Source: Mobula hypostoma (taxonomy: Eukaryota). Taken from it: 64,000 bases of DNA. The DNA is taken from positions 86,120,001-86,184,000 of the forward strand of contig NC_086108.1 of assembly GCF_963921235.1 (NCBI RefSeq), read 5' to 3'. Shown here piece by piece: positions 1 through 64,000 of this stretch; positions within the stretch are counted from its first letter, which is position 1, and each line of letters starts with the position of its first letter. A program made the translations under genes and the position numbers. The notes beneath the pieces were generated by a model. The model did not search any database. It was not told the DNA's origin and saw nothing but the letters and a program-made list of their open reading frames with translations.

Positions 1-339
1 GATCCCTGGTGGGATTGTTCACTGCCAGAGAGGAAAAGAGGCCTGCTGCTGTGCCTGGAGTATGTTACCCAGGTTTTTCTGCATTTTAGACGTGGACTTG
101 GACTATAGGTTTTTAATATTCTGTGTTTTTCACCCGATCTTTTTTGATTTTGTATGCAGGGGAGGGGGAATTCAGGGGTTAATGTGCCTGTTCCATTTTT
201 GTTCATTTTTTGTGCTGCAGTGATGGAGTTGGGTGAATGATGATCATGCTTCCATTGTTTTTTTTTCTTGATTTCGTGGCTATCTCGAGAAGAAGAATTT
301 CAGAGTTGTATACTGCGATAACAAATGAACCTTTGAACC
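1..339 (+). mobile_element. 3' part of non-autonomous Rex1-tailed retroposon (family X, copy A), cut by window edge
   Basis: Ends GAATTTCAGAGTTGTATACTGC..AAATGAACCTTTGAACC. Its reverse complement matches the end of the element at 21997-22100. Non-coding. Confidence 0.65.
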
Positions 340-1129
340 ATTTTTAGAGAATAAAGAATTCTTTAATGCACATCTCTGCTCCTTATTTCATTTTGTTCCC
401 AATAACTACAGGTCATAGGTTTCACCAGCTTGGTTTGATAATTGTAGAAATAGCCAGATCCTTTTTGAGGATGACATGAAGTGTGTAACTGCCATCAGGC
501 TAATGGGATTCACACCCAGGAGAGCCCAAGCCAATTTCCCAATAGTTGTTAATTGACCCAGAAATGATTACTATTGCAACCTAAAGTGAGCCAAACAGTT
601 TTTATGTGCAGTATGGGTCCAATTTATTGCAATTCAACTACTCCTGCACTCTGTTCATGCTGGGTGTATAGTGATAATATCTCTTCCTGGAACTTTAATT
701 TACTTCTAATGCATATGTGCACTGATGATGTGACCTGAGTTGTACAGAAGGAACCAGAAGGTATAAGTTTAAAGTTAAGAAGCCTTGTAGAAAAAACAAT
801 GTTTGCATAGAAATGATGCTGCACTCCAAAAATAAAGCATCATAAGGCTGGAAGAAGAATCATAGGTTTATCCGAATAGCTATGAAGTGAAATAATCAGT
901 GACATGATAGTCTGTGTACTGCTGATGAAAAGTGAGGGATAAATTTGTCCACAAAGAACCAGCAAACCAAGATTGAACTACAGAATGAAAATAAAAAGGA
1001 AATGCAATAAATTTGAAACAACAACCTAAATATAGACTTTATGCTACAGATAAATCAGTATTTGGAGAGATAAAAAGACAGGGTGAGATATGCTAGAAAT
1101 TTAAGCTACATTGTGATATTATGCAATAT

Positions 1130-4100
1130 AATCATAGTTATAGAGTCAGCACTACAACACAAAAATGGGCCCTTCCACTCATTAGTCCATGCTAAACCAT
1201 TAATCCGCCTAGTCCCATTGACCTGCACCCAGATCATAGCTCTCCATCCCCTTCCCTTCCATGTACGATCCAAATTTCTCTTAAATGTTGAAATCAAACC
1301 TGCATCCAACACTTGTGCTGACAGCTCATTCCACACTCTCACAACCCTTTGAGTGAAGAAGTGCTCCCTCATGTTCCCTTAAATATCTCACCTTTCACCC
1401 TTAACCCTTGACCACTAACTGTAGTTTCACCCAACCTCAGTGGAAAAAGCCTGCTTGCATTTACTCTATCGATACCCCTGATAATTGTGTATACCGCTAT
1501 CAAATCTCCCCTCATTCTTCTATGATCTAGGGAATAAAGTCCTAACTTATTTAACCTTTCCTTATAACTCAGATCCTCATGTCCTGACAACATCCTGGTA
1601 AATTTTCTCTGCACTTTTTCAATGTTATTAATATCTTTCCTGTAGGTAGTTGACCAAAACTACACACAATTCTCCAAATTATGCCTCACCAATATCTTAT
1701 ACAATTTCAACATAACATCCCAACCCCTGTGCTCAATACATTGATTTATGAAGGCCAAAGTGCCAAAAGCTTTCTTTATGACCTTATCTACCTGTGACGC
1801 CTTTCAAGGAATTATGGATCTGTATTCCCCAATTCCTCTATTCTACCGCACTCATCAGTGCCCTTCCGTTCACCTTGTAAGACCTACCCTGGTTGGTCCT
1901 TCAAAAGCGCAACATTTCATACTTGTCTGCATTAAATCCAATCTGCCCATTTCACCAGCAGATCCAGATCTCACTGAAAGCTTTAATAGTCTTCCTCACA
2001 GTTAACGACACCCTCAATCTGGGTGTCATCCAAAAATTTGCTGATGCAGTTTACTGGATTATCATTCAGATAATTGATATATTGTAGATCCAGCACCAAT
2101 CTCTGCTGAATACCACCGTCACAGGTCTCCATTAAGAGAAGCAACCATCTATGACCACTCTCTGGCTTGCCTCTGTAGCCAAAGTCTAATCCAATTTACT
2201 ACCTCATCTTGAATGCCAAGCAACTGACCTTCTTAACCAACCTCCCATACGGGACCTTGTCAAATGCCTTGCTAAAGTCCATGCAGACAGCATTCATTGC
2301 CTTGCCTTCATCAACTTTCCTGGTAACTTCCTTGAAAAATTTTATAAGATTGGCTTAGACCTGTAGCTCAGTATGTTTTAAATATCTCTGTTAGGGCTCA
2401 TGAAATTTCGGCACCTTGTCTGATAGAACAACCTCATGCCTCTTTTAGCCCTTCTGATTTTCTTCTTAAGTCTTCTCTTGCATTTTTTATACTCCTCAAG
2501 TACCTCATTTGTTCCTACCTGCCAATACCTGCTATGTACCTTCTACTTTTTCTTAACTGGGGCCTCAATGTCTCTTGAAAGCCAAGGTTCCCTAAACTTG
2601 TTATCCTTGCCTTTTATTCCGAAGAGAACATACAAACTCTGTACTGTCAAAATTTCACTTTTGGACGCCTTATACTTACAAAGCACACCTTAATCAGAAA
2701 ACAACTTGTCTCAATCTACACTTTCCAGATCCTTTCTGATACCGTCAAATCTGGCCTTTTTTCAATTTAGAATCTCAACCCGAGGACCAAAACTAATGGC
2801 ATCATGATCACTAGACGCAAAGTGTTCCCTTACACAAACCTCTCTCACCTACCTGTCTCTTTCCCTTATTGGAGATCTAGTATCACACTCTGTTTAGTTG
2901 GGATTTCTAGTACTGATTAAGGAAACTTCCCTGTACACATTTGTCAAACTCTTTCGCATCCCAGTATGGAGTCCCAGTTAATATGTGGAAAGTTAAGATC
3001 ACCTACTATAACAACCTTATGTTTCTTGCAACAGTCTGTGATCTCTCTACAAATTTGCTCCTCTAAATACCACCACTGTTGGATGGTCTAAAATATAATC
3101 CCATTAACATGGCCATACCTTTCTTATTCCTCAGTTCTACCCATAAAGACTCACTAGGTGAGTTCTGCAGTCTGTCTTGTCTGAGCTCTGCCATGATATT
3201 TTCCCTCACTAGTATCGCCACCCTTTCCCCTTTAATCCCTCCCGCTCTGTTATATCTAAAACAATGGAACCCCAGAACAATGAGTTGCCAATCCTGCCCT
3301 TCCTGCAACCAAGTCTCGCTAATGGTTACAATGTCATAATTCCACTTGCCGATCCATGCTCTAAGCTGATACGCCTTTCCTACAGTACTCCTTGCACTGA
3401 AATATACGCAAGTCAGAACATTAGTCCCACCATGCTCAACTTTTTGATTCCTGACTTTGAATGTAGGCCTAACAACATCTTTTGCCACAACCACTCCATT
3501 ATCTGTTCTGGGGCTTTGGTTCCCATCCCCCTGCAATTTAAATTTAAACCAGCCCAACCCTCACCCCAATACAATCCTGAGATCACAACCCTTGAGGTCC
3601 TGTCCTTTAACTTAGCACATAGCTCCTTGAACTCACTTTTCAGGACCTTGTCACCCCTCCTACCCATGTCATAGGTACTGATGTGGACCATGACCTCTGG
3701 CTGCTCACCCTCCCAATTAAGAATGCTGTCGATTCGATTCAAGATAGCCCTGGCCCTGGCTCTCTGGACCACATACCATCTGGGAATCTTGATCTTGTCC
3801 ACAGAACCCCCTTTCGGTTCCCCGACCAACAAATCCCTATCACTCCTGCTTGCCCCTTCTATCCCCTTCCCTTCTGAGCCACAGAGCCAGACTCAGTGCC
3901 AGGTACATGAACCTTTCCTCTGATAGGTCATCTCCCCTACACCCCCCCCCCCCCAACCTCTCCTCAACAGTAATCCAAACCAGTTGTTGAGGGGAATAGC
4001 CACAGGGGTACTCTGCACTGGGTGCCTATCCCCTTTCCCCCTCCTAACAGTAACCCAGTTACCAGTGTCCTGCACCTTAGGTGCAGCTACCTCCCTATAT

Positions 4101-4523
4101 GTCCTTCCTATCAGCCCCTCAACTTCCCGAACGATCTGGAGTTCATCTAGTTCCAGGTTCCATACCTTAACACGGTCTTTTAGAAGCTGCTGCTGGTGTG
4201 GGTGCAGTCATCAGGGACAGTGGGGGTCTTCCTGTTTTCCCACATCCCACAACATTCCACCATCCTGCCAGGCACCCCCACTGCTCTAAATATGCAAGAA
4301 GAAAGAAAGAGTAAATAACAAAAAAAATCTACCCACAGCCTATACCTCTCCTCACTGAAACTTCGATGAGTTAAAGCCTCAATTCCCCACTCAAACACCG
4401 GCCCACTCACACAATGGCTGCTCCGCTCAAACCTAACTTCTTTTTATTGGATCTTGCCAAGTACCTCAGTATACACAATCCAATATCTCCTCAGGAACTA
4501 TATTGTGCAAAATATGGGCAACA
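1130..4523 (-). mobile_element. CR1 LINE, 5'-to-3' span with internal deletions, degenerate
   Basis: Minus-strand ORF remnants: ORF1 N-terminus (MWENRKTPTVPDD), esterase-like segment (QPEVMVHISTYDMGR), APE endonuclease (YDIVTISETWL, LWVELRNKKG) and ORF2 C-terminus (QRKFTRMLSG, FFTQRVVRVWNEL). 5' UTR is homologous to 20595-20741. Confidence 0.9.
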
Positions 4524-4669
4524 TATTATTTCAGATTTTTAGCATTTGTAGATTATTTGATTTTCATAGCTGATTTCAGGTTGTTGGAGACTTATTGACA
4601 CTGCAGGGGAACTTTGGATTTGCCTAACCCAGCATCTCTATATTTAATTTGCCCTACTTCCTGACTTGC

Positions 4670-4975
4670 ATTCTTTTCAATGGGATGTTAAACTGAAACC
4701 CCATTGTTTTAGGGATGTTAGAGACCACATGAAACTGTTTTGAAGAACATGGGAGTTCTCCCAGCTGTCCTGGCTAATACTTACCTGCCAGTTTGTATCA
4801 CTTACACAGATTAGCTGGTCATTATCATGTTGCAGTTTGTGGCAGTTTGCTGTGTTCAGCTGAGCTGCTTGCTGCCTACAATTCACAGTGACAACACTAC
4901 AAAAGTACTTAGCTGGTGGGAAAGAGTTTTGGGATGTTGTTGAGTCACACAAAACACTTTAGATTTCAAGTATTC
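4670..4975 (+). mobile_element. Deu-domain SINE relic (SacSINE1/AmnSINE1-like)
   Basis: GGGAGTTCTCCCAGCTGTCCTGGCTAATA..CAGATTAGCTGGTCATTATCATGTTGCAGTTTGTGGCAGTTTGCTGTG..CAGTGACAACACTACAAAAGTACTT..TTTGGGATG resembles the DeuSINE core and tail as I recall it. Confidence 0.7.
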
Positions 4976-5010
4976 CCTTCCTTTATTGGAAACAATGGAT
5001 GAAGCATCTG

Positions 5011-6745
5011 GCAAGATGGCGACATCTTGCAGACAGCTCACAACCTTACTAGATACTCTCCTTCTCCTGAACTGTGATTGATTGGAGCCTGTAATTTCCC
5101 TTTTAAAGATTCCTGAGCTAACAAAATGATCTGGCATCTTTGCGATCTACTGAGGGATTCGGCATGGATGAGAGCTGTTACGAGAATACACATAAAATTA
5201 AGATGTTTGCTGTCCTGGGCTAGCATCAGTGGCATCAGCAGTTGGTCTGCCACCTGCCCTCAGGGGAAGGAGAGATAAGGAACAATGGAGCAGCGTCTGG
5301 AGATGTGTAATGAAGGGATGTGGGAGGGAGAGCTGTCTGGAGCGGCTCCCCCCTTTGAACCCTGAACTGTTTGAAGTGATGGACAGGCGATACCCCAGCA
5401 GGGGGATAAAAAGGGACAGGTTCGCTAAGGCAGGACACACGCCACCCGAGGTAACGAGACCCTGGAAGCGGTACGCTTCTCACGAGTGGGTGAGAAGTAC
5501 CAGACAACGACCAGGGTGGAAAGGTACGATCAGCGGGAACCCGGTGTGTGTCCGCCCTTGCCTGGGTGCTGGGTTCACTGCAGAGGATCGACCGCATCTG
5601 GAGGAGGGGTCACAGTCGGTGACCTCAGGTGACATCACCAAGGACCCGCCCAAAAGCTGTTTGTGAGCCATCTCGCTGGTCTGTGAGTGAAGCAGTGTTC
5701 TGAATGATCAGTTGTTCCTATTCTATCTCTCTCTCCCCCCACGTCGTCCCTCGCCATGGCAACGATTACTGCGAACTAACTGGACTGAACTTTGAGTCAT
5801 TTTGAAATTTGGTCATTTACCCCTAGACAACGATAGAGCTTGATTGATGCTGTTATCTTACTTCTGTGCACATGTGTGTTTATCATCAGTGAACTGTTGC
5901 ATTTATTATCCTTTCGATTACTGTGTTGCTTGTTTCTTTAATAAAACTTTCTTAGTTCTAGTACTCCAGACTCCAACTGAGTGATCCATTTCTGCTGGTT
6001 TGGCAACCCAGTTACGGGGTACGTAACAGAGCAGAGACTGCAGCTATGGCCATCACCAGGGGTGTACACTGCGTCAATTCCTAATGGTGGAACAGAAACT
6101 TGTGGGTGGCACCATTACTCCATATTGATTACAGCATTAAGCACTAGAATGAGAGAAAAACACCTGTTCAGCGCCGTCTACCTGCATTTGACTGGACTCT
6201 TCCCACTGCTGCTGGTGTGAGGAAGGTGGAGAAGTTTTGGATCCCTCAGCACCAGGTTCGGGAGCAGCTGTTGGCCTGCAGCTTTCAGGCCCCTGAACGG
6301 GCTTCACTCACCTCAGGGCTGAATGCGCTTCACAGCTGTGGACTCACTGTCAGGGACTCTGCAGTTCATGTGCCTTTGGTATCTCTTCACTTTTTTACTA
6401 TTTGCGCAATTTGATCAAGGCACAGTGCTGAACTAACTCTGCAGCTGTGGCCTGCAACCATGGGCACAGTGCTGAACTGATTACTGGACTGGCCTCGCTC
6501 TCTTCAGTGGCTCCATGACACTCGACTCATTTTCTGGAACTCTGCAGTCAATGTTACTTGCTTACTTTGTGTTGTTTGCACGATCTGTTCTTTTTCACAG
6601 ATTGGGTATTTGATGGTCTTGAGTGGGGTTTTCCTTTAAATGGGTTCTATTGTGTTTCTTTGCTTTGTGGCTGCCTGCCAGAAGACAAATCTCAAGGTTG
6701 TACACAATATACATACCTTGATAATAAGTGTACTTTGAACTTCGA
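5011..6745 (+). mobile_element. Non-autonomous Rex1-tailed retroposon (family X-like, copy C), interrupted by a solo LTR; may be composite
   Basis: Starts GCAAGATGGCG and ends AATCTCAAGGTTGTACAC..TTGATAATAAGTGTACTTTGAAC, the same tail type as the Rex1 fragments in this window. Confidence 0.5.
5176..6028 (+). mobile_element. Solo LTR (853 bp) of an LTR retrotransposon or ERV
   Basis: Termini TGTTACG...CGTAACA form a 7-bp inverted repeat. 4-bp TSD GAGC at 5172-5175 and 6029-6032. TATA-like GATAAAA near 5405, AATAAA near 5940. CpGs retained. Confidence 0.85.
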
Positions 6746-7363
6746 GCTTTAAGCAGACAAAACATTGCTTAGCTCTGTTAGTTCAATGTGCAGGCCAAAG
6801 GTTAATGTAAAATAGCCAATCAGTAGAGAACAAGAGAAGGGAGAGCAGTAAGTAATGGCTGTTTTGCAAAATCTTTCAGACTCTGCTTCATATTGGCCTT
6901 GCACATGTCCAATTTCAAATTGCTGAGGCCCAAGCAATACCCATAGTAATGCATTTGACACAGGTATTTGCCATATGTGTCTTGTTGCATTGATTGCAAC
7001 AGTCAGTTGCTATTTGAGTTGCAGAGAGTATATTGCAAACAAAAATAATTGAAACACTTAAAAACATACAGAACGTGTTCAGGTTCTGTGATGATTGAAT
7101 GTGGAAAATATTTGGAGCTCTGTCAATTACAGGTCATACAGTCAAGTCATAATAGTGCACTCAGCTGACATCTCCTGTTCATTTCACAGGAATTAAATAG
7201 AATAGCTCTGAAATGACCTTTCACACAGATTGATTTTTTTAAAGAATAGTTTTCTGTGACAGCCCTTTGCAATTTCATCTGTCAAAGTTTTGCGGCTACT
7301 TTATTTGCTATTCTAAAAACAGGGAAATGTTCATTTTCATTCTGGCCCCCTTAAGGAGGAAAT

Positions 7364-7805
7364 GGAGAGTCATAGAGCACTACAGCACAGAAACAGGCTC
7401 TTCAGCCCACCTAGTCCATGCCAAACTATTATCCTGCCTGTCTCATTGACCTGCACCAGGACCATATCCCTCCATACACCTTCCATCCATGTACTTACCC
7501 AAACTTCTCTTAAATTTGAAATCAAACTTACATCCACCTCTTCCATTAGCAGCTCGTTCCACACTCTCACCACCCTCTGAGTGAAGAAGATCCCCCCTCA
7601 TGTTCCCCTTAAACATTTCACCTTTCACATTTAACTCATGACCTCCAGCCTGTTTGTATTTACCTTATCTATGCCACTCATAATTTTGCATACAGCTATC
7701 AAATCTCCCCTCATTTTCAATACTTTAGGTAATAAAGTCCTAGTGCATTCAAACTTTCCCTATTAACTCAGGTCCTCAAGCACCAGCAACACCTTTGTAA
7801 ATTTT
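7364..7805 (-). mobile_element. CR1 LINE 3' fragment
   Basis: VRVWNELL and KGEMFKGNMRG motifs; similar to 1130-1610. Confidence 0.85.
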
Positions 7806-8689
7806 GAGGAGCTTTAATAAAGACTAAAAATTCTAAAAACATTTAGGGAACATTGTGAATTAACTTTTTGGGCTGATGATCTTTTATAATCTTTCGTTCG
7901 TGTAGCTCTGCCTTACAGCATGTAGAGGGTTAACATTTGTACGAATAAGAAGAGGAGTTGTAAAGATATGATAAGTAGCATTGAGGGTTAATGTACGAAT
8001 GAAGAGATTAAAATCAGGTGGTCACTGCCTTTTAGTTAATTAGCAATCAATCATAAGAGACTCTATCAGTAAATATGACAGGTGCGGTAATGCACCATTA
8101 AGCTGGATGCCAACTGCCGTAAAACAAGATACAGAATATGACAGTTAAAGTTGGGGCAGGGCAATATAATTCACTCTTTGACCAGTGAAGAAAGGATTTA
8201 GAGATTGTTTAGACATCAACTGGAACACAATGGAAACAAGGAGTGTGACCTCATCACCTGACAGTCAGTAATCAGGACTGAGATTGTGGAGAACTCCCAT
8301 GACTACAACAGATGTGACGGAAGCCAAGAAACCCATTTGTGAGGAACATTGATGTGGTAGCATTTGATCTCTTCTTGGTACAGTACTTAATCATATCAGT
8401 AGATCAAGTTTTGATAAGAGAATGCCTGAACATTGCAGATTTTATGCCATGCCTCTGATTATATGAAAAATTGCTGTAGTCAGTACAATGAACTGCTTTC
8501 TCCCACTTGCAAGGAAAAGACTGATGAAAATAAATATGCTTCAGTTAGACCTGAAGAATGGAGGGTGTGTGTGATTTTTTTTCTCTCTCTCTGTTCACCA
8601 AAACATACCTATCATGAGTCTCTCAGCTAATAGACAATGATTATTTTGTAATTACCTAACTAATTAAGTGCATAGGGTCACAATTTACA

Positions 8690-8830
8690 ACCATTCTGAT
8701 GAAGTATGATCAGACTGAAACACCAACTGGTTTTTTCTCTCTCTCTACAGCAGCTGGTTGATCTGCTGAATATTTTTAGCATTTTAGGTTTTTATGACAG
8801 ATTTCCGACATCTGTAGTTTTGTTCTGCCT
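8690..8830 (+). mobile_element. Old Penelope terminal-repeat relic with degenerate hammerhead motif
   Basis: CTGATGA-AGTATGATCAGACT-GAAA at 8696-8720, followed by a tail (GATCTGCTGAATATTTTTAGCATTTT..GATTTCCGACATCTGTAG) resembling the other Penelope termini. Confidence 0.55.
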
Positions 8831-9371
8831 TCAATCAAAATTTTTTTTGAATGTTTGGATTGCTGAAGTGGGAATGGCACCTTCAAATAAAGAGGGGATA
8901 TGGTCTTGAACACTGCAATATCCCTCCTTCAAGATTTACCTCCTGGACTTTGAGCTTTTTTGTGGCATTGCAACCTGATCCAAGCAACCACAGAACCTTC
9001 AGCAATGTAGAGTCAGAGAGGAGACACCAATCACACACATGCCAACCATCAGCTCTTTAAGCTGACATATGCTTTTCAGACCATGTGTAAGGCTGACAAC
9101 CTTTCATGGAAATTATTGGCTTCAGTTCACCAACTCCATTCACCCAACCCTCCTGTCTGGGATTAATGGTTGTTGAAGTGAACTAATCAGATCAGTTAGC
9201 AGATTGGATACTGCCAGCATCAACTGCTTCAGTTAAATGTGAACACTAACCAGGAGTATTAAAAGCTGAAGTGAGTATCTTAGCTGGTGATGTTTTTATT
9301 CAGTTTTTGCCCCTTAAGGAAATTATAAAGAAAGAATAGTTAATGAATCTAATTTTTAAGGATGTGTGTTT

Positions 9372-10167
9372 TTCCACAAAGGAATTGTTTGGACTGTGCT
9401 TGGTAGTTGTTATACACTACTTTATTTCTAAACCATTGGTTGCAATTTGTTACTTTGAGATGTACACTCTTATTAAGTATACCTAATCAGGCCACTTTAT
9501 TAAGTACACCTGTACACTTGTTAATGTAAATATCTAATTAGCCAATCTTCTGGCAGCAACTGAATGCATAAAAGCATGCAGACGTGGTCAAAAGGTTTCT
9601 TTGTTGTTCAGGCTAAATATCAGAGTGGGGAAAGAAATGTGATCGAAGTGACTTTGACCCTGGAATGATTGTTGGTGCCAGACAGGGTGGTTTGACTATC
9701 TCGGAAACTGGTGATCTCCCGAGATTTTCATACGTAACAGTCTTTAGAGTTTACAGAGAATGGTACCCAAAACACAAAAAAAAATCCAGTGAGTGGTAGT
9801 CCTGTGGGCAAAAATGCCTTGTTAATGAAAGAGGTCAAAGAATGGCTAGATTGGAAGGTGGCAGTAAACCAAATAACCACACATTGTAGCAGAGGTATGT
9901 AGAAGATGATATTGGAATGCACAACCCGTCAAACCTTGAAGTGAATGGGCTACAGCAGCAAAAGACCACAAACATACTCTGTGGTCAAGAGGTTATACAT
10001 TATGTCCAAGTGGTTCCTAATAAGGTGGCCACAGAGTGTATTTATTAAATGCAATTTAAAAATATCCTTTTTTCTCCACAGAGGAATTGTTTGGACTGTG
10101 CTTTCCTGTTGTTATATACTGTTATTTCTTCCAAACCGTTAGTTGCAATTTGTTCCTTTGAGATACA
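9372..10167 (+). repeat. Imperfect ~90-bp direct repeat (about 9372-9464 and 10073-10167) flanking a Tc1 derivative
   Basis: Both copies read TCCACA(A/G)AGGAATTGTTTGGACTGTGCTT..GTTGTTATA..GTTGCAATTTGTT(A/C)CTTTGAGAT. Confidence 0.8.
9465..10038 (+). mobile_element. Internally deleted Tc1-family DNA transposon
   Basis: TA-flanked, with ends CACTC...GAGTG and GGCCACTTTATTAAG / CTAATAAGGTGGCC. Encodes a remnant transposase N-terminal HTH (KCDRSDFDPGMIVGARQGGLTISETGDL..TVFRVYREW). Confidence 0.8.
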
Positions 10168-10954
10168 GAACATATCTCCTGAAAACACTATCTGCTCTTG
10201 CTTTATATTCTGCCCCACACGGTAGAGTTGTCATGATTGGAAGCAAAAGCAGATTTTTTTTACTTGGCAGCAAGTACAGAGTGTGAAACCCATGGAAGTT
10301 AACTGTACAGAGTGTCAAACAAAGAGCTGAAGTGCTGGAGACACAGAGGTAGAGTAATTATCATCAGGACTGAAAGTCTGACCTGCGGGCGCTCAGAGGC
10401 ATACTCCCACATCAACTGCACCTTTGGATACTTTGATCCCCTTGGTTTCTGTGAGCTAAAACAGCAAGAGGGTCGAAAATAATGTGTTCATACCCTTTTA
10501 AACTGCAGAGAGATGGCAGGTCGGTGGAAGTATGGCCTACAAAGCAATAGGATCAGTTCTGTCAACAATGACTGATGGCAAGTTCACTGGCTCTTTACTG
10601 ATGCAGTTGTGTGGTTGAAAGGGCTCTCTGACAGGTCTTATGTTTTTGTTACATTGGCAAATGTACATGAAGATCATCTCTCCAGAACATTAACTAAACT
10701 GAATTTTAATGTTAACTCACCCAGTCCCTATAAGGGTTTAGGGGAAGATATGACGGAGTCAGCAAAGAGCATAAGATTAAAGCCCTGTAATTCCAATTTA
10801 GCTCATTTACATGGAGATATGTAGGCTTATGATTTTGCTACTTTGCACCCTACTGGTTTACAGGTAGTGTGCAGGTAGATCTATAATCAAGCAGCATTGT
10901 ATTCCATTTGCTTAGGTGAGCATGGTTGCGATCTCTTTATTACCTTGTAGAAAC

Positions 10955-11320
10955 TAGAACAAAGAGCAGAGAACATTACAGCACAATACAGTCCTTCAGC
11001 CCTCAATGTAGTGCCAATCTTTTAACCTACTCCAAAATCAACAACCCTAACCAACCACATAGCTCTCCATTTTTCTATCATCCGTGTGCCTGTCTAAGTC
11101 TCTTAAACATCTCTAATGTGTCTGCTTCTACCAACACCCTGGCTGTGCATTCCAAGCACCAACCATTCTTTGTGTTTTTTTTAAAATCTGAACTCTGACA
11201 ACTCCTTGCAGGTTTTTCCAATCACTTAAAAATTATGTTCGCTTGTATTAGTTATTTCTAACTGGGATATAGTCTTTGGCTGTCTCCTTGATCTATGCCT
11301 CTTTTTATCTGATACACCTC
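10955..11320 (-). mobile_element. Degraded CR1 3' fragment
   Basis: AGAACATTACAGCACAATACAGTCCTTCAGCCC..GTGCATTCCAAGCACC matches the reverse of the CR1 3' end seen elsewhere in the window. Confidence 0.65.
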
Positions 11321-11879
11321 TTTTTAATAATTTTTAATTATTAAAAATTATAAAGCCACCATTATAAAGCAACTCTCCATGACTGTTCCAGTGGACTCTA
11401 TCTTTGTGCATTACATTGTGTATTTCCAATGGCAATATAAAGTGGTTTTTCTTTATCAATAGAAAATGAACAATAATTATGTGAACAAAAGAACAAATTA
11501 GAATTGCTGATGATAATGACAGCAATTATTCAGTGCCTCTATTGATATTTCCTTGTCTGTTATTTTGATCAGGTGTTCAGCAGGCATTGACAGTGGCAGA
11601 GGGAGTGGTGGGGTAGGATCCATGCTAAGTTTGGAGCCAGAGATGAGGTACAAGATGGGCTTAGTGCACACGCAGGCTCAGGCACTGGAGACTGATGAGC
11701 AGTCAGGAAGAGAGCAAGGTGAAGGGAAAGGGCCCCGATCTTAAAGCGATGCTGTCAAGTGTTGTGCCAACTGCTTTGCTATGGTGCTGCCCCCTAAAGC
11801 TTAGCAAGGATTGTACTTATCAGCTTGCCACACTTCCTGTGCCAACTTGGCATGCACACAGCTCACTGATCATAACTGT

Positions 11880-12040
11880 ACGTCTCTGGTGCTCTGGTTC
11901 CTTCCCACATTCCTCTCTCTCTGCAACCACTTGGGTTTCCTCTGAGTGCTCCAGTCGACCATAGGATTAGTGTAAACAGGTGGTTGATAGTCAGCTTGGA
12001 CATGGCGGGTGAAGGGTCACATTCCATGACTTATAACTCT
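11880..12040 (+). mobile_element. V-SINE (HE1-like) fragment
   Basis: GGTGCTCTGGTTCCTTCCCACATTCC and TGGGTTTCCTCTGAGTGCTCC V-domain-like motifs, plus a CR1-like tail. Confidence 0.5.
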
Positions 12041-12391
12041 TTGGTGCGTGTGCGCACACACCAATCTGTGAGCAAGCAATTCACCTTGCGGATGCTAATG
12101 GCACTGGCATGCATGCCCAACTTTGAGTGATCATTTTTATCTATGCAAGAGAGTCAAGACTCTAGTTACCTCAAAACCTCTTCTCACTGGAGCCTGTGTG
12201 GTAACTGGTATGACAGGATGATCCCACATTGAAAGATACCATTCCAGGCAACTTCCACTTCAACATATAGGGTCTGGATCCTGGAATATCAGTGACTTTC
12301 ATAGAATTCCTGGGTGTCAAAATCTCTGAAGGTCTATCCTGAGCCCAATATACTGAAAAAATTATGAAGAAGACAAGTCAGTGGCTATATT

Positions 12392-12531
12392 ATGAGTCCT
12401 GATGTAGGGTCTTGGCCCGAAATGTCGACTGTACCTCTTCCTAGAGATGCTGCCTGGCCTGCTGCATTCATCAGCAACTTCTATGTGTGTTGCTTGAAAT
12501 TCCAGCATCTGCAGATTTCCTTGTGTTTGCA
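12392..12531 (+). mobile_element. 140-bp Penelope terminal-repeat-only insertion with degenerate hammerhead
   Basis: 8-bp TSD GCTATATT at 12384-12391 and 12532-12539. Motif AGTC-CTGATGT-AGGGTCTTGGCCC-GAAATGTC-GACT at 12395-12430. Closely similar to the end of the Penelope element at 61857-61955. Confidence 0.85.
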
Positions 12532-12585
12532 GCTATATTTCATTAGGTGTTTGAAGAGAGTTGGTATGTCACCAAGGACTGTAGC

Positions 12586-13160
12586 TGTTATGAAGGTGAA
12601 CAAAGTTACTAGAAGACACTAAGGATGGTCATATAGAAGTCTTTATTCAGCCCATAAGCAATTCTCAAATGTTGTGACTATGAGCGAAGTCACTAGAGAG
12701 AGACATTGAAGCTGGTGGATATAGACTTTATTTAGCAAAACAAGCAGGCATCATATTCAAGACAATCTTGGAAGAGGTCTCCTGATCCAATATTTCATGA
12801 CATTTTTATACGCTAAAGATCAAAGGTAACAGCAGAACAATTCTATAGTTGCAATGTATCTACAATGCTTTCTTTGAATTACATGTAATATTCAAATGCT
12901 TCCATTTCACTCCCACACTCCAGACACCCAAAATTAATGTTAGTCCCCACTGTCTCTGGGCCACATTCATGCATTTATGGGCATGTGAGCCAAATGGAAT
13001 GTTTCTTTGTTTGCAATCAACCATAATCTGCAACTTCAGAAAGACCATTGTCCAGAGCTGCATTTTAATTTTAATCTACAATCCACTTTCAGGTCTGAAA
13101 AGCAGCTGCTTTTGATATTAGTATTTCCTATATACCACAACTCCAGAACACACCTGAACA
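12586..13160 (-). mobile_element. Candidate solo LTR or nested LTRs inserted in Rex1
   Basis: Interrupts contiguous Rex1 sequence. TGTT...AACA termini, imperfect 5-bp flanks GTAGC/CTAAC, reverse-strand AATAAA. Confidence 0.45.
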
Positions 13161-14574
13161 CTAACACATTTCTACAGATGTACCATGGAGAGCATCCTAA
13201 CTGGTTACATCACCATCTGGTGTGGAGGAGCCACTGCACAGGATTGGAAAAAGCTGCAGAGGGTGGTAAGCACAGTCAGCTCCATTGTGGGCATTAGCCT
13301 CTCAACTATTGAGGAAATCTTCAAAAGACAATGTCTCAAAAAGGTGGCATCTATTATTAAGGACTCTAATCTCTCAGGACATGCTTCTTACTCATTACTA
13401 CCATCAGTGAAGAAATACAGGAACCTGAAGACACACACTGAACATTTCAGGGACAGCTCCTTCCTCTCTGCCATCAGATCTCTGAATGGACCATGAACAC
13501 TACCTCATTATGTTTGGCTGTCTTTGTACTACTTGCACTATTTCATTTAATTTCATTTTATTTCTTAGTGTAATTTATAAACCTGATTGTGATTCAGGTA
13601 ATCCCACCACTGAGTGCTGCTCCACAATCATAACTTGGAAAGTTAGATGTTTTGACATCAAAATTGCTGTGGAATGCCATGTTCAAGAGCATGTCTTGCC
13701 ATCAGGAATGAGATAGTTCAGGGTCTCAGCGTCTTGCTCTGCAGAGTTAGTGATCTTAAGAAGGTCTTAATTCTTTTTATCGTGACTTAGCCTTCTAGCG
13801 TATTAGTGTCAAAACAACTATTTTTCATTTCCTGTTTTAAATCTGTTTGACATTGCCAGTGAAAATATTTTGGCTTTAAATGATAAAATTATAGTTGGAT
13901 CCAAAATTCCAAAAATATTACAAAATAGACTGCAGTTGTTGCAAATATCCTGGCCACATATGCCTAGCTCCCTTAAGAATCTACTGGCATGCATATCCCT
14001 ATATCCCATTGGATCTGCTGCCCTCTGTGTCCCCATCTCTTCTAGGAATCTGAAAACATCAGGGTCCCTGATGAGTGATTTCTAAATTCTGTCTAGACCC
14101 AATTACCATTCTATAGGGAAGCCAGATAATGTTTGTGTATCTGAATTTGCTTAGGCTACAATATTCTCATCTCACAGAGTGCAAGGCTTATCCAATATCG
14201 TGTTTGAATTGTCAGCTTTCCCAAGATTGTGAAAACATTTATTGAACTGTTGGTCCATTTTTGTTAGTGTTCAATGCTAGACTATAGCCAATCATTTAGA
14301 CAAGTCCGTGGACTTTGTTTTTGCGATCTTTTTGCAATATCATCCTCAAGACTAAATCCAGCTTTTACTTTTACACTCAGGTCATCTCTCGTACTGTTTC
14401 AACAGCAATGTCAACTTTGACACTATCTCACCACCTGACTCCTCTTTACCTATAATGAAGGTTATTCTAACCCTTCTTGATGTAAACAGAAAGGGCAGGC
14501 AGTTAACATTGTCCAGTTTATTTGTGCTCTTTGGGGTCACCAAGAAATTGACAGTTGTTCATTTTGTTCTGGTA

Positions 14575-15305
14575 CAGAGCCTTGTTGAACTATTCAATCC
14601 CCACAACTACTTTCACATTCTACTGTCTCAATTTCTGAATTTAATATATATTGAAGTAGCATTTTTGAGCTAATTTTCCAAACTTTGTGCATTACATCAA
14701 ATTGAAAGAAAATTTCCAAAGCCTGTCAACAACTTACTAAAAATTAAAAACCAAAATTGTGAGGCTGAAAAAGTATTCATTCCTTTGGTTAATATGAGAC
14801 TAACTTTCCTCTGGTGCAGTACTGTATATTGCCTGAACAATTCACCCAATTTGTGGATGTAAGAAATTAGAGGATCTTTTTAGAGCTTCTTTGCCTCAAC
14901 ACAAAGTGGTACATGTGATATAAATCTAATACAGTGAGTCAGCCAGGTAACACCATCCCTACTGTAAGGTATGGTAGAGATAGCATCATGCCATGTGGAT
15001 GCTTTTCAGCAGGAGGTACTGGAAGTCTGGTCAGGATTGATAGGAAGATGAACACTGCTAAATCCGAAGAGATTCTGTACAAAAAAAATCCTGCTGGCCT
15101 CTGCCAGGAAACTTAAACTGGGGAAAAAGTTCAATTTTCAGCCAACCCAAAGCACACTGCCAGAGCAACCACGGAGTGGCTTCAAATGAAGAAAATTGAT
15201 GTCCTTCAGTGGCCCAGTCAGAGTTCTGACTTTAACCCAACCGAATATCTCTGGCAAAACCTCAAGACTGTTGTCCACCACCACTCTCCAACTAACCTGG
15301 CATAG
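14575..15305 (+). mobile_element. Degraded, deleted Tc1 transposon
   Basis: TA-CAGAGCC start and inner AAAAGTATTCA repeat. Transposase remnant TIPTVRYGRDSIMPCGCFSAGGTGSLVRIDRKMNTAK, followed by a WPSQS-like segment. Confidence 0.8.
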
Positions 15306-15314
15306 CCTGACCCA

Positions 15315-15733
15315 TGTAACCTACTCTAGAAGGTGCCCAGAAATTCCCTACTCCATAGCCCTCTATTTTCCTAAGCTTCATGTACCTACCTAAGAGTCTC
15401 TTAAAAGAACCTGTTGTATCCACCTCTACCACCTTCACTGGCAGTGCATTCCATGCACCCACCACTCTCTGTGTGGAAAATCTTACCTCTGACATCCCAC
15501 TTGTACCTATTTCCAAGCACCTTAAAACTATTCCCCCTTGTGTTAACCATTTCAACCCTGGGAAAAATCTTCTGGCTATCCACATAATCAATGCCTCTTA
15601 TCATCTCATACACCTCTATCAGTTCACTTCTCATCCTCCGTCGCTCCAAGGAGAAAAGGCCAAGTTAACTCAACCTATTCTCACAAGGTATGCCATCCAA
15701 TCCAGGCAACATCCTTCTAAATCTCCTCTGCAA
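15315..15733 (-). mobile_element. CR1 LINE 3' fragment
   Basis: RRMRSELIEVYEMIRGID and FSTQRVVGAWNALP motifs. Confidence 0.9.
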
Positions 15734-15744
15734 TAAGAAAAATC

Positions 15745-16020
15745 AAAGTTCAAAATTCAATGTAAATTTATTATCAAGGTATATGTATGTCACCATATGC
15801 AACCCTAAGACACATTTTATTGCGGGCATACTCAATAAATCTATACAATAACAGCCATAACAGAATCAATGAAAGACCTCACCAACTTGGGTGTTATCCT
15901 CTTTGACCCAAGAGCCTGCTGTTTGAGGGGTAGTATCTGTTCCTGAACTTGGTGGTGTGAGTCCTGAGGCTCCTGGACCTCCTTCCTGATGGCAGCAAAA
16001 AGAAGGTACAGGAGAGGTCC
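15745..16020 (-). mobile_element. Rex1/Babar 3' end fragment
   Basis: Minus strand has GGTCCAGGAGCCTCAGGACTCACACCACCAAGTTCAGGAACAG (R-S-L-R-T-H-T-T-K-F-R-N) and the tail TTAGGGTTGCATATGGTGACATAC..TTGATAATAAATTTACATTGAA. Confidence 0.7.
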
Positions 16021-17311
16021 TTTTCCTGATTGTGAGATCTCTAAAGAAATCTCCTGCAAATGATCCTAAACCCACCCACAGTCTTGCTAATGATTTCCTG
16101 TTCATTTTCTTGCCAGAGTATCTGGGTAGTTGGTTGTTGATAGCTAAATAAATCTTGACAATTAAAATCACACTGGATTTTTTTCTGGAATGTAAGGCAA
16201 AAACATTTTTAATTCACCAATACAGTATATGGCTGAGTTGCAAATGCTACTGCCAAAAAATGAAATGACAATGTATAAATGTTCCTGTGCCTTCATGTTA
16301 TCTTCACTGAAGTATTATTATTCTGTAGGGTAAACTAAGTATATTCATTGGTTTCAAAACATCACTGGGATTCCAATATGATTCCTCGGGTATCTCTCAT
16401 ATCAGCGACTTGAGTGTAATTAATACAGTCTGCCTAAGCTTTTTCAAATATTTTATTTTATTTATGGATACAGCACTACTCTTTGCGATTTTTAATTCTG
16501 CCTTTCTAAAGCTTCATGAGAAATTTATACTTCATCACCTGTATAGGTTTTATTTATTTTCAAGTAATGTTTGGGTGTAAGATGGAGGAGATGCAGAATC
16601 CACATTTTCTTTAATGGATGAAGTCTCATCCAAACCAAGTATGCAATCTACTTTATTCTGATTATCTCCTGAGGGAGGGGAGCTTGACAGTCAATGTGAA
16701 AAGATCACTTTTAGGCAGGAGAGTTTAGTGCTTTTGTAAACTACAGGCAGCATTACCTTTTTTAAAAAAAAATTAATGAGGCTATTTAACTTGAAGGAGA
16801 GGCTAACTCTGACACATGTGCTGGAGATATAAGACTGGTAACAAGTATTATTGTTGCAAATCTGTAGAAATTAGCTCTCCCTTTAAAATAGTCAATGGTG
16901 AATGGCTATACATGGCATGAAAGGATAATGGGTAGGTTATTTCAATTTTGTTAAATGTCCAGAATCATTGCAAGGAAACAATGGCAACATAGCAGTGATA
17001 ATAACTGGCTTCTTCCAATATTTTTTTCTCTACTTTTATTGCTTTAATTGTTTTTTCTGCTTAATTAACCTTGTCATTCTGGTTTGAAAGGTTTTTTTTT
17101 TGCCTGTAGCTCCTTACCCTCTGCCTCCTTCATCACAACCAATAATTATCCTGAATGCAGAGGTGAAACCCTTTCTTTCCATCAAAAATTAATTGGCTAC
17201 AACGAGGCATCTTCAGCCGAATAACACCAATTTATGTACATGCTATTCCATGTCCATACTTCCAAATTTATTGATATAATTCTTTATAATTTTTGAATTT
17301 TTTTTGCATGT

Positions 17312-20300
17312 TGAACATAAGACGTAGGAACAGATTTATGCCATTCAGCTCATTGAGCTTCCTGCGCCATTCCATCATGGCTGATTTATTATTCCTCTCT
17401 ACCCCATACTCCTACCTTCTCCCTGTAACTAAAGATGCCCTGACTAATCAAAAGCATATCAAACTCTGCTTTAAATATTTATTCCCACTTTTTGCCTCCT
17501 GCCAGTCAGCCAGTCTTCAATCGATGCTAGTATTTTTCCTGTAATACCAACGGCACTTACCCTGTTAAGCAGCCTCATGTGTGGCACCCTATCAAAGGCC
17601 TTCTAAAAATTCAAATAAACAACATCTACTGACTCTCCTTTGTCAATCTTGCCTTTTATTTTCTCAAAGAATTCCAAAAGATTGGTGGGGCAAAATTTCC
17701 TGCTAAGGAAGCCATGCCAACTTGACCTATTTTATCATGTGCCTCCAACTACCTCAAAACCTTATCCTTAATAATGGATGCAACATCTTCTCAACCACTG
17801 AAGTCAAGCTAACTGGCCTATAATTCCCTTCCTTCTGCCTCTGTGGATTGACATTTGCAATTAACCAGTTGCCCGGAACCATTCCAGAATTTGGTGATTC
17901 TTGGAAGATCTTTACTAATGCCTCCACAATCTCTTCAGCCACCTCTTTCACTACCCTTGGGTGTAGGCATTCCAGTCCAGGTGACTGATCTACCTTCAGA
18001 CCTTTCAGTTTTCCAAGCACCTTCTCCTTATTAATAACATTACACTCAATTCTGCCCCATGACACTCTCGAATTTCTGGCATACTCGTGTCTTCCACAGT
18101 GAAGACTGATGCAAAATATTTATTTATTAATTATTATTTCTTTGTCCCCCATTATTACCTCTGTAGCAATCATTTTCCATGGCCCAATATCCAATCTCAC
18201 CTCTCTTTTACTCTTTATATATCTGAAAAATCTTTAGGTATCCTCTTTTATATTATTGACTAGCTTACCTTCATATTTCATCTTATGGCTTTTTTAGTTG
18301 TTTCTGTTGGTATTTAAAAGCTTCCCAATCCTCTAACTTCCCACTAATTTTTGTTACTATTGCATGCCCTCTTTTAGTTTTATGCTGTCTTTGACTTCTC
18401 CTATCATCCATGATTGCCTAATCCTCCCCTTAGAATACATCTTCATCTTTGGGATATACTTATCCTGCACCTTCCAAAATGCTCCCAGAAACTCCAGCCA
18501 TTGCTGTTCTGCTTGCTAGTGTCCCCTTCCAGTCAGCTTTGGCCAACTCCTCTCTCATGCCTCTGCAATTCCCTTTACTCCACTGTAATAATAATACATC
18601 AGGCTTTTTCTTCTCCTGCTCAAACTGCAGGGTGAATTCTATCATATTATGATCACTGCATCCTGAGGGTTCCTTTACCTTAACCACACTAATCAAATCT
18701 GGTTCATCACAAAACACCCAATCCAGAACTGGCTTTCCTCTAGTGGTTTTAACCACAAGATGTTCTAAAAACCCATTTTGTAAGCATTCTACAAACTCCC
18801 TCTCTTGGGATCTGCTGCAATACGGATACATCTGACTTTAGCTTCTCTCTTCCAAATTGCAGGGTGAATTCTATCATATTATGATCACCATTTCCTAAAG
18901 GTTCCCTTACCTTAAGCTCCCTAAACATATCTGGTTCATAACACAACACCCATTCTGGACATACTGAACCAAAAGTGGGCTCAACCATAAGCCGTCCTAA
19001 AAAGCCATTTGTAAGCATTCTACAAATTCCTTCTTTTGGGATCCAGCAGCAACCTAATTTTACCTGCATATTGAAATCCCCAATGACTATAGTAACATTA
19101 CCTTTTTATTGCCTTTTCTATCTTCCATTGTAATTTTCACCTCGCATCCTGGCTGCTTTTTGGAGTACTGTATGTAACTCCCATCTGGGTCTTTTTGCCC
19201 TTGCAGTTTCTTACCTCTTCCCACGAGGGTTCGACATCTTCCGATCCTATATCACCTTTTTATATAGATTTGATATTGTTTTTTTTACCAGCAGAACCTC
19301 CCCACCCACCCTGCCTACTTGCTTGTCTTTTCGATACAAGGTGTATCCTTAAATGTTAAGCTGCTAACTATGATCATCTTTTAGCCACAACTCTGATGCC
19401 TACAACTTCATACCTGCCAATCTCTAACTGTGCTACAAGATCACCTGCCTTATTCCGTAAACTATGTACATTCAAATATAACACCTTTAGTCCTGTATTC
19501 ATCACCCTTCTCGATTTTGCTCCCCTGTTACACTTCAACCATCCCACTGACTGCAATTTTACCCTATCATCTGCCTGTTCTTCCTCAATCTCACTATAAA
19601 ACTGCATCTACTTGGATAGCAACTGCCCCATTCTCAATCCTATCACTCCAGTTTCCACCCCCCTGCCAAATTAGTCCCCCTCAGATTTAGGTGTAAACCA
19701 TTTTTTTTTATACTGTTCATATCTTCCCCAGAAGCAAGCCCAATGGTCAAAAAATCGGAAGCCCTGCCTCCTGTGCCAATTCCTCAGCCATGCATTTATC
19801 TACCAAAACTCTCACTGGCATATGGCACAGGCAGCAATCCAGAGATTACTGCTCTGGAGGTCCTGCATTTAAGCTTTCTATTTAACTCCCTATATTCTCT
19901 CTTTGGAACCTCATCCCCATTCCTACCTACAGAATGTCATTGTTACCAATATGTTCCACAAATTCCTGCTGCTCACTCTTCCCCTTTAGAATGCTATGGA
20001 CCCAGTCCAAGACATGCCTGGCCCTGTCACCTGGGAGGCAACATACCATCCGACTGTCTCTCTCCCATAAACAAAATCTCCAGTCTGCTCCTCTAACTAT
20101 TTAATTTTCTATCTCTACTGCGCCCCTATTCTCTCCCTTCCCCTTCTGAGACATTGAGCCAGACTCAGTACCAAAGACCTGACCACTGTGGCTTTCCTCT
20201 GTTGTTGAAGGGAACGGTTACAGGGGTATTCTTCACTGGCTGCCTATCCCCTTTCCTCCTCCTGATGGTTACCCAGGTATATGTGTCCTGCACCTTTGGT

Positions 20301-20741
20301 GCAACTACCTCCCTGTATGTCCTGTCAATCAACCCCTCAGTTCATTCAGTTCCAGCTCCATTCCTTAACACCGTCTCAAAGAAGCTGCAGCTGGATGCAT
20401 TTCTTGCAGGTGTAGTCATTAGGGATACTGGAGGTCTCCCTGCCTTCCCACATCCCGAAAGAGGAGCATTCACTATTCTTCAGGGCACCCCACTGTTCTA
20501 ACTGTGCAATAAGAAAGAAGAAAGAAAAATTAAATGGAAAAAAATGCTACCCATAGCCTTTGCCTCTCCTTGCTAAAGCCTGTATGAGCCATAACATGAG
20601 CTTCCCACTCTAACACTGGCCCACTCCCACAATGGCTAATCTGCTAAAACCTAATTTATTTTTATTGGCCTGCACCGTGCATAATTCAGCACAATGCAAC
20701 ATCTCCTCAGGAACAGTGACACACAGAGTGTAGCGCCAACA
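17312..20741 (-). mobile_element. CR1 LINE, 5'-to-3' span with deletions and an internal duplication
   Basis: LKVLYLNVHSLRNK (APE start), DHNMIEFTLQF (twice) and GNYRPVSLTSVV (RT). ORF1 region and 5' UTR are homologous to 3900-4523. Confidence 0.9.
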
Positions 20742-21419
20742 TACCACACTAAATTCCTAATACATGCAAATGTTTAAGGAAAATAAAGTTGATCCTTGAT
20801 ACTTGGATCTTTGATTAAGTGTTCTAAGGTGTTCTATAGCAGGCAAACAAGCACTAACAGCTCCATGCCTCATTGGTGTGGGGACCAGGGTGAGAATGCG
20901 CTGACTGCAAAGGAACAGTACTTTAGATTTTCTGTATACTGAAATTTAGTTAGCCTTATAAATTGTGATTGAACAAACAAATTCTCACTCATGATATTGT
21001 TACTGGTCCTCCTTAAATGTAATAATAACTGTGATAAGAACATAAGGAATATAACCAAGGGTTCTTCTTGCACCCGCTTAAGCCTTCTTCATCATGTAAC
21101 TAAACTGCAGCTGATCCTGCAGCTCAAATCCACTTTGCTGCTTGATCACCACATCTTCCGATTCCCTCAGTGTCAAAAAATCCATTGACCTCAGCCTTGT
21201 GTATACAGTACTCTGTGCTTGCTCAAGCTCGGGTCTCTGAAGTAACATTTAAAAAAAACGTGTCAGAAAATATTAAATATTCCAAATCTAATTAATGACT
21301 TCCATGGCTCAGAAGACAATGCTTTGAGACGTCTGTGCTGTATCATGATTACTGCAGAAGAAAATCATCATGAGGTATGTCTGCTCATACTTGGTTTGAG
21401 CTATTTAAAATGTATTTTC

Positions 21420-23415
21420 CTTGATAAACGTCAGCATGGTTCCATGTGTGGTAGGTCATGTCTAAGCTATCTTGTAGAGTTTTTCGAGAAAGTTACCAGG
21501 AAGGTGGATGTTGTAGGAGAGACAGGGAGTGGTCATGGAGGGTTGCCCCTCTGACTGGAGATCTGTGACTAGTGGTGTGCCGCAGGGATCGGTGCTGGGT
21601 CCATTATTGTTGATATAGATGAAAAACAATATCGATGATAATGTGATTAGCTGGATTAACAGATTTGTGGATGATGCCAAGAATGGGGGTGTAGTGGACA
21701 GTCAGGAAGGTTATCATGGCTTGCAGAGGGATCTGGATCAGCTGAAAAAATGGTCTGAAAAATGACAGATGGAATTTAATGCAGAGAAGTGCAAGATGTA
21801 CTTCAGTAGGACCAACCGGGGTAAGTCTTACACAGTGAATGATAGGGCACTGAGGAATGTGGTATAACAAAGGGATCTGGGAAGTGACATCACAGGTAGA
21901 TAGGGTTGTAAAGAAAGTTTTTGGCACACTGGCCTTCATAAATCATTGTACTGAGTACAGGAGTGGGATGTTATGTTGAAATTGTATGAGACTTTGGTTC
22001 AAAGGTTCATATATTATCAAACAATGTATGCAGTATACAACTCTGAGATTCTTCTTCTCTAGGTAGCCATGAAACAAAGAAAAATCATGGAAATCAGTTC
22101 AGAGAGAAACAGGAAAACCACCTCCCACCACCCCCCACACAAAAAAGAATGGCAGCATGATCATCAGCCCCCAAAATCCCCTCCCCTGCACAAAATGCTA
22201 CAAGAACCTTGGTCCCCAAAACCCTCTCTCCCCACACAAAGAAACTAACAAAAATGCAACTAATACATCAACTCCCACACCACCATCCCCCACAAAAAAA
22301 ATCACAAGGACATCGAACCCCGAATCTCCCTCTCCCTGCACAAAAAAATGAAAACAAATGGGCTAAAACACAGAATATAAAGAACTATAATAAGACTGGA
22401 AAAGGTCCATAGTCCACAGTTCACATCAATAAATGCAGAAAACCTCAGTAACATCCTCCGAGCACAGCGAGGGGCCATACAGGCTCCGTTTCCAGCAGCA
22501 GTGATCCCACCAGTATTCAACAGGCAGGCAGTTGGTGCTCACCCTTCGCATTTACCTCGATGTTTCAATCTCCTTCATTGCTTTAATTGGCAAAATGGAA
22601 TCGAACATTGGCTCACGCCCCGTATCGTAGCCTTCTCAGCTCGAGGCTCATGTTCACTGCCTCACAGAATCCTCATGGCAACAACAAAGCCCTGAATCAC
22701 CTACATGATCTCCTAGCTGCAAACTGCAGGCTCTAACAGTTTCAGAAACGTATTCAAAATGAAAAACTGACATAAAAGAAGAGAAATAAATAGTTTAGAG
22801 GTCAATCCTGAAAATGGCGACTGAGGGAGACTTGTACACAGTAGCCATCTTGACGATTTGACTAATTTGGAGTATTCTATGTAGTTTTGGCCACCTGCCT
22901 ATAGGAGAGATATAAATAAGGTTGAAAAAGTACAACAAAAATTTACAAAGATCTTGCCAGGTCGGAAGGGCCAGAGTTATAAAGAAAGAACAAATAGGTT
23001 AAGACTTTATTCCTTTGAAAGTAAAAGAGTGAAAGATTTGATAGAGGTATTCAAAATTATGAGGCATATAGATTTGGAAAATGTAAACAGGGTTTTTCCA
23101 TTGAGGTCGGGTGGGACTACAACCAGAGATCATGGATTAAGTGTGAAAGGTGACAAGTTTAAGCGGAACATGAGGGGAAATTTCTTCACTCGGAGGGCTG
23201 TGAGAGTGCGGAACAAGCTGCCAGCACAAGTGGTGCATACGAGCTCGATTTCAACTTTTAGGTGAAGTTTGTATAGGTACATGGATGGTAGGGGTATGGA
23301 GAGCTATGGTCCCGGTGCGGGTCGATGGGAGCAGGCAGTATAAAAGGTGTCGGCATGGACTAGATGAGCCGAAGGGCCTGTTTCGAAGCTGTACTTTTCT
23401 CTGACTCTATGACTT
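21420..23415 (+). mobile_element. CR1 LINE 3' portion interrupted by family X copy B
   Basis: QHGSMCGRSCLSYLVEFFE, SGVPQGSVLGP and FVDD. Resumes at about 22856 (FFTRRAVRVRNKLP) and ends in the CR1 tail CTCTGACTCTATGAC. Confidence 0.9.
21997..22852 (-). mobile_element. Non-autonomous Rex1-tailed retroposon (family X, copy B)
   Basis: Clean interruption of CR1. Minus strand starts CAAGATGGCTAC and ends ATATGAACCTTTGAACC. 3' end is homologous to 250-339. Confidence 0.75.
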
Positions 23416-23591
23416 GAGTTGTCTACCTGCACTGTACATTAAGGTAACTGCAACACTATATTCTGCATTCTGTTTTTCATTCTACTACTTCAGGTAATTA
23501 AATATAGCATTATATGTTTGTTTGGCAAGCTGAACAAAAGGCAATGCAAAGTACAAAACAAAATAGATGAGATTGAGAGTTTCAAGTTCCT

Positions 23592-24380
23592 TCAATAGGT
23601 TCAATAGATAAATTTAATGCCAGCGAAATGTATACAATAGACATCCTGAAATTCTTTTTCAGCGCAAATATCCACGGAAACAGAGGAGTGCCCCAAAGTG
23701 TGAATGACAGTTAAGTGTTAGAACCCCAAAATCCTCCCCAGCTCCCCCCACCCACACAAACAGTAGCAGAACAACAATCCCCCCCACCAGCAAAAAAGCA
23801 TTGACGTCCCCCACCGAGCACACAAGTGTGCAGCAAAGCATCAAAAAAGACACAGACTTGTGGTACCCCAAAGACTACTCATTTACCAGGTAATTCAACA
23901 TACCACAAGCTCTCTCTCTTCCTAATGAGGGAAAAAGAGATGTCGCCATTTCACAGCGAGACGGAAGACATAACAAAATAACGCGCTGATTTCTGTTGTT
24001 AAAAGTCTGTTGCGCCGCTTTTCCCAAGCTCTGGGCACACAGCCAGCAGCCAACTCGCTGCTTTCGATCTGTGTACTCCCATGACACATCAGGCGGCAGC
24101 ACCGGCCTTGAATCAGCCCACCTCCAGAGCCATGAAAACCTGGCACCCTGAAAGCGCGCTAGTCTTCCAGGCCGCATATTGAAAAGTGGCCGGTCGGGAG
24201 GCCCTGAGAGTGGGTCCCGTTTCACAAAGAACTGAAGTCAGCGTGTAACTCCAGGTCAGGGTCTTCAAAAGGACCCTGAAAAGGGGGAAAAAAGATATTA
24301 AAGATAGAAATAGAGCAGTTTCCGAAAATGCAAGCAAAGGAGTTGCCGTTAGGTTCCGTCATCCTTAGCTCCGCCCCTCC
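23592..24380 (-). mobile_element. Non-autonomous Rex1-tailed retroposon (family X, copy D)
   Basis: Collinear with 45507-45905 plus 48525-48950. Head GGAGGGGCGGAGCTAAGGATGACGG; tail ATTAAATTTATCTATTGAACCTATTGA. Confidence 0.8.
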
Positions 24381-24537
24381 GTTTGGAGCGAACATCACCA
24401 AAAGCTTGTCCTGGTCCAATCACAGAGGTCATGGCTAAGAAAGCTCACTAACGCTTCTACTTCCTCAGGAGGCTCAAGAAATCTCACATGTCCCTAGCGG
24501 CTCTTGCCAATTTTTATCAATGCACATAGAAAGCATT

Positions 24538-25632
24538 TGGTGGAGCATTGGCTGGTCGGCGGAAAGTAGGGAGCGGGAGTAAAGGGATCCTATTCTGGCT
24601 GGCTGCTGGTTACCAGTGGAGTTCCACAGGGGTTGGTGTTGGGACCGCTGCTTTTTACGATGTACATCAATGATTTGGACTACAGTATTAATGGATTTGT
24701 GGCTAAATTTGCCAATGATACAAGATAGGAGCAGGTAGTTTTGAGGAAACAAAGAACCTGCAGAGAGTCTTAGATAGTTTAGGGGAATGGGCAAAGAAGT
24801 GGCAAATGAAATACAATGTTTGAAAGTGTATGGTCATGCAGTTTGGTGGAAGAAGTAAATGGGCAGACTATTATTTAGATGGGAAGAGAATTCAAAATAC
24901 AAAGATGCAAAGGGATTTCGGAGTCCTTGTGCAATATACACTAAAGGTTAACTTCCAAGTTGAGTCGGTTGTGAAGCAGATGAATGCAATGTTGGCATTC
25001 ATTTCGAGATGTATAGAATATAAGAGCAGAGATGTGATATTGAGGCTCTATAAGGCACTCGTGAGACCCACACTTGAAGTGTTGTGTGCAGTTTTGGGCT
25101 CCTTATTTAAGAAAGGATATACTGACATTGGAGAGGGTTCAGAGAAGATTCACAAGAATGATTCCTGGAATGAAAGGGTTACCATATGAGGAACATCTGG
25201 CAGCTCTTGGGCTGTATTCCTTGGAGTTCAGGAGAATGAGTGGGGATCTCATAGAAACATTCAGAATGTAAAAAGTCCTGAACAGATTAGAAATGGCAAA
25301 GTTATTTCCCATGGTAGGGGATTCTAGAACAAGAGGGCATGACTTCAGGATTGAAGGACATCCATTTAGAACTGAGATGCGGAGAAATTACTTTAGTCAG
25401 AGGGTGGTAAATCTATGGAATTTGTTGCCATGAGCGACTGTGGAGGCCAAGTCATTGGATGCATTTAAGGCAGAGATAGATAGGTTCTTGATTAGCCAGG
25501 ACATCAAAGAGTATGGGATGAAGGCAGGGCAGTGGGGAAGACTGGAAGAATTAGATCAGCCCATGATCGAATGGCAGAGCAGACTCGATGGATGGAATAG
25601 CCTACTCTTGCTCCTATATCTTTTGGCCTTAT
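24538..25632 (+). mobile_element. CR1 LINE 3' fragment
   Basis: SGVPQG, FANDT and [30 protein letters not shown] motifs; CR1 3' hairpin tail. Confidence 0.9.
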
Positions 25633-25871
25633 GGATTGCTATAGCAACTGCTCTGCATGTGACCACAGAAGACTACAGAAAGTCATGGACACATCTCTGC
25701 ACACCACAGGAACCTCTATGTACTCTGTCTACACTTCGCTCTGCCTCAGTAACATAACCAGTACAATCAAAGACACCACCCATTCTAGACATTCTCCCTT
25801 TTCATAGAACATAGAACATACAACAGTACAGCACAGTACAGGCCCTTCGGCCCGCAATGTTGTGCCGACCC

Positions 25872-28761
25872 TCAAACCCTGCCTCCCATATAAGCCCCCA
25901 CCTTAGATTCCTCCATATACGTGTCTAGTAGTATCTTAAACTTCACTAGTGTATCTGCCTCCACCACTGACTCAGGCAGTGCATTCCACGCACCAACCAC
26001 GCTCTGAGTAAAAAACCTTCCTCTAATATCCCCGTTGAACTTCCCACCCTTTACCTTAAAGCCATGTCCTCTTGTATTGAGCAGTGGTGCACTGGGGAAG
26101 AGGCGCTGGCTATCCACTCTATCTATTCCTCTTATTATCTTGCACACCTCTATCATGTCTCCTCTCATCTTCCTTCTCTCCAAAGAGTAAAGCCCTAGCT
26201 CCCTTAATCTCTGATCATAATGCATACTCTCTAAACCAGGCAGCATCCTGGTAAATCTCCTCTGTACCCTTTCCAATGCTTCCACATCCTTCCTATAGTG
26301 AGGTGACCAGAACTGGACACAGTACTCCAAGTATGGCCTAACCAGAATTTTATAGAGCTGCATCATTACCTTGCGACTCTTAAACTCTATCCCTCGAATT
26401 ATGAAAGCTAACGCCCCATAAGCTTTCTTAACTACCCTATCCACCTGTGAGGCAACTTTCAGGGATCTGTGGACATGTACCCTGAGATCCCTCTGCTCCT
26501 CCACACTACCAAGTATCCTGCCATTTACTTTGTACTCTGACTTGGAGTTTGTCCTTCCAAAGTGTACCACCTCACACTTCTCCGCGTTGAACTCCATCTG
26601 CCACTTCTCAGCCCACTTCTGCATCCTATCAATATCTCTCCACAATCTTTGACAATCCTCTACACTATCTACAACACCACCAACCTTTGTGTTGTCTGTA
26701 AACTTGCCAACCCACCCTTCTACCCCCACATCCAGATCGTTAATAAAAATCACGAAAAGTAGAGGTCCCAGAGCAGATCCTTGTGAGACACTACTAGTCA
26801 CAATCCTCCAATCTGAATGTACTCCCTCCACCACCACCCTGTGCCTTCTGCAGGCAAGCCAATTCTGAATCCACCTGGCCAAACTTCCCTGCATCCCATG
26901 CCTTCTAACTTTCTGAATAAGCCTATCATGTGGAACCTTGTCAAATGCCTTACTAAAATCCATATAGATCACATCCACTGCACTACCCTCATCTATATGC
27001 CTGGTCACCTCCTCAAAGAACTCTATAAGGCTTGTTAGACACGATCTGCCCTTCACAAAGCCATGCTGACGGTCCCTGATCAGACCATAATTCTCTAAAT
27101 GCCTATAGATCCTATCTCTAAGAATCTTTTCCAACAGTTTTCCCACCACAGACGTAAGGCTCACTGGTCTATAATTACCTGGACTATCCCTACTACCTTT
27201 TTTGAACAAGGGAACAACATTCGCCTCCCTCCAATACTCCGGTACCATTCCCGTGGACAACGAGGGCATAAAGATCCTAGCCAGAGGCTCAGCAATCTCT
27301 TCTCTCGTCTCGTGGAGCAGCCTGGGAATATTCCGTCAGGCCCCGGGGACTTATCTGTCCTAATGTATTTTAACAACTCCAACACCTCCTCTCCCTTAAT
27401 ATCAACATGCTCCAGAACATCAACCTCACTCATATTGTCCTCACCATCATCAAGCTCCCCCTCATTGGTGAATACCGAAGAGAAGTATTCATTAAGGACC
27501 TCGCTCACTTCCACAGCCTCCAGGCAGATCTTCCCACCTTTATCTCTAATCGGTCCTACCTTCACTCCTGTCATCCTTTTTTCCTTTATATAATTGAAGA
27601 ATGCCTTGGGGTTTTCCTTTACCCTACTTGCCAAGGCCTTCTCATGCCCGCTTCTTGCTCTTGTCAGCCCCTTCTTAAGCTCCTTTCTTGCTTCCCTATA
27701 TTCCTCAATAGACCCATCTGATCCCTGCTTCCTAAACCTCATGCATGCTGCCTTCTTCCACCTGACTAGATTTTCCACCTCACTTGTCACCCATGGTTCC
27801 TTCACCCTACCATTCTTTATCTTCCTCACCGGGACAAATTTATCCCTTACATCCCGCAAGAGATCTCTAAACATCGACCACATGTCCATAGTACATTTCC
27901 CTGCAAAAACATCATCCCAATTCACACCCGCAAGTTCTAGCCTTATAGCCTCATAATTTGCCTTTCCTCAATTAAAAATTTTCCAGTCCTCTTTGATTCT
28001 ATCCTTTTCCATAATAATTATAAAGGCCAGGGAGTGGTGGTCACTGTCCCACAGATGCTCACCACTGAGAGATCTGTGACCTGACCCGGTTCATTACCTA
28101 GTACTAGATCTAGTATGGCATTCCCCCTGGTCGGCCTGTCCACATACTGTGACAGGAATCCATCCTGGACACACTTAACAAACTCTGCCCCGTCTAAACC
28201 CTTGGAACTAATCAGGTGCCAATCAATATTAGGGAAGTTAAAGTCACCCATGATAACAACCCTGTTATTTTTGCACCTTTCCAAAATCTGCCTCCCAATC
28301 TGCTCCTCTGTATCTCTGCTGCTACCAGGGGGCCTATAGAATACCCCCAGTAGAGTAACTGCTCCCTTCCTGTTCCTGACTTCCACCCATATTGACTCAA
28401 AAGAGGATCCTGCTACATTACCCACCCTTTCTGTAGCTGTAATAGTATCCCTGACCAGTAATGCCACCCCTGCTCCCCCTTTTCCGCCCTCTCTATCCCT
28501 TTTAAAGCACTGAAATCCAGGAATATTGAGAATCCATTCCTGCCCTGGTGCCAGCCAAGTCTCTGTAATGGCCACTACATCATAATTCCATGTATGTATC
28601 CAAGCTGTCAGTTCATCACCTTTGTTCCTGATGCTTCTTGCATTGAGGTACACACATTTCAGCCCTTCTACCTTACTGTCTTTACACCGTTTATTCTGCT
28701 TCTCTTTCCTCAAAGCCTCTCTGTATGTTAGATCTGGCTTTACTCCATGCACTTCTTTCAC
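25872..28761 (-). pseudogene. CR1 ORF2 (APE endonuclease plus reverse transcriptase), frameshifted
   Basis: ORFs 28018-28761 (YLNARSIRNK, ITETWL, MGDFNFP), 27161-27925 (linker) and 25872-27269 (YMDFSKAFDKVPH, QGSALGP). The catalytic F/YADD motif reads FTDN. Confidence 0.92.
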
Positions 28762-28796
28762 TGCTCTATTGCTCTGGGTCCCATCCCCCTCGCAAA

Positions 28797-29090
28797 TTAG
28801 TTTAAACCCTCCCGAACCATGCTAACAAACCTACCTGCAAGGATATTGCTCCCCCTCGAGTTCAGGTGCAACCCATCCAATCTGTACAGGTCCCACCTTC
28901 CCCAGAAGAGATCCCAATGATCTAAAAATCTAAAACCCTGCTCCCTGCACCAACTCCTCAGCCACGCATTCAACTGCCATCTCCTCCAATTCTTACCATC
29001 ACTGTCACGTAGCACTGACAGCAATCCTGAGAACGTCACCCTTGAGGTCCTGTTCTTCAGCCTTCTGCCTAATTCCTGAAACTCGCACTT
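28797..29090 (-). pseudogene. CR1 ORF1 C-terminal SGNH/GDSL esterase domain fragment
   Basis: LNAWLRSWCREQGFRFLDHWDLFWGRWDLYRLDGLHLN contains the DxxH block. Esterase ORF1 is established for fish CR1/L2-group elements. Confidence 0.8.
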
Positions 29091-29849
29091 CCATTGAGCA
29101 GAAAGTACTAATTCCCGAAACCGTGTACCACCAGGTTCTACTCTGTTGTTACAAGTCTATTAAATAGTTCCCTAGTACCATAAGTTGGGCTCTTGACCTC
29201 ACAATCCACCTCATGATCTTCCACCTTATTTTTTTCTTACTTGCATTGCACTTTCTCTGTAGCTGTTACACTTTATTCTATATTGTTATTGTTTTCTTTT
29301 GTCCTGCCTCAGTGCACTGTGTAATGATCTGATTTATGTGAACAGTATGCAAGGAAAGTTTTTCGTTGCACCTCGGTTACATGTGGCAAGAATACAACAA
29401 TTCCATTTCCAGTTCCAATACATGTGACAACAGTAAACCAATCTGTTCTAACTAATCCATTAGGGCCTGTAGGAGGAGAAAGGCATAAAAGGAATCAAGG
29501 GACATAGAAGAGAATGGAATTGGAATTAGAAATGTGCAGTGCAGGTAAATAATAAGGTACAAGACCATATGAGGAAGATTGGGAGGCCAAGAGTCCATCT
29601 TATCACAGTCTCTAATTTCTTATAACAGTGAAGTAGAAGATTTCCTTGAGCCTGATGGTATGTACTTTTATTTCATAAGATATTGAGCTTACATAAACTA
29701 ATCAGTAATGTTAATGCAGTGAATAAAACAAGACCCTTGCCTACACTTACCCTTTTAACAAAGGTTAGCTACCTCATTCAAATGAATTGGGCCCAAGTTT
29801 GTTTGGGGTAGCATGGCAGTAAGATTAAAAAATGTTCCTGGGCTTGGTG

Positions 29850-30478
29850 TTTTTTTTTAGATTATGGGGACACGCAGTCCTCTTCTATTGTCATTTAGTA
29901 ATGCATGCATTAAGAAGTGATACAATATTCCTCCAGTGTGATGTCACAGAAACACAGGACAGACCAAGACTGAAAAACTGACAAAAACCACATATTTGTA
30001 ACATATAGTTACAACAGTGCAAGCAATACCATAATTTGATGAAGAGGCCGTGAGCACGGTAAAAAGTTCAAAGTCTCTCGAAAGTCCCACATCTCACGCA
30101 GATGGGAGAAGGAAGAACACTCTCCCTGCCGTACCCGACCACAGTCCGACTCTGAGTCGTCCGAAAACTTCGAGCTCCGACCAGCCCTCCAACACCGAGC
30201 ACCGAGCACCATCTCTGCCGAATGCTTCGACCCCAGCCCCGGTCTCCAGCAGCAGGCAAAGTCGAGGATTTTGGGGCCTTCCCTCCGGAGATACTCGATC
30301 GTACAGTAGCAGTGGCAGCGAATCAGGCATTTCAGAATTTACTCCAGATGTTCCTCCGTGCTCTCACAGCTGTCTCCATCAAATCAGAATTGTGCATGGC
30401 CCCCTATTTAACAGATATGATATCATTTCACCGGAGAGGCTACGCGCGCTGCATCGCGCCGCCATCTTCTCCTCCCTC
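29850..30478 (-). mobile_element. Young CpG-rich non-autonomous retroposon with AAGATGGCGGC head (copy F, distinct subfamily)
   Basis: Minus strand starts GGAGGAGAAGATGGCGGCGCGATGC, is CpG-rich, has no credible ORF, and ends ..GTCCCCATAATCT-A9. Confidence 0.65.
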
Positions 30479-30800
30479 TTTCCTGCGGTCAGGAAACGAA
30501 CAAGGGGTTCAAAGGGACTTCAGTTCATCCTATACTTCCACATTATATTCTTATAGAACCAACCTCTTGCCATTGTCATGGTCTTGCTCAACAGAGTTTG
30601 TTTATGTTTCTAGTGTCCTGACAATAATCACAAACCAAAGAGTTAAACCAGGTTGGAATATATTTGCAGGATGTGTCCTGAGTCACAGGTACCTGAATTT
30701 CTTCTTGCTGGAATAGTGATCCCTAAATTTTAAGACAGGCTTCTGATAGGAATCTTTCTCTTTGAATAGAATTTTGGAAAAATGGTTAGAGATAAGGTTT

Positions 30801-31046
30801 ACAACAGGAATTCTGCAGATGCTGGAAATTCAAGCAACACACATCAAAGTTGCTGGTGAACGCAGCAGGCCAAGCAGCATCTGTAGGAAGAGGTGCAGTC
30901 GACGTTTCAGGCCGAGACCCTTCGTCAGGACTAACTGAAGGAAGAGTGAGTAAGAGATTTGAAAGTTGGAAGGGGAGGGGGAGATCCAAAATGATAGGAG
31001 AAGACAGGAGGGGGAGGGATGGAGCCAAGAGCTGGACAGGTGATAG
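30801..31046 (-). mobile_element. 246-bp Penelope terminal-repeat-only insertion
   Basis: 12-bp TSD GAGATAAGGTTT at 30789-30800 and 31047-31058. Most of it is the near-identical reverse complement of 61745-61955. Confidence 0.9.
30897..30932 (-). ncRNA. Minimal type I hammerhead ribozyme motif, intact core
   Basis: Minus strand reads AGUC-CUGACGA-AGGGUCUCGGCCU-GAAAC-GUC^GACU: full CUGANGA/GAAA core, GUC triplet, stem I AGUC/GACU, stem II hairpin, loopless palindromic stem III. Confidence 0.85.
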
Positions 31047-33136
31047 GAGATAAGGTTTGGTATATTTGTATGAAGCACACAGTATAACAACTGAGAGTCT
31101 ATTCTTCAATGATCTCACTTTTCAAAATGAACACACAGCTGAAAAAGACATAACAGTCTGAGGAGGCTTTTGGAGTCTTTCTTATTTCCATTAGAATGGT
31201 ACCTATAGACACAGAAATATTCACAAATACAGATAAATGGAGATGTGCACTGAAATAATAACAATTGCAGAAATCTTCTGTATTCTGGCCATGACTTCAT
31301 ATTGTCAATATTTTCGCTAGCAACAGCAGATAAAGATTCATGAATAAAAAAGACCAAAGGCTCCTCATAATAAGGACAGAGCCATTCACCAAACTCAGAA
31401 AGCACAATATGCTTAAGTAGATAACAGCGTTTCATTTTATAGTTCAAAGGATTATACATGACTGTTCCGCAAATTTAAAACTAAAACAGAAGCAGACGGA
31501 ACTGTCTCTATTGTTGCTGCAAATTTGCTTATTTAAGGTTTGAAATATTTCTGCAGATTAAATAAGCTGCCCTCCTTCCATCTTCATAACTGACCCTGCT
31601 CTGCACCCCCAATCAAGAATTTTTAGTCCCAAATTAATTCATTATGAAATGAAATGGAAATTCTTTGTTTTCCTTTCGCACATTTGGGTCTTGGATTCCA
31701 CCCCATAACCTTCCTGGATTTTCCCAAATGTAAAAAAGAAAATGCAGCCAGCCAGCACTGCACTTCTAAGCAACGATTTGTGCTGTTTGGGTTAGGGAGT
31801 AATGTTGGAAAGGGGAGAAGGAAACAGCTGGCTAAGTTGTTGCATTATTTGTTGGAGATTTGAGTAGGAGCTGAGAAAAAGGAGAAAAGGAATTAATATA
31901 TGATCTAATATCCACTCATTCCTTCCCCTCTACTTAAGTGCTCAACAAGCAGGCCTTTGCTAGCCCTTTTTTTAAACAGCATCTGAGGAACTTAATGCCA
32001 TATCCCAATCCTGCATCTACCTGAAACCTAGCAGTAATAATTTGCTGGCAAGAGGAGTCTGTGTGTCACCTAAAACTTTTGTCAGCATATGTCCTCCTCG
32101 CTCAAAGACAGCTGATATGTAGTGTATCATTCAAAAGGATGACAGGCAAAAGTATTTAGACAGTTATTGCAAATACCCCTTAACCTGAATTATTTTGTTG
32201 TGTAGCTTGTGTATTGACCTTGTTTGAGTGTGTATTTCATTCGTCATTCGCCAGATTGATCTGTAGAACATTGCTATTCTGAAAGCCAAGATCTTTCCGT
32301 AATGGAACTGCCTCACAAATACTGTACATTAATTCCTTTTCAATCAGAGCTTTGCAAGTATTGTTTTTGAAGCTCTTAACTATATAACCAACCTCCTACC
32401 TTTATTTAACAAGTAATAGTGGCAGGAGTAGGCAATTTACTCTCTCATGCCAGGTCTGTTGTTCAGTAAGTTCCTGGAAGATCATTTACCTCAGTACTAG
32501 TTTCCCATACAAACCTCAGATTCCTTAGTTCCCTTAACGTCTAGGAATCTGTTGACCTATTGATCTTCAGAAAGGATATATTCAGTAATGAAGGCCCCAT
32601 TGTCCTTATGGACAGAAAATACTGAAAATTCTCCATCCTCTTGGTGAGAAAAGTTCCTTCTTATCGTAATCCAATTTGACTGACCCTTACTTTGAAACCG
32701 TTCTCTGGTTCTTGAGGGGGCATATCTTTCCTGAAATGACCCTGCTAAGCCCCATTTAAATTTTGCACATTTCAGTGAGGTAATTTCTAAGTCCTATGGG
32801 AAGAATTAAAAAAATCATGTACTTTGATAAGTCAATTCCTGTTATAGTTAGGAATCATCCTGTCTTTCATTGCCAATCTTGAACCACCAGTATTCACAAG
32901 AGGGTTCAGTACAGACTAAATAATCTTTTTGTCATTAACAGTGAAATTGTTACTATTCTTTGTAATCCAATATCTACTGCAACAGTCATTGGAACATACA
33001 ACTTTAACTGAACTTACTAACAATTTAAATAATTCTTATCATTTGCTGTCACAATCAATATGCCTGTTCCTCAAAATTTTTGCACTTGAGTTGTCTGTGT
33101 TTGTAAATTACTTCACAATCACTATACCCACTTTCT

Positions 33137-33985
33137 CATAAGCCTGTAAGGCATAGGAGCAGAATTAGGCCATTCAACCCATCAAGTTTGCTCTGCCATT
33201 CGATCACAGTTAGTTTATTATTCCTCTCAACCCCATTCTCCTGCTTTCTGCCCATACCTTTGATGCTCTTACTAATGAAGAACCTAGCAACCTCCGCTTT
33301 AAATATCTGCAATGACTTGGCCTCCATGGTTGTCTGCAGCAACTAATTCCACAAACTCATCGCCTTCTGGCTAAGAGAACTCCTTCTTACCTCTGTTCTA
33401 AAGGGATGTCCTTCTATTCTGAGGCTGTGCTCTCTGGTTCTAGGGTTGCCCACTATAGGAAACATCCTCTCCACATCTACTCTATCTGGGCCATTCAAAA
33501 ATCAATAAGTTCCAATGAGATTCCCCCCATTCTTCTAAGTGCCAATGAGTACAGGTTCAGAGCCATTAACACCTCCTACATTAACCATTTAATTCCCAGG
33601 ATCATTCTCACGAACCTCCTCTCCAACGCCAGCATATCCTTTCTTAGAAAAAGGGGCCCAGGGTCGGCTGGTGGTGCAACGACATCGGCGCCGGACCCGG
33701 GAGCAGAGGTTTCTGGGTTTGAAACCAGTGGGGTCCACTCCTGAGTAGGCTTTCCATCCGTGCCGGGTTGAGTGTCGAGATCGCAACTCGACCTTGTAAA
33801 ATAAAGGGAAAATACTGTGAAAATGTCTGTGTGAGGAGTGACGTATCACAGTCTCTCTCTCTCTCTCGTTCCGTGCCTTGTAAGAGTCATGAAAAAGACA
33901 TCATCACAGACGCACGCACAGACTCGCACGCACGCAGGCACACGCAAAAAAAGAAGGAAAAGGGGCCCAAGACTGCTCACAACAC
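33137..33985 (-). mobile_element. CR1 3' fragment hosting a SINE
   Basis: EAKSLQIFKAEVARFFISK and WAPF motifs; CR1 hairpin tail near 33140-33190. Confidence 0.85.
33661..33957 (+). mobile_element. tRNA-derived SINE, A-rich tail, young
   Basis: A-box-like TGGTGCAACGAC and B-box-like GGTTTGAAACC. (CGCA)n and A-rich tail. 12-bp TSD AAAAGGGGCCCA at 33649-33660 and 33958-33969. Confidence 0.85.
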
Positions 33986-35307
33986 CCACTACAAATGCAT
34001 ACCCATTTCACCCATTCACTCTGATCATACTTTTCCATTCCTGATATAGTTTTGAAGTACTTGTAAATTAAAGTCACCAATGCAAATTTCCAGTGTACAA
34101 ATGCACACCCACACTGGAATTTGGACCCCACATTTAATACATGCATCATTCTGAATGTACTACTTCATGGGCTCAGCCCTCATTATTTACCCTGCTAATG
34201 CTATCCCTTCTTTTTCGGTTTGTGCAGTTGCCAACATCTTTTGCCCCAGCAATGGGAAACTGAGGAAAGTTTTTTCAACTAAAGGCTGCCTTCAGTGTAG
34301 AGTGTACAGCCCCTCCATAAACGGTTGAGGAGATTGTAGAGCCAGGTATTCTCACTACATTTTGGAAGCATCTGGATCAGCATCTGAATCACCAAGGCAT
34401 AGTAGGTAATGGACCAAGTGCTGGTAGATGAGAAGGCGTAGACATAATGTGCCAAAGGGCCTATTTCTGTGCTATTTGACTACATTATTAGCAATGTCCT
34501 CAGGCAGCTAGATCCACAACCTCTGTAACCTTTAGACCTCTCCTATACTGATTTGACAGCTATGTTCTAATGGCTCTTTTGAGAATCCTCTTTGGTGATT
34601 TATTTCCACATAAAGAGTGAATATGAAAGAAAATTGTTACTTCAGCCTGTGATTTTCGTGAAATAGGGGCTTGTGCATAGCTACTTTTTTGAAATAAAAA
34701 TCACCCTGCTGTCCTGCATCTGTAGAAATATTCATTTAACACTCCTTAAGCTATTGATGGGACATAACACATTAACATTAAAAATGTTTTTTAGTCCAGC
34801 TGTGAAATCTGTAAATTGTACTTGAAACATCTGAGCGACAATTAAGGAAATTACATTTTACCAAATGGTTGTTGCATTTGCTCAGTCCATGCTGGAATGT
34901 TGGACCAGAGCCTCCCTGGGAATGTATTAAGCCCGTAACGGCTACTCGAACAAACTAGCATTGCTCAGAAACTGAGTGGTGGGGGGTTAATCCTGTATGA
35001 CATGCCTTCCAATCTAATCCAATAACAAGGCTCCAAAGTCAAAGAATGCATTCCATCTCTTATTAAGAAACTTGCAAAACAACCCATCTTGAAGCAATAA
35101 AACAAATGAAACTAAAAACCAGTGATATAATAAAAATAAACCGTGTATTAAATGTACTTAAGCTTTCTTCAATGTAATTAAGTTTGATTAAACTAGCTTA
35201 AGTGGACATAAGCAATTTTAAATGTAATCAAGCAGTCAATAAAAAAGATATCACCCCTCAGCTCACTCCCTTATTTCGAATGAACTAAAGTCAAAAGCCT
35301 GAATACG

Positions 35308-35860
35308 TAAGGAAGCTCAAACCACATCTTATGTGAATCAAAGATGATCTGGGATTCAGGATGGCTGACATTTACAGGATACCTTCTGAATGCAGAGCAG
35401 TGTATATCAGCCAGATAGGATGCACAGTGGAAACCCACACCAAGGAGCATTGGAAGTGTGTCTGCTTGGGATACCCGGAGAAATTGGCGGTAGCAGAACA
35501 TTGCATTCGCAATGGCTATAGGATTGACTTCGATGGCACGAAACTACTGTGCCATGCCAATGGCTTTTGGGACCGCCTGGTAAATGAAGCCATTGAAATG
35601 AAACTAGGGGAAAATAATTTTAACAAAGACGAAGGTCTCACTCTAAGTAAGAATTGGAATTCGATTGTAAATAAGGTGGGATAGCAGAAACATGATTGGA
35701 TGAGGACTAACCATTCAGGAGAGATGGGCGACGGGGGTATAAATACCATTAGACTAGACACGTCAAGGCATCATTCCTGATGAAGATGGCAAAGTTCGTT
35801 ATTGAAAAGTCGGTTGAAATCAATACCTGTACCCAGCTGGAAGCCTGAGAAGAGTTTATA
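35308..35860 (+). mobile_element. Penelope-like element 3' fragment (second family): GIY-YIG endonuclease plus terminal repeat with hammerhead motif
   Basis: ORF 35361-35684 reads DIYRIPSECRAVYISQIG..KEH..AVAEH..EAIEMK..NNFNKDEG. Motif CTGATGA-AGATGGCAAAGTTCGTTATT-GAAAAGTC at 35777-35811. Confidence 0.85.
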
Positions 35861-36624
35861 AGTTAACTAACAATTTACGAAGCATTGCTGATGGGGTGGA
35901 GATTTGGGGGCACATATAAACACACACATAAGCGTCCAGTACAGTTCACTGCATAAGCCATAGACACAACAGTGAAGCTCAAAGGCATTTATAATGCTCA
36001 AGAATTACACATCAGCAGTGCCAATTTCTGACCGTGTATTTTTGCTAAGGAGCTTTATGATCATCTGGAGTTGAAGCTGATCTCAAAATCTTGGGACGTT
36101 TGCGCTGCAGAAGTGCTGCCTCTTGGCTGTCACAGTCTCTGTTTTACATGGCAGCACATGTTCCTTCTGATGGAGTTTGAAATAAAGGGAAATATATCAG
36201 TGAAGCTCACCAGTCCACAACCTTTCATTTTTATGTTGTTTTCACAAGTGTTTATTGAATACATGTATCACACAGTTCGAAAGTTCAGTTAACTGCAACA
36301 ATGTGATATAAGTTATAAAGACAATTTATAAAATTTCATTGAATGGTTCATTAAATTTAGATCTGACAGCAGAATATAAATGTATTTCAATGGAGATTGT
36401 AACACAGGAGCACCAAAGTACAGAAAATAGGAGCAGGTATCAGACTTTTGGCCCTTACACTCTGCGACCCCATTCTACGTTATCATCTAAACTGAATACC
36501 CTGTCCTTACTTTCTCCCTATATGCCTCGATCGCTTTAGCCACAGGGACTACACATAACTCTTTCTTTATTGTGTCTAATGACTTGGTTTCAACTCACTT
36601 CTGTAGTAGAGTATTCCGCAGTTC

Positions 36625-36905
36625 AGCATCGGGGACATCTTCATTTGTTGATGCCTCAGGAAGGCGGCATCTATCATTAAGAGGTGTCACCATCCACGAC
36701 CTGTTCTCATTGCTACCATTGGAGAGGAGGTATAGGAGCCTGAAGACACACACTCAATGTTGTTGGAACAACTTCTTCCCCTCCACCATCAGATTTCTGA
36801 AACAACCATGAACGCATAAGCTTTTTGCTCTCTTTTTGCAATATTTTTGTGTAATTTTTACTTATAGTAATTTTTTATGGGTGATAATAAAGCTGATTCT
36901 GATTC
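36625..36905 (+). mobile_element. Rex1/Babar 3' fragment within a degraded minus-strand CR1 tail
   Basis: HDLFSLLPLERRYRSLKTHTQCCWNNFFPSTIRFL; tail GATAATAAAGCTGATTCTGATTC. Confidence 0.75.
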
Positions 36906-37597
36906 AGACTGCTGCTTCAATAATTCTCCTCTCAATCTTACATGATTTGACTCTTATCCTCAGATTGCAATCCTATTCCTAGACTCCCTGACTGTTGAAC
37001 ACATCATGCTGGAGTCTGGCGTTGAAGGTACAATTGTTATCAGGAATAGGGGACTTAATAGAAAAATAAATTCCTTTCCAAGCTTCCGAACACAATAACA
37101 ATGAAGATCACAAATGTATGTAAAAGTTAAGTAGCAACTAGTGGTATTCCCAGCTGCATTTTGATCACATCTGTTCACTATCATTACAAAGGAAAAATGT
37201 TCATTCTTTAAAAAGTGTACTTAAACCTTGGCTCAGTATTCAATGGAAGTGTGTGTAATCAAAAGCTTTCTGGAAAAGTGAAATTGAAAATGAAGTTTCA
37301 AAAGGCACATATTTAATCTAGTGATGTTTTTGTCTTTGTTAGTCTGTTCTAGTACTTATAATAACCTTCATAGACTAAAGCTGAATAATGAAGCATTCAG
37401 CAGTAAAATAGAAAAATAATTATGCAGAATAAGAATATGAGTATTTTACTACATCCTACATTATTGAGACTTTCAGAGTGGGCATTCTTTAATCTAATCA
37501 CCAGTCCAAACCTGTAATCAGTTGATGCAACCATACTGACCATTGATAATTCGTTATTTGCTCCTGATAGGCAATCCCACAACATTATAAGCACAGG

Positions 37598-38045
37598 GTT
37601 CAAAGTTTAAAGTAAATTTGTTATAAAATTGCATATATATCACCATATACTACCCTGAGATTTATTTCCTTGAAGGAATTCATTGTAGAACAATGAAATA
37701 CAATTGAATGAATGAAAAATACACACAAAGCCAAACAATGAATATGCAAAAGAGGATAATTAATGCAAATACAATAAATAAATAATAGATACTGAGAACA
37801 TGACTCTTAGAGCCCTTGAAAGTGAGTCCACAGGGTGTGAAATCAGTTCAGAATTGAGGTTAGTGAAGCAACAGTGAGAAGGGATCATGACCTGTATGGT
37901 GGGGGTCTCTAATGACGAATGCTGCTTTCTTGTGACAGAGCTCCTTGTAGACATCCTCAATGGTGGGGAAGGCTTTTCCTGAGATGGACTGTGATATATC
38001 CATCACTTTTTGTAGGCTTCTCCATTCTTGGGCTTTGGTGTTTCT
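37598..38045 (-). mobile_element. Rex1/Babar 3' fragment
   Basis: Minus strand carries remnant RT C-terminal codons and the tail ATCTCAGGGTAGTATATGGTGATATA..TTTACTTTAAACTTTGAAC. Confidence 0.65.
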
Positions 38046-38486
38046 TACAGTTATGAAAAGGTTCCTTCATGATCCACCCCACATATCTCTGCAATTGTCT
38101 CCATGTTTTATATTCATCCTATTTATCTCTAGTTTGTATCTCTTGTTTATTCTGAAGTTCAGTCATTTAGGCTTCAGTGCTGAGGCCCTAAACTCCGGAA
38201 TTCTCTCCCTAACTCCATCTTTCTATCTTTATTTCCTCCTTTAAGATATGTCATTAATAGGTACCTACTTGGGTAAAATTTGATCACCTTGTTTTGTGAA
38301 TGGTCATGAGTTCTTGGGTTTGCCAGCTCTCCTATTGGCCAGATACTTCAAGACACATAGAAAAAATACCATCAATGCCATCTCTACAAAATTTTCCAAA
38401 TTCAAGCAAACTAATATAAGTGTCGTCTCACAGACCAATGTCAACTGAAGTACTGGTTACATTTAGTTGGCTAAGATAGCTGGGCC

Positions 38487-38810
38487 TGTGACTAGTGTCT
38501 TGATGAGGATTGTTTGGACCCAACTGCTGGGGTATCTGCAGCAAGGTTTGAGACACAGTATCAGACTGGATCAGAACACAAAACAAATGCTAGACAATAT
38601 TACTAGTAGGCTTACTGTACCAATGGAACAGAGTACTGAACAAATGTTCAGGTGTACCTTAAATACTCAATTTTTGGTGCCCAAAACACGATTATCAATT
38701 AATGGGAATGTTCTAAGCCCTTAAAGAGGCTGCTCAAGCTATCTGTACTCTGGACAGTTAGAGCATTTAATCTCAGAAGCTTGCATAGGGGTTGGGAGTG
38801 TCTTGTAACA
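38487..38810 (-). repeat. 3' LTR of the Gypsy element (324 bp)
   Basis: TGTGAC...GTAACA termini. Polypurine tract (minus strand GGAGGGGGTCC) abuts at 38811-38821. Homologous to 43434-43577. Confidence 0.85.
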
Positions 38811-41800
38811 GGACCCCCTCCACTACGGCTGACTCCTGATGGACCAGGTTGTTCGGAGAGGTGGTGATGGTAATCATGGATGCGAGTTGGGTCCAGGATG
38901 TCTCGTTCCAGCACCCAGCATCTTTCCTCCGGTCCGAATCCATCCCAGCCCACTAGGTATTGATGAACACCTCAAACAGTATGTGAGTGCAAAAGATTGT
39001 TCACCATGGAGACCTATTCCTCCTTTATAAACATAGGTGTCAGCGGGGCCGATGCTGGTGGGGCTAAGGGGCTGGTGCATACAGGTTTTAATTTAGAAAT
39101 GTAGAAGGTGGGAGTGATCTTCAAGGTCTTGGGAAGTTTCAAGGTGTAAGCCATCAGGTTTACTTTCCTTAGGATTTCAAAGGGTCCACTGAACTTGGGC
39201 ACCATCTTTCTAGATTCTACTTGGAGAGACAAATCATGAGTGAGCAGCCAGAATTGTTGCCCAGGCTGTAATGTGAGTCCCGGACTTCTTCTGTTTGCCT
39301 TGGTCTCTGTTCTTCGGGTAGAGAACAGCAACATCTCTCTTGCTCTCATCCATTTCTCCTTGCAGCGTTGGACAAGATCCTTTGCTGCAGGGACAACAAT
39401 CTCAGCTTTTTGTACCAGAAAGAGAGGCAGGATATAACCAAATTGGCAATCGAACTGTGACATTCCATGCACCAAATGCTGTAAAATGTTGTGGGTGATC
39501 TCTGCCCACATTCAATAGTCACACCACTCGTCAGGTCTTTCCAAGGCCAGGCATCTCAGAGTATGTTCTAATTCTTGTCTGGTCCACTCATTCTGGCCGT
39601 TGGACTGCGGGTGAAACCCAGAGGAAAGGCTTGCTGAGTTTACAGAAAGCCTTCCAGAGATGTGATAAGAATTATGGACCACAAACCGAGACAATGTCCA
39701 TCAGGAATCTGTGGACCCTGAAGACCTGATCCAGAACAATCTCGGCTATCTCCAGCATAGAAAGTAGCTTCTTCAAGGCAATGAACTTGCAGGCTTTCGA
39801 AAACTGACCAACAACCACCGTGATGACTGACTTTCTCTTGGATGGTGGGAGACCAGTGACAATGTCTATGGAGATGTATGCCCAAGGTCTCTTAAGAACT
39901 GGTAGGGGGTGGAGGAGGTTGGGGACAGGTCTCCTTGTTCCGGGCACACACTTTGCATGCCTGCATGTACTGCTAAACATCTCTTGTCATTCTGGGTCAC
40001 CAATACCTCCTCTTGATACACTCGAGTGTCCTGGCCATTCCCAGGTGTGTGGACATTCTTGACGAATTGCAGTTCCTGGGACTGGACACAACTTCGGATG
40101 AACTTGGGAGGATTGTGCTCAGGAATCCCCTCTTGTGGTGGGGCGTAGTGAACAAGAACATTGATTCCCCAATGAATTGGCACTACCACTCTGGCTTGGG
40201 GCATAATGGTGGTAGGCTGCTCCCCTCTCTCATTCTGGTTCATCAAACTGGCATGACAGGGTATAGGCTTCTGGTTCTTAGACCCCGGTTGATAGGTCAG
40301 GATGAAATTAAACCAGTTAAAAATCAAAGACCACCTGGCCTGCCTGGAATTCAGCCTCTCGGCCTCTTGAATATCGGCTAAGTTTTTATGGTCAGTCTAA
40401 ATGATAAAAGGAATCTTGGCACCTTCCACCCAGTGACGCCATTCCTCCAAAGCTAACTTAACGGCAAGAAGCTCCTGTTTCCCAATGTCATAGTTCCTCT
40501 CTGCCAGGGATAACCACCTGGAGAAGAACGCACATGAGTGCAGTTTGCTGTCCAAAGGTGATCGTTGAGATAAGATGGCACCTACTCGACGTCTGAGGTG
40601 TCCACCTCTACAATGAAGGGAAGGTCCGAGTTAGGAGAAGCCAAGGTGGGAGCTGTAGTAAACCGCTGTTTAAGCTCTGCAAAGGTTGCCTCTGCTTCAG
40701 TAGTCCAGACAAAGGGGCCCGTGGATTTCTTAGTTAGGGCCATCAGTGGAGCTGCCACTGAGCTGAAGTTCCTGATGAATGGTAGAAGTTAGCAAGCCCC
40801 AGGAATTGCTGGACCTGTTTGATATTGGATGGTGGTGGCTAGAGCTTCTGACTGCATGGGTCTTGGTAGGGTCCATCCCAAGATTACCACTAAAGATAAA
40901 ATGAAACAGTTGTCACATGAAATTCGGACTTCTCCAACTTCATGTGAAGTCCATGGTCTACTAGCTTCTTTAAAATGTCCCTGACATAAGCGATGTGCTC
41001 CTCCCTGGACTTTGAAAAGATCAGAATATCATCCAAGTAGACAAAAGCATATTTATGGAGAGTATCCCGAAGCACATCATTTATAAAGACTTAGAAAATG
41101 GCTGGAGTGTTTGCAAGATCAAAGGGCATAACCTGGTACTCATAGTGCCCTTTCAGTGTATTCAAAGCTGCTTTCCACTCATTGCCCTCCCTGATATGGA
41201 CCAGATTGTAAGAACTCCAGAGGTCTAATTTTGTGAACACCCTCACTCCTTGGAGCATCTCTAAAGCCGTATTCATAAAAGCAAAGGGGTAGCAATTCTT
41301 GGTTGTTATGTGGTTTAATCTCCTGTAATCAATACACAGCTGCAGGCTCCCGTCATTCTTTTGTAAGAAGAAGAAACCTGTGCCAGCAAATGGGGAGGAG
41401 GGGCAAATGAAGCCCATAGCAAAAGCTTCCTTTATATACTCGATGGTGCTTCTCTATGGGCCTAAGGCTGCATACAAACAACCCTGCGAAGGACAAGAAG
41501 CGGGTAGCAGGTCTATGGCATAGTTGTAGGGTTGGTGCAATGGAGGTTACGGCCTTTCCCTGGCTGAAGACTTCCTGTAAGTTCTTGTAAACAGAGGGGA
41601 TTTTGAGTGGTTTGGGTGAAGCTATCTCCTCCAGACCTTCCTTTGAGTACAACTCCTAAGTCTTTTTTTGGTAACCGGGTGATTTGACAATCTTCAGAGT
41701 CCTCTCTCAGAGCTCATAAAGTTCATCTGTGGAAACAGAGGCCAAATCAGAATCCGACTCCCTCTCTGAATCCTCGGCAACAGCAACGAGGAGTTACAGA

Positions 41801-42480
41801 GGGTTCTTGCATTCCTGGAAATAAGCTTCAAGGATTGGCGTAAAGCAGTCTTTCCCTTCCCAGAGACCTGTTGGCTGGTTTTCTTCAGCTTAGCAGCAAG
41901 TCTCCCAGACTACCCAGGCATCATCTTGGTCGTCTTCTGACTTAGGAGTTCCCTCTCTAATTCCTGTGGAATTCCAGCTAGCCTGTGTCAGGACTCGCTC
42001 TGTCCCATTGGCCAGAACTGGCTTGTCCACTCTTGAAGACTGGACTAGGTCTCCAGAAGGTTTCAGGTTATCTTGAACTGAAGCCTGCCCCCTTATAGAT
42101 CGTTGGCCACTAGAGAGACTGGGCATCAGAACACCATGCTGTAAGCAAAGCCTCATACAATGACTGGACCAAGCAACGATTCTCCCCACTCTCCAGTCCA
42201 CGGAAGGGTTATGTCGGGACAGCCAAGGGTACGTGAGGGTCAGAGATGTAGAAACTAACGTCATCCACATGATCCCTTATCCTCAGCTGCAACACCACAG
42301 CGTGTTGCTGGATCTGTCCGGAACCTAGCTCTCAGCCGTCCAAGACAGTTTCAGGTAAGGACTGGCTCAACTCTCACAGTGGTATGTTGAACCGACGGGT
42401 GGTCTCTAAATCCAGAAAATTACCTGCTGCCCCATCCACAAAAGCCGTCACCCGACTCAATGCTTACCCAGGTGAACTCT
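38811..42480 (-). pseudogene. pol: Gypsy pol (PR-RT-RNase H-IN-chromodomain), multiple frameshifts and stops
   Basis: ORF fragments 41890-42270, 41353-41652, 41091-41417, 40890-41075, 39866-40327, 39672-39980, 39512-39694, 39014-39511 and 38699-38953. Confidence 0.88.
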
Positions 42481-42499
42481 GTGTTGAGCACAAAACCAG

Positions 42500-43360
42500 G
42501 ATCCGTGGGACTGGGCGTAGTGGCTGCGGCCGTCACTGTCCTCCTTAGCAGCTCCCCAGGTGGCTGCAGCTTCAGACGTTCGGCCTACAGATGACCTGCT
42601 TCCCTGCAGTAAATGCTGCAAACTTGAATCTGAAGCCGGGACCTCTCATCAGCGGAGAGTCTAGTGCAACCGACCTGTATGGGTTCAACTGGATCTTGAG
42701 TAGGCGACGGGCTGGTCGTAGTCTGGGTTTTGGGGAGTGGAACTGCCATGCGTCGGGACTGGGCTCGGACTGGCTCTCTTTGATCTCCTGAAGTGGTCCC
42801 ACTTTCGCTCTGTCGGACAATTATTAAGATGGATGGACTGGATGATCAGAACCTCTAAGTTCTCAGCTGGCTCTCCCAAGGTGAGAGCATCCTTCAGTTC
42901 CTCTCGGAGTCTGTGGCGGTATCGTGTAGCCAAGGCCTCCCCATTCCAACTACTCTCCTGGGCCAAGGTCTGAAACTTGATTGCGTAGTTGGCCGCTAAC
43001 CACCCCTTTGTCGAATCTTTATTAGTTAGTCTGAGGTTTGGCTAACTCCCGTCAGAAGAGAGATAATGAGGGCCACCTATCCACGTTCTGAAGGAAACCG
43101 GGGCGGCTGGAGTTCAAATGCTAATGAGCATTGGACAAGGAAGCCGTAGCAAGAACCAGGGTTGCCATTGACTCTCTCCAGGGTTGGAAGATAGACTGGC
43201 TCTGCAGAGTGTCTGACAACCTCATCCGAGCGATGTTGGCTTCCTCCCTACAATAGCTGGCAAACTACTGGAGGTCGTGTATCTCCAGGTTCTGTCTGGA
43301 AATTTTCTCGCCATGACTGACCACCGCTGCCAAAAGGCTCCGATGCCCCATAGGTTCCAT
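42500..43360 (-). pseudogene. gag: Gypsy gag, disrupted
   Basis: ATG GAA CCT at 43360 just inside the 5' LTR. Retrotransposon-gag-like segment YAIKFQTLAQESSWNGEAL..LKDAL. Confidence 0.7.
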
Positions 43361-43373
43361 GTGCATGGAACCT

Positions 43374-43419
43374 GTGGCCTACTCCTGCACCTATTTTCTA
43401 TGTTTCTATGTTTCTATGT
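43374..43419 (+). mobile_element. Ultra-short CR1 3' tail insertion in the Gypsy leader
   Basis: GGCCTACTCCTGCACCTATTTTCTATGTTTCTATGTTTCTATG is the CR1 terminal arm plus (TTTCTATG)n repeat. Confidence 0.75.
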
Positions 43420-43433
43420 TGGCTCAATCGTAC

Positions 43434-43577
43434 TGTAACGAGAGTCTTGATGAGGATGATTTGGACTCAAATACTGGGACAACTGAAGCAAGGTTTGAGA
43501 GCTGGTATCAAACTGGATCACAGCACAAAACAAATGCAAGATGATATCACTAGAAGGCTTACAACTGAGCACTGAAC
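43434..43577 (-). repeat. Remnant 5' LTR of the Gypsy element
   Basis: TGTAACGAGAGTCTTGATGAGGATG.. aligns without gaps to 38487 onward for about 130 bp (about 24 mismatches by hand), then switches to CR1. Confidence 0.85.
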
Positions 43578-45904
43578 CATGCAGCTAGATGTCTTGGTAC
43601 ATATTAGTACCAATGACATAAGAAGGAAAAGCAAAGAGGTCCTGAAAAGAGAATTTAGAAAGCTAGGTAGAAAGCTGAGAAGCAGGACCTCCAAGGTAGT
43701 TACTTCTGGATGACTGCCTGTGCCACATGCCAATGAGGATAGAAACAGAGTGACTTGACAGATAAATGCACGGCTGAGAAGCTGCTGTAGGGGGCAGGGA
43801 TTCAGGTTCTTGGATCATTGGGATCTCTTCAGGGGGGAGGTATGACTTGTTCAAAAGGGACGGGTTGCATCTGTAACTAAGGGGGAATAATATTCTCGTG
43901 GACAGGTTTGTTAGAGCTGTTGGGGAGGGTTTAAGTGAATTTGACATGGGGTGGGAACTGGAGTGAAGGGATTCGGGATAGGACAGATCGTAAAAAAGCA
44001 AAGACAGCATGCAGTCAGACTGTTAGGAAGATCAGGCAGATGATAGGACAAAATTCCAGCCATCAGGGTGAGTATTAGTATATTAGGGATGCAGAATCAA
44101 AAAGTGTAGCAAATACAGTACTAAAAATGTTATATCTCAATGCACGGAGTATAATAAATAAGATGGTTGATCGGTTGCACTATTACAGACTGCCAGGTAT
44201 GATGTTGTGGCCATCACTGAATCGTGGCTGAGATGCTTGTAGTTGGGAACTGAATGTTCAAGGTTACACGTTGTATTGGAGGGATAGGAAGGTAGGCAGA
44301 GGGAGAGCGAGGCTCTGCTGGTAAAGAATGGCATTAAATCAGTAGAAAGATGTGACATAGGATCAGAAGATGTTGAATCCTTTTGGGTTGAGTTAAGAAA
44401 CTGCAAGGGTAAAAGGACCCTGGTGACAGTTATATACAGGGCTCCCAACAGTAACTATGAACCACAGTTTACAAAAGGAAATAGAGAATTCATATCAAAA
44501 GGGCAATGTTATGATAGTCATGGGAGATTTCAACATGCAGGTCATTTGGGAAAATTAGGTTGGTAATGAATCTCAAGAGAGTGAGTTTGCTGAATGCCTA
44601 GAAGATGGCTTTTTAGAGCAGTTTATCATTGAGCCTACAAGGGCATCAGCTACACTGGATTGGGTGTTATGTAATGAACCAGAGGTAATTAAGGAGCTTA
44701 AGGTAAAAGAATCCTCAGGAGGCAGTGATCACAATATGATTGAGTTCAACTTGAAATTTGATAGGCAGAAAGTAAAGTCTGACATAGCAGTATTTCAATG
44801 GAGTAAAGGAAATTACAGTGGTATGAGAGAGGAGTTGCCAAAGTTAATTGGAAGGAGCTGCTGGCAGGGATGACAGCAGAGCAACAATAGTGTGAGTTTC
44901 TGGAGAAACTGAGGACGGTGCAGGATAGATGTATTCCAAAAACAAAGAAATACTCAAATGGCAAAATACTACTCTGCCTGACAAGAGAAGTCAAAGCCAA
45001 TGTAAAAGCAAAAGAGAGGGCATACAACATCACAAAAATTAGCAGGAAGATTGAGGATTGGGAGGCTTTTAAAATCTACAGAGAGCATAAAAGAATCATT
45101 AGTAGGGAAAAGATGAAATATGAAAGCAAACTAGCAAACAAAATCAAACTGGATGGTAAAAGCTTTTTCAAGTATTAAGAAATAAAAGGGAGATGAGGAT
45201 GGATATAGGACTGTCAGAAAATCAAGCTGGAGAAATAATATTGGGGGACAATGGGATGGCAGATAAACTAACTGAGTATTTTGCATCAATCTTCATGGTG
45301 GAAGACTCTAGCAGTGTGCCATGTGTTGAAAGGTGCAAGGGAAGAGAATTTAGTGCAGTTACTATTACAAGGGTGCTCAAAAGTTGAAAGACCTAAGGGT
45401 ATATAAGTCAGATGAACTAATTCTCCCAGGTTTCAGAAAGAGGTAGCGGTGGAGATTATGGAGGCATTAATAATGATCTTTGAAAAATCTTTGGATTCTG
45501 GTATGGTTTCAAAGGTTTTAAAGGCATATTTAATGTCAAAGAAATGTATACAATATACATCCTGAAATGCTTTTTCTTCACAACCATCCATGTAAACAGA
45601 GGAATAGCTCCAAAGAATGAATAATGGTTAGAACCCCTAAGTCCCCCCCCTGCAGCTCCCCTCCCTCCCGTGCGTAAGCAGCAGCAAGCATCAATCCCCC
45701 CTCCCCCCACCGGCAATAAAAACCATCGGCACCCGCCGCTGAGCACGCAAGCGTGAGCAAAGCAACAGCAAAGACATGACTTGCAGTACCTCAACGACTA
45801 CTTGTTCACCCAGTATTCGACATGCCACAGGCTCTCTCTTTCCCTAATAAGAGAGAAAGAGATGTCTCCATTTCACAGCTAGAGGGGAGACTTAACAGCT
45901 GGTT

Positions 45905-48527
45905 TATAGTCATATAGTCATACTTTATTGATCCCGGGGGAAATTGGTTTTCGTTACAGTTCCACCATAAATAATAAATAGTAATAGAACCATAAATAGT
46001 TAAATAGTAATATGTAAATTATGCCAGTAAATTATCAAATAAGTCCAGGACCAGCCTATTGGCTCAGTGTGTCTGACCCTCCAAGGAAGGAGTTGTAAAG
46101 TTTCCGGCCACAGGCAGGAATGACTTCCTATGATGCTCTGTGCTGCATCTCGGTGGAATGAGTCTCTGGCTGAATGTACTCCTGTGCCCATCCAGTACAT
46201 TATGTAGTGGATGGGAGACATTGACCAAGATGGCATGCAACTTAGACAGCATCCTCTTTTCAGATACCACCGTCAGAGAGCCCAGTTCCGTCCCCACAAC
46301 ATCACTGGCCTTACGAATAAGTTTGTTGATTCTGTTGGTGTCTGCTACCCTCAGCCTGCTGCCCCAGTGCACAACAGCAAACATGATAGCACTGGAAACC
46401 ACAGACTCATAGAACATCCTCAGCATCGTCCAGCAGATGTTAAAGGACTTCAATCTCCTCAGGAAATAGAGAGGGCTCTGACCCTTCTTGTAGATAGCCT
46501 CAGTGTTCTTTGACCAGTCCAGTTTATTGTCAATACATATCCCCAGGTGTTTGTAATCCTCCACCATGTCCACACTGACCCCCTGGATGGAAACAGGGGT
46601 CACCGGTACCTTAGTTCTTCTCAGGTCTACCACCAGCTCCTTAGTCTTTTTCACATTAAGCTGCAGATAATTCTGCTCACACCACGTGACAAAGTTTCCT
46701 ACAGTAGCCCTGTACTCGACCTCATCTCCCTTGCTGATACATCCAACTATGGCAGAGTCATCCGAAAACTTCTGAAGATGACAAGACTCTGTGCAGTAGT
46801 TGAAGTCCGAGGTGTAAATGTTGAAGAGAAAGGGAGACAAGACAGTCCCCTGTGGAGCCCCAGTGCTGCTGATCACTCTGTCTGACACATAGTGTTGCAA
46901 GCACACGTACTGTGGTCTGCCAGTCAGGTAATCAAGAATCCATGACACCAGGAAAGCATCCACCTGCATCACTGTCAGCTTCTCCCCCAGCAGAGCAGGG
47001 CAGATGGTGTTGAACGCACTGGAGAAGTCAAAAAACATGACCCTCACAGTGCTCGCTGGCTTGTCCAGGTGGGAGTAGACACGGTTCAGCGGGTAGACGA
47101 TGGCATCCTCAACTGCTAGTCGGGGCTGGTAGGCGAACTGGAGGGGATCTAAGTGTGGCCTGACCATAGGCCGGAGCAGCTCCAGAAAAAGTCTCTCCAG
47201 GGTCTTCATGATGTGGGAGGTCAATGCCACCGGTCTGTAGTCATTGAGGCCGCTGGGGCACGGCGTCTTCGGCACAGGGACGAGGCAGGACGTCTTCCAC
47301 AGCACAGGAACCCTCCGGAGCCTCAGGCTCAGGTTGAATACATGGTGAAGTACTGCACATAGCTGAGGGGCACAGGCTTTGAGCACCCTGGTACTGATAC
47401 CATCCGGTCCTGCAGCCTTGCTTGGGTTGAGATGTTTCAGCTGTCTTATCACCCGTTCAGCCGTGAAGCCCACCGTGGTGGTTTCGTGTGGGGGAGGGGT
47501 ATAGTCATGAGAGCAGGGTGGGAGAGTGGAATATGTGTTGAGTGGGGGCCGACAACAGATGGCTCATGTGGGGGATGGGCAGGGGTCACAATGTCAAATC
47601 TGTTAAAGAACAGGTTAAGTTCATTGGCCCTGTCCACACTGCCCTCAGCTCTTCTGTTGCTAGTTTGCTGGAACCCAGTGATGGTCCTCATCCCACTCCA
47701 GACCTCTCTCATGTTGTTCTGCTGGAGTTTCCACTCAAGCTTCCTCCTGTACCTGTCTTTAGCCTCCCTGATCCTGGCTTTCAGGTCCCTCTGTATTGCC
47801 CTCAGCTCCTCCCTATTTCCATCTCTAAACACCCTCTTTTTAGCGTTCAGGATGTCCTTAATGTCCTTTGTCACCCATGGCTTGTTATTTGAATAACAAG
47901 GGACAGTTCTTGTCGGAACATTGCAGTCCACACAGAAACTGATGTAATCAGTGATGCACTCTGTGAGCCCATCAATATCCTCTCCATGTGGCTCACAGAG
48001 TGCCTGCCAGTCTGTCACCTCAAAACAACCCTGGAGCGCCTCATAAGCCTCCTCCGACCATTTCCTCACTGTTCTCGAGGTTGCAGGTTTACTCTTCACC
48101 AGAGGCACGTAGTAGGGTTTTAGATGCACCAGATTGTGATCTGACCTTCCCAGTGGGGGGAGGGGAGAGGAGCTGTATGCATCCTTAACGTTAGCGTACA
48201 TCAAATCCAGAGTCCTCTCCCCTCTGGTTGTACAGCTCACATACTGCATAAAGTTGGGCAGTGTTCTAGCCATGGTAGCCTGGTTGAAGTTACCCGAGAT
48301 GGTAAAGAGGGCAGTCGGGTGCTGAGTTTGTAATCTGGCTATGACGCTGTAAATGTTGTTACACGCCGACGTCAGGTTGGCAGAGGGAGGGATGTATACA
48401 ACAACCACAATTGCATGCGAGATTTCCCTTGGCAAATAATATGGCCGGAGTCCAACAGCAAAAAGTTCAGTATCTGGGCTACAGACCCGTTCCTTGATTG
48501 TAATATGCTCAGGATTGCACCATCTGT
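45905..48527 (-). mobile_element. Young 5'-truncated Rex1/Babar LINE
   Basis: APE remnant (VVVYIPP, SGNFN, GRSDHNLVHL) and RT (DYRPVALTS, FFDFSSAFNTI, PQGTVLSP, FSDD). 3' AATAAA plus (TATGACTA)n tail at about 45905-45930. Confidence 0.92.
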
Positions 48528-48708
48528 TAAAAGTCCAGTGCGTCACTTTTTTCTGAGCTCTGTGCCCAAAGATCTCAGGTCTCTGGGCACACAGCCAGAG
48601 ATCTCCCGTCTCCAACGACACACTGATCTCCTGCAGAGGCACTGGCCTCCGATTCCCGCTTCCCCCCCCCCCCCCATCTCCAGAGCCACAAAATCTTGGT
48701 CCCCCCAA
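46064..48708 (-). pseudogene. Rex1 ORF2 (APE-RT) in two overlapping frames, with a chimeric N-terminus
   Basis: ORFs 47449-48708 (419 aa) and 46064-47473 (469 aa) are joined by a frameshift in the Pro-rich linker. The first ~60 codons lie outside the LINE. Confidence 0.85.
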
Positions 48709-50319
48709 AGGCGAGTGAAGCTCTTAGGCTGAGCCCTGGATGTGCCAAATAACGGCCATTTGTGAAACCCTGAAAGCGGGTCCTATTCCCGAAAAGAACC
48801 ATAGTCAGCATGTAACTTCAGGTCAGGGTCTTCAAGGATCCTTGAAAGGGGAAAACAGAGATATTAAAGATGGAAATAGAGCTGTTTCTGAAGATGCAAG
48901 CAAAGGAGTCACCGTTAGGTGCCATTAACCCTCCTAAGCTCCTTCCCTAGTCAGAGACTGGAAAATTGCAAAATGTCACTTCACTTTTTAAGAAAGGAGG
49001 AGGGCAGCAGAAAGGAAATTATGGTCCAGTTAGCCTGATTTCAGTGGCTGGGAGGATGTTGGAGTCAATTGTTAAAGGATGAGGTTATGGAGTACTTGGT
49101 TATACGTGTCAAGGTAGGATAAAGTGAGCATGGTTTCCTTAAGGGAAAACCTTGTTTGATGAACCTGTTGCAATTCCTTCAGGAGATCACAAGTAGGATA
49201 GATAAAGGGGATGCCGTGGATGTTGTATATTTGGACCTTTAAAAGGCTCTTGACAAGGTGCCACACATGAGGTTGCTTACCAAATTAAGAGCCATGGTAG
49301 TACAGGAAAGTTACTGGCATGGTTGGAGGATTGACTGATCGGTAGGAGGCTGAGAGTGGGAATAAAAGGATCCTTTTGTGGTTGGCCAGACACTAGTGGT
49401 GTTCCACAGGGGTCGGTGTTGGGACCTCTTCTTTTTTATGCTGTATATCGATGATTTAGATGATGGAATAGATGGCTTTGTTGCCAAGTTTCCAAATACA
49501 AAAATTGGTTGAGGGGCAGGTAGTGTTGGGGAAGCAGGCTGCAGAAGGATTTAGACAGATTGGGAGAATGGGCAAGAAATATAAAATACAAGTGGCAGAT
49601 GGAATACAGTGTCCGGAAGTGTATAGTCATCCACTTTGGTAGAAGGGATAAAAGTATGGACTATTTTATAAACAGAGTAAAAATTCAGAAATCAGAGATT
49701 CAAAAGGACTTGGGAGTCCTCGTGAATGATTTTCTGAAGGTTAATTTGTAGGTTGTGTCAGTGGTAAGCAAAGTACATGTAGATCCAGGCTAGGCTTACC
49801 CCTTCGATGTGGTATTTGGTCTAAATTCTCACTATGAAAGTACCTCAACAGGAGCTCTATTTGTCTATTGGCCTAAGGAAGCATTTAAATATTGATGAAA
49901 ATATGTCCACAATATGAATCATGACAGAACAACATCTTCTTTCCCTGATTCCATGACTCCCAGATCTTTGTGATTTCCCCTAAATTTGAACTTTTTTTTT
50001 AAAGAAATTGTTAATTTTATGGTGAAAATATAGCAAAATTACTATTGAACAATAGCTGGTGGAGACGTGAATTTTTTTGGGACTAACTGGAGAAAACAGG
50101 ATGTTTGCCACTGCTATGTCTTTGGGAGACTCCATATTATTCCTGAGCAATACAATATTTGAAGTACACACAATGTGATGGGATTTTAAACAGGAATACC
50201 ACTTTATTAGATATACTGCTTGGAAAAGACTAGGATGATAGTAAGGGCACCAGATTTGTAAGGCATTTCCAGGTGGAACGATCGCATTCCAGAAGCATCC
50301 ACTAAACATGATGTATTAT

Positions 50320-51000
50320 CGAAAGTGCAAAGAGACTTGGGAGTGCTAGTACAGGATTCCCAAAAGGTTAACTTGCAGGTTGGTTTGCTGTATGGAAGGC
50401 AAACATAATGTTAGTATTCATTTCAAGAGGACTAGAATATAAAAGCAATGGTGTAATGCTGAGACTTTATATATCTTTGGTTAGATCACACTTGGAACTT
50501 AAAAAAGAATGTGCTACCGTTGGAGAGGGTCAAGGGGAGTTTTATGAGAATGTCCCCAGGATTGAAAGGGTTGATGTATGTGGAATGTTTGATGGCTCAG
50601 CACTTGTAATCATTGGAGTTTAGAAAATGAGGGGTTAACTTATTGAACCCTATCAAATATTAAGCCTTGATAGAATGATCATGGAGATGTTTCCAGTAGT
50701 GGGGGAGTCCAGCAGCAGAGAGCACAGCCTCAGAATTGAAGGGTGTTCCTTTAGAACAGAGATGGGAAGAAATTTCTGTAGTTAGATGGTGGTGATTCTG
50801 TGAAATTTATTGCCACAATCATTGGGGATATTTAAATTGTAGGTTGATAGTTTTTTTGATTAGTAAGGGTCAAAGGTTATGGGAAGAAGGCAAGGGAATG
50901 GCGTCGGGAAGGAAAATAAGTGAACCACGATTGAATAGCAGAACAGACTTAATTGACTGAACGATCTAAATCTGCTCCTATTTGTTATGGTCTTATGGTA
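50320..51000 (+). mobile_element. Older CR1 3' fragment (separate copy)
   Basis: MLVFISRGLEYKSNGVMLRLY and tail TTATGGTCTTATGG. Its start overlaps in homology with 49690-49775, so it is not a simple continuation. Confidence 0.8.
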
Positions 51001-52744
51001 TCGGTCCATTTCCATCTCATGGTCCTTATCTGAAGAGGTGTGTGAGAAGGCTGCTTGTTCAAACATCAACCTATGGAGAAGCTCTGTTCATCACAAAACA
51101 GGATCTTAATCAGGGTAGTAGCAGCTCCAAAGTAGTAGTAATTCCATTGATAAAAGCTTCAATGATAGCAGCTCCAAAATAAAGTCAGAGTTTGATTTTG
51201 AGGGCTCCTAGTGGACGGCTATTATACAATTCTCTTTAAGGTAATCCCTCATTGTTTATCATAAAATGTTACGTTGGTTGACTAAGAGAGCCATGTCCAG
51301 TCATATTTTCCGATTTCCAGGGTTGTCCCCTTCTGGCAATAGAGTACCCCCTCCTGGCAACTCATCCTCCATTTGTAAAACCACCAAATTTCTATTCCAA
51401 TGTTATAAGGGAAGTGAGTGAGAACATTGCAAAGATCCAAATGATAATTTTGCAGAATTCTTTGATGCAGGGATCATTCCTTTAGGCTGGAAAATGGCAT
51501 CTATAACTCCACTATTTACGAAGGTTGTATTGTAATGACACTATTTTTGGCACTCAGAATGAAGATGACAATCCAACTTATTGACCACAGTAGTATAGGT
51601 GACCAGAATTAATTTTACACATAATTTATGTTATTCATGCACCCAGTCCATCCTTTTGGAGAAATTATCCAACGTTCCTGGTTATAGATTCACAGAGGGA
51701 TAGAACATTTAAACAGTACTTTTGGCATAGAGTCTGTGCTCATCATCAAGAATTTACTTGATTTAATCCTGCACTGCACAGTTCTATTTTATTCCTGTCA
51801 GCCCTCCATGGATTTATTTATGGATATTTATAGCTATAACTTGCAACAATTTACAGTGGTTGATTAACCTACCTATCTTTGGGGTGTGGAAGAAAGACCA
51901 TGTGATCGTGGAGAAACCGTGCAAACTGTCTGTCAACAGGGGCGTTCAGGATTGAATTCGAGTTACTAGAGCAGTGAAGCTGTAATTCTGTTGTAGTTTG
52001 CTTTCTTGCTTCTTTACATAGAGTGCTTGCAGAACAAATTGATTTTGCTGTACAATGTTGCTTATTGTGTGTCAGTGAGTTGGTTCACTCATCTCCAAAT
52101 TAATAGCTGAGGTTATGTTGACAATAAATTCTCTGATTTAAGAAAGGTGAGTGAAAAAAATCCAGGAAGTTATAGTTTTAATAGATTTACACATGCTGTT
52201 AGGAAATCTAGAGTCCACAATTAAGAATTGAGTATTTGTGCATTGAAAACTGTTACTTGACCTAACATTGAGTTGTTGTATAAAGAGGTAACTAAGCACT
52301 GAACAGGAGAATCAAGTCGAGACACCAAGTTTATTAATGTATGTGAATATTACTTACATGGATTTCCAGAAGCCATTTAGTTAAAGTCAAAGCCATGGAA
52401 TTGAAAACCATATATTGAAAGAAATTAGATGAACATCAAAGATGAAATATAGAGTTAATGTCCAGGTATTCATATTGTAAGGATGTGATTAATGAGGTCC
52501 TTTAATGATTTGAATTAGAATGCAACTGTTCATTATGAGTACAAATGTCTTGAATAATGCAACAGAAAGTCCAGAATTAAGGTTTATCATTGACACAAAG
52601 ATACACAGTAATATTAATATTTTGAACTTAATATTTTGAAGAAATATTCATAAGTTGAATGAATTTACAACACTGTACCGATGGAGACCCTTTGTAGTTT
52701 AAAGAAATATTGGAATAAAAAGACACCAGTTATCCCCTACCACC

Positions 52745-53928
52745 TTTTTTACCATTGAATGCCTCAACTATGATCCAACTCAATGCAAGTACGTTTCCAT
52801 ATAGCCAAGATAACCTTCAGATGTAGAAAGACCGAATACTTTGCCTTTTCAGGACATCAGGGATGTCCTCCTTCATCAAAGAACAGGGTTTCCCAATCTA
52901 CAACATTGATGCTGCCCTCACCTGCATCTCCTCCATTTCCTAGGCATCCACACTCGACCATCATCCCACTGCCTTATCAAGGTTAGAGTTCCTTTTGTCC
53001 TCACCTCACCGCTACATTAGCTTCTGCTCCCAACACATCATTCTCTGCAGCTTTTACTATTTTCAATGGGATTCTAACACAAAACGCATCTTTATGTTCC
53101 CTCCCAACTCTCCGTTTTCAGCAGTGATCATTCCCTCCATGATTCTCTTGTGCATTTGTCCATCCCCATTGGTTTCCTTCCTGGTATGTATATCTGCAAG
53201 TGACAAAAATGCTACACTTGCCCACTTATCCCCTCCCTCACCTCTATTCAGGGCCCAAACAGTCCCTCCAGGTGAGGCAATACTTCACCTGTGAATCTGC
53301 TGGGTTGTCTGCTGTATCTGGTGCTCCTGATGCAGCACCCCTCTGCACTGGTGAGATGTTCCATAAATTGGAATTCCTATTTTGGTTCCTATCTCCGTTC
53401 CCTTTCCAATATGTCGGTTCACGGCCTCCTCTTTTGGCACAATGAGGCCACTCTCAGGCTGGAGTAGCAACACCTCATATTCTGTCTAGGTAGCCTCCAA
53501 CCTGATGATATGAACACTGATTTCTCCTTCCAGTGAAGTTTTGTTTCCCCTCCCTCTTCCTCTTCTTCTATTCCCCATTCTAGCCTCTTACCACTTCTCC
53601 TCACCTGCCTATCACCTCTCTGTGGTATTGCTCCTCCTTCTGTCTCTCCCATAGTCCACTCTTCTCTCCTATGTGTCCTTCTTCCCCAACCCAATGATCA
53701 CCTCCCAGCTTCTTACCTCACCCCTCCCCCACCCACCAGGCTTCATCTATCTATCACCTTCTTATTCTGGCATCTTCCTCCTTCCTTTCTAGTCCTGATG
53801 AAAGACTTCGGCCTGAACATTGACTGTTGATTCATTTCCATAGATGCTATCTGACCTGTTGAGTTCCTCCAGTATTTTGTTTGTATAGCTCTGGATTTCC
53901 AGCATCTGCAAAATCTCTTGTGTTTAAG
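52745..53928 (+). mobile_element. Degenerate Penelope-like element (RT C-terminal region, GIY-YIG, terminal repeat)
   Basis: GPKQSLQVRQYFTCESAG and CTCAGGCTGGAGTAGCAACACCTCATATTC, homologous to 61177-61958. Degenerate hammerhead at 53791-53825. Confidence 0.85.
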
Positions 53929-54874
53929 GTAGAGTCAGGTTTTTTTAATGATGTCAATTGAGAAGCAGCAGTGTTCCAAAGTGGCCCAAAGGGATGGGGG
54001 AATGCATATGCACAGGTCACCCCAGAAAATAACTGAGTTTGATCTTAAGTCAATTTTGTTCATAAGTTGGAAAAACCACAAACACTATTTGATATGGTAA
54101 CCATTCCTCCACAGTATCATAATGAACAGCATCAAAAGCAAAAAAAAATTGATAAGAATAAACGTTTACTTAAAGTAGAGAGAGAGGAAGTGAGTTATGC
54201 CATTCATTGGAACAAACAAATGGATATAGATGAGACTTTGAATTTAATAACATTGGGGACTTAAGTCACATTTACAGGTATCTATAATTTGGCATTCATA
54301 ACTCAGAGAGACCTGCACATAGATGATAAAAATGACATGGATAGGTACAGAAAAGAGTGAAAAAATAGTGAAAGACCAATAGAATACTGCTTTTTATTCT
54401 CAGAAGACAAGAACACAAGAGACTAAAAGTTATGCTTTGATAAAGTTATGCCTGATTTAACCACATTTATAGTACAATGAGCAGATTTGAGCATTACAAC
54501 TTAGGAAGGGTATATTGACAATGAATGTAGTGCATTGATAATTTACTTCAATGCTGCTTATATTTGAAAACTTGAATTAATTAAAAGGAGTTCAAGATCT
54601 TAAATCTGCAAGATCTTAAGAGTATAAATATTGAGAAACTAATTTTTCTTGTGGCTAGTCTTAGACTGGGTGTGCAGTCTAAGGCCTGTCTTTACAAGAA
54701 CAAAGTTAGGATACATGTCTATATAGTAGAACTTAGGAAGTTTCTTCAACCATCAACAATTGGTGCTAACTTTCTCATTAATTATAAATCTGACACTGAT
54801 GAATTTTTGATAACCAAATGCCATGAGGAACTAGGGGCACATAGACAGGATTTTCTGTAGAGGCACATCTTGAG

Positions 54875-55015
54875 CAAGCACACAAAATGCTGGAGAGTAA
54901 ATCAAGCAGCAATCTATGGGAGGAAATAGGCAGTCAACATTTCGAGCTAACATCCTTCATCGGGACATGGTGAAGGGTCTCGGACTGAAACATCGTCTGT
55001 TCATACCCCTCCCAT
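54875..55015. mobile_element. Inverted pair of Penelope terminal-repeat fragments, each with a degenerate hammerhead
   Basis: Minus 54932-54966: GTCCCGATGAAGGATGTTAGCTCGAAATGTTGACT. Plus 54968-54998: TGGTGAAGGGTCTCGGACTGAAACATCGTCT. Confidence 0.7.
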
Positions 55016-55756
55016 GCCTCTTTATGGCACATCATATTACCACCACCTCCACCAGGAATATAAAGGCTGGAATTAAACATGGCACTAGGACATTGAAATA
55101 AAGTTTTCCTAAACAACCGATCCGAAGGTTCAAAATTAAAATACTGTAATCTAAAGATAGATCTAATATACTGCCAAATCCTAATATTAAGCTGTGATGT
55201 TTATGTACTTGTACACCACACATTCTACTTGCCTTGGCAATTGCTCCCATACAATATGGTAACATTTTAACAGGTTTGTCAATTAACACATCTAAATATT
55301 TTTCCTGCTGTACATTATTAACTTCATTTATTATTGTGAAATGATGCTTACTGCTTTTAAATTCCAATATAACTTACTTTGCATATCTCAACATTAATTA
55401 CTGTTTGTTCATTTGTCAGTTGCTATTAGTGTGCAGACTGATTGTGGAAAGAACAAATCATCCTAGCACTAACTACTAATTGCTGGTGCACAATTTACAA
55501 ACATGGAAAGAACTCAATTTTCTGGGTGGAAGTAGGTGAAGTGAAATGTACACAGGAAATATGCTTGGTATGAGCTTGAGCCCTTCAGTTAATGTGGGAA
55601 ATGTCACATTCTGGATGACTAAGTAAATTATATTCTCTGATCCCCTTGAGTCATTTGACCAAAGGGCAATGGTGTGATTCCATGCTCACATTGGCCGCTG
55701 GTGTAATATGCTGATCCATATGCAGTTAATTGAGATTAAATGTTAAAGTCAATATA

Positions 55757-57363
55757 CAGTGCCTATAAAAAGTATTCACCCCCCCCCCCCAGAAGTTTTC
55801 ATTTTTTATTGTTTTACAACATTGAATCACAGTGGATTTAATTTGGCTGTTTTTACACTGATCAATGGAAAAAGACTCTTTTGTGTTAAAGTGAAACAAA
55901 GTGATCTAAATTAATTACAAGTATAAAACACAAAATAATTGATTGTGTAAGTATTCACCCCCTCCCCCTTTAATGTGACTTACCAAATCATCACTGGTGC
56001 AGCCAATTGGTTTCAAAAGTCACATAATTAATTAAATGGAGATCTGTTTTTGTGCAGTCAAGGTGTTTCAATTGATTATAGTAAAAATACACCTGTATCT
56101 GGAAAGTCCAACCGTTGGTGAGTCAGTATCTTGGCAAAAACTACACCATGAAGATAAAAATCTGTGAAAAGGTTATCGAAAAGGACAAGCTAGGAGAAGG
56201 ATACAAGAAAACTTCCAAGTCACTGAATATCCCTTGGAGTACAGTTAAGTCAATCATGAAGAAATGGAAAGAATATGCACAACTGTAAATCTGCCTGGAG
56301 CAGAACATCCTCAAAAACAGAGTGACCGTGCAAGAAGGGGACTAGTGAGGGAGGCTAACAAGAGACCTGTGACAACTCTGGAGGAGTTACAAGCTGCAGT
56401 AGCTGAGATGGGGGAGACTGCACATACAACAACTGTTGCCCGGGTGCTTCACCAGTCACAGCTTCATGGGAGACTGGCACAAAGAAAGCCACCATTAAAC
56501 AAACTTCACATGAAATATCAGCTATTTTGCCACAAGGCATGTGGGAGACTCTGAAGTCAGATGGAAAAAGTTTATATGGTCTGATGAAACAAAAATTGAG
56601 TTTTTTGGTCATCAGACTAAACACTATGTTTGGCCTAAGTCAAACAATGCACATCATCAAAAACACACCAACCGTACTGTGAAGCATGGTGGAGGCCACA
56701 TCATACTGTGGGAATTGTTCACTGCAGAAGGCCCTGGAAGGCTTGTGAAGGTAGAACGTACAATGAAAACAGCAAAATATAGGGAAATCCTGGAGGAAAA
56801 CCTGATGCAATCTGCAAGAGAACTGCGACTTGGGAGAAGAATTGCTTTCTAGCTAGGAAATGGCCCCAAGTGTAAAGCTAAAACGACACAGGAATGGCTT
56901 AAAAACAACAAAGTTAATGTCCTAAGTCCAAGTCAGAGTCCAGAATGCAATCCAATTGCAAATTTGTGGCTGGACTTGATAAAGGCTGTTTATTCACAGT
57001 TCCCATACAATCTGACAGAGTTTGAGCAGTTTTGTAAAGAAGAATGGGGAAAAATTGCAGTCCGGATGTGCAAAGTTAATAGAGACCTCTCCACACAGAC
57101 TCAAGGCTGTAATTGCTGCCAAAGGTGCATTTACTAAACACTGACTTGAAGAGGGTGAATACTTATGCAATCAATTATTTTGTGTCTTATATTTGTAATT
57201 AATTTAGATCACTTTGTAGAGATCTGTTTTCACTTTGACACAAAAGGGTCATTTTCTGTTGATCAGTGTCAAAAATGCCAAGTTAAATCCAGTGTGATTC
57301 AATATTGTAAAACAATAACACCTGAAAACTTCCAAGAGCAGTGAATACTTTTTATAGGCACTG
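55757..57363 (+). mobile_element. Full-length Tc1 transposon with long IR/DR-type terminal repeats
   Basis: TA|CAGTGCCTATAAAAAGTATTCAC ... GTGAATACTTTTTATAGGCACTG|TA. About 200-bp imperfect inverted repeats with inner AAGTATTCACCC copies near 55950 and 57155. Confidence 0.95.
56148..57144 (+). pseudogene. Tc1 transposase, frameshifted
   Basis: GYKKTSKSLNIPWSTVKSIMKKW (HTH), RRGLVREANKRPVTTLEELQ, WSDETKIEFFG and TVKHGGG. The second catalytic-Asp block is mutated and contains a stop. Confidence 0.9.
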
Positions 57364-57374
57364 TATAAGTCTTA

Positions 57375-57590
57375 GCATGGTAAGGTATGTTAGCACAGTG
57401 TTTTACAGGGGCAGCGATCAGTGATAGGGGTTCAATTCCTGCCACTGTCTGCAAGTAGTTTGTATGTTCCCCTCATGACTTCATTGATGTTTTTCTGGAT
57501 GATCCCGTTTTCTCGCACATTCCAAAGACGTACAGGTAAGGGTTAGTGAGTTATGGGCATGTGACGTTGGTGTCAGAAGCATTAAGCAAG
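57375..57590 (+). mobile_element. V-SINE (HE1-like)
   Basis: B-box GGGTTCAATTCC, then GTCTGCAAGTAGTTTGTATGTTCCCC..CACATTCCAAAGACGTAC V-domain-like core. Confidence 0.7.
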
Positions 57591-58449
57591 CTGTTTACTC
57601 TAGCTACCTGCTTTGTAAGGATATTAGGAACTCTCACACTGTGATTAAGTGGAGCAACCAAAGTAAACAAAGAGAATTTTTTTTTCAGAGCTGCTCTTAA
57701 AAATATGTTCCATTGATTTGTCTGAGATCATTTATCATCAGATTTAGCCTTTCTGTGGAATGTCTTACGCTGGATAAAACTGGTGAGAGTTCCAAGGAAG
57801 TGGCTGCATCCTGCAAACCCCTGCACACAATGTGATTATGTCGACCGTCTATAGAGGGAGGGGAAAGAGAAAAGAATAAGTTTTCAGCCTCATTTCATAG
57901 TGTTTAAAATCAGTACAAAATACTATTAGCACAACATTGGCTTAATGCCTTGACTTGCACCAGAATTTAAGTGTCTACACGTCATACATGAGTAAAGGCT
58001 TGTGCTCACAAAGTCTATTTAAATTGAACTAAGCCTTTTCTTAAGGAGAGAATCTTTTTATTTGTTGGATGTGAGCCAGTTTGCTGCTTTTATTTCAATA
58101 ATTAGTGCACCGTAAAAATTTCTGAACTTTGCTGGATAAAATAATGGTGTTTGATTTTTTACTGTTTGAGCACTCTGTTTAACTGACCCAAATATTAGCT
58201 GTTCAAATACGTGGGCTTCCAGGCCATATATAAAGAACAATGCAATGAATAATACATAATTGTAGGCTGTGTCAAACATATAAACGACTACTTTAATTTT
58301 CTATTCCAAAATGATTTGCATTGATTTCCACTCCTCCAGCTCATCTTTTTTTGAATTTCTAGGGAGGGAGGTAAAATAGCAGAAGGTTGGTATGATTTTG
58401 CAGCTTTGCCTTGCTCTGCAGCGTTGGACTACAAGTGGATGCAGTACAA

Positions 58450-60170
58450 GTGTAGTATGACCAATTCCTTATAAAGCCTCAACATTACTTCCTTGCTCTT
58501 ACGTTCTAGTTCTCTTGAAATAAACACTAACATTGCATTTACCTTCCTTACCACTGACTCAACCTGCAAGTTAACCTTTAGGGAATCCTGCAAAGCACTC
58601 CCAAGTCCCTTTGCACCTCTCATATTTGAATTTTCTCCACATTTACCTCTTCTACTAAAGTGTGGTCTCCCTGTTTCCTCAACACAACTTGGCCCTTCAC
58701 CTATTTTCATATCATCCGCAAACTTGACCACAAAGCCATCAATTCTGCCATCTAGATCATTGACATATCATGTGGAAAGAAGCAGTACCAACACAAACGC
58801 AAGCAGCCAAACAGTAAAGGCCTTCTTCATTCCCACTATTAGCCCCCTGCCTGTCAGCCAAACTTCGATCCATGCAAATATTTTTCCTGTAAGACCGTGG
58901 GCTCTTGTCTTGTTAATGCAGCCTCATGTACATCATCTTGTCAAAGGTCTTCTGAAAATCCAGTAAACAACATCCACTGACTCTTCTTTGTCTATCCTGC
59001 CTGTATATCCTCACAGAATTCCAACATTTGTCAGGCAACATTTTCCCTTACAGAAAGCATACTGATTTTGGCCTATTTTATCATATGCCTCCAAGTATCC
59101 CAAGATCTCATCTTTAATAATGAGTACATCTTCCCAACCACTGAAATCAGGCTAAATGACCTATAATACTCACAACACGCTGGAGGAACTCAGCAGGTCG
59201 GGCAGCATCCATGGAAAAGATCGGTCAACGTTTTGGGCCGGAACCCTTCATCAGGACTGTAGGGGGAAGGGGCAGAGGCCCTATAAAGAAGGTGGAGGGA
59301 GGGTGGGAAGGAGAAGGCTGGTAGGTTCCAGGTGGAAAAACCAGTGAGGGGAAAGATAAAGGGGTGGGGGGGGGAGCAGGGAGGTGATAGGCAGGAAAGG
59401 TGAAGAAAGAATAGGGGAAAACACAATGAGTAGTAGAAGGAGGCGGAACCATGAGGGAGGTGATAGGCAGCTGGGGAGGGGGCAGAGTGACATAGGGATA
59501 GGGGAAGGGAGGGGGAGGGAATTACTGGAAGTTGGAGAATTCTATGTTCAGACCAAGGGGATGGAGACTACCTAGATGGTATATGAGGTGTTGCTCCTCC
59601 AACCTGAGTAGCTTCATCATGGCAGTAGAGGAGGCCATGTATGGACATATCTGAATGGGAGTGGAAAGCAGAGTTGAAGTGGGTGGCTACTGGGAGATTC
59701 TGTCTGTTTTGGCGTATGGAGCGGAGGTGCTCGACGAAGCGGTCCCCCAATCCGCATTGGGTTTCACCGATGTAGAGGAGGCCTCACTGGGAGCACCGGA
59801 TGCAATAGATGACCCCAACAGACTCACAAGTGAAGTGTTGCCTCACCTGGAAGGACTGTTTGGGGCCCTGAATGGTGGCAAGAGAGGAGGTGTAGGGACA
59901 GGTGTAGCATTTCCGCTTACAGAGATAAGTGCCAGGTGGGAGATCAGTGGCAAGGGATGTGTGGACCAGGGAGTCCTATAATTTTTATAATTTCTTTTTT
60001 TTCGCCTCCCTCCCTTCTTCACCAGTGGACTGAAAATCACAGTTTTCCAGTCCTCTGGTGTCATTACAGAATCTAGTGATTCTTGAAGGATCATTCTTAA
60101 TGGCTGCACAACCTCTTCAGCTAGCTGGTGTGTAGACCACCTGGTCCAGGTGACTTATCAACTTTCAGAT
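58450..60170 (-). mobile_element. CR1 RT fragment split by a Penelope insertion
   Basis: VKFADDMKIG and NAMLVFISR on one side; LQESLDSVMTPEDWK..KKGG on the other. Confidence 0.85.
59168..59974 (-). mobile_element. Penelope-like element 3' fragment (GIY-YIG plus terminal repeat)
   Basis: 8-bp TSD CCTATAAT at 59160-59167 and 59975-59982. GDRFVEHLRSIRQ..PVATHFN. Hammerhead motif at 59223-59258 with GAAA mutated to AAAA. Confidence 0.9.
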
Positions 60171-60689
60171 TGATAAGTGTTATCTGTTAAGGTACTGTAT
60201 TTGTTTGAAGCTGTCCTGCAGGCATAAAACTTGCAGAAGATTTCCAGACCTTAAGACTTCCAGTATATTATGAGCAAGATTTGAAGCAGCAGTCATGGCA
60301 TTTCCCAGTGCTCAGTTCAGAGATCTCTCACATGCAGCTGCCCAGAAATAACTTCCCGATGATCAGTTCAACTCAGAATTAGGAGTAAAAGCTCAAAAAA
60401 TGATAAGGGGGGCTGGATTGTGTTTAGTTGAGCCCACTGTTCGGTGTTTTTGCTCATGTTAATTCAATTGTTGTCCAGATATGTTGCTGAAAAAAAGGAG
60501 TGTTCCATGAAAACAGATTGGGCCTCATGTGACAGATCCTGAGGCCCTGTTTCCCAGAAACATTTTATAGCCATTTGTGGGTAACTCATAGACCATGCTC
60601 TACATGCAGAGGAAGTGCTTACAAATATCTCTGGAGTTCAGAGCATATTCTTTTTATTCTTTTTTTTTTGCTGCCTAGTAGCTCATCAT

Positions 60690-60902
60690 AGTGGCATAGT
60701 GGTGCAGGAGTTAATGCTGTTGCCACAGAGCTTCAGAATTTGATTTGGTAGTTATCTTGAACATTGTCTGTATTGGGTTTGCACAATCTTTCCTTGAGTG
60801 AATTCTCACTTCTCAGTGATTTTCCACTGCATACTCAGGTTTTGTCCCGTATTACAAATATGTATTGGCTGGTAGGTTTATCGGTTACTGTAAAATTATC
60901 CA
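60690..60902 (+). mobile_element. Highly degraded V-SINE
   Basis: GGCATAGTGGTGCAG head, GTCTGTATTGGGTTTGCACAATCTT core and GGTAGGTTTATCGGTTACTGTAAAATT. Confidence 0.5.
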
Positions 60903-61176
60903 TAGACCAAGATAGTTCGCATGCAAGAGAGAATTTATCTTTTTTTTATTCATATGCAAATGCATACAAAAATGAATGTCATGGTTGTATATGGTAACAT
61001 AGAGGTACTTTGATAGTAAATTTACTTTGGCTTACAGGGAAATCTGTAGGCGAATGGGACTGATGTGAGTATACTGAAAGTGAATATACTGTAAGCTTGA
61101 TAGAGGGAATGGTTTCCAATTACATCATAAGAAATATAGGAAATAAAAATTAAGCAAAAGAAGATAAGTAAAATAC

Positions 61177-61958
61177 TTGCCCTTACACGTCCTCCCTCAC
61201 TACCATTCAGGGCCCCAGACAGTCCTTCCAGATGAGGTGACACTTCACCTATGAGTTGGCGGGGGTGATATACTGCGTCCGGTGCTCCCGATGTGGTCTT
61301 CTATATATTGGTGAGACTCGATGCAGACTGGGAGATAGTTTCGATGAACACCTACGCTCTGTTCGCCAGAGAAAGCAGGATCTCCCAGTAGCCACACATT
61401 TTAATTCCACGTCCCATTCCCATTCTGATATGTCTATCCACGGCCTCCTCTACTGTAAAGATGAAGCCACACTCAGGTTGGAGGAACAGCACCTTATATT
61501 CCTCCTGGGTAGCCTCCAACCTGATGGCATGAACATTGACTACTCAAACTTCCACTAATGCTCCACCTCCCCCTCATACCCCATCAGTTATTTATTTATA
61601 TACACACATTCTTTTTCTCTTTCTCCTTTTTCTCCCTCTGTCCCTCTCACTATACCACTTATCCATCCTCTGGGCTTCCCCCCTTCCCCTTTTCTTTCTG
61701 CCTAGGCCTCCTCTCCCATGATCCTCTCATATCCCCTTTTGCCAATCAACTGTCCAGCTCTTGGCTCCATGCCTCCCCCTCCTGTCTTCTCCTATCATTT
61801 CGGATCTCCCCCTCCCCCTCCCACTTTCAAATCTCTTACTAGCTCTTCTTTCAGTTAGTCCTGATGAAGGGTCTCGGCCTGAAACGTTGACTGTACCTCT
61901 TCTTAGAGATGCCGCCTGGCATGTTGCGTTCACCAGCAATTTTTATGTGTGTTGAGTG
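61177..61958 (+). mobile_element. Young Penelope-like element 3' fragment (GIY-YIG endonuclease plus terminal repeat)
   Basis: ORF 61256-61558 reads GVIYCVRCSRCGLLYIGETRCRLGDSFDEH..RLEEQHLIFLLGSLQPDGMN. 11-bp TSD AAGTAAAATAC at 61166-61176 and 61959-61969. Confidence 0.92.
61857..61892 (+). ncRNA. Minimal type I hammerhead ribozyme motif, intact core
   Basis: AGUC-CUGAUGA-AGGGUCUCGGCCU-GAAAC-GUU^GACU; stem III is the palindrome AACGUU. Confidence 0.82.
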
Positions 61959-63410
61959 AAGTAAAATACAAAGTCTCGTTTTCCATTTCATTCGGTGATA
62001 TTCAGCTGAATGAGTCATGCCTCTTTGTTCATGGATTCATTGCTGAGTCCATTGGCGTGCAGGAGATCAGATGGCTTGTGAATTGTAAATGGTAATGCAC
62101 GGACCAAGAACTCGGGAAAATGAGCTGGTTGCCAAGCAGAGTCAAAAGGGTAGGTGTTTCAGGCACTATTGACTGGATGGGCATCATAAATTTCATCCCA
62201 TTATTTGGAAGAAATGATCAACCACAGGTACAAAGGGAACCTTAAGTGTGATACTCTAAAACAATTGAACAAATGGGAGTTACACATTACGTGATGTAGT
62301 TTGTGATTTCTCACCCACAGTCATGCAGTTCTTCACTGTTGAATGCCAATTTGTGAGATTGTGTAGAACTATGTGCTTACAACCAATGGTATAAAATTAT
62401 TATAAATCATTAACACACATTTCAAGAGCGAACGATTTAGTCAATTTTTTGAGTATTAAACATAATTAAACAATTAATCTTGGCTCCATGCAAATGGACT
62501 GTATGACAAATTGGAAGCTTTAATCTTAATTTTAATCATCAGTAAGTCTACGTGTTTCAGTATATGAGCATAGGAAAGTGGAAGCTGCATAAATTTTAGT
62601 TACTGCTTGTGTTCAGCCTGTATGCATAAGGTACTCGAAGTTAGATCAAAGGCTTACAACCACAATTAAATAGAGAGGAGATTTTCCCTTTGTAAATGCA
62701 TTTAATTTCAGTCCAGCTAAACCACACATTTAGGTTATTGTAATAGCATACCATTTGCTATAGTGGTAGTGGGCTTCAGAAAGTTGCTGCATTCCTCATA
62801 ATTCATCATATCTGCATTGCAGTTTACAGCCTGATACATTTGGTTTCAATGTATTCAACCATCATTTTGTAATGCCTAGAAAATTATAAAAAGGCTCCAA
62901 TCAATACCAGAAAGATAAATGCAACCCCTCAAGTCTGACCATTTAACAAGTCAGTTTGGTTCAGTGGGTATGAGGAATGGTCTTTAGCATTAAGTTTGAT
63001 GTAAATATCTGAGTAAGTTCCTATTAATATATAAAAAAATTTAGATGCACTCCAAGTGCATTATTGTCATACTTCTGTAGAGGCATAATGCATATTGCAA
63101 AAAACATTGCCCAAACTATACATATTGAGTTAGGATGCAGTTCTAAGCATCCTTTTATTGATTTGGCTACTCTTCTGAGTGATTCTCATAGGAAGAGCAC
63201 CTTGATCATATTTGTAAGGATTAAAAATTGTGTAGGAGACATGTATCTGTCTGTCTGTATTGTAGTTTGTGTTAGGTGTTTATCATGTTTATTATGGGTA
63301 ATTAGTCATGTTGGTTGGGGCATGGTAGTAGATATGAGTTTAGTTATCTATTCACGCTTTGTCTTTAGTTTAGTTTAGTTTGGGTAGAGGTAGGGAGTGG
63401 GCCAGGGGTG

Positions 63411-64000
63411 ATACAGAAACATAGAAACATAGAAAAACTACAACACAATACAGGCCCTTCGGCCCGTAAAGTTGTGCTGAACATGTCCCGACCTTAAAAA
63501 TTACTAGGCTTACACATAGCCTTCTATTTTTACTAAGCTCTATGTACCTATCCAAAAGTTCCTTAAAAGACACTATCGTATCTGCCTCCACCACGTTTTC
63601 CGGCAGCCCATTCCACGCACTCATCACCCTCCGCGTAAAAAACATACCCCAATATCTCCTCTGTACCTACTCTCCAGCACCTTAAACCTATGTCCTCTTG
63701 TGGCAACCATTTCAGCCCTGGGGAAAAAAAATTCTGACTATCTACACGATCAATGCCTCTCATCATCTTATACATCTCTATCAGGTCACCTCTCATCCTC
63801 CGTCACTCCAAAGAGAAAAGGCAGAGTTCACTCAACCTGTTTTCATAAGGCCTGCTCCCCAATTCAGGCAACATCTTTGTAAATCTCCTCTGCACCCTTT
63901 CTATGGCTTCCACATCCTTTCTGTAGTGAGGCGACCAGAACTGAGCACAGTACTCCAAGTGGGGTCTGACCAGGGTCCTATATAGCTGCAACATTACCTC
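63411..64000 (-). mobile_element. CR1 LINE 3' end, continuing beyond the window
   Basis: [47 protein letters not shown] and the (TTTCTATG)n tail. Confidence 0.92.

Follow-up and report, generated by a model that had tools for sequence, protein, structure and literature searches.

Results and Discussion

The insertion and its surroundings

The window is a 64-kb stretch of Mobula hypostoma DNA. At 30897–30932 on the minus strand it holds a minimal type I hammerhead motif, recognised from its sequence and by a descriptor match. The motif lies in a 246-bp insertion (30801–31046, minus strand), a solo, 5'-truncated 3' (pLTR) fragment that comes from a Penelope element of Neptune-like type. On either side of the insertion stands a perfect 12-bp direct repeat, with its left copy at 30789–30800 and its right copy at 31047–31058 (both plus strand).

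The window contains several other mobile elements. A nearly intact LINE ORF2 (25872–28821, minus strand), which we take from its resemblance to be CR1-like, has AP endonuclease and RT frames of 267, 268 and 487 amino acids and many decayed relatives across the window. A second, young-looking LINE (46064–48723, minus strand) is presumably Rex1/L2-like, again by resemblance, and has open frames of 424 and 499 amino acids (RVT_1, PF09004). A decayed LTR retrotransposon of Ty3/Gypsy type (38486–43562) has 130-bp direct repeats that are 82% identical, together with RT and SH3_Tf2-1 matches. The remnant of a Tc1-like DNA transposon (55753–57367) has 220-bp inverted repeats and a transposase match, and a separate DDE_3 fragment lies at 15117–15302.

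Host exons were sought by comparing with Pfam all 341 stop-free frames of at least 38 amino acids outside the repeat mask, a search that would miss short exons. At E≤0.01 four of the 341 frames have a match, one to a transposase and three weak. On the minus strand at 58291–58428, behind a pyrimidine tract and an AG, there is a weak Myb match (E=1.4e-4, below the cut-off); a homologue search found none for it, and it is possibly a chance match. A CpG-rich stretch at 30035–30556, 250 bp from the insertion, contains overlapping open frames of 173 and 186 amino acids with no convincing Pfam match. It has no second copy in the window and is possibly another repeat.

Both edges of the insertion are marked by jumps in contig depth in all four sequencing runs. 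The insertion is common to one related species and absent at the same site in another. In the first (organism B) both junctions are present, with 3 differences in 351 bases. In the second (organism E, run X14) a 3,640-nt contig spans the flanks 30650–30781 and 31047–31199 with 6 letters between them, as against 265 in the window; an empty site with one copy of the repeat would have 7. The flanks of organism E differ at 18 of 285 bases, about 6%. The empty site shows that the 12-mer is a true target duplication, and since the site is filled in organism B and empty in organism E the insertion dates from between those two splits. One shared and one empty site make this a cleanly dated copy, which is mildly useful in itself.

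The carrier and its family

Over 219 bp the sequence at 30829–31047 is 90% identical to 61742–61960, a tail which sits behind the remnant of an endonuclease ORF (61157–61958). This second copy (61177–61958, plus strand) is also 5'-truncated; it comprises the C-terminus of a GIY-YIG endonuclease followed by the tail, and has an 11-bp target-site duplication. Its ORF remnant shares 90% identity with a Mobula protein and 74–84% with four Hypanus proteins, matches which point to a myliobatiform ray as the likely host. Longer relatives of the remnant contain an RT followed by a GIY-YIG domain, at or near the Pfam cut-offs (P0015, P0020). A cysteine linker of the form CX2-5CxxC is found as CKRNKCYTC in the protein P0001 and as CKRKCYTC in the window itself, at 59898–59940 on the minus strand. 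A C-terminal GIY-YIG domain following an RT with a Cys linker is a feature of Neptune elements (PMC8557442). The RT and GIY-YIG relatives and the CX3CxxC linker therefore suggest a Neptune-like Penelope element, a label taken from domain order and linker; Nematis shares the linker.

The sequence-only reading had placed the motif in a Penelope terminal repeat. The Penelope tail stands; the carrier is a solo 5'-truncated insertion, with no flanked element. No tandem arrays were found in 29500–32500, where a single copy sits between the target duplications, so that 30801–31046 lacks the tandem units, each with a type I hammerhead, of a non-LTR retrozyme. Scans for further copies with flank patterns gave one unrelated GC-rich match in viral contigs and none in prokaryote genomes and metagenomes.

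The hammerhead motif at 30897–30932

The minus strand of 30897–30932 reads AGUC-CUGACGA-A-GGGUCUCGGCCU-GAAAC-GUC-GACU. The core of the minimal hammerhead (C3-U4-G5-A6-N7-G8-A9, G12-A13-A14-A15.1, U16.1-H17) is present, and the motif is complete at C3–A9, G12–A14, U16.1 and C17. Stem I has four Watson-Crick pairs and a G·U as fifth pair, matching the short helix I of 4–5 bp in the class. Stem II has 4 bp and a 4-nt loop and opens with G10.1·U11.1; a single unpaired A stands between A9 and 10.1, in the place of the one unpaired nucleotide (9/10.1) of minimal hammerheads. The cleavage triplet is GUC, with the predicted cut between 30901 and 30900. In place of helix III and its loop there is a loopless ACGU palindrome, which could pair between two copies.

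The motif had been described as an intact minimal hammerhead on the minus strand. All core nucleotides, the GUC and stems I and II bear this out; the exception is the usual G10.1-C11.1 pair, which is a G·U here. The proposal that the loopless AC/GU stem III can form only between copies agrees with the structure, in which a second copy or a helper is needed. Assignment to the Penelope type is likewise supported, since the tail is shared (at 90% identity, with 61742–61960) with a copy that lies behind an endonuclease remnant, the location expected in the tail of an RT and GIY-YIG Penelope-like element. The motif is a real minimal hammerhead of the known Penelope class, correctly identified and ordinary, and extends by one lineage a class that has been known since 2014.

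Conserved intronic hammerheads of amniotes offer another model, in which the copy at 30897 would be a domesticated host ribozyme. Its complete core and its presence in two species are in keeping with this model, yet the site is empty in a relative whose flanks differ by only about 6%, and the copy is kept no better than expected of a young insertion. Domesticated intronic ribozymes have orthologs across distant species and a full helix III, and the copy has neither; it lacks stem III and leaves no space for loop-loop contacts. We regard domestication as extremely improbable.

Nine motifs in the window

The full descriptor comprised the core, stems I and II of at least 3 bp each and a UH triplet. 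It matches the window twice, at 30897 (minus strand) and 61857 (plus strand); when the window was shuffled 300 times (block-wise, by dinucleotides), only one shuffle contained any match. Taken by itself, the bare core pattern is not significant, with 11 matches in the window as against a shuffle mean of 8.3, and 62 of the 300 shuffles reached 11. The proposed check with Rfam hammerhead models did not recover the motif: covariance models run over the window gave six weak matches at E≤10, none of them a hammerhead.

The sequence-only reading listed nine related motifs. All nine are derived from hammerheads, but only two fit the full descriptor and one belongs to another family: eight are from one Neptune-like Penelope family and that at 35777 is from a second, Poseidon-like family. 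The two that fit lie on opposite strands, 31 kb apart. The second (61857–61892, plus strand) has a GUU triplet and a U at 11.1, and sits in the copy at 61177–61958 described above. The other seven are broken, including the same-strand relatives of the 30897 motif at 24 and 28 kb.

A short copy at 12395–12531 (plus strand) starts exactly at stem I of its motif and has a likely 8-bp target-site duplication; the motif carries A9U and also C15.2U. An older-subfamily copy at 59168–59975 (minus strand) contains the CX3CxxC Cys linker and an endonuclease remnant, has an 8-bp direct repeat at its ends and carries a motif at 59223–59258 (minus strand) with G12A. An older, decayed copy at 52851–53925 (plus strand) runs from the RT thumb to the tail, and the motif in it (53791–53825, plus strand) carries a deletion within GAAAC, its stem II being damaged as well. 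At 54870–55025 two decayed tail fragments form an inverted head-to-head pair, joined at the 5' edge of the motif and lying inside an 8-bp direct repeat. Their motifs are at 54932–54967 (minus strand) and about 54968–54998 (plus strand); the 54932 motif has U4C and a broken stem II, and C3A and A6G are found in the motif at 54963. What looks like a stem I arm in the plus copy of this pair is supplied by antisense sequence of the minus copy.

A very old, decayed member of the Neptune-like family at 8696–8789 (plus strand) keeps the core pattern and has lost the cleavage triplet, so that the UH element of the descriptor is missing. It was found by a profile built from six window copies (nhmmer E=8e-5; E=0.005 with the 3' flank alone), for which the best match in the reversed window, used as a control, reached only E=9.7. 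We therefore rejected a chance match at 8696.

The Poseidon-like family is represented by a 3' end at 35337–35820 (plus strand). It consists of an endonuclease remnant (35337–35684, plus strand) and, behind it, a degenerate minimal hammerhead (about 35770–35820, plus strand) with a different, 6-bp stem II; its stem I has only 2 bp. Because the relatives of the remnant are RT proteins without an evident Cys linker, the carrier appears to be Poseidon-like, a clade label that draws on PMC8557442. End repeats of 8–11 bp flank four of the six other insertions checked; none were seen at 53791 and 35777.

Conservation of the motif relative to its flanks

In comparison with three older-subfamily copies the motif is better conserved than the 3' flank, with identities of 29/36 against 37/63, 28/35 against 38/64 and 25/35 against 38/59 (81, 80 and 71% for the motif; 59, 59 and 64% for the flank). 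The pooled one-sided p is 0.003 for copies that are not independent of one another. Two younger copies have no clear excess in the motif over the flank (34/36 against 54/65, p=0.09; 31/36 against 58/65, p=0.79). Summed contig depth also peaks over the motif; in three runs, either DNA or unlabelled, it stands at 1.6 to 12 times the level of the adjacent bins. Loose contig ends with subfamily-like flanks pile up at both motif edges (30896 and 30932); this motif-edge signal is partly a product of contig placement at an 80% threshold. The pattern is consistent with a motif that is under selection in active lineages and decays neutrally once a copy has been inserted.

The start of several copies falls on the 5' edge of stem I or a few bases from it, and not on the cut site; this is clear for 12395 and for the inverted pair (54967/54968) and uncertain for 8696. 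Loose ends at 30931–30932 also fall near this edge. It is a possible hotspot of truncation or template switching, confounded by flank divergence between subfamilies. At the other end of the insertion, loose ends before 30801 and 30806 show family copies stopping at two spots 5 bases apart. Many copies near these spots continue into a short extension and then a T-rich tract, like an optional Penelope tail.

The G·U pair at 10.1-11.1

The G10.1-C11.1 pair, which is outside the descriptor, is typical of Penelope hammerheads and highly conserved (PMC4209133). Among the window copies U is found at 11.1 in 30897 and 61857, and C in 12395, 59223 and 54932. At 30909 the share of depth with C is 20% in run X1, 29% in X5 and 20% in X18, as against 72% in X14, the run of the relative with the empty site. 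Similar copies in this lineage thus mostly have U (about 70–80%), whereas in that relative U is in the minority; the shares are biased toward contigs resembling the 30897 copy. Since symmetric CpG decay alone would raise U to little more than half, U at 11.1 likely marks an amplified subfamily. Private CpG decay of the 30897 copy was rejected as its origin by the C/U shares across runs.

Stem II has a predicted energy of −2.5 kcal/mol with U and about −5.1 kcal/mol in natural C copies. Changes at 10.1-11.1 can slow minimal hammerheads; a literature search on their effect on the rate yielded no usable figure.

These shares raise the question of whether the motif need cleave at all, even in the active lineage. 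On this reading a young G10.1·U11.1 subfamily would have spread, with the sequence kept for protein binding, or as a promoter or reverse-transcription signal. The low C shares at 30909 and the limit on what CpG decay could produce both speak for this reading; in addition, catalytic mutants had no effect on insertion in vitro (PMC11167929) and Naiad elements have spread without canonical hammerheads (PMC8557442). However, the G·U still pairs, if less stably, and an A-U register could also form. Both descriptor-fitting copies have retained the catalytic core, as has the second family, and the bias in the 11.1 shares also counts against it. On this evidence we think it unlikely that cleavage is dispensable. 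With a highly amplified G·U subfamily it could readily be tested whether the spread of a Penelope element depends on cleavage by its hammerhead, a mildly useful prospect for a question left open in PMC8557442 and PMC11167929.

Predicted folding and cleavage

By nearest-neighbour energies, which are approximate (they handle multi-way junctions poorly and take no account of magnesium or proteins), the isolated 30897 motif folds best as a rod in which G5–G8 pair with C15.2–C17, at −10.0 kcal/mol as against −6.0 kcal/mol for the open core. The double hammerhead evaluates at −9.5 kcal/mol, as against −20 kcal/mol for two rods. Within the 246-nt fragment the predicted probability of the motif's own stems is near 0. 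Because the monomer rod would block the core and no intact same-strand partner is near, the lone copy is predicted not to cut. In published cleavage tests monomers were inactive and dimers had low activity (PMC4209133). In the Anolis element cleavage was obtained only with protein, in vitro (PMC11167929).

The motif is very probably a passenger in a 246-bp solo fragment of a Penelope tail, whose lone copy is predicted not to self-cleave; any importance the motif has would lie in active elements in tandem. Starting at the 3' end of an uncleaved element RNA, the RT and GIY-YIG endonuclease of the element would copy it into an AT-rich site, probably halting here about 115 nt beyond the motif. To judge from the literature, the motif likely has weak cleavage activity in tandem active elements, either as a double hammerhead in which two ACGU palindromes make up stem III or with the element's protein as chaperone. 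Selection in active elements would keep the motif more conserved than its flanks, and dispersed copies would then decay neutrally.

Size of the pool and the proposed cleavage of host pre-mRNA

The suggestion that the genome holds a very large dispersed pool of such motifs is supported by the nine motifs in 64 kb and by 104,541 contig pieces of one DNA run that match the 551-bp stretch around the insertion. In three runs the summed depth of the motif exceeds that of the flank by a factor of 2.7 to 9.4 × 10^5, a ratio which short overlapping contigs inflate and which is no copy number. Extrapolation from this one window gives about 140,000 motifs per Gb (Poisson range 64,000–267,000), of which the descriptor-fitting ones would number about 31,000 per Gb (4,000–113,000); these figures are not a measured size of the pool. 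A joint of 30932 to 30898 marks a rare head-to-tail duplication of the motif alone, elsewhere in the genomes (two contigs in X1 and two in X14, the X14 pair with 4 extra letters). Motif-only duplications of this kind would form close dimers naturally, and cleavage would be most likely in them.

It had further been suggested that some motifs may be able to cut host pre-mRNA if transcribed. The results do not support this: the window has no intact same-strand partner, the predicted fold blocks the core, and published activity is low or protein-dependent. The case for it would be a low-level trans-cleaving pool, in which element RNAs pair with dispersed intact copies in introns, perhaps helped by protein, and cut some host pre-mRNA. 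The supply is large, with nine motifs per 64 kb, two of them descriptor-fitting, and 4,990 element-like contig pieces occur in a run guessed to be RNA. The protein-assisted cleavage of the Anolis element in vitro (PMC11167929) also favours it. Related retrozymes are reported to be depleted from Xenopus introns (preprint 10.64898/2026.07.22.740005), which keeps host pre-mRNA cleavage weakly in play. However, the helices formed in trans would have only 4–5 bp, and the rod that blocks the core is predicted to be more stable. Three of the contigs listed for the run guessed to be RNA come from other copies and span the cut site, so that uncut molecules exist if the run is RNA; contigs show neither ends nor levels. 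Contigs of that run do not cover the flanks of the insertion, and a search for RNA records with the stretch listed none; neither result bears on expression. Loose ends at the cut site are absent among the 24 rows listed, to which 1,185 further rows belong. In Anolis no RNA-seq reads start or stop at the cleavage site (PMC11167929). We consider a trans-cleaving pool very unlikely.

Equally slight is the chance of a bolder version, in which this is a ray lineage with some ten thousand to a hundred thousand intact-core hammerheads, and the G·U swap was favoured because a protein-helped pool cuts host pre-mRNA in trans. If it were true, comparing the C with the U subfamilies of related rays would amount to a natural experiment on the need of Penelope elements for their ribozyme.

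Comparison with known systems

The closest counterparts are the minimal hammerheads of Penelope-like elements described by Cervera and de la Peña in 2014 (PMC4209133). They share with the 30897 motif a type I core, a short helix I, a loopless helix III, a palindromic 15.2-16.2, an extra nucleotide between 9 and 10.1 and a location in the tail of the element. Like the motifs of this window they are mostly dispersed singles, with some close pairs on opposite strands. The 30897 subfamily differs from them in having G·U where G10.1-C11.1 is conserved, and its stem II has 4 bp whereas those of the Schistosoma families have 7–8 bp. The density in the window (nine motifs, two of them intact, per 64 kb) would extrapolate above the 4,000–9,000 reported for coelacanth and Xenopus in the same paper, which in those parts of its main text and supplement that were covered names no cartilaginous fish. 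A literature search that covered printed reports, with bioRxiv supplements outside its scope, found none naming this Penelope family in cartilaginous fish.

The hammerhead of the Anolis Poseidon element PAc (Frangieh et al. 2024, PMC11167929) is also a minimal motif with stems I and II in a pLTR. It shares with the present family AT-rich insertion sites and inserted copies that keep an uncut motif. The main family here differs in having a Cys linker, and is Neptune-like rather than Poseidon.

Animal non-LTR retrozymes (preprint 10.64898/2026.07.22.740005), which have been reported in one chondrichthyan genome, resemble 30801–31046 in being short non-coding units derived from Penelope with a type I hammerhead, solo monomers being common. 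In contrast to these, there is no tandem array at 30801–31046, and the fragment is the tail of a protein-coding element. The 30897 motif is neither a tandem retrozyme nor a conserved domesticated intronic ribozyme; it is a member of the class of minimal hammerheads of Penelope-like elements, from which it departs in one typical pair.
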